A stretch of 32,000 nucleotides of DNA from an uncultured Chloroflexia bacterium (GTDB taxonomy: Bacteria > Chloroflexota > Ktedonobacteria > Ktedonobacterales > JADMIN01), in contig CAVRAI010000007.1 in the NCBI GenBank assembly GCA_963718915.1, forward strand, positions 300,001 to 332,000, given 5' to 3'. Below the pieces are notes generated by a model that was not told where the DNA came from, did no database searches, and saw only the letters and a list, made by a program, of their open reading frames with translations. Each line of letters begins with the position of its first letter. Positions within the stretch are counted from its first letter, which is position 1. Below are positions 1 through 32,000 of this stretch, one piece after another. Both the position numbers and the translations under genes were made by a program.

Positions 1-1218
1 GCCGGTGTTGAGATACTTTGCCACCAGCCGCAGCGTCGCGCCAAAATCGCCGCCACCCACCAGCGTTATCGGCGAGCCGCAGGGATGCGAGACCTCCAGC
101 AGCGGCGGAACCGTCGTCGCCGCTTTGTTATCGGCGAAGCAGTTGTTGGCGCCGCTGGGCGAGGAGAGCGCCAGATCGGCCACGCCAGAGCTGGTCACCG
201 TGTTGCCCCTGACGACATTGCCTGAGGCTAGCCAGAAGTTCTGGTCGATGTTGCCCAGCACGAGGATGCCGTACTCGCTGTTATTGGCGACACGGTTGTT
301 GGCGATGTAGTTCAGGTCGCCGCCGGGCACGAGAATGCCGTCGCCCAGCGGGATATGCGACCAGAGGTTGTAGGGCGCCTTCTCGTTGCCGTTATCATGC
401 ACATAGTTGCCGATAACCGAGGTACCGCGCTCTGGCGGGCCTTTCTCGCTATCGAGCGTATTGGGCACGATGCCCGCGCTGTTGTGCGCCCACTCAGAGT
501 CCTGGATGATCAGATTGCCGCCCGCGTTGGTGCCCGAATAGCCCAGGCCGTTCCACTCCGAGACCACGTCGGTGATGAGTGCGTCGCAGGGATAGCACTG
601 GCCGATGTAGAAACCGGAATCCGGGCTGCCAGAGGCGTAGGAGCGGTCGAACTCGCCACGCTTCGAGCCAAAGGCGTAGATGCCATAGTCGCCGTTGTCG
701 TAGGCCGTCAGATAGCTGCCACGGTAGCCGGTCTGGTCTGTCCAGTAGAAGCCGTTGCCCACATAGTGATGGGCGGTCATGTTCTCGATGATGACATTAT
801 CTGCCTGCACCGTGAAGCCATTGGTGAGCTTCGATTGGCCATCAAGGATCGTTTGATTGCGGTCCTCGCCGCGAATAGTCAGGTCGGATGTGCAGACCTT
901 GACGGCCTCGTGGTAGGTTCCCGGCGCGACAAGGATGAGATCGCCCGGCTGCGCGGCGTTCACGGCGTCCTGGATGGTCGGTTTATCGGCGGGGACGTGA
1001 ATCACGTGGGCGAACTGCGATGGCGGCCCGAGCAGCGAGCTGCGCAACTGCGAGCCAGCGGGACAGAGCGCGTTGGCCGCCGGAGGGCGCTGGGCGCTTG
1101 CCTGCGCGGTAGGCGTCTGCCCGGCAAGCGCGAGTAGCGGAAGGGCTAGGAGCACGGCGAGCAGCGCGGGAAATGTAAGGGCCGCGAGCGCTGGACGGCG
1201 AGAACGAGGTTGTGGCAT
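1..1218 (-). CDS. Secreted right-handed parallel beta-helix repeat protein (NosD/CASH-like); C-terminus cut by the window edge
   Basis: Absent from the ORF track because it runs off the left edge. Reverse-strand ATG at 1218-1216, open in frame to base 1 (406 codons). My translation starts MPQPRSRRPALAALTFPALLAVLLALPLLALAGQTPTAQA (RR-containing signal peptide). Beta-helix-like turns follow (NVIIENMTAHHY, GNLIIQDSEWAHNSAGI, TSVIGNYVHDNGN, LNYIANNRVANNSEYGILV, GNVVRGNTVTSSG). Plus-strand ORFs 5..310 and 355..1137 are antisense shadows. Confidence 0.8.
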   Translation of the reverse strand, partial: MPQPRSRRPALAALTFPALLAVLLALPLLALAGQTPTAQASAQRPPAANALCPAGSQLRSSLLGPPSQFAHVIHVPADKPTIQDAVNAAQPGDLILVAPGTYHEAVKVCTSDLTIRGEDRNQTILDGQSKLTNGFTVQADNVIIENMTAHHYVGNGFYWTDQTGYRGSYLTAYDNGDYGIYAFGSKRGEFDRSYASGSPDSGFYIGQCYPCDALITDVVSEWNGLGYSGTNAGGNLIIQDSEWAHNSAGIVPNTLDSEKGPPERGTSVIGNYVHDNGNEKAPYNLWSHIPLGDGILVPGGDLNYIANNRVANNSEYGILVLGNIDQNFWLASGNVVRGNTVTSSGVADLALSSPSGANNCFADNKAATTVPPLLEVSHPCGSPITLVGGGDFGATLRLVAKYLNTG

Positions 1219-1281
1219 GACGGCTCCCTCGATGAGCGGTAGGTGAGCGCACTACGCTGGGTGACTCATTACACGACAAGT

Positions 1282-1671
1282 CTATGATACGGTGACGACA
1301 ACCTCCATGCCTGGGTGAATGATGCAGACTACATGGTAGGTACCTGCCGTCGGGAAGACGATATTCTTGCTATCGCCAGTCTGAAATGGTAATCCCTGAT
1401 CGGTATTGAGATCGGCGGGCGCGCCAGTCTGCGGCACGCATTTTACCCCCGCGCCCACACAAATGATGTGCGTGCCACCGCTTGCCGGATCGACGAAATG
1501 GACGGCCTGCCCAGCCTTGATCGAAACACTGGTCTGCTGGAACGCGGCGACCCCCATATCCACTTCGTTGGATGGAGTGCTACCACATCCCGCCAGCAGC
1601 AGCGTCAGCGTCAGCAGCGCCACCACCAGGACACCGCCGCTGGCGAGGCTCAGGCGCTTGCCCACACGCAT
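1282..1671 (-). CDS. Cupredoxin (plastocyanin/azurin-family type-1 copper) lipoprotein
   Basis: 129 aa. Signal peptide with lipobox LLLAGC. C-terminal YHVVCIIHPGMEVVV matches the type-1 Cu ligand pattern C-x2-H-x2-M, with an upstream His in GGTHIICVG. SD AAGGAAG lies 4 nt before the ATG. Ends 63 nt upstream of the beta-helix gene on the same strand. Confidence 0.85.
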   Translation of the reverse strand: MRVGKRLSLASGGVLVVALLTLTLLLAGCGSTPSNEVDMGVAAFQQTSVSIKAGQAVHFVDPASGGTHIICVGAGVKCVPQTGAPADLNTDQGLPFQTGDSKNIVFPTAGTYHVVCIIHPGMEVVVTVS

Positions 1672-1710
1672 AGGTCTTCCTTACTTGCTATCTCACGGTA
1701 GGGATATCTC

Positions 1711-1742
1711 ATCGCCCGCCATCGCCCGCCATCGCCCGCCAT
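1711..1742. repeat. Intergenic tandem repeat (ATCGCCCGCC) x3.2, 10-bp unit
   Basis: Three perfect copies at 1711-1720, 1721-1730 and 1731-1740, then AT. Sits 40 nt upstream of the cupredoxin start, in the divergent region shared with the PLD gene. Confidence 0.95.
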
Positions 1743-1924
1743 AGCCAGGCAGCGGGCGAGTAATGCGATGTACCGTGAAGGTTCGGTACGACTGGACACG
1801 AGTATAGCGGAGCTTGTGTATGCTGTCCACCCCTTGTCTGGAGCGCGACGGAGCCATCTTCGCGGGAGCATGTAGGGCTGTGGGTAGCTGGTACTGGCTC
1901 AACTGGCCCACTTGTCTAACTTCG

Positions 1925-1953
1925 TTGACGGGCAACCAGTAATGTTCTACCAT
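1925..1953 (+). promoter_or_regulatory. Candidate sigma70-type promoter for the PLD gene
   Basis: TTGACG (1925-1930), 17-nt spacer, TACCAT (1948-1953). About 55 nt upstream of the 2007 start. Confidence 0.3.
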
Positions 1954-2006
1954 CGGCAAAGCGGTTGCTGAGAGCAAGCAATGACCAAAAATGAGGTGAG
2001 ATTCCC

Positions 2007-3392
2007 ATGGTCGAATCCGGCATGGTCTATCAGATAACTGTAGATGGCACAACGCTCGCGCTCGAAGGCATTCGAGCCTATTTTCAATCGCACCGCGCCG
2101 GGCTGGATGCTCATCTGGTGGCTCGGCTCACCACCTTCCTGGATGATGCTCACGACTCGATTGACTGTGCGATCTACGATCTGCGCCATCCACAGATCCT
2201 TGAGGCGCTGGCGCGTGCGGTTGCGCGCGGCGTGCACGTGCGGATTGCCTACGACGCGGGCAAGGAGCATTCCGGCGGCATGAGCGCCGACCCCCGGCCC
2301 AGCGGTACCGAGGCCGCACTGGCCAACGCGGGGCTGCTGCCACACGCCACCGCGGTCCACGAGCGCGGGCGTCACCTGATGCACGATAAGTTTGTGGTGC
2401 GGGATGAGCGCGATGTCTGGGTTGGCTCGGCCAACTTCACCGTCGGTGGCCTGGAGCTTCAGGATAACACCTGCCTGACGATCTCGTCGCGCGACCTCGT
2501 GGCCCATTTCGCGACGACATTCGCGGCGTTGCTCCAGCCACAGCACCGGCACACGCGCTCAGCCACGGCGCTTACCACCGCCGACTCATCGGGAGTGATG
2601 GTTGGCTCGACCAGCATCGCGCCGTTCTTTGCGCCCGCCGCTGGTGAATCCATCGAGCAGGAGCTTATCAACGCCATTCGAGGCGCGAAGAAGATTCGCC
2701 TGATGGCCTTCCTGCTGAGCGATCCTGGCATCCTTGAGGCGCTGGCGCCGCTGGCGCAACAGCCACAGTTCGACATCCGCGGCGTCTACGACCCGCATGG
2801 CATGGAGGATGTGTTGCGCTATACCACCCAGGATCGCGCGCTCTTCTGGTTTATGCGCGATCCACGGTTCGTCGCCGCGCCCTCACACGCTTTCTCGGCG
2901 CAGCACGAGCAAGACTTCATGCACAACAAGACACTGATTCTGGATGATCGGCTGGTCTTCACGGGGAGCTACAACTTCTCGGAGAACGCCGAGGCCAACG
3001 ATGAGGTGGTGCTCAAGATCGTCTCTGAGCCACTGGCGGCAGCCTATACCCACTACACCGATGTGCTCTTCTCGACGTATGGCGGGGTCACCGAGGCGCC
3101 TCAGACCCGCAGACGCCTGAGTGGCGGGCCGCGTGTGAGTGGCGGCCCGCGTGTGAGTGTCAACACGGCGCCGCGGATGCCAGCGATCACCGCGCCGCGG
3201 ATGCCAGCGATCACTGCGCCGCCTGTTGTCGCTTCCCCAGCGCTTGTGACACAGGAGGCTCCCACCAGCAAGCCACGACGAAAGGCCAGGCGGAAGCTGG
3301 ATATCCTCATCTTCGTGATACGCCTGAAGATCGTGGCGGTCGTCATCGCGATTATCGTGTATCTGGTGCTTTCCGGCATCCTGCATTTCTAA
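2007..3392 (+). CDS. Phospholipase D superfamily protein (two HKD motifs) with repeat-rich linker and C-terminal TM anchor
   Basis: 461 aa. HKD motif 1 is HDKFVVRDERDVWVGSANFT; HKD motif 2 is HNKTLILDDRLVFTGSYNFSENAE. SD GAGGTG lies 8 nt before the ATG. No N-terminal signal peptide. C-terminal basic stretch KPRRKARRK followed by hydrophobic helix LDILIFVIRLKIVAVVIAIIVYLVLSGIL. Confidence 0.85.
   Translation: MVESGMVYQITVDGTTLALEGIRAYFQSHRAGLDAHLVARLTTFLDDAHDSIDCAIYDLRHPQILEALARAVARGVHVRIAYDAGKEHSGGMSADPRPSGTEAALANAGLLPHATAVHERGRHLMHDKFVVRDERDVWVGSANFTVGGLELQDNTCLTISSRDLVAHFATTFAALLQPQHRHTRSATALTTADSSGVMVGSTSIAPFFAPAAGESIEQELINAIRGAKKIRLMAFLLSDPGILEALAPLAQQPQFDIRGVYDPHGMEDVLRYTTQDRALFWFMRDPRFVAAPSHAFSAQHEQDFMHNKTLILDDRLVFTGSYNFSENAEANDEVVLKIVSEPLAAAYTHYTDVLFSTYGGVTEAPQTRRRLSGGPRVSGGPRVSVNTAPRMPAITAPRMPAITAPPVVASPALVTQEAPTSKPRRKARRKLDILIFVIRLKIVAVVIAIIVYLVLSGILHF
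3120..3223 (+). repeat. In-frame tandem duplications inside the PLD linker (18-bp x2 and 24-bp x2.3)
   Basis: AGTGGCGGGCCGCGTGTG (3120-3137) / AGTGGCGGCCCGCGTGTG (3138-3155) encode SGGPRV x2. GCGCCGCGGATGCCAGCGATCAC(C/T) at 3168-3191 and 3192-3215, plus a partial copy, encode APRMPAIT x2. Confidence 0.95.
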
Positions 3393-3421
3393 CCAGAAAC
3401 ATCTGATAATGGACACTGCCT

Positions 3422-3466
3422 TCGGCGCATCTGGCGTGTCTGGCGCATCTGGCGTGTCTGGCGTGT
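3422..3466. repeat. Intergenic tandem repeat, 9-bp unit CTGGCG(TG/CA)T x5
   Basis: tcggcgcat ctggcgtgt ctggcgcat ctggcgtgt ctggcgtgt. Starts 30 nt after the PLD stop codon. Confidence 0.95.
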
Positions 3467-3501
3467 GCGATAGCAACTGAACAACACGCTGGGGAATCTC
3501 A

Positions 3502-3523
3502 GGGGAAACGCCTCTGGTTCCCC
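3502..3523 (+). terminator. Possible terminator hairpin after the PLD gene
   Basis: GGGGAA (3502-3507) pairs with TTCCCC (3518-3523), followed by GGTTTCTCC. Short stem, large loop, weak U tract. Confidence 0.3.
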
Positions 3524-3596
3524 GGTTTCTCCTGTCATCGCTCATATCCCACAATCTCAAACGACCGCCAAACGGCCTATCGCGACGCGACAATCA

Positions 3597-3625
3597 TTGA
3601 CAGATTCGGCGCTTGCCGCTATGCT
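3597..3625 (+). promoter_or_regulatory. Candidate sigma70-type promoter for the C39-like gene
   Basis: Consensus -35 TTGACA (3597-3602), exactly 17-nt spacer, TATGCT (3620-3625). Implies a roughly 120-nt leader before the 3751 ATG. Confidence 0.45.
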
Positions 3626-3750
3626 GCGTCATGCAACCTGTCACGTATTGACGTTGCGTGAAAGCGCGATGCGTGACCCTCTATATCACGGTATCGGCTT
3701 CGGCTGCGAGAGAAGCGTCTCAAACGACGCCTGGCGAAAAGGAATGAGAC

Positions 3751-5541
3751 ATGGTGCGGCGCGGCCGGAGGATGTGGGCTGGGAAACACGCAGATCCTCA
3801 TACGGCGTCGCATAGGTTCGCACTGGCATTGTTCTGCGCGTTCGCGCTGGCCTTCAGTGCGGGATCGCTGCTGTGGAGCCTGCCAGTCAGCGCGGCGGCG
3901 ACCCATGCCACCTTCTACGGCGTCTCTGACAGCCGTGTGCTCGCCAACTCTCTTGTCGATACGCCTACCTCTACCGACACGCCCGCGCCAACGCCGACCA
4001 ATACGCCCGCGCCAACGGCTACGAACACACCCGCCGCGACGGCGACCCCGAACAATCCCTATGCGCTCAATGTGAGCGGCGCGGCGTCCGCGGCTGCATG
4101 GCCGCAGAAGTATAGCAACTGGTGCGGTATTGCTACCGTTGCCCTCGTCGCCAACTACCTCGGCAACCCCATCTCGCAGTCGGCGATTTACAACATGCTC
4201 AACAATCAGCAGAACGAGAGTATGTGGGGCTACCCATTGCCATCTTCATCGTACTGGGGGCCATATATTGCCGCGGATATCTCGGGTGACTTTGGCACCG
4301 ACCCGCGCTCGCTGGCTGAGGGTATGACCCTGGCCACAGGTCGGCTCTATCACGTCAAAGTGGGCCTCAGCGGCGCCTGGGATACCACCATCCATATCGT
4401 CGACGATCTGCTGGCGAGCAGACAGCCCATCAGCATCATCGTAGATCATGGCATGCATTCGGTAATTGTATCCGGTGTGGAGGCGACGGGCGACCCTGTC
4501 GCAAACCCCAACAGCATCACCGCGATTCACGTCTGGGATCCGGGCGGCGGGGTGAACAATGTTGGCATCCAGCCTGCTATGGAGGTTGTTGTTCCAATCA
4601 GTCAATGGCTGTCGGGAACGATCTCCTGGAGCGGTTCGTCCTATTTCAAATTTCCCTATGCCGCGAATGTCTACCAGGGTAAGGCGCTCGACCCTGACCC
4701 GGCGGTCGGGCCATATGCCTATGTCTCGTCACAAGTCAATCACCTGTGGATCGGCCACTATGTCTACATCTCACCGCTGGCGTCCAGCGACTCGGCGAAT
4801 CTCAGCTCTGACTGGGAGTTGAATCAGAGTGGTACGTTGATCGCGGGACTGCCAGGCGGAACATGGCCCAATCTCCCCGATGGCTATACCGGCGCCTCGG
4901 TACCAATGCCGACCAATCCGCCGCCACCACCGCCGCCCGTGAAGCCGCCCGTGATCGCACCAAAGAAGGCTGCGCTGCCACCACCACGGCCAAGGCCAAC
5001 GCCACGAGCAACGGCAACCTCGACTGCCCTGCCCACGGCGACATCGTTGCCTACCGCCGCGCCAACCGCGACTGACGCCCCCGCGGCAGTATGCGCGCCT
5101 CTTGACTGCGCGCTGTCGGCGGTGCAGCGAGACTCAGGCCTGCTCATGGTCTCACTGCTGCTCTTGCTGCTGACGGCCATGTGGTTCCCCACGGCCATTC
5201 TCGTAGCGCGTGTCCGCGCGACCCGCATGCAGTGGTCGAAGGAAGAGATGCTCCAGGCGCTGGCGGCAAGCGATCTGGCGGCAAGCGATGCGCCGACGCT
5301 GGAGGATATGCTGGCGACTGACACGCCGTCCGGTAATTTTGATGTCAAGACGCTCGAAGCTCTAATGGCAGGTGAAGGCGGTATATCACCTGATGGATTC
5401 GCTGATTTCGACGTAGCGGATGCTACGCCTGCCGCAGCGACTCACGACGTGCCCAATATGCCCAATGTGCCCGACGTGCCTGACGTCCCAACCACCAGCG
5501 AGGCTCCGAACGACACGGATGCCGCGACGTTCGATGGATAG
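3751..5541 (+). CDS. Membrane-anchored exported protein with papain-like (peptidase C39-like) domain, Pro-rich stalk, TM helix and acidic cytoplasmic tail
   Basis: 596 aa. SD AAGGA lies 7 nt before the ATG. Signal peptide ends ..LPVSAAA, then a TP-rich linker. KYSNWCGIATVALVANYLG (Cys125, nt 4123-4125), DHGMHSVIVSG (His236) and HVWDPG fit a Cys/His/Asp papain-like layout as in C39-like domains. PPPPPPPVKPPVIAPKK stalk. TM helix LLMVSLLLLLLTAMWFPTAILVA. Asp/Glu-rich tail. The domain call is tentative. Confidence 0.75.
   Translation: MVRRGRRMWAGKHADPHTASHRFALALFCAFALAFSAGSLLWSLPVSAAATHATFYGVSDSRVLANSLVDTPTSTDTPAPTPTNTPAPTATNTPAATATPNNPYALNVSGAASAAAWPQKYSNWCGIATVALVANYLGNPISQSAIYNMLNNQQNESMWGYPLPSSSYWGPYIAADISGDFGTDPRSLAEGMTLATGRLYHVKVGLSGAWDTTIHIVDDLLASRQPISIIVDHGMHSVIVSGVEATGDPVANPNSITAIHVWDPGGGVNNVGIQPAMEVVVPISQWLSGTISWSGSSYFKFPYAANVYQGKALDPDPAVGPYAYVSSQVNHLWIGHYVYISPLASSDSANLSSDWELNQSGTLIAGLPGGTWPNLPDGYTGASVPMPTNPPPPPPPVKPPVIAPKKAALPPPRPRPTPRATATSTALPTATSLPTAAPTATDAPAAVCAPLDCALSAVQRDSGLLMVSLLLLLLTAMWFPTAILVARVRATRMQWSKEEMLQALAASDLAASDAPTLEDMLATDTPSGNFDVKTLEALMAGEGGISPDGFADFDVADATPAAATHDVPNMPNVPDVPDVPTTSEAPNDTDAATFDG
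5446..5490 (+). repeat. Coding 9-bp tandem repeat x5
   Basis: gacgtgccc aatatgccc aatgtgccc gacgtgcct gacgtccca, encoding (D/N)(V/M)P x5 in the cytoplasmic tail. Confidence 0.9.
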
Positions 5542-5559
5542 CGCCATTCGCCGCGAGTG

Positions 5560-5594
5560 GGTGAGACGCCGACCAGGAACACCAGCGCCTCACC
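5560..5594. terminator. Possible bidirectional hairpin between convergent genes
   Basis: GGTGAGaCGC (5560-5569) pairs with GCGcCTCACC (5585-5594), followed by GCTTTCG. Lies in the 77-nt gap between stops at 5541(+) and 5619(-). Confidence 0.25.
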
Positions 5595-5618
5595 GCTTTC
5601 GTAGGCCCTCATCCGCGC

Positions 5619-8159
5619 TCAGGAACCTACTTGTATCGCGATCTGTAACGTTGGCACAGTTGCCTGCGCGACAGGTAGTGTGGCCGTCTGAGCGCTGAGG
5701 CTGCTTCCTGCCTGCACGGCCAGGTTCGCTCCCGCCGCGACATAGCTGTATCCATCGGTCGCGGTCGCCTGGGCGACGAATCCCGTGGGCCAGATGATGC
5801 GTTCTCTGGCAGGCTGCCAGCTTACCAGCAGCAGGCTCACAACACTGGTTGCGCCACTCCACGAGACGCCGTTGAACTGCGCCGAGGTTACGTGGCCGTG
5901 GCCCCCGTTGTCATTCGTGGCGAGGGCGCTCACCGCCAGGATGGGGCTGGCCGACGCGCCACGATAGGCGAGGACAATACCACCGCCATCCGCGTAGGAA
6001 GCCGCTCGGAGGGTGACCGTCGCGCCTGAGTCGGCGTTTGTGGCGATCTTCCACCACCAGTTCAACCCCTGCCTGTCAGGATGCCCCCCTCCGGCTCCTG
6101 CTGTCCAACCGGTAGGGGTGGTCCAGCTTGCCGGAGACCCATTCGAGCCTGCCGCCGCAATCAGCAGATCGCCTGCCTGCACGCCGGGAATCTTGATGCT
6201 GACGCCCGCGCTAAAGTTGCCCTTGGCCGTTGAGCTGCCGGTCAGCGTCATGCCAGTTGTGGGCGTAACCCCTGTCCCTGATAGCGGGACACTCTGCGGG
6301 CTGCCACCTGCGTTGTCGCTGATGCTCACCGCCGCGCTACGCGAACCTGCGACGGTGGGTGAAAACGTGACACTTATGGCGCAGGTGGCCCCAGACGCCA
6401 GGGTATTCGGGCTGATTGGGCAGTTAGCCGACTCGGCAAAATCAGCCGCGTTTGCCCCGCCCAGCGCAATACTACTGATGGTTAGCGACGCGGCGCCGCT
6501 ATTGGTCAGCGTGATCGACTGCGCCGCGCTCGTCGTTCCGACATTCTGGCTGCCGAAGCTGGCAGTGGTGGGGCTGAGTGTCACACCTGGGGCTGACGTT
6601 ACTCCCACGCCTGTCAGTGACAGGCTCTGCGGACTGTCGCTCGCGCTGTCGGTGATGCTCACTGTCCCGCTACGAGTTCCCGAAGCTGATGGCGTGAACG
6701 TGACACGTATCGTGCAGGAACCATGAGCGGCCAGCGTGCTGGGCGTCAGGGGGCAGGTCGTCGTCTCGGCAAAGTCGGCGGCATTCGTGCCGCTCACCGC
6801 GAGGCCGTTGATCGTCAAAGCGGCGTTACCCGAGTTGGTGAGAGTGACTGTCTGCGCGGCGCTGCTCGTCCCGACGTTCTGGCTGCCGAAATTGAGACTC
6901 GTCGGCGAGAGTGAGACGGCAGGCGCTAAGGAGGGCGCGTAGATGTTGGCAATGGACCACTGTTCCCAAATGCGCTGATACTGCTCGAATCCGTTCAATT
7001 GACCGCTGGGGGCCTGGTAGGTGGGATGGATGCAATCAGACGAAATCCAACTGTGATTCTGAGAGAACGGCGTCCACAGATCCGGGCCGCGAATGGCGCT
7101 GGGTCGATCAGTGGCGAGATGCGCATTCACGAAGGTATTCAACGCCTGGGCGTTCTGGCCCAGATCGCCATTGCAGCCCCACGGCACATATGGCACGATG
7201 GCAATCTTCCCGGCGCTCTGCGCGGCATCAATCATCGCGAGCATGTTCGCGTAGTAGGTCTGAATCTGGCTCGTCGAGAGCACATATGGCTCGTTGGCAT
7301 CGTTCGTGCCGAATGCCAGACTTACGTATTTGCCCGTAAAGCCACTCATCAGCGCGGCGATATTCTGCGCGCCATCGTCACTCGTCCAGCCGCCCATGCC
7401 GCCATCGATCTGCAGCGGATAGTAGGATGCGTCGGCGCTATGTACAAGCTGCGCGTAATCCCCACTCGTCCAGGGGCCACCGGCGACATTCGCCTGCGTC
7501 ATGCCTTCCTCAGTGATACTATCACCCAGGAAAAGCCAGTCATCCTGATCGCCCGCGCTCGCGTCATAGAGATCGAGATTGAACGCGGCGCTGGTGTTGC
7601 CGCTGGAGCCTTTGCTCCCCGTCACCGTCATACGCACCCAGTTATCACCGGAAAGATTGACGACATGCTCGCGCGCATTGCGTGTGTTGCCAGTCACAGT
7701 GAGCAGCGTAACCCATCCTGCGCTGGGCGGTGCGCCAGCGCCACCGGCTGCCGCATTGGCGTCAATCGTATAGTTCGACGGCAGGTTGTAGAAGATGTTA
7801 TCGGCGCCGGGCAAATACTCTCCCGAATCGTTAAACCAGGCCAGGATGACTTGCTGCCGTTTTGCCACAGGCACGGTCGAGAGATCCAGGGCAACCCAGA
7901 TGGGATGCGCGCTGCTGGGCGTATCCACGCTGTCCCAGACTGTGCCGTAATTCGTGTCGTTGGCCAGCGATGGATCATAGGCGTTGGGGTCGTTGGTGTA
8001 GGCGGGGAGATTGGCGGAGATCAGCGAGAGTGGCGTTAGGGCGGGCGAGGAGGCTGCATGCGCCTCGCGTGGTTGCCACCATGGTAGCGCGACGCATACG
8101 AGCGCCGCCAGCACAAGGAGGATGCCCCATTGGCGCACTGGATGCCGTCGCGTCGTCAT
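5619..8159 (-). CDS. Secreted multidomain hydrolase: discoidin-like domain, SGNH/GDSL esterase domain, two tandem Ig-like (choice-of-anchor-D-like) domains, unknown C-terminal domain
   Basis: The ORF extends to 8300, but I prefer the ATG at 8159 (MTTRRHPVRQWGILLVLAALVCVALP..AHAASS signal peptide; AGAAAGG upstream). SGNH block I is LFLGDSITEEG; the GTNDA block and block V DCIHPT are present. Repeats resemble ..FGSQNVGT(S/T)SAAQ..TLTNSG...NAADFAE...C.. The C-terminal 210 aa are unassigned. Confidence 0.85.
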   Translation of the reverse strand: MTTRRHPVRQWGILLVLAALVCVALPWWQPREAHAASSPALTPLSLISANLPAYTNDPNAYDPSLANDTNYGTVWDSVDTPSSAHPIWVALDLSTVPVAKRQQVILAWFNDSGEYLPGADNIFYNLPSNYTIDANAAAGGAGAPPSAGWVTLLTVTGNTRNAREHVVNLSGDNWVRMTVTGSKGSSGNTSAAFNLDLYDASAGDQDDWLFLGDSITEEGMTQANVAGGPWTSGDYAQLVHSADASYYPLQIDGGMGGWTSDDGAQNIAALMSGFTGKYVSLAFGTNDANEPYVLSTSQIQTYYANMLAMIDAAQSAGKIAIVPYVPWGCNGDLGQNAQALNTFVNAHLATDRPSAIRGPDLWTPFSQNHSWISSDCIHPTYQAPSGQLNGFEQYQRIWEQWSIANIYAPSLAPAVSLSPTSLNFGSQNVGTSSAAQTVTLTNSGNAALTINGLAVSGTNAADFAETTTCPLTPSTLAAHGSCTIRVTFTPSASGTRSGTVSITDSASDSPQSLSLTGVGVTSAPGVTLSPTTASFGSQNVGTTSAAQSITLTNSGAASLTISSIALGGANAADFAESANCPISPNTLASGATCAISVTFSPTVAGSRSAAVSISDNAGGSPQSVPLSGTGVTPTTGMTLTGSSTAKGNFSAGVSIKIPGVQAGDLLIAAAGSNGSPASWTTPTGWTAGAGGGHPDRQGLNWWWKIATNADSGATVTLRAASYADGGGIVLAYRGASASPILAVSALATNDNGGHGHVTSAQFNGVSWSGATSVVSLLLVSWQPARERIIWPTGFVAQATATDGYSYVAAGANLAVQAGSSLSAQTATLPVAQATVPTLQIAIQVGS
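6258..6926 (-). repeat. Tandem duplication of a roughly 111-aa Ig-like domain within the hydrolase gene
   Basis: Copy 1 is residues 459-569 of the 893-aa ORF (nt 6594-6926); copy 2 is residues 570-681 (nt 6258-6593). By eye well over half the positions are identical. This also produces the repetitive antisense ORFs 6013..6726 and 6736..6942. Confidence 0.85.
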
Positions 8160-8423
8160 GGCAGAGGGAACCTTTCTATTCTCAGGGTCAGGGGTTGAGG
8201 TGATAGGGTCAGGACATGTTTGTCGAGACGGATTGCATCGGGTTTGCGAGGATTGCCGCAGTGCCGTCAGAGACAAGTGGGAATGCGGTGATCGAGACAC
8301 GTCGCACGCAGCGATCTGGATGGCGATGTCCCGTTTTTAAGAAGCGGTACGCGAGATTCTCTTGTGGTATGGCGCTCGCTCGTCCCCGCCCATCATCCCC
8401 TCACCACGTGCAAGCATGCAATG

Positions 8424-8452
8424 AGTATACGTGGATAGATATCGGGTGTCAA
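8424..8452 (-). promoter_or_regulatory. Candidate sigma70-type promoter (minus strand) for the hydrolase gene
   Basis: On the minus strand: TTGACA (8452-8447), 17-nt spacer, TATACT (8429-8424). Implies a roughly 255-nt 5' leader before the 8159 ATG. Confidence 0.45.
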
Positions 8453-8551
8453 CTTGTGCTACACATAGCTGGCATGCTCGACGAGGAGCCGCGTGTCAGG
8501 ACAGGTCGCAGGGTGTGTATCGGCTGAGTGGGAGGCTGGCAAGCGCGCTTG

Positions 8552-9268
8552 TCAGCAGCCAGTGGTTGTGTAGTTGAGGGTGGGTGGCGACCCAGCCGCC
8601 TGCGAATCGGTGTTGAAACTAATGACTCCCTGTCGGCCGTCGCCATTCGAGTTGTTCTGGAGGCGAATCGCGATGTTGGTTCCGGGCCTGAGCGTGCCAT
8701 GCCTGGGTGAGATCGAGACACCAGCCTGATCCGAATCGACGGAAAGCTCCGCCTGCCAGTCCACGCTGTCCAATCCGCTATTCGCCAGTACCACATACTG
8801 AGACTGCTGGCCTGAGTCACAGCCCAACTGCACGCTGATCGGTGTAACCTGGAGCCAGCCAGCGGTGGTCGTGGCGCTGGGCGAAGGCGATGGCGTGGTG
8901 TTCGCGGCGCTGGTTGCCGATATGCCCGTCCCCGTCGTGGCCCGCGGAGACGGCGCGAGGTAGCCCGCGCGCGCCAGCAGAACGATGGCCAGCAAAGCGG
9001 CGATGAGGGCTACATTGGCCCCGATGCTGACGGCGAGGATGGCGGCGAGCGTCGTGGGACGCGCGGCCCCGGCGGAGTAGCGCTGGCGGCGCGCCTCCAT
9101 CCCCGCATTCATCTCTGGCCAGACGGGCATCTCTTCTGGCGCCCGCCCGGGCACATCATACCCGCGTGAACTCGAAGTGTTCGGTCCATCGTCCTGCACG
9201 CGCTGCTCCTTAGCATCATGAGTCTGCGATGACGTCGCCGCTGTGCGAGGTGCGGATACAGCGGTCAC
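8552..9268 (-). CDS. Single-pass membrane protein with extracellular Ig-like domain (hypothetical)
   Basis: 238 aa from the GTG at 9268. An alternative GTG at 9199 has a perfect AAGGAG 6 nt upstream. TM helix TLAAILAVSIGANVALIAALLAIVLLA, S/T/P linker, then a beta-rich domain (..YVVLANSGLDSVDWQAELSVDS..ISPRHGTLRPGTNIAIRLQNN..) reminiscent of BACON/Ig-like modules. Confidence 0.65.
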   Translation of the reverse strand: MTAVSAPRTAATSSQTHDAKEQRVQDDGPNTSSSRGYDVPGRAPEEMPVWPEMNAGMEARRQRYSAGAARPTTLAAILAVSIGANVALIAALLAIVLLARAGYLAPSPRATTGTGISATSAANTTPSPSPSATTTAGWLQVTPISVQLGCDSGQQSQYVVLANSGLDSVDWQAELSVDSDQAGVSISPRHGTLRPGTNIAIRLQNNSNGDGRQGVISFNTDSQAAGSPPTLNYTTTGC

Positions 9269-9317
9269 CGTAAGGCTTCATGATACCGAACGACGGTGCG
9301 GAATGGCAAATCAGGCG

Positions 9318-10280
9318 CTAATATGGGACAAAGACCCGCAGGTAGTAATTACCGGGGCTTGAGACGCTGACGTCAACCTGGTAGGTGGGATTGCTCCCGG
9401 TCGCCGCGCTGAATCCGCTCGCGGTCGCGTTCGAGATCGAGTAGCCGTCGTTCTGCATCGCCTGCTTCAGAAAGTTGACGATGGTTGCCTGCGTTCCAGC
9501 GCTGCAGAAGTAGGCATAGGTTGAGCCAGCGGTTCCGCCACCCAGGTAGGTGCTGACGCGGGTACCCGGCGGCATCAGGAAGTGGTAGGTTGGCGAGCTG
9601 GAGCTTGCCGTGCTGCCGTCTTCGTAGATGGTGTATTTCGGCGTCCCGGAGTAATACTGCGGATCGTTGAGACAGCCAGGGGCCGCAATCCTGCCCACCT
9701 GCAATCGGAAAGTGGTATAGCCGCCGGTGTGGCTGGCGTACTGATCGAAGCTCACAAAGGTGAAGGGCGCGCCCGACCCGGAGCTATTCACGCAGATGTG
9801 GGCATTGCTGCAATAGTCGAGATAGGCGAAATTCGTGGGATCGGGAAAAAGGTTGTTCAGCTTCCACCCGCCGTGAACAAGATACCCAATCGTCGACGAT
9901 GGCGTGGCCGAGGGGGTAAGCTGGCCGCCATCGATGTTTGCCTCGCTTCCCTGGAAGCAGAGCGTATGGGTGGTGACGGTATACTGGCCCGCACCGCCGC
10001 CGCTGGTGGACGCGGGGCCGATATAGGTTCCGGCGGGCGCTTGAAGTCCAGGCACGCCGCTGACCGATTGGAATGGCGTTGCGCCGGTCAAAATTTGCGT
10101 ACAGGGCGGTTGCGGCGTGGGGGTGACGGTGGGAACGGTTGTCGCCGTGGCCGTGGCTGAGGCCGCTTCATTCGCGGCGGCTGGTAAGGCGCATCCGCAG
10201 ATCGCCAGGGCAATCGCTACGGCAACGATGAGACAACAAGAGAGCAGCCTGCGTGAGTCCCAGGAGTGTGAGAGACGCAT
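9318..10280 (-). CDS. Exported hypothetical protein (possible lipoprotein)
   Basis: The ORF reaches 10361, but the ATG at 10280 has GGAG 6 nt upstream and yields the signal peptide MRLSHSWDSRRLLSCCLIVAVAIALAICGCALPAAA. TP-rich linker. Cys-containing, Gly/Ser/Thr/Tyr-rich mature part with no motif I recognise. Confidence 0.7.
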   Translation of the reverse strand: MRLSHSWDSRRLLSCCLIVAVAIALAICGCALPAAANEAASATATATTVPTVTPTPQPPCTQILTGATPFQSVSGVPGLQAPAGTYIGPASTSGGGAGQYTVTTHTLCFQGSEANIDGGQLTPSATPSSTIGYLVHGGWKLNNLFPDPTNFAYLDYCSNAHICVNSSGSGAPFTFVSFDQYASHTGGYTTFRLQVGRIAAPGCLNDPQYYSGTPKYTIYEDGSTASSSSPTYHFLMPPGTRVSTYLGGGTAGSTYAYFCSAGTQATIVNFLKQAMQNDGYSISNATASGFSAATGSNPTYQVDVSVSSPGNYYLRVFVPY

Positions 10281-10484
10281 ATGAATCTCCTCAAATGCGG
10301 GGCTGGGGCATCGCCAACAATAGCAGGATAGTGACGGCTCTCGGGGGTATTCTCCATTCACTGCCGACGAGTGTACCAGTACGACGCCCGCTCCGCTATG
10401 CCGGGGATCACACTGGCATGATCGCGCGCCTCACTCAGCAGCCAGCCAGCTTGAACGTATGCCAGAATGCATAGAGGTGGAGCG

Positions 10485-11942
10485 CTACCGGATGAACTCC
10501 ATCGTCCCGTCTTCTAACCGGCCAAATCGCAGGCTCAGCAGGTCGAGCGCGTAGTTCTGATAGAGCTTCCAGGGCCGCCGGGAACCCTGGTGGGGGAGTG
10601 TGTCCATTGCGCGCTGGACATAGCCTGAGGTGAAGGTAAGCAGCGGTTCCTCGGTGATAGATGGATCGCGCCTGCGCGGGGTGCAGTGGGTGTAGCCGTG
10701 CCGCGCCATGTGATTTAGCAGGCGGCAGACATAGGCGGAGGTTAGCTCGCACTTCAGCGTCCAGGACGCGTTGGTATAGCCCATGGCGGTGGCGAAGTTC
10801 GGGATGTCGCTATACATCATGCCTTTGTAGCTCATCGTTGTCGAAACGTCAACTGGATTGCCGTCCACGATGAGGCGCGCCCCGCTCATCAGCTTCATGT
10901 TGAGGCCTGTGGCGGTCACGATGATATCCGCGGCAAGCTCTTTGCCTGAGCGCAGTCGGATGCCGGTCTCGGTGAAGGTCTCGATATGGTCGGTGACCAC
11001 CGATACCTTGCCGGACTTCATAGCGGTGAACAGGTCGGCGTCCGGAACCAGGCACAATCGCTGATCCCATGGATTGTAGCGCGGAGAGAAATGCGTCTCG
11101 ATATCGTAGTCGGGACCAAGCTGCTGCCGCGTCATCTTCAGGATCGCCTGCTTCGTCTCAGCGGGTCGCCGCCGGGCAAGGCTGTAGAAATACATCCCGA
11201 ACAGCACCGACTTCCAGCGCGCGGCGCCGGGCGCGACACTGGCGGGCAGATACCGCCGGAACCAGTTGGCCATGGCATCCTCGGAGGGCCGGGCCACGAT
11301 ATATGTCGGCGAGCGCTGGAGCATCGTGACATGCGCCGCCCGCTCCGCCAGCGCTGGAACCAATGTGACGGCGGTTGCGCCACTGCCGATCACCACCACC
11401 CGCTTGCCATCGTAGTCCAGGTCATCTGGCCACTGCTGCGGATGCGCGATGCGGCCAGCGAACCGCTCGACGGCGGGCCAGTCGGGCGTGTAGCCATGCG
11501 TGTAGTCGTAGTAGCCACTGCACATGTAGAGGAAGTTACAGGTGAAGCGGACGATCTCCCCATCCGCTCCTGTCTCCGCCTCGACTGTCCAGGTCGCGTC
11601 GGCTGAGGACCATGCGGCGCACCGCACTTGATGGCCGAAGCGGATCTTCTGGTCAATGCCGTATTCCGCCGCCGTCTCGCGGATGTACTTCAGGATCGAT
11701 GGGCCATCCGCGATGGCTTTCGCCTCGCGCCAGGGGCGAAAACTGTAGCCAAGGGTATGCATGTCGGAGTCGGAGCGGACGCCCGGATAGCGGAACAAAT
11801 CCCAGGTGCCGCCAATCGCGCTCCGGCCTTCGAGGATGGTGTAGGTCTTCTTCGGACAGCGCGTCCGCAGGTAATACGCCGCGGCGATACCGGATATCCC
11901 CGCCCCAACAATCAGGACATCAACGTGTTCGGCGCTGCCCAT
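10485..11942 (-). CDS. Baeyer-Villiger-type flavin monooxygenase (EthA-like FAD/NADPH monooxygenase)
   Basis: FAD motif VLIVGAGISGIAAAYYL. BVMO fingerprint FxGxxxHxxxW present as FAGRIAHPQQWP. NADPH motif VVVIGSGATAV. Two adjacent ATGs; GGAGG lies 5 nt before the second (11942). Starts 24-27 nt after the fabF stop. Confidence 0.85.
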   Translation of the reverse strand: MGSAEHVDVLIVGAGISGIAAAYYLRTRCPKKTYTILEGRSAIGGTWDLFRYPGVRSDSDMHTLGYSFRPWREAKAIADGPSILKYIRETAAEYGIDQKIRFGHQVRCAAWSSADATWTVEAETGADGEIVRFTCNFLYMCSGYYDYTHGYTPDWPAVERFAGRIAHPQQWPDDLDYDGKRVVVIGSGATAVTLVPALAERAAHVTMLQRSPTYIVARPSEDAMANWFRRYLPASVAPGAARWKSVLFGMYFYSLARRRPAETKQAILKMTRQQLGPDYDIETHFSPRYNPWDQRLCLVPDADLFTAMKSGKVSVVTDHIETFTETGIRLRSGKELAADIIVTATGLNMKLMSGARLIVDGNPVDVSTTMSYKGMMYSDIPNFATAMGYTNASWTLKCELTSAYVCRLLNHMARHGYTHCTPRRRDPSITEEPLLTFTSGYVQRAMDTLPHQGSRRPWKLYQNYALDLLSLRFGRLEDGTMEFIR

Positions 11943-11968
11943 CATATCCTCCGGCGGTTGCGATCAGC

Positions 11969-13207
11969 CTATGACTCTACACGGCGGAGAATGACCACCG
12001 CGTTGTGGCCGCCAAAGCCCATGGACTCCGACATGGCGACCTTGATAGGCTTGCGGCGCGCCTCATTGGGCACGTAGTCAAGGTTACATTCTGGGTCGGG
12101 TGTCGTGTAGTTGATTGTCGGCGGGATGACGCCATCGCGGAGCGCCAGCGCCGTGAAGGCTATTTCGATGCCGCCCGCCGCGCCCATCAGGTGTCCCGTC
12201 ATCGATTTCGTGGAGCTGATCGGCAACTGTGGAGCGTACTCGCCAAAAACGTCGTTGAGCGCCGCCGTCTCGTCGCGATCATTGAACTTGGTCGAGGTGC
12301 CGTGCGCGTTCACGTAGTCCATATCTTCAAGTTTGAGGTCGGCCTTCTTCATCGCCCGTCGGATGGCGCGCGCCAGCCCCGCCCCTTTGGGCGCCGGTTC
12401 GGTGATGTGATGAGCGTCGGCGGTGCCAGCGTAGCCGATGATCTCGGCGTAGATATGCGCGCCACGCGCCCTGGCGGATTCCAACTCTTCGAGGATAAGG
12501 ATCCCCGCGCCCTCACCAGAGACAAAGCCATCGCGCGTTGCGTCGAACGGACGGCTGGCGTGTTCCGGATCATCGTTGCGGGTCGAGAGCGCGTGCATGC
12601 TGGCAAAGGCCGCTATCGACATCGGAGTAACGCCCGCCTCGGTCCCGCCCGCGATCATCACGTCCGCGTCGCCGCGCTTGATGACCTCCGCCGCCTCGCC
12701 AATAGCATGGGCGCCCGTAGCGCAGGCCGAGACGGTGGCGTAGTTGTGGCCGCGCGCGCCAAGCAACATAGAGACGTTGGCGCCTGCCAGATCGGCAGGC
12801 ATCATCGTGATGAAGAAGGGATTGAAGCGGTCGGGTGGACGCTCGAAGACCTGGTGAAAGCCCTGTTCCAGTGTCCAGAGGCCACCACTGCCTGAGCCGA
12901 TCACGACGCCAACCTCGTCGGCAATTGGCGCAATGTCCAGTTTAGCGTCAGCCTGGGCCTCCAGCGCCGCCGCCAGCGCGAAATGGGTGAAGCGATCGGT
13001 GCGCCGCACCAGCTTGCGGTCGATCACCGCGAGCGGATCGAAATCCTTGACCTCACCGGCGATCCGCACGTCATGGCGACTCGCATCGAAGCGCGTGATC
13101 GGCCCAACCCCCGATTTCCCCGCGCAGAGCGCAGCCCATGTGCTCGCCGTATCGTTGCCCAGTGGCGTCACCAGCCCGATGCCTGTTATCACGACCCGTC
13201 TCGTCAT
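11969..13207 (-). CDS. fabF: 3-oxoacyl-ACP synthase II (KAS II)
   Basis: The ORF reaches 13483, but the ATG at 13207 (GAGGGG upstream) gives the canonical N-terminus MTRRVVITGIGLVTPLGN. Active-site Cys in ATVSACATGAHAIG; His residues in VNAHGTSTKFND and SMTGHLMGAAGG. Confidence 0.9.
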   Translation of the reverse strand: MTRRVVITGIGLVTPLGNDTASTWAALCAGKSGVGPITRFDASRHDVRIAGEVKDFDPLAVIDRKLVRRTDRFTHFALAAALEAQADAKLDIAPIADEVGVVIGSGSGGLWTLEQGFHQVFERPPDRFNPFFITMMPADLAGANVSMLLGARGHNYATVSACATGAHAIGEAAEVIKRGDADVMIAGGTEAGVTPMSIAAFASMHALSTRNDDPEHASRPFDATRDGFVSGEGAGILILEELESARARGAHIYAEIIGYAGTADAHHITEPAPKGAGLARAIRRAMKKADLKLEDMDYVNAHGTSTKFNDRDETAALNDVFGEYAPQLPISSTKSMTGHLMGAAGGIEIAFTALALRDGVIPPTINYTTPDPECNLDYVPNEARRKPIKVAMSESMGFGGHNAVVILRRVES

Positions 13208-13365
13208 CGTTGAGTTCCCCTCTGCCTCAGCCCCAGAATGGTACGGCGCATGGCCACCTTGTCCGGCTATATGGTACCCCAAGATATCGCTATCAGCTAG
13301 TGTGTGGATGCGACTCTCTTGAGCTACTTGTCCGACCGTTCGTATGATAGCATGGCTCCGCACGA

Positions 13366-14232
13366 TTAACGGGCGGCGAGGAGCAACGTCGCGGCAAACT
13401 CCAGATGCCAGAGGATGAGGATGAGCGTCAGCACGCTCAACGCCGTATGGAGGTAACGCCAAACGCGGATGAGATGCAGACACAGCCGCTCCATGCCCAT
13501 CTCCTGGCGTATCGCCACCGCCTCCGAAGCCAGCGCTCCTTCCACGGCGGGCGACGCACTGTGCGAGCCGCCTCTGTGCTGCTGGTGGAGCAACGCGGGA
13601 ATCTCCTGGGGTGGCGCGCTCAAGTCATAATAGGCCAGATCCCACGGAACACTCGACGCGGCCTGCTGGCTGATAGGACGAGAGCGCTCCCGTCGTCGGT
13701 GGCGTTTCCAGGTGAGGGTGCTGACCAGCGCATCGAGACGCTCTTCGCCATCGGCGGTCAGGGTCTTCAGTGCGGCTCTGGCGGCCAGGCGAGGCGCGAT
13801 CCGGTCAAGCTGCTTGCCAATAATGCCGCTGACGACCAGCGCGATCAGGCTGTAGAGCGCATAAGCGCCTGTTCGCGGGTGGAAGTTGCCTGCCGAATGC
13901 GCGAGGATGAGCGCCAGCGCCAGGATGCCTCCCACGACATGCCAGGCGAGCGCGGTATGTAACAGCCCGAACCGCCCGCGCCATAGGCGCTTGCGCAGCG
14001 CATAGCCCGCGCCGACGAGGATGAGGAGCAACGTGCCAAGGATGGCGAAGATGTAGCCAGACCGGCTATCCGGCGCGACATCGCCTCCGCGCAGATAGGT
14101 CACATAGCCATACACCAGCGCGCCGCCGAGCGCAAGCCCACCCAGCGTGGCCGCCCACTGGCTGCGCGACCATCCGCCCGACCGTTGCCGTCGATGCTGC
14201 TGCGCGCGCCCTGGTGACGCTCCCGCTCTCAT
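13366..14232 (-). CDS. Polytopic membrane protein with two H-x13-H helices (putative di-heme b-type cytochrome subunit)
   Basis: About 5 predicted TM helices. Helix 3 is LLHTALAWHVVGGILALALILAH and the last helix is YLHTALSVLTLILILWH; each contains His-13 residues-His. The ATG at 14232 overlaps the ferredoxin stop as ATGA (an in-frame ATG also exists at 14238). Confidence 0.7.
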   Translation of the reverse strand: MRAGASPGRAQQHRRQRSGGWSRSQWAATLGGLALGGALVYGYVTYLRGGDVAPDSRSGYIFAILGTLLLILVGAGYALRKRLWRGRFGLLHTALAWHVVGGILALALILAHSAGNFHPRTGAYALYSLIALVVSGIIGKQLDRIAPRLAARAALKTLTADGEERLDALVSTLTWKRHRRRERSRPISQQAASSVPWDLAYYDLSAPPQEIPALLHQQHRGGSHSASPAVEGALASEAVAIRQEMGMERLCLHLIRVWRYLHTALSVLTLILILWHLEFAATLLLAAR

Positions 14233-14573
14233 CGCCATGGCGCTGCCCTCCCATCACGTCTTTCGCCTCGCCGACTTCTCGCGCCATCGACACTGCTGTG
14301 CAAGAGGCGCATTTTGAGCCATAGCATCATCGCGTCCCGATGCAGACCGACGGGGCAGACCGGCACACACGCCCCGCACTGATAGCACGCCTGCGCAAAG
14401 CGGGCAACATCCGGCGAGATGCGCTCTCCCAGCGTCTCGTGGTTCAGGGTCTCGATCTGAATTCGCATCGGGAGCGCCGGGCAGGCGGCAAGACATTCGT
14501 TGCAGCGAATGCACGCCGACACTTCCCCCGCTACCTGCGAGCGCGACTGATGCATCAATGCCATCCCTTCCAT
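14229..14573 (-). CDS. 2x[4Fe-4S] ferredoxin-type (Fe-S)-binding protein
   Basis: Two CxxCxxCxxxCP motifs: CIRCNECLAACP and CYQCGACVPVCP. The ORF extends to 14798 and overlaps the upstream gene. I prefer ATG 14573 (MEGMALMHQ..) or ATG 14555 (GGAAGGG 9 nt upstream). Confidence 0.75.
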   Translation of the reverse strand: MEGMALMHQSRSQVAGEVSACIRCNECLAACPALPMRIQIETLNHETLGERISPDVARFAQACYQCGACVPVCPVGLHRDAMMLWLKMRLLHSSVDGARSRRGERRDGRAAPWR

Positions 14574-14622
14574 GCGGACGGAGTCCCGCGGACGATGTTC
14601 TCCCGCTACTGAGGGACGGCGC

Positions 14623-16056
14623 TTATCCGGGCCAGGCGGCAATGGGCATGATCGTCTGATCCATGACTGGCTGGGGGATCGCGGCAGATTCGCCGGTTTC
14701 CAGCGCGTGCAGCCGCCGCTGGGTGAAGAAGGAGCGCACGTCAAAGTCCTCGCTGAGGAGCTTGCGCGTGATCTCTTCGATGTTGATTCGCTCGTCAATC
14801 AGGCGTTTGATGCTCAGGCCTGGGGGTGGATTGGCGCCCACGGCGAGAAATCCGACCAGATGGCCGTGGCGCACGACGAGACGCCGATAGAACGCACCAG
14901 AGCCGTTGGTGAGCACCTCATTTGCTGGATTATCCCGCTCCGAGAGCATCGGCGCGCCCGCGGCAAGCACATTCAGCTTCTCGAACTGGGTCGCGTGCCA
15001 GAAATTGCCTACCGCATCCAGCGCCACACCCTCCGATCCAGATAGCCCGGTGATTGCGGCAGCCGCGAGACGTCCCTGTTGGACGGCGAAGTACCACTGG
15101 CCACGCGCATCGTACTGGCTCGTCTGTGGATCGAGCACAGCCGCCACTGCTCCGGCGGCGTAAATGTCTCGCGCCGTCGTCTGCAGGCGTTCGTTCACAC
15201 GCATGCCGCGACCAGGCTTTGCCTCGATTGGTGTGCGCTGCGCCAGTGTGATGTCTGGCTGTGTCCCGATAGCCGCGATCACCAGCTCGCACGGAATGAA
15301 CGCGTTATCCGTGGTGATGACTCCCGCCACGACGCCCATCCGCCCGACGATTCCGCTCATCTCCGTCTCCAGCCGGATGTCCACGCCCTGCCGACGAACC
15401 TGCCGCAGCAGCAGGTCCGAGGCCGCGGGATCGAGCTGCCGTGGAAGGAGGCCACGCCCGCGGATGAGCCAGGTGACCTTCACGCGCTGATGGCGCAAGA
15501 GCATCGCGGTTTCGGCGGCATGGTAGCCACCGCCGATGACGACCGCCGCCGAGACGGTTGCCAGCCGACGCCGCAGATCGAGGTAGTCGCTCAATGTGTG
15601 CAGCGTTATGACGCCATCGAAATCCCGGCCAGGCAAGTCGTCCGGCAGATGCATTGCCGTGGCTCCGGTGGCGATCAGCAGGCTGCGATACTGGATGGTG
15701 CGCCCGTCGGACAGGCGCACGCGATGGCCCGACGGTTCGATGGCAGCCACCTGTCGGTGGATCATCCCAATACCCAGGTGCTGCTGCGTGCCAGCGGAGT
15801 AGGCCAATAGTTGATCGAGTTCGAGTCGGCCAGCGCCAAACTGCTTGAGGGCTGGCGTGTTGATTGTTGGGTGATTCTGCTCCGAGATCACCAGAATGCG
15901 CGCGTCTGGAGCGTGTTGCCGTGTCTCCATGGCGGCGATGCAGCCCGCGATGCCGTTGCCAATCACGACCAGGTCCGCGCGGTCGGTAGGTGGCGCGCTT
16001 CCCTCGCCATGCGCCGCGCCGCCTGCTCCCTGGTCTGCCGGACGCGCGCGCTCCAC
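14623..16056 (-). CDS. FAD/NAD(P)-dependent oxidoreductase (Pyr_redox_2-type; rubredoxin/ferredoxin reductase or NirB-N-terminal-like)
   Basis: 477 aa, GTG start. Dinucleotide folds DLVVIGNGIAGCIAA and AAVVIGGGYHAAETA; ATG-type motif LLIATGA. No CxxxxC redox disulfide and no Nox-type active Cys (region reads TINTPALKQF). Confidence 0.8.
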   Translation of the reverse strand: MERARPADQGAGGAAHGEGSAPPTDRADLVVIGNGIAGCIAAMETRQHAPDARILVISEQNHPTINTPALKQFGAGRLELDQLLAYSAGTQQHLGIGMIHRQVAAIEPSGHRVRLSDGRTIQYRSLLIATGATAMHLPDDLPGRDFDGVITLHTLSDYLDLRRRLATVSAAVVIGGGYHAAETAMLLRHQRVKVTWLIRGRGLLPRQLDPAASDLLLRQVRRQGVDIRLETEMSGIVGRMGVVAGVITTDNAFIPCELVIAAIGTQPDITLAQRTPIEAKPGRGMRVNERLQTTARDIYAAGAVAAVLDPQTSQYDARGQWYFAVQQGRLAAAAITGLSGSEGVALDAVGNFWHATQFEKLNVLAAGAPMLSERDNPANEVLTNGSGAFYRRLVVRHGHLVGFLAVGANPPPGLSIKRLIDERINIEEITRKLLSEDFDVRSFFTQRRLHALETGESAAIPQPVMDQTIMPIAAWPG

Positions 16057-16148
16057 GGCGGGAATCTTAAAGGTTCCTAGCGCGTCGAACAGCGTGTGCT
16101 TCCCTTGTGAATGTAGCGGCAGCCGCAGACGCTGACTTGGTCGCGAAT

Positions 16149-16220
16149 TCAGTCGCCGCGGCTGGGATGGCTGGGATGGCTGGACGGCTGGGACGGCTGA
16201 GATGAATTGTTAGGCCGCAT
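16149..16220 (-). CDS. Candidate leader mini-ORF (23 aa; 45 aa if the in-frame TTG at 16286 is used)
   Basis: AAGGAGG (16233-16227), 6 nt, then ATG (16220). Translation MRPNNSSQPSQPSSHPSHPSRGD, stop TGA at 16151-16149. An in-frame TTG at 16286 is also preceded by AAGGAGG at 5 nt. The body is encoded by the 9-bp microsatellite. No homology evidence. Confidence 0.3.
   Translation of the reverse strand: MRPNNSSQPSQPSSHPSHPSRGD
16161..16204. repeat. Tandem repeat, 9-bp unit GCTGGGATG x5 (one 8-bp unit)
   Basis: gctgggatg gctgggatg gctggacg gctgggacg gctgagatg. About 105 nt upstream of the oxidoreductase start. Confidence 0.95.
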
Positions 16221-16221
16221 A

Positions 16222-16340
16222 GGCGCCTCCTTCTCTCTCGTTCTTCCTCTCGTTCTTCCTGACGCCTTCTGGCTTCCTTGCCTCAATAGAGCCTCCTTGC
16301 ATCCTGTGTGCTTCCCTGCACTACCAGGCGCCTCCTTGCG
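16222..16340 (-). promoter_or_regulatory. Purine-rich (minus strand) spacer with three perfect AAGGAGG motifs and a 12-bp x2 repeat
   Basis: Plus-strand CCTCCTT at 16227-16233, 16292-16298 and 16331-16337. GGCGCCTCCTT is repeated exactly at 16222-16232 and 16327-16337. CTCGTTCTTCCT x2 at 16237-16260. Confidence 0.5.
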
Positions 16341-16357
16341 CCACGCCGCCCGTTTCG

Positions 16358-16699
16358 CTAGTCCGCCACCCAGGCTAGCGGCAATCCCTGAGGCTGGTCC
16401 TGATAGAAGACGTCGGTAGGCGCGTGTTCCTGGAGATGGCGTTGAATGTGGGCGAGCGAGATGGGCGCTCCCTGCGCGATACGGAACCAGACCATTTTTA
16501 CGTGGCCCGGCACGCGCACCGCGAACCGGTTTCCCGCTTGCATCGCGACGACGATTCCGTGGATGTGGTCCAGGTGCGACGGAGTCTCCGGCTCGAGCGC
16601 CCGCAATCCCTGCAAGGCACAGAGGGTTCCTACGCCTACCAGCGCCAATACCACCACACAGGCCGCGAGCCTTGGGAAACGGACAAGGAGGCCCATCAC
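16358..16699 (-). CDS. Small N-terminally anchored membrane protein (hypothetical)
   Basis: 113 aa. TM helix LAACVVVLALVGVGTLCAL, then a His-rich soluble part (HLDHIHGIVV..HVKMVWF..HIQRHLQEH). GTG/ATG start at 16699/16696, directly after the upstream stop (TAAGGTGATG), suggesting coupling. Confidence 0.6.
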   Translation of the reverse strand: MMGLLVRFPRLAACVVVLALVGVGTLCALQGLRALEPETPSHLDHIHGIVVAMQAGNRFAVRVPGHVKMVWFRIAQGAPISLAHIQRHLQEHAPTDVFYQDQPQGLPLAWVAD

Positions 16700-16700
16700 C

Positions 16701-18143
16701 TTACGCCCCCGCCTGGGCCTGTGGTGTGGGTGTCGTGAACGTCACATCCACGACGACACCGTCACTATTCTGGACAAGCTGGATTGGGCTGGACTGATGC
16801 AGCAGCCCCGTGCAGTTCAACTCATCCGAGCCAATGGTGACCGACAGACGGGCGGCCAGGAAGGTATAGAGACTGTTGGCAACCCCCGAATCCAGCGACG
16901 CCGCCGACTCGGTCCACGTCTGATCCAACTGGATGCGTTGGGGCGCGACCGTCATCAAGTTCTGGCAGTAGGCGCGGTTCTGCGCGGTTGCCTCGGCGGT
17001 CGAACGCACCCACGGCTGGTCTACGCCGATGCGATACAGATTCTGCTTGAGCAGGTTCGGACGCCCATTGACCAGCGTCATGGGATCGCCACTGGGCACA
17101 AGCGCGACGGGCGCGGCCTGATACATCGCCGCCTGTAGCTCGTCGAGCGGCTGGGCGGTCACCATCTGGCCTGGATCGGCGAGGTCGGGCGCTTTCCATG
17201 GCGTGCAACCAAGCGCCGTATCCATCGCGATGGCGACCAGCCGGTTGTCGCTGCCGTTTGCCAGCACGCTGCTATCTGGGAATTGGTTCGCGGTTGCGGC
17301 GGTATCCTGAGCAAGTTTCCCGTCCTGGGTAATACGATACGTGGACGTGACATTATCGCTCTGATCCTGATCCACCACCGAGAAGTCGCGCACCGTGGGG
17401 CATACCTTGCCATCGTTGCCCGTACCCAGCGCTGGTGGCGTGAGTTTCTTCAGTTGAATTTGGCGATTGGCGGCGGCGAAGAAGGCGGGCGCGTGGCAGT
17501 AGGAAACCTGGCCAAAGGCCGAGCTTCCGAGGCCATCGACGCACTGGCCCTCTGCCAGTGTGGTAAAAGTCGCCCCCCGAAGACGGAGCATTGTCCCATT
17601 CGAGCCGAACCAGATGCCGACGACCGCGTTGGCGGGCAGGTTCGGAACGACTGGGGCGACGGCGGGTTGTGTCCCCTGATCGATGACCAGCGGATTGTAG
17701 ATTGAGATCTGGCCGGTGGCTGGATCAAGCACCGCCGCCTGCACAAACGCCGCGGTACCGCTATCCGTCTCATGGCAGGGTGAGCCGCCGACATCGCTGC
17801 CTGTCAATTGATAGGGTGTCGCCAGACCGCGCGCGGTGAGCGGATGTTGTGGGACGATCAGCGCGCATCCACTCTGCCGCCGCTGACCATGCCGCGCGCC
17901 CAGCGCTGCCTCAGACTCATGGTTTGTCCCGCCGCCCGCGCCTCTTGCGCCTCCTGCGCCGCCCGCGCCATGGGCCGATGTCCACGGGAAGTGTCCTGAT
18001 CCCCAGAATGCCGCAGCCACCGCCGCCAATACCATCACCCAGCCCAGCACGGGCAGGAGTATCATCCAGCGGGACTTTGCTCCCAGTTTCCGTGCATGCG
18101 CCCGCTCACTGTGCATCTGCTGTCGTAAGTGCGACTGTTGCAT
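16701..18143 (-). CDS. Exported Cys-rich hypothetical protein
   Basis: The ORF reaches 18272. The ATG at 18143 has AGGAGG 9 nt upstream (alternative ATG at 18161). N-terminal TM/signal WMILLPVLGWVMVLAAVAAAFWG, Gly-rich segment, then a roughly 400-aa domain with 8 Cys. No motif I recognise. Confidence 0.7.
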   Translation of the reverse strand: MQQSHLRQQMHSERAHARKLGAKSRWMILLPVLGWVMVLAAVAAAFWGSGHFPWTSAHGAGGAGGARGAGGGTNHESEAALGARHGQRRQSGCALIVPQHPLTARGLATPYQLTGSDVGGSPCHETDSGTAAFVQAAVLDPATGQISIYNPLVIDQGTQPAVAPVVPNLPANAVVGIWFGSNGTMLRLRGATFTTLAEGQCVDGLGSSAFGQVSYCHAPAFFAAANRQIQLKKLTPPALGTGNDGKVCPTVRDFSVVDQDQSDNVTSTYRITQDGKLAQDTAATANQFPDSSVLANGSDNRLVAIAMDTALGCTPWKAPDLADPGQMVTAQPLDELQAAMYQAAPVALVPSGDPMTLVNGRPNLLKQNLYRIGVDQPWVRSTAEATAQNRAYCQNLMTVAPQRIQLDQTWTESAASLDSGVANSLYTFLAARLSVTIGSDELNCTGLLHQSSPIQLVQNSDGVVVDVTFTTPTPQAQAGA

Positions 18144-18463
18144 ACCGTGACGCCTCCTCATCCTTGCACTGTGTGTCACGAAAGGAATCGCGTTCGAGGC
18201 CACCGCTTTGCGCGCCAAGCTCAACCTCAACAGAGGCAATAGTAGCCGCCTATCTTGTGCAGCGTAACCCAACTAGTCCATATTGGCTAACCTGCGTTAC
18301 CAAAACATGCCGACTACGTTTTAAGAAATTCACTGGCGATTCCGCGCGGACGTGGCCAAGGACCATACTCGCGAGCATGGTCGCGCTGTGGCATCGCTTG
18401 TGCGTATTCTATGTGCATCAAAACAGCCTGCGGGCGTTATCGACCAATGGAGTATCGTGAGCG

Positions 18464-20401
18464 ATGTCGCAGCAAACGGTATCTGGACGAGCGCATGGGC
18501 AGGGTCTCGCTCCCGTCTCGGCGGTCTGGGCGGAAGGTGACTTTGCGGTGCATCCCCTTGCCCTGGCGGCGCCACTGATCGACGGACGCGCGGCTATGCT
18601 GACGATGTGCGTCTCGTTCCTGCTGGCGCGTACGAGCATCTGGATTGCCGATTGGAGCATCTATGCGCGACTGGCGCTGGTGCGCGGCCAGGATCAACGG
18701 GCAGGTCAGGATGGTTCCGATGCGCAATATGCCCTGATCGAGCGTCTGCGCGCCGTTGGGCTGGATAGCGATGCCATCGCGCTCTGGCGCTCTGGCGGCC
18801 TTTCGCTGGTGGATGTGCTGGGGCTGGCGGTGCGCCGTGGCGTCGATGTGCGCGTCTTGCTCTGGGATCCGCTCGACCCATTCTATCTGGGCCACCTGGG
18901 GAATGACCCTGCGGCACAGGCGGAGATCCTTGCACGGCAAGGTGTGCCGTATCGGCTGGATAAGAACTGTCGCTCGGTGCTCCATCTCGCGCAGGGACTG
19001 CACCAGAAATGCGCTGTCGTGGATAGCCAGGTAGCCTTTGTCGGCGGTATCGACCTCACCGTCGAATATTCCGGCGACTTTGATCGCTGGGATACCTCCA
19101 ACCATCCGTTCGCATCGGCACTGCGCAATACCGACCGTGGCGCCTCGCCGCATCCCTGGCATGATGCCCAGGTGATGCTTACGGGAGACGCGGTTCTGGA
19201 TGTGGAGCAGAACCTGCGCCAGCGTTGGGATGCCTCGGCTGGCCGCACGCAACAGCGCATTCAGCCGCCGGGCGATCTCATTCGTGGCATGCGTGGAGCA
19301 ATCGAGAAAAGCGGGCGCCATCTCCAGGGGCGGACCGAGCAGGCGCACGATGGCGCGCCTGTACCCCAGCATAGTGCGGATCGTACCGAGGCGCGAGCGA
19401 GCCAATCCGAGGGGCGTCTCCAGATCGTGCGGACTATCCCGGCGCTGACCTATCGTTTCGCGCCCGGTGGCATCTATGGCATCGCGCAGTGGTATCAGCG
19501 GGCGGTTCGACGGGCCGAGCGCTTTATCTACCTCGAAACCCAGTATCTCTGGGTCGAAGGCCCACCAAAGCTGAACTTTACGCGCTTGGGATGGGAGAGC
19601 CGCAAGATGCGCGCGCTCGTGGAAGAGCTAGCGGCGGCGGCGGAACGTGGCGTCCGCATTGTGCTGGTCTTGCCCGACCACCCAAATATTGGCCGCGCTG
19701 TGACCGATGATACGATTGGGTGGCTTCGCCGCCACGCGCCAGAGGCCACGGCGGCAAATCGCGTGCGGGTCTATACCCTGGCCACCTCCAGCGCTGCCGA
19801 CGATGGCATGATGCGTTACCGCCCGGTCTACGTTCACGCCAAGATTGGGATCGTCGATGATCGCTGGGCAATCGTCGGCTCGGCTAACCTCAACAGTCGC
19901 GGCATGAGCCACGACGCCGAGTTGTCTGTCGCCATCGACGATGATGCATCCGCGCGCGGGTTGCGGCGAATCCTCTGGACGGAGCATACTGCCGCGCCGC
20001 TGCCGGGCGATATGCCATGGCCGCTTGGCGACCTCGCCCTGGCGAACCAGACACCAGGCATGCAGCTTGCCGGACGCGCGCTGGCGCTGGTGGATGCGCT
20101 GGCGGCGATGCCCGATACTGGCCTGCCGACCACTCTATCAACTCCATCGCCGGAAGCGGATGCCCTGGCCGCGAGTCTGGCCGATCCCGAAACGGGCATG
20201 CGGGAGCTTGCGCGCCTGGCGGACAAGAATCTGAGCCATTTGCGCAATGGCGAGCCGCTCTCCGGTCATCTGCTGCCTTATCTTCGGGCCGCCGATGGGC
20301 CAGAATATGGGCTGACTGTCGAGCGACATCGCGGCCTGCTCGATCCATTGCGTGAGGTTCGTGAGGGGGTCGTCGTACCACACTACAACCGCTATATCTA
20401 G
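18464..20401 (+). CDS. Phospholipase D / transphosphatidylase superfamily protein (two HKD motifs)
   Basis: 645 aa. HKD 1 is LHQKCAVVDSQVAFVGGIDLT; HKD 2 is VHAKIGIVDDRWAIVGSANLNSRG. The WHDAQVMLTGDAV block is typical of PLD/Cls-type enzymes. No obvious TM helices. Confidence 0.85.
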   Translation: MSQQTVSGRAHGQGLAPVSAVWAEGDFAVHPLALAAPLIDGRAAMLTMCVSFLLARTSIWIADWSIYARLALVRGQDQRAGQDGSDAQYALIERLRAVGLDSDAIALWRSGGLSLVDVLGLAVRRGVDVRVLLWDPLDPFYLGHLGNDPAAQAEILARQGVPYRLDKNCRSVLHLAQGLHQKCAVVDSQVAFVGGIDLTVEYSGDFDRWDTSNHPFASALRNTDRGASPHPWHDAQVMLTGDAVLDVEQNLRQRWDASAGRTQQRIQPPGDLIRGMRGAIEKSGRHLQGRTEQAHDGAPVPQHSADRTEARASQSEGRLQIVRTIPALTYRFAPGGIYGIAQWYQRAVRRAERFIYLETQYLWVEGPPKLNFTRLGWESRKMRALVEELAAAAERGVRIVLVLPDHPNIGRAVTDDTIGWLRRHAPEATAANRVRVYTLATSSAADDGMMRYRPVYVHAKIGIVDDRWAIVGSANLNSRGMSHDAELSVAIDDDASARGLRRILWTEHTAAPLPGDMPWPLGDLALANQTPGMQLAGRALALVDALAAMPDTGLPTTLSTPSPEADALAASLADPETGMRELARLADKNLSHLRNGEPLSGHLLPYLRAADGPEYGLTVERHRGLLDPLREVREGVVVPHYNRYI

Positions 20402-20453
20402 CGAATTGATGCGCGGCGGCGGGAGCGGAAGCGATTTGAGAAAGAGAAGAGTG

Positions 20454-21224
20454 ATGGCATCATCCTCGGAGCAGACGCCGGATAAGGCGTTCTCGGAAAG
20501 CGTGGCGCTCGAACCGGTCTCGCAGCGCTGGACTCGTCGTGACACCAAACTCATCGCCGGGCTGTGGGCGCTCACCGCTGTCGCATTGACGCTGCTCTCA
20601 ATCGCGGCGCATTTTAGCGCCGAATTTCCCGGCGACGAAGGCATCGCCATTCTCATTCAGAAGATATCGTTCCCGCCACTGGCCCATTTCATCGAGTTCA
20701 GCAGTGATGCCAACTGGCCTGCTCCAGCGGCATATGCAGCGCTCGCCATCATTATTGTCCTGTTGCTGGCGCGGCAGCTCAGCGCCGCCATTGCGGCGGT
20801 GGTCGCGTCGTTTGGCGCAGACCTCGCCAATGTGATACTGAATGCGCTCGTTGCACGATCACGCCCCCACAACATCCATATTCACGTGGTCGCCGACCTC
20901 GGACTGTACAGCTTTCCATCGGGACATGTGACCCATGTGGTCACGTTCTATGGCTTTCTCCTCTATCTCACGTTCCGCTTCGCGCGCGAGCATCCGCGGT
21001 GGACGCCGCTGCTGTGGGGCGTGCGGATAGTCTGTCTCTATTTCCTGGTTTTTATTGGTCCGGCGCGGGTGCTGGAGGGCGAACACTGGCCGAGTGACGT
21101 ACTGGGCAGCTACCTGCTGGCCAGCCTGATGCTGGTGGTTGCCATCGCGCTCTATCACCTGCTGCTGCTGGGATTCGCGCGGCTGCGGGACTGGCTTGCG
21201 ATACGGCGGTCGCGGCTTGCCTGA
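20454..21224 (+). CDS. PAP2-family (type 2 phosphatidic acid phosphatase-like) membrane phosphatase
   Basis: PAP2 motifs: ..ARSRP.., SFPSGH, and ARVLEGEHWPSDVLG (SR-x5-H-x3-D-like). Multiple TM helices. The ORF opens at 20352 and overlaps the PLD gene. The ATG at 20454 has a purine-rich GAGAAAGAGAAGAG upstream (alternative ATG at 20409). Confidence 0.8.
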   Translation: MASSSEQTPDKAFSESVALEPVSQRWTRRDTKLIAGLWALTAVALTLLSIAAHFSAEFPGDEGIAILIQKISFPPLAHFIEFSSDANWPAPAAYAALAIIIVLLLARQLSAAIAAVVASFGADLANVILNALVARSRPHNIHIHVVADLGLYSFPSGHVTHVVTFYGFLLYLTFRFAREHPRWTPLLWGVRIVCLYFLVFIGPARVLEGEHWPSDVLGSYLLASLMLVVAIALYHLLLLGFARLRDWLAIRRSRLA

Positions 21225-21293
21225 GAGCAGGCAGAGGCGTCGTTCTGTTGCTCAATTGCATGGTCGCCACGGCGCGCCCAAGCCACGCTAAGT

Positions 21294-21554
21294 TCACTCA
21301 CCAGGCACAGCGCAACTGAGCAGGTCGCTGCTCGGCACCTCCGCCGTGTTGGCGCAAGGCCCATAATTCCCGATATATTGCCCCTCATGCCCACATAACT
21401 CCGCAGGCAGCGATGGGAAACCTGCAAAAATCAACAAAGACACGTGCGGAATGTGGGCTGCACAGGGTAGTACGCCGGGAACCTCGGCAACTTTCGCCAG
21501 CTTGTTGAAGTTGAGGGTGAGAACCTCGCTCTCTTCGATGGAGTTTGCGGTCAT
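21294..21554 (-). CDS. Orphan Cys-containing small ORF (86 aa), function unknown
   Basis: ATG at 21554 with AGGA 9 nt upstream. MTANSIEESEVLTLNFNKLAKVAEVPG..., then a region with 4 Cys (LPCAAH, ELCGHEG, GPCANT, LSCAVPGE). No recognisable family; coding status uncertain. Confidence 0.3.
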   Translation of the reverse strand: MTANSIEESEVLTLNFNKLAKVAEVPGVLPCAAHIPHVSLLIFAGFPSLPAELCGHEGQYIGNYGPCANTAEVPSSDLLSCAVPGE

Positions 21555-21703
21555 GGGGATCGTTCCTGCTGTGGTCGGCTGGGTTCGCAAGGGCACAGAG
21601 ATCGTGGCGCCGCTGCGGGATGCGGCTCAACCATGGTTCGGTCGCTTCCGAAGTGGCGCTACGGATTTCCTGTGTGCTGGTGCTTGACCACACCGCGCCT
21701 CGC

Positions 21704-21724
21704 GGGCGGGCCTTAGACCCGCCC
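21704..21724 (-). terminator. GC-rich hairpin just after the MIPS stop
   Basis: GGGCGGG (21704-21710) pairs with CCCGCCC (21718-21724) around a 7-nt loop. Begins 23 nt beyond the TAA at 21749-21747. No U tract. Confidence 0.4.
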
Positions 21725-21746
21725 CTACGTTCAGTCGCGGCTATCG

Positions 21747-23264
21747 TTATTCCTCCTGATAGTACTCGAGGCCGAGGTGGGTGATCTGCTCTTCGCCCAT
21801 CATCCAGCGAAGCGTGTTCTTCAGCTTCGTCTGCTGGATGAAGAAATCGTGCTCCGGGTACACAGTGGCGGCGTGCTGCGGGCTTTTGAAGTAGAAGGAC
21901 AGCCATTCCTGGATGCCCTTCATGCCGGCTCGCTTGGCCAGGTCGAGGAAAAGAGCGAGGTCAAGAAGAAGTGGCGCGGCGAGAATCGAATCGCGGCACA
22001 GGAAGTCGATCTTTATCTGCATGGGGTAGCCGAGCCAGCCGAAGATGTCGATGTTGTCCCAGCCCTCTTTGTTGTCGCCCCGGGGCGGGTAATAGTTGAT
22101 CCGCACCTTGTGATAGACGTCGCTATAGAGTGCGGGGTAGAGCTGGGGCTGGAGGATGTACTCGAGGACGCCGAGCTTCGACTCTTCCTTGGTCTTGAAG
22201 CTCTCTGGGTCGTCAAGAACCTCACCATCGCGATTGCCGAGGATGTTCGTCGAGTACCAGCCGTTGAGGCCGAGCATGCGCGCCTTCAGCATCGGCGCGA
22301 GAACCGTCTTGATCAGGGTCTGGCCGGTCTTGAAGTCCTTGCCGCAGATCGGAACGCCCTGGTCGACTGCCAGCTTGACCAGCGCCGGGATGTCAGCAGT
22401 CAGGTTGGGGGCGCCGTTAGCGAAGGGGATGCCTTCCATCAGGGCGGCATAGGCGTAGAGCATCGAGGGGGCGATAGTTTCGTCGTTGGCGTTGAGCGCC
22501 GCCTCAAAGCTTTCGAGGTTGAGGTGGCTTGGTCCCTCCTCCATGTAGATCTCGGTCGAGGCGCACCAGACCATGACGAGGCGGTCGCAGTTGTTTGCGG
22601 ACTTGAAGTTGCGAATGTCCGCGCGAATCTGCTCGGTCAGCTCCATCTTCGTGCCGCGCTTGACGTTAGGCCCGTTGAGGCGCTTGACGTAGTACTGGTC
22701 GAATGCGGCCGGCATTGGCGTGATGGACTTGAGGAAGTCGGCGATGGGTTCGATGTGTTCGTAGCGGTCAAGGACGCCGCACTTCACCGCTGCCTCGTAG
22801 GCGTTGTCGGGGAAGGGGTCCCAGGCGCCGAAGACAATGTCGTCCAGGTTCGCGAGCGGGACGAACTCGCGGATGAGGGGCGAGCGATTTTCCGTTCGCT
22901 TGCCAAGGCGGATCGTGCCCATCTGGGTGAGCGAGCCTACGGGTCGGCCGCTGCCGCGACGGGCGTGCTCGACGCCGCTGATGAACGTTGAGGCGACGGC
23001 GCCGAGGCCGACGAGAAGGATGCCGAGGCGGCCCTCTGCCGGCTGGATCGGGTCGGGCTTGAGTTCGACGAAGTCTTTTGCTTCCAAGATCACACCTCTC
23101 TGGCGGCCGAGTGACATGAGCGGCACTTGCCATTGGGCTGGTACCCGCCCTGTCCTCGCCCAGTGTTCGATAGTACTCTGCCTCTTGCCAAGCAGGGCGG
23201 CAAGAGCGCTCTGGCCGCCGAAGCGCCTGATTATCCGCTCGGCGGCGTTCGATCCTTGTTCCAT
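21747..23264 (-). CDS. ino1: myo-Inositol-1-phosphate (inositol-3-phosphate) synthase with a roughly 65-aa N-terminal HTH-like extension
   Basis: The MIPS core starts at the Rossmann segment RLGILLVGLGAVASTFISGVEHA and includes GWYSTNILGNRDG and NIDIFGWLGYPMQIKIDFLCRDSILAAP. The ORF opens with TTG at 23300. The ATG at 23264 has AGGA 8 nt upstream. The N-terminus MEQGSNAAERIIRRFGGQSALAALLGKRQSTIEHWARTGRVPAQW reads like a Cro/YdaS-type helix-turn-helix. Confidence 0.88.
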   Translation of the reverse strand: MEQGSNAAERIIRRFGGQSALAALLGKRQSTIEHWARTGRVPAQWQVPLMSLGRQRGVILEAKDFVELKPDPIQPAEGRLGILLVGLGAVASTFISGVEHARRGSGRPVGSLTQMGTIRLGKRTENRSPLIREFVPLANLDDIVFGAWDPFPDNAYEAAVKCGVLDRYEHIEPIADFLKSITPMPAAFDQYYVKRLNGPNVKRGTKMELTEQIRADIRNFKSANNCDRLVMVWCASTEIYMEEGPSHLNLESFEAALNANDETIAPSMLYAYAALMEGIPFANGAPNLTADIPALVKLAVDQGVPICGKDFKTGQTLIKTVLAPMLKARMLGLNGWYSTNILGNRDGEVLDDPESFKTKEESKLGVLEYILQPQLYPALYSDVYHKVRINYYPPRGDNKEGWDNIDIFGWLGYPMQIKIDFLCRDSILAAPLLLDLALFLDLAKRAGMKGIQEWLSFYFKSPQHAATVYPEHDFFIQQTKLKNTLRWMMGEEQITHLGLEYYQEE

Positions 23265-23276
23265 GGTAGATATCCT

Positions 23277-23291
23277 AACGAATTTTTCGTT
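23277..23291. promoter_or_regulatory. Perfect AT-rich palindrome AACGAA-TTT-TTCGTT at the MIPS start (candidate operator or RNA hairpin)
   Basis: 6-bp arms, 3-bp spacer. Lies 13-27 nt upstream of ATG 23264 and abuts the SD. It fills the 17-bp spacer of a weak candidate promoter: TTGCAT (23300-23295) and TAGGAT (23277-23272). Confidence 0.45.
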
Positions 23292-23526
23292 ATTATGCAA
23301 GTGCGCGTCAGAAAGAGGCAGGACGACCTATGCGCCTGTGCAGGGTTTTGAGGGCATGGGTGAGGGCTATTTCGGGACTGACTGGCCCTGCGGATGAACG
23401 AGCGATTTGGGTATCTTGCTCGTCAAGCCACTCCGCCAGCCCGATGTCGCAACACACCAGCGACGATGCCCAGGAGATCCAACCGCTCCGCCACATTTCC
23501 AGCCGACGCTGGCCTACTCTCCATAC

Positions 23527-23551
23527 ACGCCGCACGCCGCACGCCGCACGC
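23527..23551. repeat. Intergenic tandem repeat, 7-bp unit ACGCCGC x3.6
   Basis: acgccgc acgccgc acgccgc acgc, read directly. Confidence 0.95.
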
Positions 23552-23742
23552 TTCGCTCTTCGCCTCGCTCTATTCTCCAAAAAACGTCAAGCGGTCGTGC
23601 GAAAAGTGGGGTGTAGCGATCCGCTCGCTAGCGGGTAGCGCGTTGGGACACTGCCTGGGAGTCCGCGTAGGGCAGCCGCGCGGAGCGGCAGCGGCCCAGC
23701 AGGCGGACTTGGTGGCCGCAGGCCCTCAATTGCGCGATTTCA

Positions 23743-23805
23743 ACTGCCCGCGCTGCCCACGCTGCCCACGCTGCCCACGCTGCCCACGCTGCCCACGCTG
23801 CCCAG
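23743..23805. repeat. Intergenic tandem repeat, 9-bp unit GCTGCCCAC x7 (5 perfect, 2 variant)
   Basis: actgcccgc, then gctgcccac x5, then gctgcccag. It generates the artefactual CPRCPRCPRC (+) and WAAWAAWAAW (-) ORFs. Confidence 0.95.
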
Positions 23806-23867
23806 CGCGTGTCCTTCGTATTTTCTAAAGCAACAGAAGGCTCCAGCAAATGAGTGGAGGAAATTTG

Positions 23868-23887
23868 CCGTAGCGTTGACGCTACGG
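23868..23887 (-). terminator. Perfect 8-bp hairpin CCGTAGCG-TTGA-CGCTACGG
   Basis: Read directly. On the minus strand it is followed by CAAATTTCC. About 150 nt downstream of the hydrolase stop. Confidence 0.35.
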
Positions 23888-23958
23888 TCTGCCTCGCCCG
23901 CCACGACGCGCGCTGTTCGGATAAAAAGTGAAGGGTCGTATATGCCTGGTTATGCTGA

Positions 23959-24002
23959 TGAGGCCTCCAACTCCCCAGTGTGGAGAGAAACTGAAGGCCT
24001 CA
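23959..24002 (-). terminator. Nested hairpin just downstream of the hydrolase stop
   Basis: TGAGGCCT (23959-23966) pairs with AGGCCTCA (23995-24002). Inner CTCC/GGAG pairing. About 30 nt after the stop at 24034. Confidence 0.3.
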
Positions 24003-24033
24003 TGCGAGCGCCAATACTTGAATGGAGAACGTG

Positions 24034-24825
24034 TCAATCGGTAAAGAACTTTACCAACACGGGGACAAGGATGCCAGGATCAATAGCGTGGGTCTGGCCT
24101 TCCAGCGTAATGCGGCGCGCATTGGGCAAGACATCGGCGACTGCCTGAGCCGCGTTGTGCATCCAGACCGGACTGTCTCCGCCATCCATGACGAGCGTTG
24201 GTATCGTGACGGCGGCCCATTGTCCCGGTGGAAACGGCTTGCCCGCCATGTTGCCTTCCATGATCGCGCCATCGTAGGCAAGCGTGTGCGCCATCGCCTC
24301 CATCGCGGGCCACATCGGCGCCTGCCGCATTTGAGCCAGTGCCTCATTGGGGACCTCTACCGCATTCGCCAGGAAGTACTCGACCGCCTCGCCGCGTCGC
24401 CCCGACGAGGCAAGCTCGCCCAGATGAGACACATAGCCCGTCGGTATTGGCTTGCGCGTAGTATCGACGATAAACGGCGGATCGTAGAGCGCTAGCTTTG
24501 TGATGGGGAGGCCGCGATTTGCCGCTTCGAGGGCAAGCGCCGCGCCAGAAGATTTCCCAAACACGCATGCCGATCCGCCGACTGCGGCGATGAGCGCTGC
24601 TATATCTTCGACCTCGCGCTCGACCGCGTACGGATGTGTATCGCCGCTATCTCCGCGCCCGCGTCGGTCAAAGTTGATCACTGTGAAGTGTGGGGCAAGC
24701 AGCGCGGCCACTGGAGCCGCCGCCGTGCGGTCGCTGAGCGCGCCGCCGACGAGGATAACGGCTGGTCCCGCTCCTGATTGGTCAAAGGCGATTGTCGTGC
24801 TGTCGTTCGAGATGACTGTCCGCAT
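24034..24825 (-). CDS. Alpha/beta-fold hydrolase
   Basis: ATG at 24825 with AGGAG 9 nt upstream (the ORF opens at 24849). Nucleophile elbow VFGKSSGAALAL (G-x-S-x-G), oxyanion-region VILVGG, C-terminal LEGQTHAID (His). Paralog of the 27066-27846 locus. Confidence 0.85.
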   Translation of the reverse strand: MRTVISNDSTTIAFDQSGAGPAVILVGGALSDRTAAAPVAALLAPHFTVINFDRRGRGDSGDTHPYAVEREVEDIAALIAAVGGSACVFGKSSGAALALEAANRGLPITKLALYDPPFIVDTTRKPIPTGYVSHLGELASSGRRGEAVEYFLANAVEVPNEALAQMRQAPMWPAMEAMAHTLAYDGAIMEGNMAGKPFPPGQWAAVTIPTLVMDGGDSPVWMHNAAQAVADVLPNARRITLEGQTHAIDPGILVPVLVKFFTD

Positions 24826-24878
24826 CGTCCAGACTCCTGTGTGCATCAATCGAATTTGTTACCGGTTGGGCAGGCTGG

Positions 24879-26390
24879 TCAGGCGCACACATCTTCCCGC
24901 TCGCGCTCATCGTCTACCACGCTATCCGTCTCGGCCCGCGGAGTCGCCCCACGTTTGAGTACCGTCGCCGCCAGCGCAATCGCCAGCAGCGTGAGACCCG
25001 CGCCGATAGCCCAGGCAAGGTGATAGCCACCGCTCAGCGCCGCCGTGAGGTTACGGCCATCGGCAAGCAACTGGCCCGTCCGCGTGGAGGAGAGCGTGGC
25101 AAGTATCGCCAGGCCCAGCGAGGCGCCAACCTGCATGGTCGTGTTGAGCAGACCGGAGGCCAGCCCGGAGTCGCTGGGTGTCGCGTCAGCCATGGCCACG
25201 ATGGTCAGCGCTGGGAAAGCCAGCCCACCACCGATGCCGAGCAGTGTCATCGGCAGCAACAAGTCGCGCAGATAGTCGCTTATCATCGGCCCCTGCGCCA
25301 GCAGCACGAGCCCCGCGGCGATCATGACCAGCCCCACGAGCAGCACAGCGCGCGCGCCGAAGCGCATGATGAGCCGCGCCGACCAACTGAGCGAGAGCGC
25401 GCCCATTCCCACCGCGACCGGGAGAAAGGCGAGGCCAATCTCCATCGGGCCATAGCGGAGCACGCGCTCGAGGTTGAGTGAGCCGAGGAAGAAGAATCCG
25501 AAGAACGCGGCCACCATGACGGCCTGAATCAGATTCGCCCCCGAGAGATTGCGCGAGCGGAAGAGGCGTAGCGGCAGAATGGGGTTACGGGCCATCGCCT
25601 GGCGCACAATAAACGCGGCGAGCAGGCCAAGCGCCACCGCGCCCAGACCGAGCGTGCGCGCCGATCCCAGGCCGTAATTGGCCGAGTCGACGATGGTATA
25701 GACGCCCAGCATCAACGCCGCCGTGACCAGGATGGCGCCGATCACGTCAGCTCCCTTGCCGAGACCAATGCCAGGGTCGTTCTCAAGCAGGCGCGCGCCC
25801 ACCAGCGCGGTCGCCAGGCCAATGGGGAGGTTGACGAAGAAGATCCAGTGCCAGCTCATCGCCTGCGTAATCAGGCCGCCCGCCAGCAACCCAACCGAGG
25901 CGCCAGCCGACGCCACGAAGCTGAAGATGCTAATGGCGCGGGCGCGTTCGCCTGGCTCCGGGAACATCGTCACCACCATGCCCAGAATGACCGCCGAACT
26001 GACCGCGCCGCCGACACCTTGAATAAACCGGGCGGCGATCAGCAGCGGCTGGCTGAACGACAGGCCACAGAGCACCGAAGCGGCGGTAAAAATGACCAGC
26101 CCGGCTAGAAAGATGCGCTTGCGGCCAATCAGGTCGCCGAGTCGTCCGGCCAGCAGCATGATCCCAGCATAGGCGATCAGATACGCATTGACGACCCAGG
26201 CCAGGCTGGACTGCGAGAAGCCGAGGTCGCGCTGGATCGACGGCAGCGCCACGTTGACAATGGTGGAATCCACGACGATCATCAGAAAGCCCGCGCAGAG
26301 GATGAAGAGTGATAGCCAGCGCGCGTTGTCTGGCCGGGTAATCGCCATGAGACGCATGCCTGCTTTGGTCTGCCCTGCTGTGGCATTCAT
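24879..26390 (-). CDS. MFS transporter, DHA2 (EmrB/QacA-like, 14-TM) drug:H+ antiporter family
   Basis: 503 aa. N-terminal FLMIVVDSTIVNVALPSIQRDLGFS and GRLGDLIGRKRIF motifs are typical of DHA2. AAGGAG lies 6 nt before the ATG. Confidence 0.88.
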   Translation of the reverse strand: MNATAGQTKAGMRLMAITRPDNARWLSLFILCAGFLMIVVDSTIVNVALPSIQRDLGFSQSSLAWVVNAYLIAYAGIMLLAGRLGDLIGRKRIFLAGLVIFTAASVLCGLSFSQPLLIAARFIQGVGGAVSSAVILGMVVTMFPEPGERARAISIFSFVASAGASVGLLAGGLITQAMSWHWIFFVNLPIGLATALVGARLLENDPGIGLGKGADVIGAILVTAALMLGVYTIVDSANYGLGSARTLGLGAVALGLLAAFIVRQAMARNPILPLRLFRSRNLSGANLIQAVMVAAFFGFFFLGSLNLERVLRYGPMEIGLAFLPVAVGMGALSLSWSARLIMRFGARAVLLVGLVMIAAGLVLLAQGPMISDYLRDLLLPMTLLGIGGGLAFPALTIVAMADATPSDSGLASGLLNTTMQVGASLGLAILATLSSTRTGQLLADGRNLTAALSGGYHLAWAIGAGLTLLAIALAATVLKRGATPRAETDSVVDDEREREDVCA

Positions 26391-26445
26391 CGTTATCTCC
26401 TTCAGATGGGGTGTGTTATTGTTGTCTGTCTATTCTTTGCAATGT

Positions 26446-26461
26446 GAATGCATATGGAATC
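26446..26461. promoter_or_regulatory. Imperfect 16-bp palindrome in the AT-rich island upstream of the MFS gene
   Basis: GAATGCATATGGAATC (6 of 8 positions pair), centred on CATATG. 56-71 nt upstream of ATG 26390. The surrounding 26400-26470 is markedly AT-richer than the window. Confidence 0.25.
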
Positions 26462-26519
26462 CGCAAAGCCGCCATCCGTGCCGGGCTTGACGATGCAATG
26501 CGGACACACGAGGAAACCA

Positions 26520-26535
26520 GAAAGGCGCACCTTTC
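26520..26535 (-). terminator. Hairpin GAAAGG-CGCA-CCTTTC after the YdeI-like gene
   Basis: Perfect 6-bp stem. On the minus strand it is followed by TGGTTTCC. About 50 nt after the stop at 26588. An overlapping alternative stem GGCGCA/TGCGCC spans 26524-26543. Confidence 0.35.
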
Positions 26536-26587
26536 GATGCGCCATCTCGCTCACATGGGGATTCGGCTTCTCATGCCGCGCTCGTCG

Positions 26588-27034
26588 CTAGGTTTGGCCC
26601 GCATGCAGCTTGCTGACGGTACTGGCGATGCGTCGCTGGCGCGTCTCGCTCGTCTTCGCGCCCTCAATCGAGAGGATGAGTCGCTGCTTGTTGCTGTAGG
26701 ACAACCCATCGAAGAATTGTTTGGCATCCGCGTCGCTATCGAGGGCCGCCGCGAAATCGGCGGGTGCTGTTACCTCGCGCAGCTCAGTATCGAGTTGAAG
26801 CTCAACCTCAACCGTGTCGCCGGCGGCAACGCCCGCTCGCTCGCGAACCTCCGCACTGACCGGGAGCATGAATACTCCTCCCATCGGTGCAACCGTGCTG
26901 CGATAGGAATACCCATTGATCGTGACACGGACTCGTGGCCGCTTGCCTGAGCCGAGGCCTTCGACAACCTGCGCGGGAACCTGGATACCTGTCGCGGTCT
27001 TGCCGCCAGACTCGACGGTGGCGCGAAATTTCAC
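26588..27034 (-). CDS. DUF1905 / YdeI-OmpD-associated family protein
   Basis: 148 aa, GTG start with GGAAGG 5 nt upstream. MKFRATVESGGKTATGIQVP..VRVTINGYSYRSTVAPMGG matches the DUF1905 pattern. C-terminal FFDGLSYSNKQRLILSIEGAKTSETRQRRI is YdeI-like. Confidence 0.8.
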   Translation of the reverse strand: MKFRATVESGGKTATGIQVPAQVVEGLGSGKRPRVRVTINGYSYRSTVAPMGGVFMLPVSAEVRERAGVAAGDTVEVELQLDTELREVTAPADFAAALDSDADAKQFFDGLSYSNKQRLILSIEGAKTSETRQRRIASTVSKLHAGQT

Positions 27035-27065
27035 GATGGCCTTCCTGTTCCTGCCAGCGAGGGGT

Positions 27066-27846
27066 TCAACCGTTGAAGAACTCGGTCAGGACGGGAGCGA
27101 GCGCCTCGGCGGAGACGTCGTGCCGCTGACCCTCCAGGGTGCGATGATGCGGGTTGGGCAGATGCTCCACCAGCGCCTGCGCCGTGACATGCATGAACGG
27201 GAAGCTTGCCCCGCCATCCAGCACCAGCGTGGGAATCTTGACCTCGGCTACTCGCTCGACCGGCAGAGTATAGTCGCCCATGATGGTAGCGTCGTAGGCG
27301 AGCGTGTGCGCCAGCGCTAACTGGCCTGGCCAGAACGGCGAGGTGCGCGCCTGGGCGACGAACTCTGGTGGTAGTCCCACGACCTTCGCCATGAAGAACT
27401 CGGCAGCGTCTTCCCGCTTGCCCTGGGCTACCAGGTCACTGAAGATCTTGGCCGTATCTGCTGGCGGCCGGGGGAAGCCGTCGGGGATATACGGCGCCTC
27501 CCACAGTGCGAGCTTCGTGATTCTGCCGGGAAGCTGGCGCGCCGCCTCGAGGGCGAGTGCCGCTCCGGAGGACGAACCAAACAGGTATGCAGACCCGCCA
27601 GCGGCATCCACCACGCGCGTCGATATCCTCGATCTCGCGCTCGACCGCGTATGGTGGGGTGTCGCCACTCTCATTACGCCCGCGTCGGTCGTAGTTGAAG
27701 ACCGTGAACTGTTTCGCCAGCAGTTCCGCCAGCGCAGCGTTCGACATACGATCCACCGACCCGCCACACACCAGAATGACCGCCGGACCCTGTCCCAGGC
27801 GATCATAGGTGATGATCGTGCCGTCTTTTGACGTGATCTTATCCAT
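27066..27846 (-). pseudogene. Alpha/beta hydrolase paralog interrupted by a +1 frameshift
   Basis: ORF 27436..27846 gives the N-terminus (MDKITSKDGTIITYDRLGQGPAVILVCGG..YAVEREIEDIDA). The continuation (VVDAAGGSAYLFGSSSGAALALEAA... to the stop at 27066) is in the frame of ORF 27066..27881. The frames meet in the CGCGCG run at 27614-27619. The locus is 781 nt (3n+1). Deleting one base restores colinearity with the 24034-24825 paralog. Confidence 0.8.
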
Positions 27847-27909
27847 GTGTCGTCTCCATCCCTTACAGGCGAGGAGAACATTTGTCCTCGCGCTATCTAC
27901 AGCATAAAC

Positions 27910-28623
27910 TCAGCGAACGAGGGAAGTCTTGTACAGAAACGACAACTGCTTCGCCGTACCGTTGTCCGCTATTTGCGCGGGTGTCTGGCCGATGAAGTAG
28001 CGCAGCGCGCGGGTCAGATGTGGCTGATCGAAGTATCCCGCCTGAAAGACTGTGTCGAAGATGGAGGCTCCCTGCCGCAAGAGCACCGTCGCATAGCGGG
28101 CGCGCTCGATCTGGCGAACGGCGCTATGCGTCAGTCCGGTCGCGCGCAGGAATCGCCGCTGGGCGGACCGCAGCGACAGGTCGCTGGGGTGTCCCTGTAG
28201 TTCAGCCTCCACCACGGGATCAAAGCCCAGTGCGCCGTCATGCGCCAGCCGCTCGATAAACGTATCGGCATTATCATAGGTGGGAAATTGCCAGGCGGAG
28301 CCATGCAGCCGGAACGAGCGACTCGTCGCTTCGGGCAGCGTCACGGCGCCATCGATCAGATCGCAGAGTGGCAGATGGGGCATGAACGCGCCGCATTTGA
28401 GCACAATGCCGACGAACTCCGCGTGCGCCGGACAGTGTGCGAGGGTCGCTTTGGTCTCCGGGCCGCGCACGGTGAAGTATGTCCTGCCATCCTCGTCCCA
28501 GACGACCAGTTGCATGCGGTTCAGCGCCATCGAGATGAACGGGCCAGCGGTCTCACTGCTGCTCCGCCAGACCCGTTCCACCAGCGGCGAATCCGACAGT
28601 CGGCTTTCAAAGACCATGCTCAT
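27910..28623 (-). CDS. AraC-family transcriptional regulator (C-terminal HTH)
   Basis: 237 aa. C-terminal LRSAQRRFLRATGLTHSAVRQIERARYA...VFQAGYFDQPHLTRALRYFIGQTPAQI is a typical AraC/XylS double HTH. Confidence 0.85.
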   Translation of the reverse strand: MSMVFESRLSDSPLVERVWRSSSETAGPFISMALNRMQLVVWDEDGRTYFTVRGPETKATLAHCPAHAEFVGIVLKCGAFMPHLPLCDLIDGAVTLPEATSRSFRLHGSAWQFPTYDNADTFIERLAHDGALGFDPVVEAELQGHPSDLSLRSAQRRFLRATGLTHSAVRQIERARYATVLLRQGASIFDTVFQAGYFDQPHLTRALRYFIGQTPAQIADNGTAKQLSFLYKTSLVR

Positions 28624-28664
28624 TGCTTACTCCCGTGCAACTGGAGATTCAGTGTACCTGTATG

Positions 28665-29429
28665 TCAGAGGGCGGCGCGCAGTCTGGATGCGGCTGGCGT
28701 CGCGAGCAGCGGCGGAAAGACGCCAAGAATTGGCGGATCAGATGGGCGAAGCGGACGGAGCGCCAGCGCAACCGGCGCGTTCGCCTGGCCGCCATGCACC
28801 ACCACAGGCTGTTCGGAAACGCCCACCAGCAGCCCGCGCTCAGGCAGCAGATAGTTCAGCGCGTTCTGCGACCAGGGCAGCGCCGCGGCAAGGAGATAAT
28901 AGCGGCCATCGGGTACCGGGCCGATCTGGAAAGCGCCCGGCGCAGGGACTGTTGTGCAGGCCACCGGGCGATTCTGTGAGATAAATCGTGGGAAGAGGCC
29001 CGCAAAAATCAGGCCACTAAAGGAGTCTGGCGCGGTGATCGAGCCGCTTACTCCATTGGTGTGGCTCACGCCGAGCCGCCGCATTTCGCTATGGGCGACG
29101 AGCAGCGGCTGAATTGGGGCGCTGGCTAAATCGTCGGCCATCTGGCGCAACTGAAGCGGTGAGAGACCGATGAGCTGCTTGAACCGTGTGGTAAAGGTGC
29201 CAAGGCTGGTATAACCAAGCTCGAAGCAGACGTCGGTGACGCTCAACGTTGTCGTCAGCAGGAGCCGTTTTGCCGCTTCCAGCCGCAGCGAGGCCAGGAA
29301 CTCGCCGGGCGGGATATCGGTGATCGAGCGGAAGACGCGGTTGAAATGAAAAGGGCTAAGATAGGCGATCTCGGCCATCTCTTCGAGCGAGAGCGGCTCC
29401 GAAAGGTGCGCGCGCATGGACTGAATCAC
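28665..29429 (-). CDS. AraC-family transcriptional regulator (N-terminal HTH, unknown C-terminal domain)
   Basis: GTG start; no canonical start lies further upstream in frame before the TAG at 29528-29526. LSLEEMAEIAYLSPFHFNRVFRSITDIPPGEFLASLRLEAAKRLL...DVCFELGYTSLGTFTTRFKQLIGLSP is an AraC HTH pair. The remaining roughly 150 aa are unassigned. Confidence 0.8.
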   Translation of the reverse strand: MIQSMRAHLSEPLSLEEMAEIAYLSPFHFNRVFRSITDIPPGEFLASLRLEAAKRLLLTTTLSVTDVCFELGYTSLGTFTTRFKQLIGLSPLQLRQMADDLASAPIQPLLVAHSEMRRLGVSHTNGVSGSITAPDSFSGLIFAGLFPRFISQNRPVACTTVPAPGAFQIGPVPDGRYYLLAAALPWSQNALNYLLPERGLLVGVSEQPVVVHGGQANAPVALALRPLRPSDPPILGVFPPLLATPAASRLRAAL

Positions 29430-29526
29430 ACGCTCAACAGTCTGCCCGTAGGCGGTGAGGGTGGCGGGGCGATAGGCGCGCTCGCCGGATATGTTGAGGT
29501 GTTGATTGCGACATGAACCCTCCAGC

Positions 29527-29550
29527 TATCTGTCACACATGGCACAGATA
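29527..29550. promoter_or_regulatory. Inverted repeat TATCTGT-N10-ACAGATA upstream of the AraC gene
   Basis: 7-bp perfect arms at 29527-29533 and 29544-29550. About 100 nt upstream of the 29429 start, in the 544-bp divergent region. Confidence 0.3.
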
Positions 29551-29973
29551 CATACTTGTTTCTCCCTGGCACATGGGTTGTCCCTCCATTCCGCCGCTCA
29601 GCCTGATTTGTGGAAGCTGACGGTGGCGATATCCCGCGCGTATGTCATGCTTGCGCCCCATCGCTCCAGCTTGTATGCTATGCGAGGTATTTCGCGGACA
29701 GGGGGAATATTGAACGTTTTGAAGTAGCGCCCGGCCCGAACGTGGAGGCGTTTTGGGTGACGCGGTGGGAACTATGCGAGCGATTCGGCGGGTGGTTCCC
29801 CGGCAGCACAGTCGTGACGTACGCGGCAAACCGGCACGGATTGCGCGGCGACAATGAGCGTACGAGGTGCTCCTCCCTTCCTTGCGGAAAATCTCCAATC
29901 TCCACAATCGCCAGCGATCCGCACGATGACCGTGGCGGTTCGTCGTGCCATGCGCGCCGGAAGGGATTTGCAC

Positions 29974-30678
29974 GTGACGGAACCAACCGATATCCAGAGC
30001 CGTGATGTCACAGTTCACAGGATAGCAGGCAATGGGCCTGTGCTTTTCGACTGTGATGGACTGCTCCTCGATACAGAGACCTGCTGGACACGCGCGGAGA
30101 CGGCGCTCTTCGCACGTTATGGCCGCTCCTACGGTCTCGCTGAGAAAGAGGCGCTTATTGGGTCAACCTTTGAGGCCACGGGGCGCATCATCGGGCGCCT
30201 GCTCGATCAACCGGATCGTGCCGATGAACTCTGGGACGAACTTTACGCGCTCGCGACCGAGGAGCTATCGCGCGGGGTCGAGCCGATGCCTGGGGCAGTC
30301 GCGCTGGTTGCGGCGTTGCGCGGGCGGAGGCCAATCGCTGTCGTCTCCAATTCGCCCAGGGAACTCGTGCTGGCAATGCTGGCACAGGCAAGGTTCGCGG
30401 ATATCTTTGATCTGGTCATCTGCAGTGATGAGGTTGCCGCGCCAAAGCCCGCGCCTGATCTCTATCTGCGCGCCTGCGCCCTGCTCAGTGGCGACCCCGC
30501 AAGCGCGATTGCGCTGGAGGACTCCTCGACCGGCGTAGCCTCCGCGCGGGCTGCGGGCGTCTATGTCATCGGGATCCCGTCGCTGCCAACGTCGCGGCTC
30601 GCCGCCGATCTGCTGGCGCCCACGCTCGAACATCCCGACGTCTGGCAGGCGCTCAAGCTGACGCGGCCATTCGGATGA
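29974..30678 (+). CDS. HAD-superfamily hydrolase (beta-phosphoglucomutase/phosphatase-like, subfamily IA)
   Basis: Motif I VLFDCDGLLLDTE, motif II VVSNS, motif IV ALEDSSTGVASARAAGVYVIG. The ORF opens at 29854. I prefer the in-frame GTG at 29974 (GGAAGGG 8 nt upstream). ATGs at 29926 and 29950 lack an SD. Confidence 0.8.
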   Translation: MTEPTDIQSRDVTVHRIAGNGPVLFDCDGLLLDTETCWTRAETALFARYGRSYGLAEKEALIGSTFEATGRIIGRLLDQPDRADELWDELYALATEELSRGVEPMPGAVALVAALRGRRPIAVVSNSPRELVLAMLAQARFADIFDLVICSDEVAAPKPAPDLYLRACALLSGDPASAIALEDSSTGVASARAAGVYVIGIPSLPTSRLAADLLAPTLEHPDVWQALKLTRPFG

Positions 30679-30707
30679 CCTCACGGCTGCTCGTTGCGCG
30701 TATATAA

Positions 30708-31412
30708 TCACCCTCTGTGCGCCCGGACGATGTTCGCTCCAGGGAAAGCGGAGAAGCGCGGAGGTCGCACCTCCTCCGTGACCATCTGGATGAAATCGGC
30801 TTCCTGGAGGAGAGCCTCCAGATCTTGTATACGGCTCCCGCCAGCAGGAAAGCGCGCGGCGCGTCCTGACCGTTCCTGTTTGTGCGCGAAATCGGCGATG
30901 ACCAGTCGCCCTCCAGGTTTGAGCACGCGGGCAATTTCGGCGAGTCCCTGCCGTTTGAGGGGGGCCGGCAGATGGTGCATCATCAGGGTGGAGAAGACCA
31001 CGTCAAATGTCTGATCGGGGAAGGGAAGTTGCTCGATTACCCCGATGTGGAACTCGATAGACACCTGAGACACATGCCGCCGTGCCGCTTTCGCGCGGGC
31101 GCGGGCGATTTGCTGACTGCCTGGATCAACGCCTGTGATGCTGCCGCCAGGGCCAATGGAACGGGCAACTTCCAGCGCCAGTGTCCCCGTGCCGCAACCG
31201 ACATCCAGCGCCTGCTCGCCGGGTTGCAACTGGGCGAGTCCGATAGTCCTCTGCCTGAGCGTGCGCAGCGTTCCACGTGACGAGAAAGTGTCGTGGAACC
31301 ATCCCAGCAGGTCATAGCGCCAGCCGTCGTTGAGGACTAGCCCTTTTGTGGCTTTCACACCTGCCTCGCCTGAAGAGTCGTGGCCGTGACGGTGACGTGT
31401 GGACGAATGCAT
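30708..31412 (-). CDS. Class I SAM-dependent methyltransferase
   Basis: Motif I ALDVGCGTGTLALEVA, post-I GVDPG, and LKPGGRLVIADF. GAAGGAG lies 8 nt before the ATG. His-rich N-terminus MHSSTRHRHGHD. Confidence 0.85.
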   Translation of the reverse strand: MHSSTRHRHGHDSSGEAGVKATKGLVLNDGWRYDLLGWFHDTFSSRGTLRTLRQRTIGLAQLQPGEQALDVGCGTGTLALEVARSIGPGGSITGVDPGSQQIARARAKAARRHVSQVSIEFHIGVIEQLPFPDQTFDVVFSTLMMHHLPAPLKRQGLAEIARVLKPGGRLVIADFAHKQERSGRAARFPAGGSRIQDLEALLQEADFIQMVTEEVRPPRFSAFPGANIVRAHRG

Positions 31413-31460
31413 GATTGTTGCTCCTTCTCAGCGAGTCGCTCTTGTTTGCCTGAGAGCACA

Positions 31461-31489
31461 TTGACAGATTGACTGAAATGAGACATAGT
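31461..31489 (+). promoter_or_regulatory. Candidate sigma70-type promoter for the TetR gene
   Basis: TTGACA (31461-31466), 17-nt spacer, CATAGT (31484-31489). The -10 overlaps the palindrome at 31479-31495. Confidence 0.4.
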
Positions 31490-31495
31490 GTCCCA
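31479..31495. promoter_or_regulatory. Candidate operator palindrome TGAGACA-TAG-TGTCCCA
   Basis: 7-bp arms complementary at 6 of 7 positions. Lies in the divergent methyltransferase/TetR region. Confidence 0.4.
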
Positions 31496-31565
31496 AATGG
31501 GATTTACTGTCCAAACACACTGTAGCCTCATGTGGACACAGAAACAAGGATCAATTGGGAGGATT

Positions 31566-31581
31566 TGTCCCACATGAGACA
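31566..31581. promoter_or_regulatory. Candidate operator palindrome TGTCCCA-CA-TGAGACA
   Basis: Same two 7-mers as at 31479-31495 but in swapped order. Abuts the TetR SD (AGGGAG, 31581-31586). CATGTGGACA at 31529-31538 is the near-complement of its left half. Confidence 0.4.
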
Positions 31582-31593
31582 GGGAGCGCGAAA

Positions 31594-32000
31594 ATGGCTC
31601 ATCCAACGGGCAACCTGCGCATACGACGGACGCAAAAACTGCTGCGGGACGCATTGATCGAGCTGATCGAGGAGCGGGGATTCGAGGCGCTTACTGTCAG
31701 TGAGATTACCGAGCGCGCGTTGGTGAGCCGGGCCGCCTTCTATCGCAACTATCAGGATAAATACGACCTGGTCGAGCAGATCTTTGCGGAAGCCATGGGC
31801 GAGCTGCTGAACGCGGTCGGAGACCTGGGGCAAGAGCACCCGGCGGAGATCTGGGTGACCTTCTTCGAGCATATCGCTAGCTATGAACGGCTCTATCGCG
31901 CGCTGCTGGGCAGCAAGGGAAGCCCCTGGTTCGTCTCGAAGATGCGCGCGGCGTTGCGCAACCTGGTCATGGAGCAGGGGCGGCGTCCCCATGGGCCGGG
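31594..32000 (+). CDS. TetR/AcrR-family transcriptional regulator, 3' end cut by the window edge
   Basis: Absent from the ORF track (runs off the right edge). AGGGAG 7 nt upstream of ATG 31594. My translation: MAHPTGNLRIRRTQKLLRDALIELIEERGFEALTVSEITERALVSRAAFYRNYQDKYDLV..., a canonical TetR N-terminal HTH. The listed ORF 31528..31992(-) is its antisense shadow. Confidence 0.85.
   Translation, partial: MAHPTGNLRIRRTQKLLRDALIELIEERGFEALTVSEITERALVSRAAFYRNYQDKYDLVEQIFAEAMGELLNAVGDLGQEHPAEIWVTFFEHIASYERLYRALLGSKGSPWFVSKMRAALRNLVMEQGRRPHGP

Follow-up and report, generated by a model that had tools for sequence, protein, structure and literature searches.

In the genome of a soil member of the Ktedonobacterales (Chloroflexota), three adjacent minus-strand genes code for a flavoprotein, a ferredoxin and a membrane protein. 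We consider it rather likely that the three products form one membrane-bound complex, by which electrons taken from NAD(P)H in the cytoplasm are carried to the outer face of the membrane. By analogy, this complex would probably be a split, FeS-containing counterpart of NOX or Fre-MsrQ. The genes and their conserved upstream neighbours are listed below. Positions refer to the window, i.e. the whole stretch of 32,000 nt that was analysed.

13366..14238, minus strand: membrane subunit, 290 aa, five transmembrane segments (TM) predicted from hydropathy and K/R distribution, N-in/C-out
14229..14573, minus strand: ferredoxin, 2x[4Fe-4S], 114 aa, with Fer4_8, Fer4_7 and Fer4_9 matches
14623..16056, minus strand: flavoprotein, 477 aa, GTG start, Pyr_redox_2 match, adjoining the ferredoxin and membrane genes in all loci
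16358..16699, minus strand: small protein, 113 aa, N-terminal TM anchor and ~75-aa domain, candidate extracytoplasmic partner
16701..18143, minus strand: large protein, 480 aa as annotated (ORF open to 18272), candidate extracytoplasmic partner

Gene layout and synteny

A preliminary description of this DNA had treated the three genes as the unit. The trio is indeed syntenic in all 20+ Ktedonobacterales loci and is also kept in a more distant relative, L028 (identities of 50% for the flavoprotein, 60% for the ferredoxin and 37% for the membrane protein). The conserved unit, however, comprises five genes, namely the trio and two upstream genes for membrane-anchored ectoproteins. Their order is the same in all Ktedonobacterales loci for which enough flanking sequence is available, while the outer flanks vary. 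The large-protein gene comes first, and wherever there is flanking sequence the small-protein gene immediately precedes that of the flavoprotein. Across the five-gene loci the identity of the membrane protein falls from 90% to 43%.

The ATGA reported as a stop/start overlap is present at 14232..14229, where the ferredoxin stop meets the membrane ORF at its second Met. With the start annotated at 14238, the overlap with the ferredoxin gene is 10 nt. Neither a multihaem cytochrome nor an apbE gene or flavinylation partner is found in the Ktedonobacterales clusters. Moreover, Rieske or cytochrome c1 genes are absent from the cluster, no iron-related genes are encoded in the window flanks, and a Pfam search revealed no ion-translocating coupling subunit.

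In every source the membrane protein, the 113-aa protein and, where named, the large protein are annotated as 'hypothetical'. The sole other name for them is the JGI label 'NapE component', which is evidently spurious. Flavoprotein and ferredoxin carry generic labels only. Literature searches for the five-gene or trio system yielded no matching characterised complex, in line with the earlier failure to assign the trio to one.

The flavoprotein and ferredoxin subunits

The flavoprotein matches Pyr_redox_2 (PF07992) with 166.5 bits (E 1.2e-48, cut-off 26.1) and is thus a member of this family. Pyr_redox is matched with 53 bits. As described before, both dinucleotide folds are present and a redox-active Cys pair is lacking: the protein has only two Cys and no CxxxxC pair, hence no redox-active disulfide. 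Its two nucleotide-binding motifs are located as follows.

15943..15960, minus strand: FAD-binding GxGxxG motif (G33-N-G-I-A-G38), identified in the sequence and kept in 20 orthologs
15451..15534, minus strand: NAD(P)H-binding Rossmann motif from G175-G-G-Y-H-A180 to the end of beta-2 (W-L-I-R199-G-R201-G), identified by ortholog conservation

The rule that distinguishes NADPH specificity by Arg versus an acidic residue stems from enzymes of the glutathione reductase family. Here conserved Arg (R199/R201) replaces the acidic residue, which suggests a preference for NADPH. The best NCBIfam matches are HcaD, the N-terminus of NirB, PadH and NorW, all of them far under the equivalog cut-offs (HcaD 128.8 against 450). 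Ferredoxin reductases are the nearest PDB sequences, i.e. 3LXD, AorC (8C0Z_E), BphA4 and putidaredoxin reductase. The C-terminal domain matches Rubredoxin_C with 12 bits only. FAD_binding_2 is confined to residues 28-59, that is the ~30 residues of the Rossmann start with GxGxxG. Judged by its sequence, the flavoprotein is an FAD/NAD(P)H oxidoreductase with two dinucleotide-binding domains, probably from the ferredoxin/rubredoxin-reductase branch, to which all its best NCBIfam and PDB matches belong.

The ~114-aa protein had been described with two CxxCxxCxxxCP clusters. Both are found, and both are conserved.

14478..14513, minus strand: cluster motif I, C21xxC24xxC27xxxC31P, identified in the sequence
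14352..14387, minus strand: cluster motif II, C63xxC66xxC69xxxC73P, identified in the sequence

With the two motifs and Pfam scores above the cut-off of 27 bits, the protein belongs to the dicluster ferredoxins. Fer4_8 is the best match (39.7 bits, whole model covered), followed by Fer4_7 (38.0 bits), and the ferredoxin is of the long-spacer Fer4_8 type. Fer4_8 also covers the C-terminal domain of SdhB and HdrC. All eight Cys and the C-terminal helix GLHRDAMMLWLKMRLL are kept in 22 orthologs. Neither a TM segment nor a signal peptide was found in the ferredoxin.

The membrane subunit and its four histidines

The third protein is polytopic with two H-x13-H helices, as the preliminary description had it. 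TM3 contains WHVVGGILALALILAH (H100..H114) and TM5 contains LHTALSVLTLILILWH (H264..H278).

13939..13941, minus strand: codon of His100, predicted ligand of the inner (cytoplasmic-side) haem b together with His264, as judged from its place in TM3 with respect to the K/R-rich cytoplasmic loop; invariant
13897..13899, minus strand: codon of His114, predicted ligand of the outer haem b together with His278; invariant
13447..13449, minus strand: codon of His264, predicted inner haem ligand; invariant
13405..13407, minus strand: codon of His278, predicted outer haem ligand; invariant

H100, H114, H264 and H278 are invariant in 29 homologs (alignment A1) and likewise in 46 sequences down to 16% identity (alignment A2), in which the distant relatives share 16-25% identity with the membrane protein. 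In A2 the complete list of invariant columns is H100, H114, G138, G141, W260, H264 and H278. Four invariant His are not a matter of chance, and they probably bind haem. In the topology derived from the positive-inside rule, each face of the membrane has one His pair close to it.

Both helices had been noted to share an LHTAL repeat, taken as a clue to internal duplication. This repeat is six residues out of register and coincidental. The TM3 and TM5 profiles nevertheless share W-x3-H-x13-H (hhalign probability 92.7%, while TM4 as a control reached 0.4%). Conservation is lacking at H94, which is not among the predicted ligands. TM4 and TM5 are separated by a cytoplasmic helical insert of ~110 aa with the conserved PWDLAYYDL..IP.LL. 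Conserved residues on the outer face are G117, N118 and R122 after His114 as well as D53, P56, D57 and S58 in the TM1-TM2 loop.

Pfam and NCBIfam contain no match for the membrane protein, and no solved structure was matched by its A1 and A2 profiles. DUF4405 (PF14358, cut-off 26.7 bits) is not reached even at E<=1. The Ferric reductase domain PF01794, a family with six TM compared to the five predicted here, and Ni_hydr_CYTB/cytochrome b561 PF01292 (cut-off 30.1 bits) gave no match either. The HMM searches bear out the Pyr_redox_2 and Fer4 assignments of the earlier description but not a DUF4405 or cytochrome-b membership of the membrane protein. Its AF2 model consists of six helical elements and is of moderate confidence (pLDDT 67.6, pTM 0.48). 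A Foldseek search with this model gave no significant hit in the PDB, where cytochrome b561, STEAP and NarI turned up only at E>5.

The upstream ectoproteins

The small protein has no Pfam, NCBIfam or PDB match. Its invariant residues (alignment A6) are H84, R87, H88, E91, T95, D96 and Y99. The large protein consists of an N-terminal TM anchor, a Gly/Ala linker and a Cys-containing ectodomain of ~380 aa, and it likewise has no Pfam, NCBIfam or PDB sequence match. AF2 models it with pLDDT 77.8 and pTM 0.76, and Foldseek finds no PDB match for this model. Redox-cofactor motifs are not recognisable in the two ectoproteins; both lack CxxCH and the large protein lacks an invariant His. The large-protein family is far bigger than that of the trio and is also present without it, so an acceptor role of this protein is weakly grounded.

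The wider membrane-protein family

The family to which the membrane protein belongs is large (~1,500 clusters at 50% identity) and unnamed. The earlier comparison was with cytochrome b of bc1/b6f and with the architecture of succinate:quinone oxidoreductase (SQR). Some distant relatives match DUF4405, Ferric_reduct or Ni_hydr_CYTB, either weakly or around the threshold. Weak DUF4405 matches are found in 19 of the 46 sequences, two of them above the cut-off of 26.7 bits (P0195 with 30.1 and P0175 with 28.2 bits), with a single helix covered. Ni_hydr_CYTB is matched in 19/46 as well, sub-threshold and by the last helix only, and Ferric_reduct (PF01794) weakly in 11/46; a precomputed PF01794 label is also attached to some relatives. 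The nearest known kind is that of the four-His transmembrane cytochromes (NOX ferric-reductase domain, MsrQ, DUF4405, PepSY/FoxB) rather than cytochrome b of bc1 or the SQR anchor.

The neighbourhoods of the relatives show a recurrent pattern. Among the acidobacterial-type relatives, all 39 loci with upstream sequence have a fused flavoprotein-cNMP-Fer4 gene immediately next to the membrane gene. An ORF with at least three CxxCH is located directly downstream in 27 of the 40 loci with downstream sequence, and an ORF with 8-10 CxxCH is found somewhere in nearly all of these loci. Multihaem cytochromes also adjoin P0247 and P0383. P0247 itself is a Rosetta-stone fusion, in which one polypeptide of 773 aa combines Fer4, Pyr_redox_3 and the membrane domain. 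The flavoprotein/FeS partners of the distant relatives are not orthologous to those of the window, so function can be transferred from their systems by analogy only.

A tentative extension, which we regard as possible rather than likely, is that the membrane protein founds a large dihaem family. Its members would pair with varied NAD(P)H-flavoprotein/FeS modules and export reductant past the quinone pool, with decahaem cytochromes as acceptors in soil Acidobacteriota and the ectoprotein pair in Ktedonobacterales. If so, the soil Acidobacteriota with decahaem acceptors would possess a regulated route of extracellular electron transfer. The acceptor in Ktedonobacterales would be a Cys-containing ectoprotein pair of novel fold, with a redox chemistry new to description.

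Comparison with known systems

NOX (NOX5, SpNOX; PF01794) leads electrons from NAD(P)H via FAD and two stacked b haems to the outside, and a similar path is proposed here. Its four His form bis-histidyl pairs on TM3 and TM5 (PMC5676040), as in the window protein. In contrast, NOX unites an FNR-type dehydrogenase domain and six TM in one polypeptide and has no FeS, whereas the window system has a separate flavoprotein of glutathione-reductase fold, a 2x[4Fe-4S] ferredoxin and five TM with the 110-aa insert.

Fre-MsrQ-MsrP, the two-component NOX-like system of E. coli, resembles the trio by its soluble cytoplasmic flavin reductase, its haem-b membrane conduit and a protein acceptor outside the cytoplasm. 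The genes for MsrP and MsrQ lie side by side, and one b haem plus flavin are reported for MsrQ, which has been termed a flavohaemoprotein or flavocytochrome. The system is split with a periplasmic protein as acceptor (PMC5676040). It differs by having no FeS protein and a molybdoenzyme as acceptor, while the candidate acceptors of the window have no known cofactor motif. DUF4405, PepSY-like proteins (FoxB, PDB 7ABW) and FezC are likewise four-His, two-haem membrane electron carriers. For DUF4405, binding of haem b has been shown by experiment, and a role in carrying electrons across the membrane has been suggested (PMC11334425). The described DUF4405 systems are, however, tied to ApbE and flavinylated extracytosolic proteins, none of which is found in the window cluster.

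The layout had been called succinate dehydrogenase-like on a different flavoenzyme. A precedent for such a layout exists in NrcDEFN of Thermus thermophilus, in which an NDH-2-like flavoenzyme is combined with a small ferredoxin and with a polytopic membrane protein. A structural resemblance of NrcDEFN to succinate dehydrogenase has been described (PMC7694296). In contrast to the trio, it includes NrcF, an SdhB-like fourth subunit, and delivers electrons to nitrate reductase or menaquinone.

Cofactor order is also shared with the dihaem SQR of type B (Bacillus, Wolinella), in which electrons run from flavoprotein to FeS, proximal haem and distal haem across the membrane. Its SdhA is, however, an FAD_binding_2 enzyme with covalent FAD, its SdhB carries 2Fe, 4Fe and 3Fe clusters, and its anchor His are located on four separate helices. 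Succinate:quinone oxidoreductase/fumarate reductase was rejected as a candidate, given the restriction of FAD_binding_2 to residues 28-59, an SdhB score of 19.2 bits (cut-off 243) and no match of the anchor. Cytochrome b of bc1/b6f carries H-x13-H on helices B and D of a protein with 8 TM, or split into 4+3 TM. It was rejected as well, as neither Cytochrom_B_N nor any other Pfam model is matched, Rieske/c1 genes are absent and His spacing is all that is in common. QmoABC of sulfate reducers combines Pyr_redox-type, HdrA-like flavoproteins with an HdrC-like 2x[4Fe-4S] module and with a membrane domain that carries two b haems. It differs from the trio by the quinone-interacting HdrE/NarI-type anchor QmoC and by flavoproteins with FeS clusters of their own; in NCBIfam no match at HdrA, HdrC or HdrE level was obtained for the window trio.

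Proposed electron path and alternatives

The predicted topology places the FeS and flavin partners on the cytoplasmic side. There, the flavoprotein would oxidise NAD(P)H as a ferredoxin-reductase-type FAD enzyme, with NADPH as the likely donor because of the conserved Arg199/Arg201. The dedicated ferredoxin would then take up single electrons on its two [4Fe-4S] clusters, dock on the membrane subunit at the cytoplasmic helical insert and reduce the inner haem b (His100/His264). From there the electron would cross to the outer haem b (His114/His278) and leave to an extracytoplasmic acceptor. These subunit contacts and the outward direction of flow are probable. The multihaem c-type cytochromes beside the relatives, together with the two ectoprotein genes that are always present, point to such an acceptor. 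In Ktedonobacterales it would most likely be one of the two membrane-anchored ectoproteins encoded upstream, in the distant relatives a multihaem cytochrome c.

The trio had been proposed earlier as an NAD(P)H-to-quinone complex. A conserved three-gene unit is indeed seen, but quinone is only one option for the acceptor. A respiratory NAD(P)H:menaquinone oxidoreductase like dihaem SQR or Thermus Nrc, in which electrons would run from flavin via FeS and the haem pair to a quinone site on the outer side of the membrane, or the opposite way, appears unlikely and is less favoured than a conduit to an extracytoplasmic acceptor. It agrees with the order flavoprotein, FeS, dihaem anchor, with the Fer4_8 type shared with the SdhB C-terminal domain and HdrC, and with the lack of multihaem cytochromes in the Ktedonobacterales clusters; G117, N118, R122 and D53, P56, D57, S58 could form a quinone pocket. 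NrcDEFN moreover is a characterised NADH dehydrogenase for which structural similarities to succinate dehydrogenase are described (PMC7694296). This reading is opposed by the constant co-conservation of the two ectoprotein genes and by relatives that adjoin extracytoplasmic multihaem cytochromes, not quinone-dependent enzymes. No significant SdhA, SdhB or SdhC match exists, and tblastn with membrane protein and ferredoxin gave no match in 72,556 plasmids, a collection not necessarily including the Nrc-bearing Thermus plasmids. Rather improbable is the same path with a small-molecule acceptor at the outer haem, be it O2 yielding superoxide as in NOX or ferric iron and its chelates for iron uptake as in FRE, STEAP and FoxB, the ectoproteins being passengers or accessory factors. 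The bis-histidyl pairs on two TM as in NOX TM3/TM5, the weak Ferric_reduct matches of the relatives and the occurrence of the large-protein family without the trio would fit. So would PepSY/FoxB and FezC, cytochromes that share this structural class and are tied to iron redox (PMC11334425). Against this stand the five-gene order, strictly kept down to 43% identity, a membrane protein that reaches no FRD model and the window flanks devoid of iron-related genes.

Very improbable is a reverse run of the conduit, in which electrons from an external or quinol donor would be forced inwards and onto ferredoxin or NAD(P)+. Reversibility is known for ferredoxin-NAD(P) reductases, and the multihaem cytochromes beside the relatives could serve electron uptake. 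However, inward electrons oppose the negative-inside potential, the step from haem b to [4Fe-4S]/NAD(P)+ is uphill, and a coupling ion-translocating subunit is lacking. The view that the trio genes are mere neighbours, with no physical or functional link and no complex, is strongly disfavoured. The modest confidence of the AF2 membrane-protein model can be quoted for it. The single complex proposed here is in turn favoured over mere neighbourhood by the invariant synteny in >20 divergent loci and the overlap of stop and start codons, by the recurrence of the trio in L028, by the natural fusion of all three domain types in P0247 and by the non-orthologous flavoprotein-Fer4 genes which adjoin the relatives in 39/39 loci.

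Domains and gene junctions of the redox trio

Three tightly packed genes had been described on the minus strand at 13366-16056. Their presence and coordinates were confirmed. The encoded proteins, hereafter the trio, are:

14623..16056, minus strand: flavoprotein, 477 aa (Pyr_redox_2 166.5 bits, Pyr_redox 53 bits)
14229..14573, minus strand: ferredoxin, 114 aa (two CxxCxxCxxxCP motifs with a spacing of 31 residues)
13366..14238, minus strand: membrane protein, 290 aa, hydrophobic

The flavoprotein shows both Rossmann motifs (G33NGIAG38 and G175GGYHA180). It has only two Cys and no disulfide pair; the reported lack of a redox-active Cys pair stands. Among solved structures it comes closest to AorC and to the reductases of ferredoxin, putidaredoxin and rubredoxin, enzymes that pass electrons one at a time to FeS proteins. 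The conserved residues Arg199 and Arg201 lie where the second Rossmann beta-2 strand ends and may point to NADPH as the donor.

Both predicted cluster motifs were found in the ferredoxin, and its length is as expected. The best match is Fer4_8, a long-spacer dicluster model, which is matched along its full length. The C-terminal helix is conserved. The ferredoxin stop and the start of the membrane gene share the ATGA noted before (14232-14229); counted from the annotated ATG at 14238 the overlap is 10 nt. Searches of the membrane protein against Pfam and NCBIfam gave zero matches. In public annotation the flavoprotein appears as 'FAD-dependent oxidoreductase' or 'NAD(P)H-nitrite reductase large subunit' and the others as 'ferredoxin' and 'hypothetical protein'.

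Four invariant histidines in the membrane protein

A word-index search for close homologs of the membrane protein returned 102 clusters, every one of them annotated as 'hypothetical' and derived from Ktedonobacterales or Chloroflexi metagenome bins. H100, H114, H264 and H278 are invariant in 29 of these, with 42-88% identity. H94, which belongs to the first 'LHTAL', varies among the same sequences. An exhaustive profile search extended the family to 1,504 representative proteins at E<=1e-3 (221 at E<=1e-10). In an alignment of 46 family members that reaches down to 16% identity, invariance is limited to the columns H100, H114, G138, G141, W260, H264 and H278. All four His are hence kept in the 29 close and the 46 wider sequences.

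Taken together, hydropathy, AF2 helices and the K/R distribution give an N-in, C-out topology with five TM helices. The three cytoplasmic segments carry 6, 4 and 15 K/R, the two outer loops 1 each. The proposed polytopic protein with two H-x13-H helices was thus recovered, these being TM3 and TM5. Since both helices run in the same direction, from inside to outside, H100 and H264 lie near the cytoplasmic face (~6-7 residues in) and H114 and H278 14 residues further out. This is the geometry expected of two stacked bis-His b haems. The outer face exhibits family-conserved D53, P56, D57, S58, G117, N118 and R122.

The preliminary description had taken the 'LHTAL' strings as a sign of internal duplication. 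The literal strings were dropped as a clue, being shifted by six residues and coincidental. The likeness of the two helices is nevertheless seen in profile-profile comparison, where TM3 and TM5 align in exact His register with the consensus W-x3-H-x13-H in both (probability 92.7%, against 0.4% for the control TM4 versus TM5).

When the membrane-protein model was searched against the PDB with Foldseek, nothing significant came up; the hits to cytochrome b561, STEAP and NarI all had E>5. Profiles of the close (A1) and of the wider, very divergent alignment (A2) were compared to PDB sequences and returned coiled-coil noise from the cytoplasmic insert and nothing else.

The trio belongs to a conserved five-gene cluster

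In the three loci examined first, two further genes lacking a Pfam match precede the trio. Both are homologous to open reading frames of the window:

16701-18272, minus strand: large protein, 480 aa as annotated, membrane-anchored ectoprotein
16358-16699, minus strand: small protein, 113 aa, TM-anchored, always between the large-protein and flavoprotein genes

A synteny scan with one genome per GTDB species resulted in 20 loci, all in Ktedonobacterales bins, two of them labelled merely 'uncultured Chloroflexia'. The order large protein, small protein, flavoprotein, ferredoxin, membrane protein is kept in every locus with enough flank, at membrane-protein identities from ~90% down to 43%. Co-occurrence of the trio, which had been put forward as a check, is therefore consistent throughout these Ktedonobacterales loci. 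The outer flanks vary between the three loci compared. The gap between the small-protein and flavoprotein genes ranges from 26 nt (locus L001) to ~300 nt (window). The trio is found again, with overlapping gene junctions, at locus L028 of the more distant relative P0110 (flavoprotein 50%, ferredoxin 60%, membrane protein 37% identical).

Each of the two upstream proteins has one N-terminal TM helix. The large-protein family comprises >4,294 clusters. In the alignment of this family seven Cys and not a single His are invariant, and a V-V-D-Q-D-Q-S-D-N-V motif is present. The AF2 model is confident (pLDDT 77.8, pTM 0.76). Foldseek of this model against the PDB gave no match, and Pfam, NCBIfam and a PDB sequence-profile search were all negative. 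The large protein may represent a new fold. The family is also found without the trio, as a stand-alone gene in Tengunoibacter (locus L026) and also at locus L027. In the small protein H84, R87, H88, E91, T95, D96 and Y99 are invariant, and the protein has a C-terminal A-D; searches of Pfam, NCBIfam and the PDB for relatives of known function were negative.

Distant relatives adjoin multihaem cytochromes

Among distant relatives comparable parts occur as fusions. P0247 (773 aa) combines an N-terminal TM helix, a Fer4 dicluster, a Pyr_redox_3/YpdA-like flavoprotein and the four-His membrane domain in one natural fusion, and the gene directly after it encodes a multihaem cytochrome c of 698 aa, in which nine Cytochrome_C7 stretches are seen:

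L029 1809-6234 (GCA_024278315.1): P0247 fusion and 698-aa multihaem cytochrome c

In a Thermoanaerobaculia bin the membrane gene starts where a 790-aa flavoprotein-cNMP_binding-Fer4 protein ends, followed by an FHA-multihaem cytochrome. For the subgroup of this type 80 soil-metagenome loci were surveyed. The fused flavoprotein-Fer4 gene adjoins the membrane gene in 39/39 loci with upstream sequence, and an ORF with at least 3 CxxCH lies directly downstream in 27 of the 40 loci with downstream sequence. An ORF with 8-10 CxxCH is present somewhere in nearly all of them. In another subgroup a multihaem cytochrome gene is located immediately upstream of the membrane gene.

The gene order of the Acidobacteriota-type cluster (L033 3629-9998; L035-L114, soil-metagenome loci) is conserved: fused flavoprotein, four-His membrane protein, FHA protein with ~10 CxxCH, HbpS-like protein. 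The fused flavoprotein (~790 aa) is Pyr_redox_3/YpdA-like with two cNMP_binding domains and Fer4. The cluster has the appearance of an NAD(P)H-to-multihaem electron export system under signalling control, a description of which was not found in the literature searched. In-frame fusions of flavoprotein and membrane genes were suspected in four acidobacterial loci but proved to be open frames that overlap, the DNA being GC-rich. Ser/Thr kinase genes are located close to the cluster.

The flavoprotein and FeS partners of these relatives are not orthologs of the window proteins. What recurs is the architecture, in which a cytoplasmic NAD(P)H flavoprotein is combined with [4Fe-4S] clusters, a membrane protein with four His and a redox partner outside the cytoplasm.

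Putative route of electrons and comparison to known systems

In the proposed mechanism NAD(P)H would reduce the FAD of the flavoprotein, and the FAD would in turn reduce both [4Fe-4S] clusters of the ferredoxin. The conserved C-terminal helix of the latter probably docks on the cytoplasmic insert of the membrane protein. Conservation and topology suggest transfer to the inner haem (H100/H264) and on to the outer haem (H114/H278), and electrons would leave at the outer face. We favour a protein as acceptor, namely one of the two co-encoded ectoproteins; gene order points to these proteins without recognised fold as candidate terminal redox partners. Menaquinone, O2 or ferric iron are possible acceptors as well.

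A layout similar to succinate:quinone oxidoreductase had been suggested. The analogy is structurally apt and has a characterised precedent in the NrcDEFN NADH dehydrogenase of Thermus (PMC7694296). None of the subunits of succinate:quinone oxidoreductase were matched in Pfam and NCBIfam. Using the membrane protein and the ferredoxin as queries, tblastn against 72,556 plasmids, which stood in for the Nrc megaplasmids of Thermus, gave no match.

NAD(P)H-driven transmembrane electron export is known from NOX, FRE, STEAP and Fre-MsrQ. To our knowledge none of these has an iron-sulfur relay or a flavoprotein of the glutathione-reductase fold. The proposed working of the trio resembles NOX and Fre-MsrQ-MsrP, while membership tests place it outside those families. 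Literature searches found no description of the trio, in agreement with the earlier statement that it could not be matched to a characterised system. The trio is real, conserved, uncharacterised and experimentally tractable, with a function predicted from sequence. If the model holds, it would represent a third construction principle for transmembrane electron conduits, widespread in Chloroflexota and Acidobacteriota, soil phyla that have been little studied. A large family at present annotated as 'hypothetical' would moreover gain a function, and the model points to a route by which electrons could reach extracellular multihaem cytochromes independently of quinone.

Upstream gap and flanking genes

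The 300-nt gap upstream of the flavoprotein gene (16057-16357) contains a purine-rich tract and a 9-bp tandem repeat of ~5 copies (16160-16204). A 23-codon ORF on the minus strand (16220..16149; MRPNNSSQPSQPSSHPSHPSRGD) is preceded by a GGAGG Shine-Dalgarno sequence. Relatives with roughly 86-92% protein identity lack this ORF, hence it is probably non-functional and was rejected as a leader peptide. A promoter and terminator scan gave counts at shuffle level.

The flanks of the window encode two PLD-like proteins, a PAP2 phosphatase, a myo-inositol-1-phosphate synthase and a GDSL lipase with Ig-like domains:

2007-3392 (plus), 18464-20401 (plus), 20352-21224 (plus), 21747-23300 (minus), 5619-8300 (minus): genes of phospholipid/inositol-lipid theme

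This theme is unrelated to the redox cluster and not conserved beside it in other genomes. A FabF-like beta-ketoacyl synthase ORF (11969-13483, minus strand, 504 aa), if read from its first start codon, shares 118 nt with the 3' end of the membrane gene. Its Pfam match starts at residue 95. The true start is thus probably the Met of MTRRVVITGIG near 13210 and the 504-aa ORF over-extended. At 25001-26000 the AT skew rises up to 0.31 at a GC of 0.66. This stretch lies inside an MFS transporter gene (24879..26390, minus strand), and the jump is probably due to codon or amino-acid composition.

Follow-up and report, generated by a model that had tools for sequence, protein, structure and literature searches.

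The locus considered here lies within a 32,000-nucleotide stretch of a Chloroflexota contig (hereafter the window). It consists of a minus-strand gene, 23264..21747, preceded by a palindrome embedded in promoter-like sequences. The 505 amino acid product of this gene joins an N-terminal helix-turn-helix (HTH) domain to myo-inositol-1-phosphate synthase (MIPS). The features are as follows.

23295..23300, minus strand: -35-like hexamer TTGCAT, 2 nt 5' of the palindrome
23276..23292, no strand assigned: candidate operator, 17-bp palindrome TAACGAA-AAA-TTCGTTA in the minus-strand reading (from conservation and shuffles)
23272..23277, minus strand: -10-like hexamer TAGGAT, 17 nt after the -35 hexamer
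23262..23264, minus strand: ATG start codon, 7 nt 3' of the -10 hexamer
23085..23243, minus strand: Cro-like HTH domain, residues 8-60, NCBIfam 'carph-isopro' (from profile and model)
residues 29-38 (STIEHWARTG), minus strand: predicted recognition helix (from the AlphaFold2 model)
23034..23084, minus strand: linker of variable sequence, residues 61-77, from the HTH domain to the Rossmann fold
21747..23033, minus strand: MIPS core, residues 78-505, and stop codon (from Pfam and PDB matches)

The fused gene and its product

The initial annotation held that the MIPS reading frame continues upstream of the Rossmann fold without a stop. Indeed, the minus-strand ORF runs uninterrupted from 23300 to 21747, and the TTG of the -35-like hexamer doubles as the start of the longest mechanical ORF. 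The preference for the upstream ATG over the internal Met of the 'LMSLG' stretch is borne out by the homologues. Initiation at 23264 yields an N-terminus that aligns with the start of most of them, whereas several have Leu or Ile in place of the internal Met.

Both halves of the enzyme are recognised well above the respective cutoffs, the first by PF07994 (NAD_binding_5; 319.6 bits, E=3.4e-95, cutoff 25) and the second by PF01658 (Inos-1-P_synth; 116.1 bits, E=1.1e-33, cutoff 27). The core contains GLGAVAST, VWCASTEIY, NGAPNLT and STNILGNRDG, which we take to be the counterparts of the classic conserved stretches of MIPS. It has the same fold as the Bacteroides MIPS BT_1526 (PDB 7NWR), with 59% identity across the catalytic core (E=1.2e-170), but the latter has no HTH domain. 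BT_1526 is biochemically active and tetrameric (PMC9246714). Judging from this similarity, the fused protein is probably an active MIPS and a tetramer. BT_1526 is encoded in an inositol-lipid gene cluster and feeds inositol-lipid synthesis (PMC9246714). Around the fused gene, by contrast, neither tblastn with the window neighbours nor ORF clustering of 13 fused loci reveals a conserved gene neighbourhood beyond the fused gene itself. There is consequently no basis for linking it to the neighbouring PLD-like and PAP2 genes.

The proposal that the N-terminal extension is an HTH domain is upheld both by profile and by structure prediction. Residues 8-60 match positions 1-53 of the 54-position NF046037 (carph-isopro) model, the score being 54.9 bits when the full protein is searched and 59.9 bits when the N-terminus is taken by itself (cutoff 38). 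Modelled on its own by AlphaFold2 (pLDDT 87), the domain forms four helices (7-14, 18-25, 29-38 and 43-56), an all-alpha bundle with the helix 2-turn-helix 3 arrangement of the Cro/CI type. The best Foldseek matches are Cro proteins of Xfaso1, N15 and P22 (3bd1, 6on0, 2hin and 1rzs; TM 0.65-0.70, rmsd about 2 Å), 6on0 being the N15 Cro-operator complex. The extension also matches 3bd1 in sequence (E=3e-5) and is 36-42% identical to Xfaso1 Cro. The more precise label of Cro/YdaS type stands as far as the Cro fold is concerned, but at the level of Pfam families only sub-threshold scores are obtained, 24.7 bits for YdaS_toxin (PF15943; gathering threshold 30) and 22.3 bits for P22_Cro (PF14549; gathering threshold 30.2). 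By sequence, then, the extension is a relative of these two families and not a member by the curated thresholds. Residues F15, Q18, Q29-S30-T31, W35, G39, P42 and W45 are invariant among 95 fused homologues. The linker contains a conserved DF motif, is otherwise variable among homologues, and is modelled with lower confidence.

MIPS is only one fusion partner among many for this domain. Proteins of the NF046037 family share the consensus KFGGQSALAxLLGKxQSTVQxWxKTGxIPAKW at their N-terminus and carry, besides MIPS, P63C, MEDS, RhuM, IalB, a metallo-beta-lactamase/Apyc1-like domain, DHBP synthase or TruB. These partners are taken from an exhaustive search, since word-indexed searches with the N-terminus returned almost only contig-end fragments. 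No literature on the 'carph-isopro' domain was found.

The HTH-MIPS fusion is itself widely conserved. Among the best 120 protein clusters at 90% identity, 119 cover at least 98% of the fused query, with 79-98% identity. The HTH domain is 55-91% identical across classes and is about as conserved as the enzyme. The 12 fused genome loci are all of the Chloroflexota type, one of them being labelled as an Acidobacteriota MAG. Orthologues without the HTH domain are found in Gemmatimonadota, Actinomycetota and Acidobacteria; they start at about residue 70, and their core is 69-77% identical. Two further loci are instructive. In Plantactinospora endophytica (L024), the HTH has decayed to a remnant interrupted by stops and a frameshift; a Tepidiformaceae locus (L012) lacks the domain. 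Three cases of an apparently stand-alone HTH beside MIPS (P0304/L081, P0145/L083 and P0303/L210) proved to be frameshifted fusions in long-read assemblies and hence provide no evidence for a split form.

The palindrome and its promoter setting

The palindrome AACGAAtttTTCGTT lies at 23277-23291, 13-27 nt 5' of the ATG, as first described, and extends to the 17-bp TAACGAA-N3-TTCGTTA. It had been called conspicuous, a judgement that must be qualified. The 17-bp palindrome is present as a single copy in the window and has no exact match in 100 shuffles. Nevertheless, when up to 2 mismatches are allowed, a match appears in 26 of the 100, so that a lone copy is only moderately remarkable. It is conservation among relatives that gives the element its significance.

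Both the extension and the palindrome, the presence of which in relatives had been proposed as a check, recur across several classes of Chloroflexota. Of 12 fused genome loci, 11 have a palindrome with at most 3 mismatches directly 5' of the fused gene, while none of 68 unfused loci has one upstream of its gene; this co-occurrence is partly phylogenetically non-independent because the fused loci all belong to one phylum. When no more than 1 mismatch is allowed, the matches in the 896 kb of loci and in the window are confined to fused loci, and there to the position immediately 5' of the fused gene. A relaxed 15-mer is found at 7 of 80 loci, all fused. A search of the 6 kb on either side of each fused gene, and of the rest of the 32-kb window, revealed no second operator site. 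Where the domain has been lost, namely in L024 and L012, the palindrome is likewise absent from the sequence. Conversely, one fused locus (L011) keeps the HTH with a different palindrome, AATAATT-N5-AATTATT. In metagenomes, 25 of the 26 contigs that carry the exact 17-mer and have a GC content of at least 0.55 contain an HTH ORF 10-12 nt downstream; since these sites were picked by the exact motif, the independent evidence lies in their flanks and downstream gene only. An ATG, GTG or TTG is located 10-12 nt after the palindrome at all 28 metagenome sites with an HTH ORF and at most genome loci.

Two sites depart from this pattern. At L141, an exact operator in a good promoter precedes a non-HTH gene coding for a GT-C/PMT_2 glycosyltransferase. 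At L121, promoter and operator are present in a further copy, together with the first ~24 codons, and this copy abuts a sequence of the inositol-monophosphatase family. If a small inositol regulon exists, the inositol-monophosphatase-family gene and the GT-C glycosyltransferase would be candidate members of it.

Alignment of 38 distinct sites reveals a shared layout: TTGnnn, 2 nt, the palindrome, whose last TA opens a TAnnnT box, then 6-8 nt and an ATG or GTG. The TTG is kept in most of them, as TTGCAT, TTGACA, TTGACT or TTGACG, and TAnnnT follows the -35 by 17 nt in nearly all. This agrees with the earlier suggestion that the palindrome fills the spacer of a candidate promoter. In the window, the last two bases of the palindrome are the first two of TAGGAT. 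The assignment relies on this comparison of sites and not on a promoter-tool scan, which called no minus-strand promoter here, because TTGCAT shares only 3 of its 6 bases with the TTGACA consensus; the tool proposed instead a plus-strand TAGATA-18-TATTAT across the same AT-rich patch. The AGGA that had been read as a Shine-Dalgarno (SD) sequence has to be reinterpreted. It is part of the -10 hexamer TAGGAT, and homologues have TATTAT, TATCAT or TAATGT at this position, with no SD.

Leaderless genes, which have been reported in Chloroflexi, are marked by a TAnnnT box some 10 nt ahead of their start codon (PMC3160421). Here, TAnnnT ends 6-8 nt before the start codon and no SD is present. With a -35 and a -10 around the palindrome and so short a distance to the start codon, the sequence suggests that the mRNA of the fused gene is probably leaderless. 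Leaders of about 100 nt are seen at L018 and L083.

Related palindromes also precede other genes of the carph-isopro family. They are AACGAATAATTCGTT upstream of a P63C-linked gene (L086), AACGATAAGTCCGTT upstream of a stand-alone HTH gene (L082), TACCGGATATTCTGGTA upstream of an HTH-MEDS gene (L209), where the spacer/-10 register is the same, and TAACGAAATTATCGTTT upstream of a gene (L211) whose downstream part is RhuM-like by eye rather than by a profile test. The predicted recognition helix is almost identical in family members with different palindromes. Co-variation with the operator was sought among the fused loci, and no specificity code could be read because the recognition helix is nearly invariant there.

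A possible enzyme-repressor

These observations make it likely, in our opinion, that HTH-MIPS is an enzyme-repressor acting on its own promoter, much as the initial annotation supposed; the fold of the extension, the position of the start codon and the content of the relatives, any of which could have spoken against this reading, all came out in its favour. The model is as follows. A single polypeptide would combine a Cro-type HTH, a short linker and an active, probably tetrameric MIPS. As the closest solved MIPS is a tetramer, HTH domains would be presented in pairs, and such pairs would bind TAACGAA-N3-TTCGTTA. Since the palindrome takes up the 17-nt spacer in the promoter of the fused gene and runs into the -10 box, its occupancy would exclude RNA polymerase. 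The enzyme would thereby repress the transcript from which it is made, and this transcript is probably leaderless. As MIPS is responsible for the committed step in making inositol, the outcome would be negative autoregulation at this first committed step. That the fused HTH is itself the binder of the palindrome, and that binding represses rather than activates, is what we infer from the arrangement of domain and site. One could further speculate that occupancy by substrate, cofactor or product modulates binding, which is pure conjecture.

In an alternative model, some other transcription factor of Chloroflexota recognises the palindrome as its operator, and the fused HTH has a different task, such as tethering the enzyme to the nucleoid, contacting another protein or binding DNA elsewhere. 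Lineage-specific regulation within the single phylum that harbours the fused loci could mimic the association, and the operator in front of the glycosyltransferase gene at L141 indicates that the site is not tied to the fused gene only. However, the latter is equally well explained if L141 belongs to an HTH-MIPS regulon. The HTH has been lost twice independently, and in both cases the palindrome is missing as well; unrelated proteins with only this HTH in common have AACG-N7-CGTT-like palindromes 5' of their own genes. Moreover, 17 bp is the classic target size for dimers of the Cro/CI type. We therefore regard a separate factor as unlikely.

It could also be that HTH-MIPS does bind the palindrome but acts as an activator, or that it mainly regulates other inositol-related genes, self-control being a side effect. 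The sites at L141 and L121 are compatible with this reading. On the other hand, a site that takes up a spacer of the optimal 17 nt and extends into the -10, as this operator does, is placed like that of a repressor, while activators of the MerR type, which bind within the spacer, need over-long spacers of 19-20 nt. The lack of a second site within 6 kb of the fused genes or in the window also speaks against a mainly external role, and we consider this possibility improbable.

The alternative raised in the initial annotation, an RNA hairpin formed by the palindrome in a 5' leader so as to mask the ribosome-binding site, is scarcely tenable. A 7-bp stem can form (-4.5 to -5 kcal/mol), and the variants at L002, L003 and L018 alter one arm in a G-U-compatible manner, but 78 of 200 shuffles fold at least as well (z-score -0.23), the variants at L004, L008, L009 and L010 break pairs uncompensated, and no variant shows a compensatory double change. 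Furthermore, the element lies between the -35 and the -10, upstream of the likely transcription start, and is thus probably not transcribed, and the homologues have no SD-like sequence to be gated at the position of the AGGA. Hardly more credible is the notion that the extension is a functionless leftover or was created by misannotation, the true start lying downstream near the Rossmann fold: unfused orthologues show that the enzyme works without the domain and one cluster (P0053) is annotated from the internal Met, yet that Met is not maintained, the promoter geometry points to the upstream ATG, the HTH residues are invariant in a domain that is well conserved across classes, and an unmaintained copy decays fast to stops and frameshifts, as in L024.

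The proposed arrangement has precedents among trigger enzymes such as PutA (ribbon-helix-helix with proline dehydrogenase/P5C dehydrogenase), BirA (winged HTH with biotin ligase) and NadR (HTH with NMN adenylyltransferase). To these can be added the archaeal RbkR, a riboflavin kinase with a DNA-binding domain (PMC5397151). In all of them, as in this conserved fusion, an N-terminal DNA-binding domain and a metabolic enzyme reside in one polypeptide, and a palindromic operator (here a candidate one) lies in the promoter of the protein's own or a pathway gene. Their logic, enzyme- or metabolite-level feedback on transcription, is proposed here by analogy. HTH-MIPS differs from them in its enzyme, in the all-alpha Cro-type fold of its DNA-binding domain and in its apparently leaderless promoter. 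The initial annotation named no characterised HTH-MIPS fusion, and a search of the open-access literature likewise yielded no description of one.

A second parallel is with the lambdoid Cro and CI repressors, which share, besides the fold described above for Cro, a palindromic operator of ~17 bp that overlaps the promoter (a candidate here). The cI gene of lambda is autoregulated and is translated from the leaderless PRM transcript. Unlike the Cro proteins of P22, N15 and Xfaso1, the present domain is covalently attached to a housekeeping enzyme of 430 residues and is encoded on the chromosome, outside any prophage context. Also unlike lambdoid Cro, dimerisation would presumably be provided by the enzyme oligomer rather than by the Cro domain.

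Transcriptional control of MIPS genes, as proposed here, is familiar from other organisms. IpsA, a regulator of the LacI type, acts on ino1 in Corynebacterium and Mycobacterium, while Opi1 and Ino2-Ino4 control INO1 of yeast. However, these are separate proteins that sense the inositol or lipid state, whereas the regulator would here be contained within the enzyme.

Conceivably, though we hold this to be rather doubtful, the promoter, the palindromic operator and the leaderless HTH together constitute a portable self-repressing cassette, the MIPS version of which is in addition a metabolite-sensing regulator of a small inositol regulon in Chloroflexota. Such a cassette may have been added time and again at the 5' end of genes that are otherwise unrelated, making each host protein its own repressor. 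The partners seen with it are MIPS, DHBP synthase, TruB, MEDS sensors, P63C and RhuM proteins, and a gene that overlaps the start of a GMP synthase gene.

The prediction is a concrete one, comprising a 17-bp operator, a 60-residue domain and a leaderless promoter. A promoter-operator-repressor module of this compactness could serve as a self-limiting expression part. The carph-isopro family, curated but uncharacterised, gains a probable function, autoregulatory DNA binding, as suggested by its sequences. Finally, in a whole phylum the regulator of MIPS appears to have become part of the enzyme itself, which would represent a new and very compact form of enzyme-mediated gene control.

The fused gene and its N-terminal domain

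The gene was located in the window as follows.

23300 to 21747, minus strand: open reading frame

Translation from the ATG at 23264 (minus strand) gives a 505-amino acid protein, in which residues 80-486 match the two myo-inositol-1-phosphate synthase (MIPS) families of Pfam (NAD_binding_5, 3.4e-95; Inos-1-P_synth, 1.1e-33) and the first 60 residues give sub-threshold matches to YdaS_toxin and P22_Cro. The NCBIfam model NF046037, 'carph-isopro domain', is matched over its full length by residues 8-60 with 54.9 bits, and by the N-terminus alone with 59.9 bits; since its cutoff is 38 bits, this settles the identity of the N-terminal domain. The PDB sequence nearest to the catalytic part is 7NWR (E=1.2e-170), the active tetrameric MIPS BT_1526 of Bacteroides thetaiotaomicron (PMC9246714), and that nearest to the N-terminus is the Xfaso1 Cro protein 3bd1 (E=3e-5).

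An AlphaFold2 model of the full-length protein, computed from 95 fused homologues, predicts helices at residues 7-14, 18-25, 29-38 and 43-56 followed by a Rossmann fold, and matches 7NWR (59% identity) and, separately, 3bd1. A model of the domain alone, computed from 52 diverse carph-isopro family members (mean pLDDT 87), has four helices in agreement with the full-length model. Every one of its top PDB matches is a DNA-binding protein of the Cro or CI type, among them Xfaso1 Cro (TM 0.66-0.69, rmsd 2.2 Å), N15 Cro, free and operator-bound (6on0; TM 0.67-0.70), and P22 Cro (TM 0.65-0.69), so that the extension is, by its predicted fold, a Cro-type helix-turn-helix (HTH). Helix 3 of the model (STIEHWARTG) is the probable recognition helix. 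The initial annotation had proposed an HTH extension ahead of MIPS, and both the NF046037 score and the modelled four-helix Cro fold bear this out.

Among the best 120 homologous clusters (90% identity), protein length is about 505 amino acids, and in 119 the alignment spans 98% or more of the query, with 79-98% identity; the named clusters belong to Ktedonobacterales, Thermomicrobiales, Dehalococcoidia and Tepidiformaceae. Alignments of 17 and 95 sequences show conservation of the N-terminal domain equal to that of the enzyme, with F15, Q18, Q29-S30-T31, W35, G39, P42 and W45 invariant. The window's ATG is conserved as a start: the N-termini of most homologues lie at most a few residues from it. 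The internal Met of 'PLMSLG', once considered as the possible true start, is Leu or Ile in several homologues and is therefore not a conserved alternative. That the fused HTH is real and conserved is virtually certain.

A survey of GTDB species genomes found the whole fusion at 12 loci (L001-L011 and L018), all of Chloroflexota type, one of them (L007) labelled as an Acidobacteriota MAG. The other best matches, from Gemmatimonadota, Actinomycetota and Acidobacteria, have a core 69-77% identical and begin at about query residue 70, indicating that they are unfused. The HTH domain is wholly lost from the Tepidiformaceae locus L012. With tblastn, the N-terminus was found in fused loci only, the sole exception being L024 (Plantactinospora endophytica NBRC 110450), an actinomycete locus where an HTH remnant with stops and a frameshift (5800-6000) precedes an intact MIPS core. 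The remnant, in a frame other than that of the enzyme, reads '..IRRIHRFAG*CALARMSRKRQSAAERSARTGRIAAH*'. The sequence of this locus suggests horizontal acquisition from a fused ancestor and later loss of the domain. Just upstream is a different palindrome, GATGTATC-N5-GATACATC. Stand-alone HTH genes adjoining MIPS (L081, L083, L210) proved to be frameshifted fusions in long-read metagenome assemblies, each with the operator described below; domain-architecture counts from such assemblies will overestimate split HTH/MIPS forms.

Fused proteins are already in the databases, annotated simply as inositol-3-phosphate synthase. Our literature search found no paper on the carph-isopro family, the HTH-MIPS fusion or its operator.

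No conserved gene neighbourhood was found around the fused gene, which fits a self-contained unit. In the window, two genes at 18464-21224 (plus strand) run towards the 3' end of the MIPS gene; one encodes a PLD-like protein (645 amino acids, two PLDc motifs) and the other, overlapping it, a PAP2 phosphatase (290 amino acids). This pair might suggest phospholipid head-group chemistry; no other locus has it beside the fused gene. The MIPS promoter is preceded by a non-coding gap of about 730 bp (23300-24034) with no Rfam family match and with perfect tandem repeats of CACGCCG (x3.7, 23526-23551) and CTGCCCACG (x6.8, 23744-23804). A glmS glucosamine-6-phosphate ribozyme/riboswitch (Rfam RF00234, full-length model, 51.1 bits; gathering score 37) is found at 29715-29874 (plus strand), followed by a plus-strand open reading frame.

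The palindrome and its place in the promoter

The perfect palindrome of 15 bp noted initially upstream of the ATG is confirmed and extends to 17 bp, TAACGAA-N3-TTCGTTA (23276-23292), occurring once in the 32 kb. An exact match was found in none of 100 shuffles; with two mismatches it appeared in 26 of 100, which is not rare, and its significance comes from comparison across loci. Of the 12 genome loci, 11 have the motif, with at most 3 mismatches in its 14 specified positions, immediately before the fused gene. In the window and 896 kb of loci, matches with one mismatch or none are confined to fused loci and to the position immediately before the fused gene; none of 68 unfused loci carries one upstream of its gene. 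Outside the motif the upstream sequences cannot be aligned, so what is conserved is the motif and not the promoter in general. When metagenome contigs were scanned for the exact 17-mer, 80 loci were obtained, in 28 of which an ATG, GTG or TTG opening a carph-isopro reading frame follows after 10-12 nt; on all contigs of sufficient length this frame continues into MIPS. The arrangement is found in 25 of 26 contigs with a GC content of at least 0.55, and the remaining matches, in low-GC contigs, look like chance or unrelated sequence. Judged by these comparisons, the palindrome is very probably a selected cis-element linked to the HTH domain.

Two loci depart from the single site. L003 (Chloroflexia, 5944-5990) carries the operator twice, as TAACGGAAAATTCGTTA and TATCGAAATTATCGTTA, with 29 bp between the copies and the latter followed by TAGGGT, 7 nt and GTG; the pair could allow cooperative binding by a tetramer. 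In L011 (Dehalococcoidia, 5960-6000) the HTH is kept (59% identical) and AATAATT-N5-AATTATT, directly before the ATG, replaces the AACGAA operator.

The window's upstream region reads, on the minus strand, cac-TTGCAT-aa-TAACGAAAAATTCGTTA-GGAT-atctacc-ATG. Alignment of 38 distinct sites on the motif gives the layout TTGc.. – 2 nt – TAACGAAAAATTCGT|TA..aT – 6-8 nt – ATG/GTG, with a -35/-10 spacer of 17 nt and a -10 hexamer that begins with the palindrome's last TA. The -35 box is close to consensus (TTGACA, TTGACT, TTGACG) in many homologues. The window's TAGGAT aligns with TATTAT, TATCAT, TAATGT or TATGAT in homologues, so the AGGA read as a Shine-Dalgarno sequence in the initial annotation belongs to the -10 box; no purine-rich Shine-Dalgarno sequence is conserved among the aligned sites. 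A TAnnnT box that ends 6-8 nt before the start codon is a recognised signature of leaderless genes, which have been reported in Chloroflexi (PMC3160421). This spacing places the palindrome most likely upstream of the transcription start, in the classic position of a repressor site. The 38-site layout upholds the earlier placement of the palindrome in the spacer of a weak candidate promoter. The window's own -35 box, TTGCAT, has 3 of 6 consensus positions and a generic promoter scan missed this minus-strand promoter, whose assignment rests on the comparative pattern. The scan reported a plus-strand sigma-70-like site, TAGATA-18-TATTAT (23267-23296), over the AT-rich palindrome and directed away from MIPS; this could be either a divergent promoter or a mere mirror image of the minus-strand one.

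An RNA hairpin gating a Shine-Dalgarno sequence, the other reading offered for the palindrome, is rejected: its folding energy (-5 kcal/mol, z-score -0.23) is no better than that of shuffled sequence, its pairs are broken without compensation in the variant sites of L004, L008, L009 and L010, and the element sits inside the promoter.

Other members of the family and possible further targets

HMMER, run exhaustively with the first 75 residues, retrieved 435 representatives at 50% identity, sharing the consensus KFGGQSALAxLLGKxQSTVQxWxKTGxIPAKW. The domain is found N-terminal to P63C, MEDS, RhuM, IalB, a metallo-beta-lactamase/Apyc1-like domain, DHBP synthase and TruB, and proteins of 400-900 amino acids (P0144, P0159, P0193, P0218, P0258) carry 5 to 11 tandem copies. 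Several members have a palindrome upstream of their own gene.

Palindromes upstream of the genes of non-MIPS family members
L086, P63C-linked: AACGAATAATTCGTT
L211, sequence after the HTH RhuM-like by eye: TAACGAAATTATCGTTT
L082, stand-alone: AACGATAAGTCCGTT
L209, HTH-MEDS: TACCGGATATTCTGGTA; spacer/-10 register identical to HTH-MIPS
L208, HTH-DHBP synthase: TTAGTTC-N5-GAACTAA, just after the -10 box

This recurrence argues that the carph-isopro domain itself, and not another factor, reads AACGAA-type half-sites, and for its being a DNA-binding autoregulatory module. In an AT-rich lineage, one carph-isopro gene overlaps a P63C gene (L084, about 200-400) and another the start of a GMP synthase gene (L085, about 2540-2740). 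Their promoter/5'UTR sequences are nearly identical, TTGACA..TACCAAC..TATTAT..AACAAGGAGGTTGGTA..ATG, with an inverted repeat TACCAAC/GTTGGTA; the promoter may travel with the HTH as a single cassette.

On one 64% GC contig (L141, about 660-2100, minus-strand orientation), an exact 17-bp operator occupies the spacer of a strong promoter, TTGACT-17-TATAGT, preceding a 453-amino acid GT-C/PMT_2 membrane glycosyltransferase, a possible second target of HTH-MIPS. In L121 (226-1100), the promoter, operator and first ~24 HTH codons (up to 'GGQSALAxL') are joined, in another frame, to the C-terminal two-thirds of a protein of the inositol-monophosphatase family (Pfam Inositol_P, 2.7e-30), and in L147 (258-400) a similar cut-off copy abuts unrelated sequence. 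These two joins could reflect real rearrangement at a common breakpoint or assembly chimerism; the three loci together may be real regulon members, rearrangements or chimeras.

A proposed model of autoregulation

Because MIPS enzymes are tetramers (PMC9246714), the fusion would display its HTH domains in pairs. Such a pair would bind the two AACGAA half-sites, with 9 bp from centre to centre, and block RNA polymerase at the gene's own promoter, the outcome being negative autoregulation of the MIPS enzyme level. Drawn from sequence comparison, this autorepressor model as a whole appears likely. By analogy with BirA, PutA and NadR, one may speculate that glucose-6-phosphate, NAD(H) or an inositol phosphate would alter DNA binding.

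By function, HTH-MIPS would group with the bifunctional enzyme-repressors PutA, BirA, NadR and archaeal RbkR (PMC5397151). The structural relative of its DNA-binding part is Cro, and the domain is formally a member of the NCBIfam carph-isopro family. Its layout mirrors that of lambda cI at PRM, with an operator within the promoter, a leaderless AUG and an HTH at the N-terminus; this resemblance suggests that the cassette derived from a mobile-element repressor. The evidence, though comparative, is unusually clean, and the biochemical prediction can be put to the test at once.
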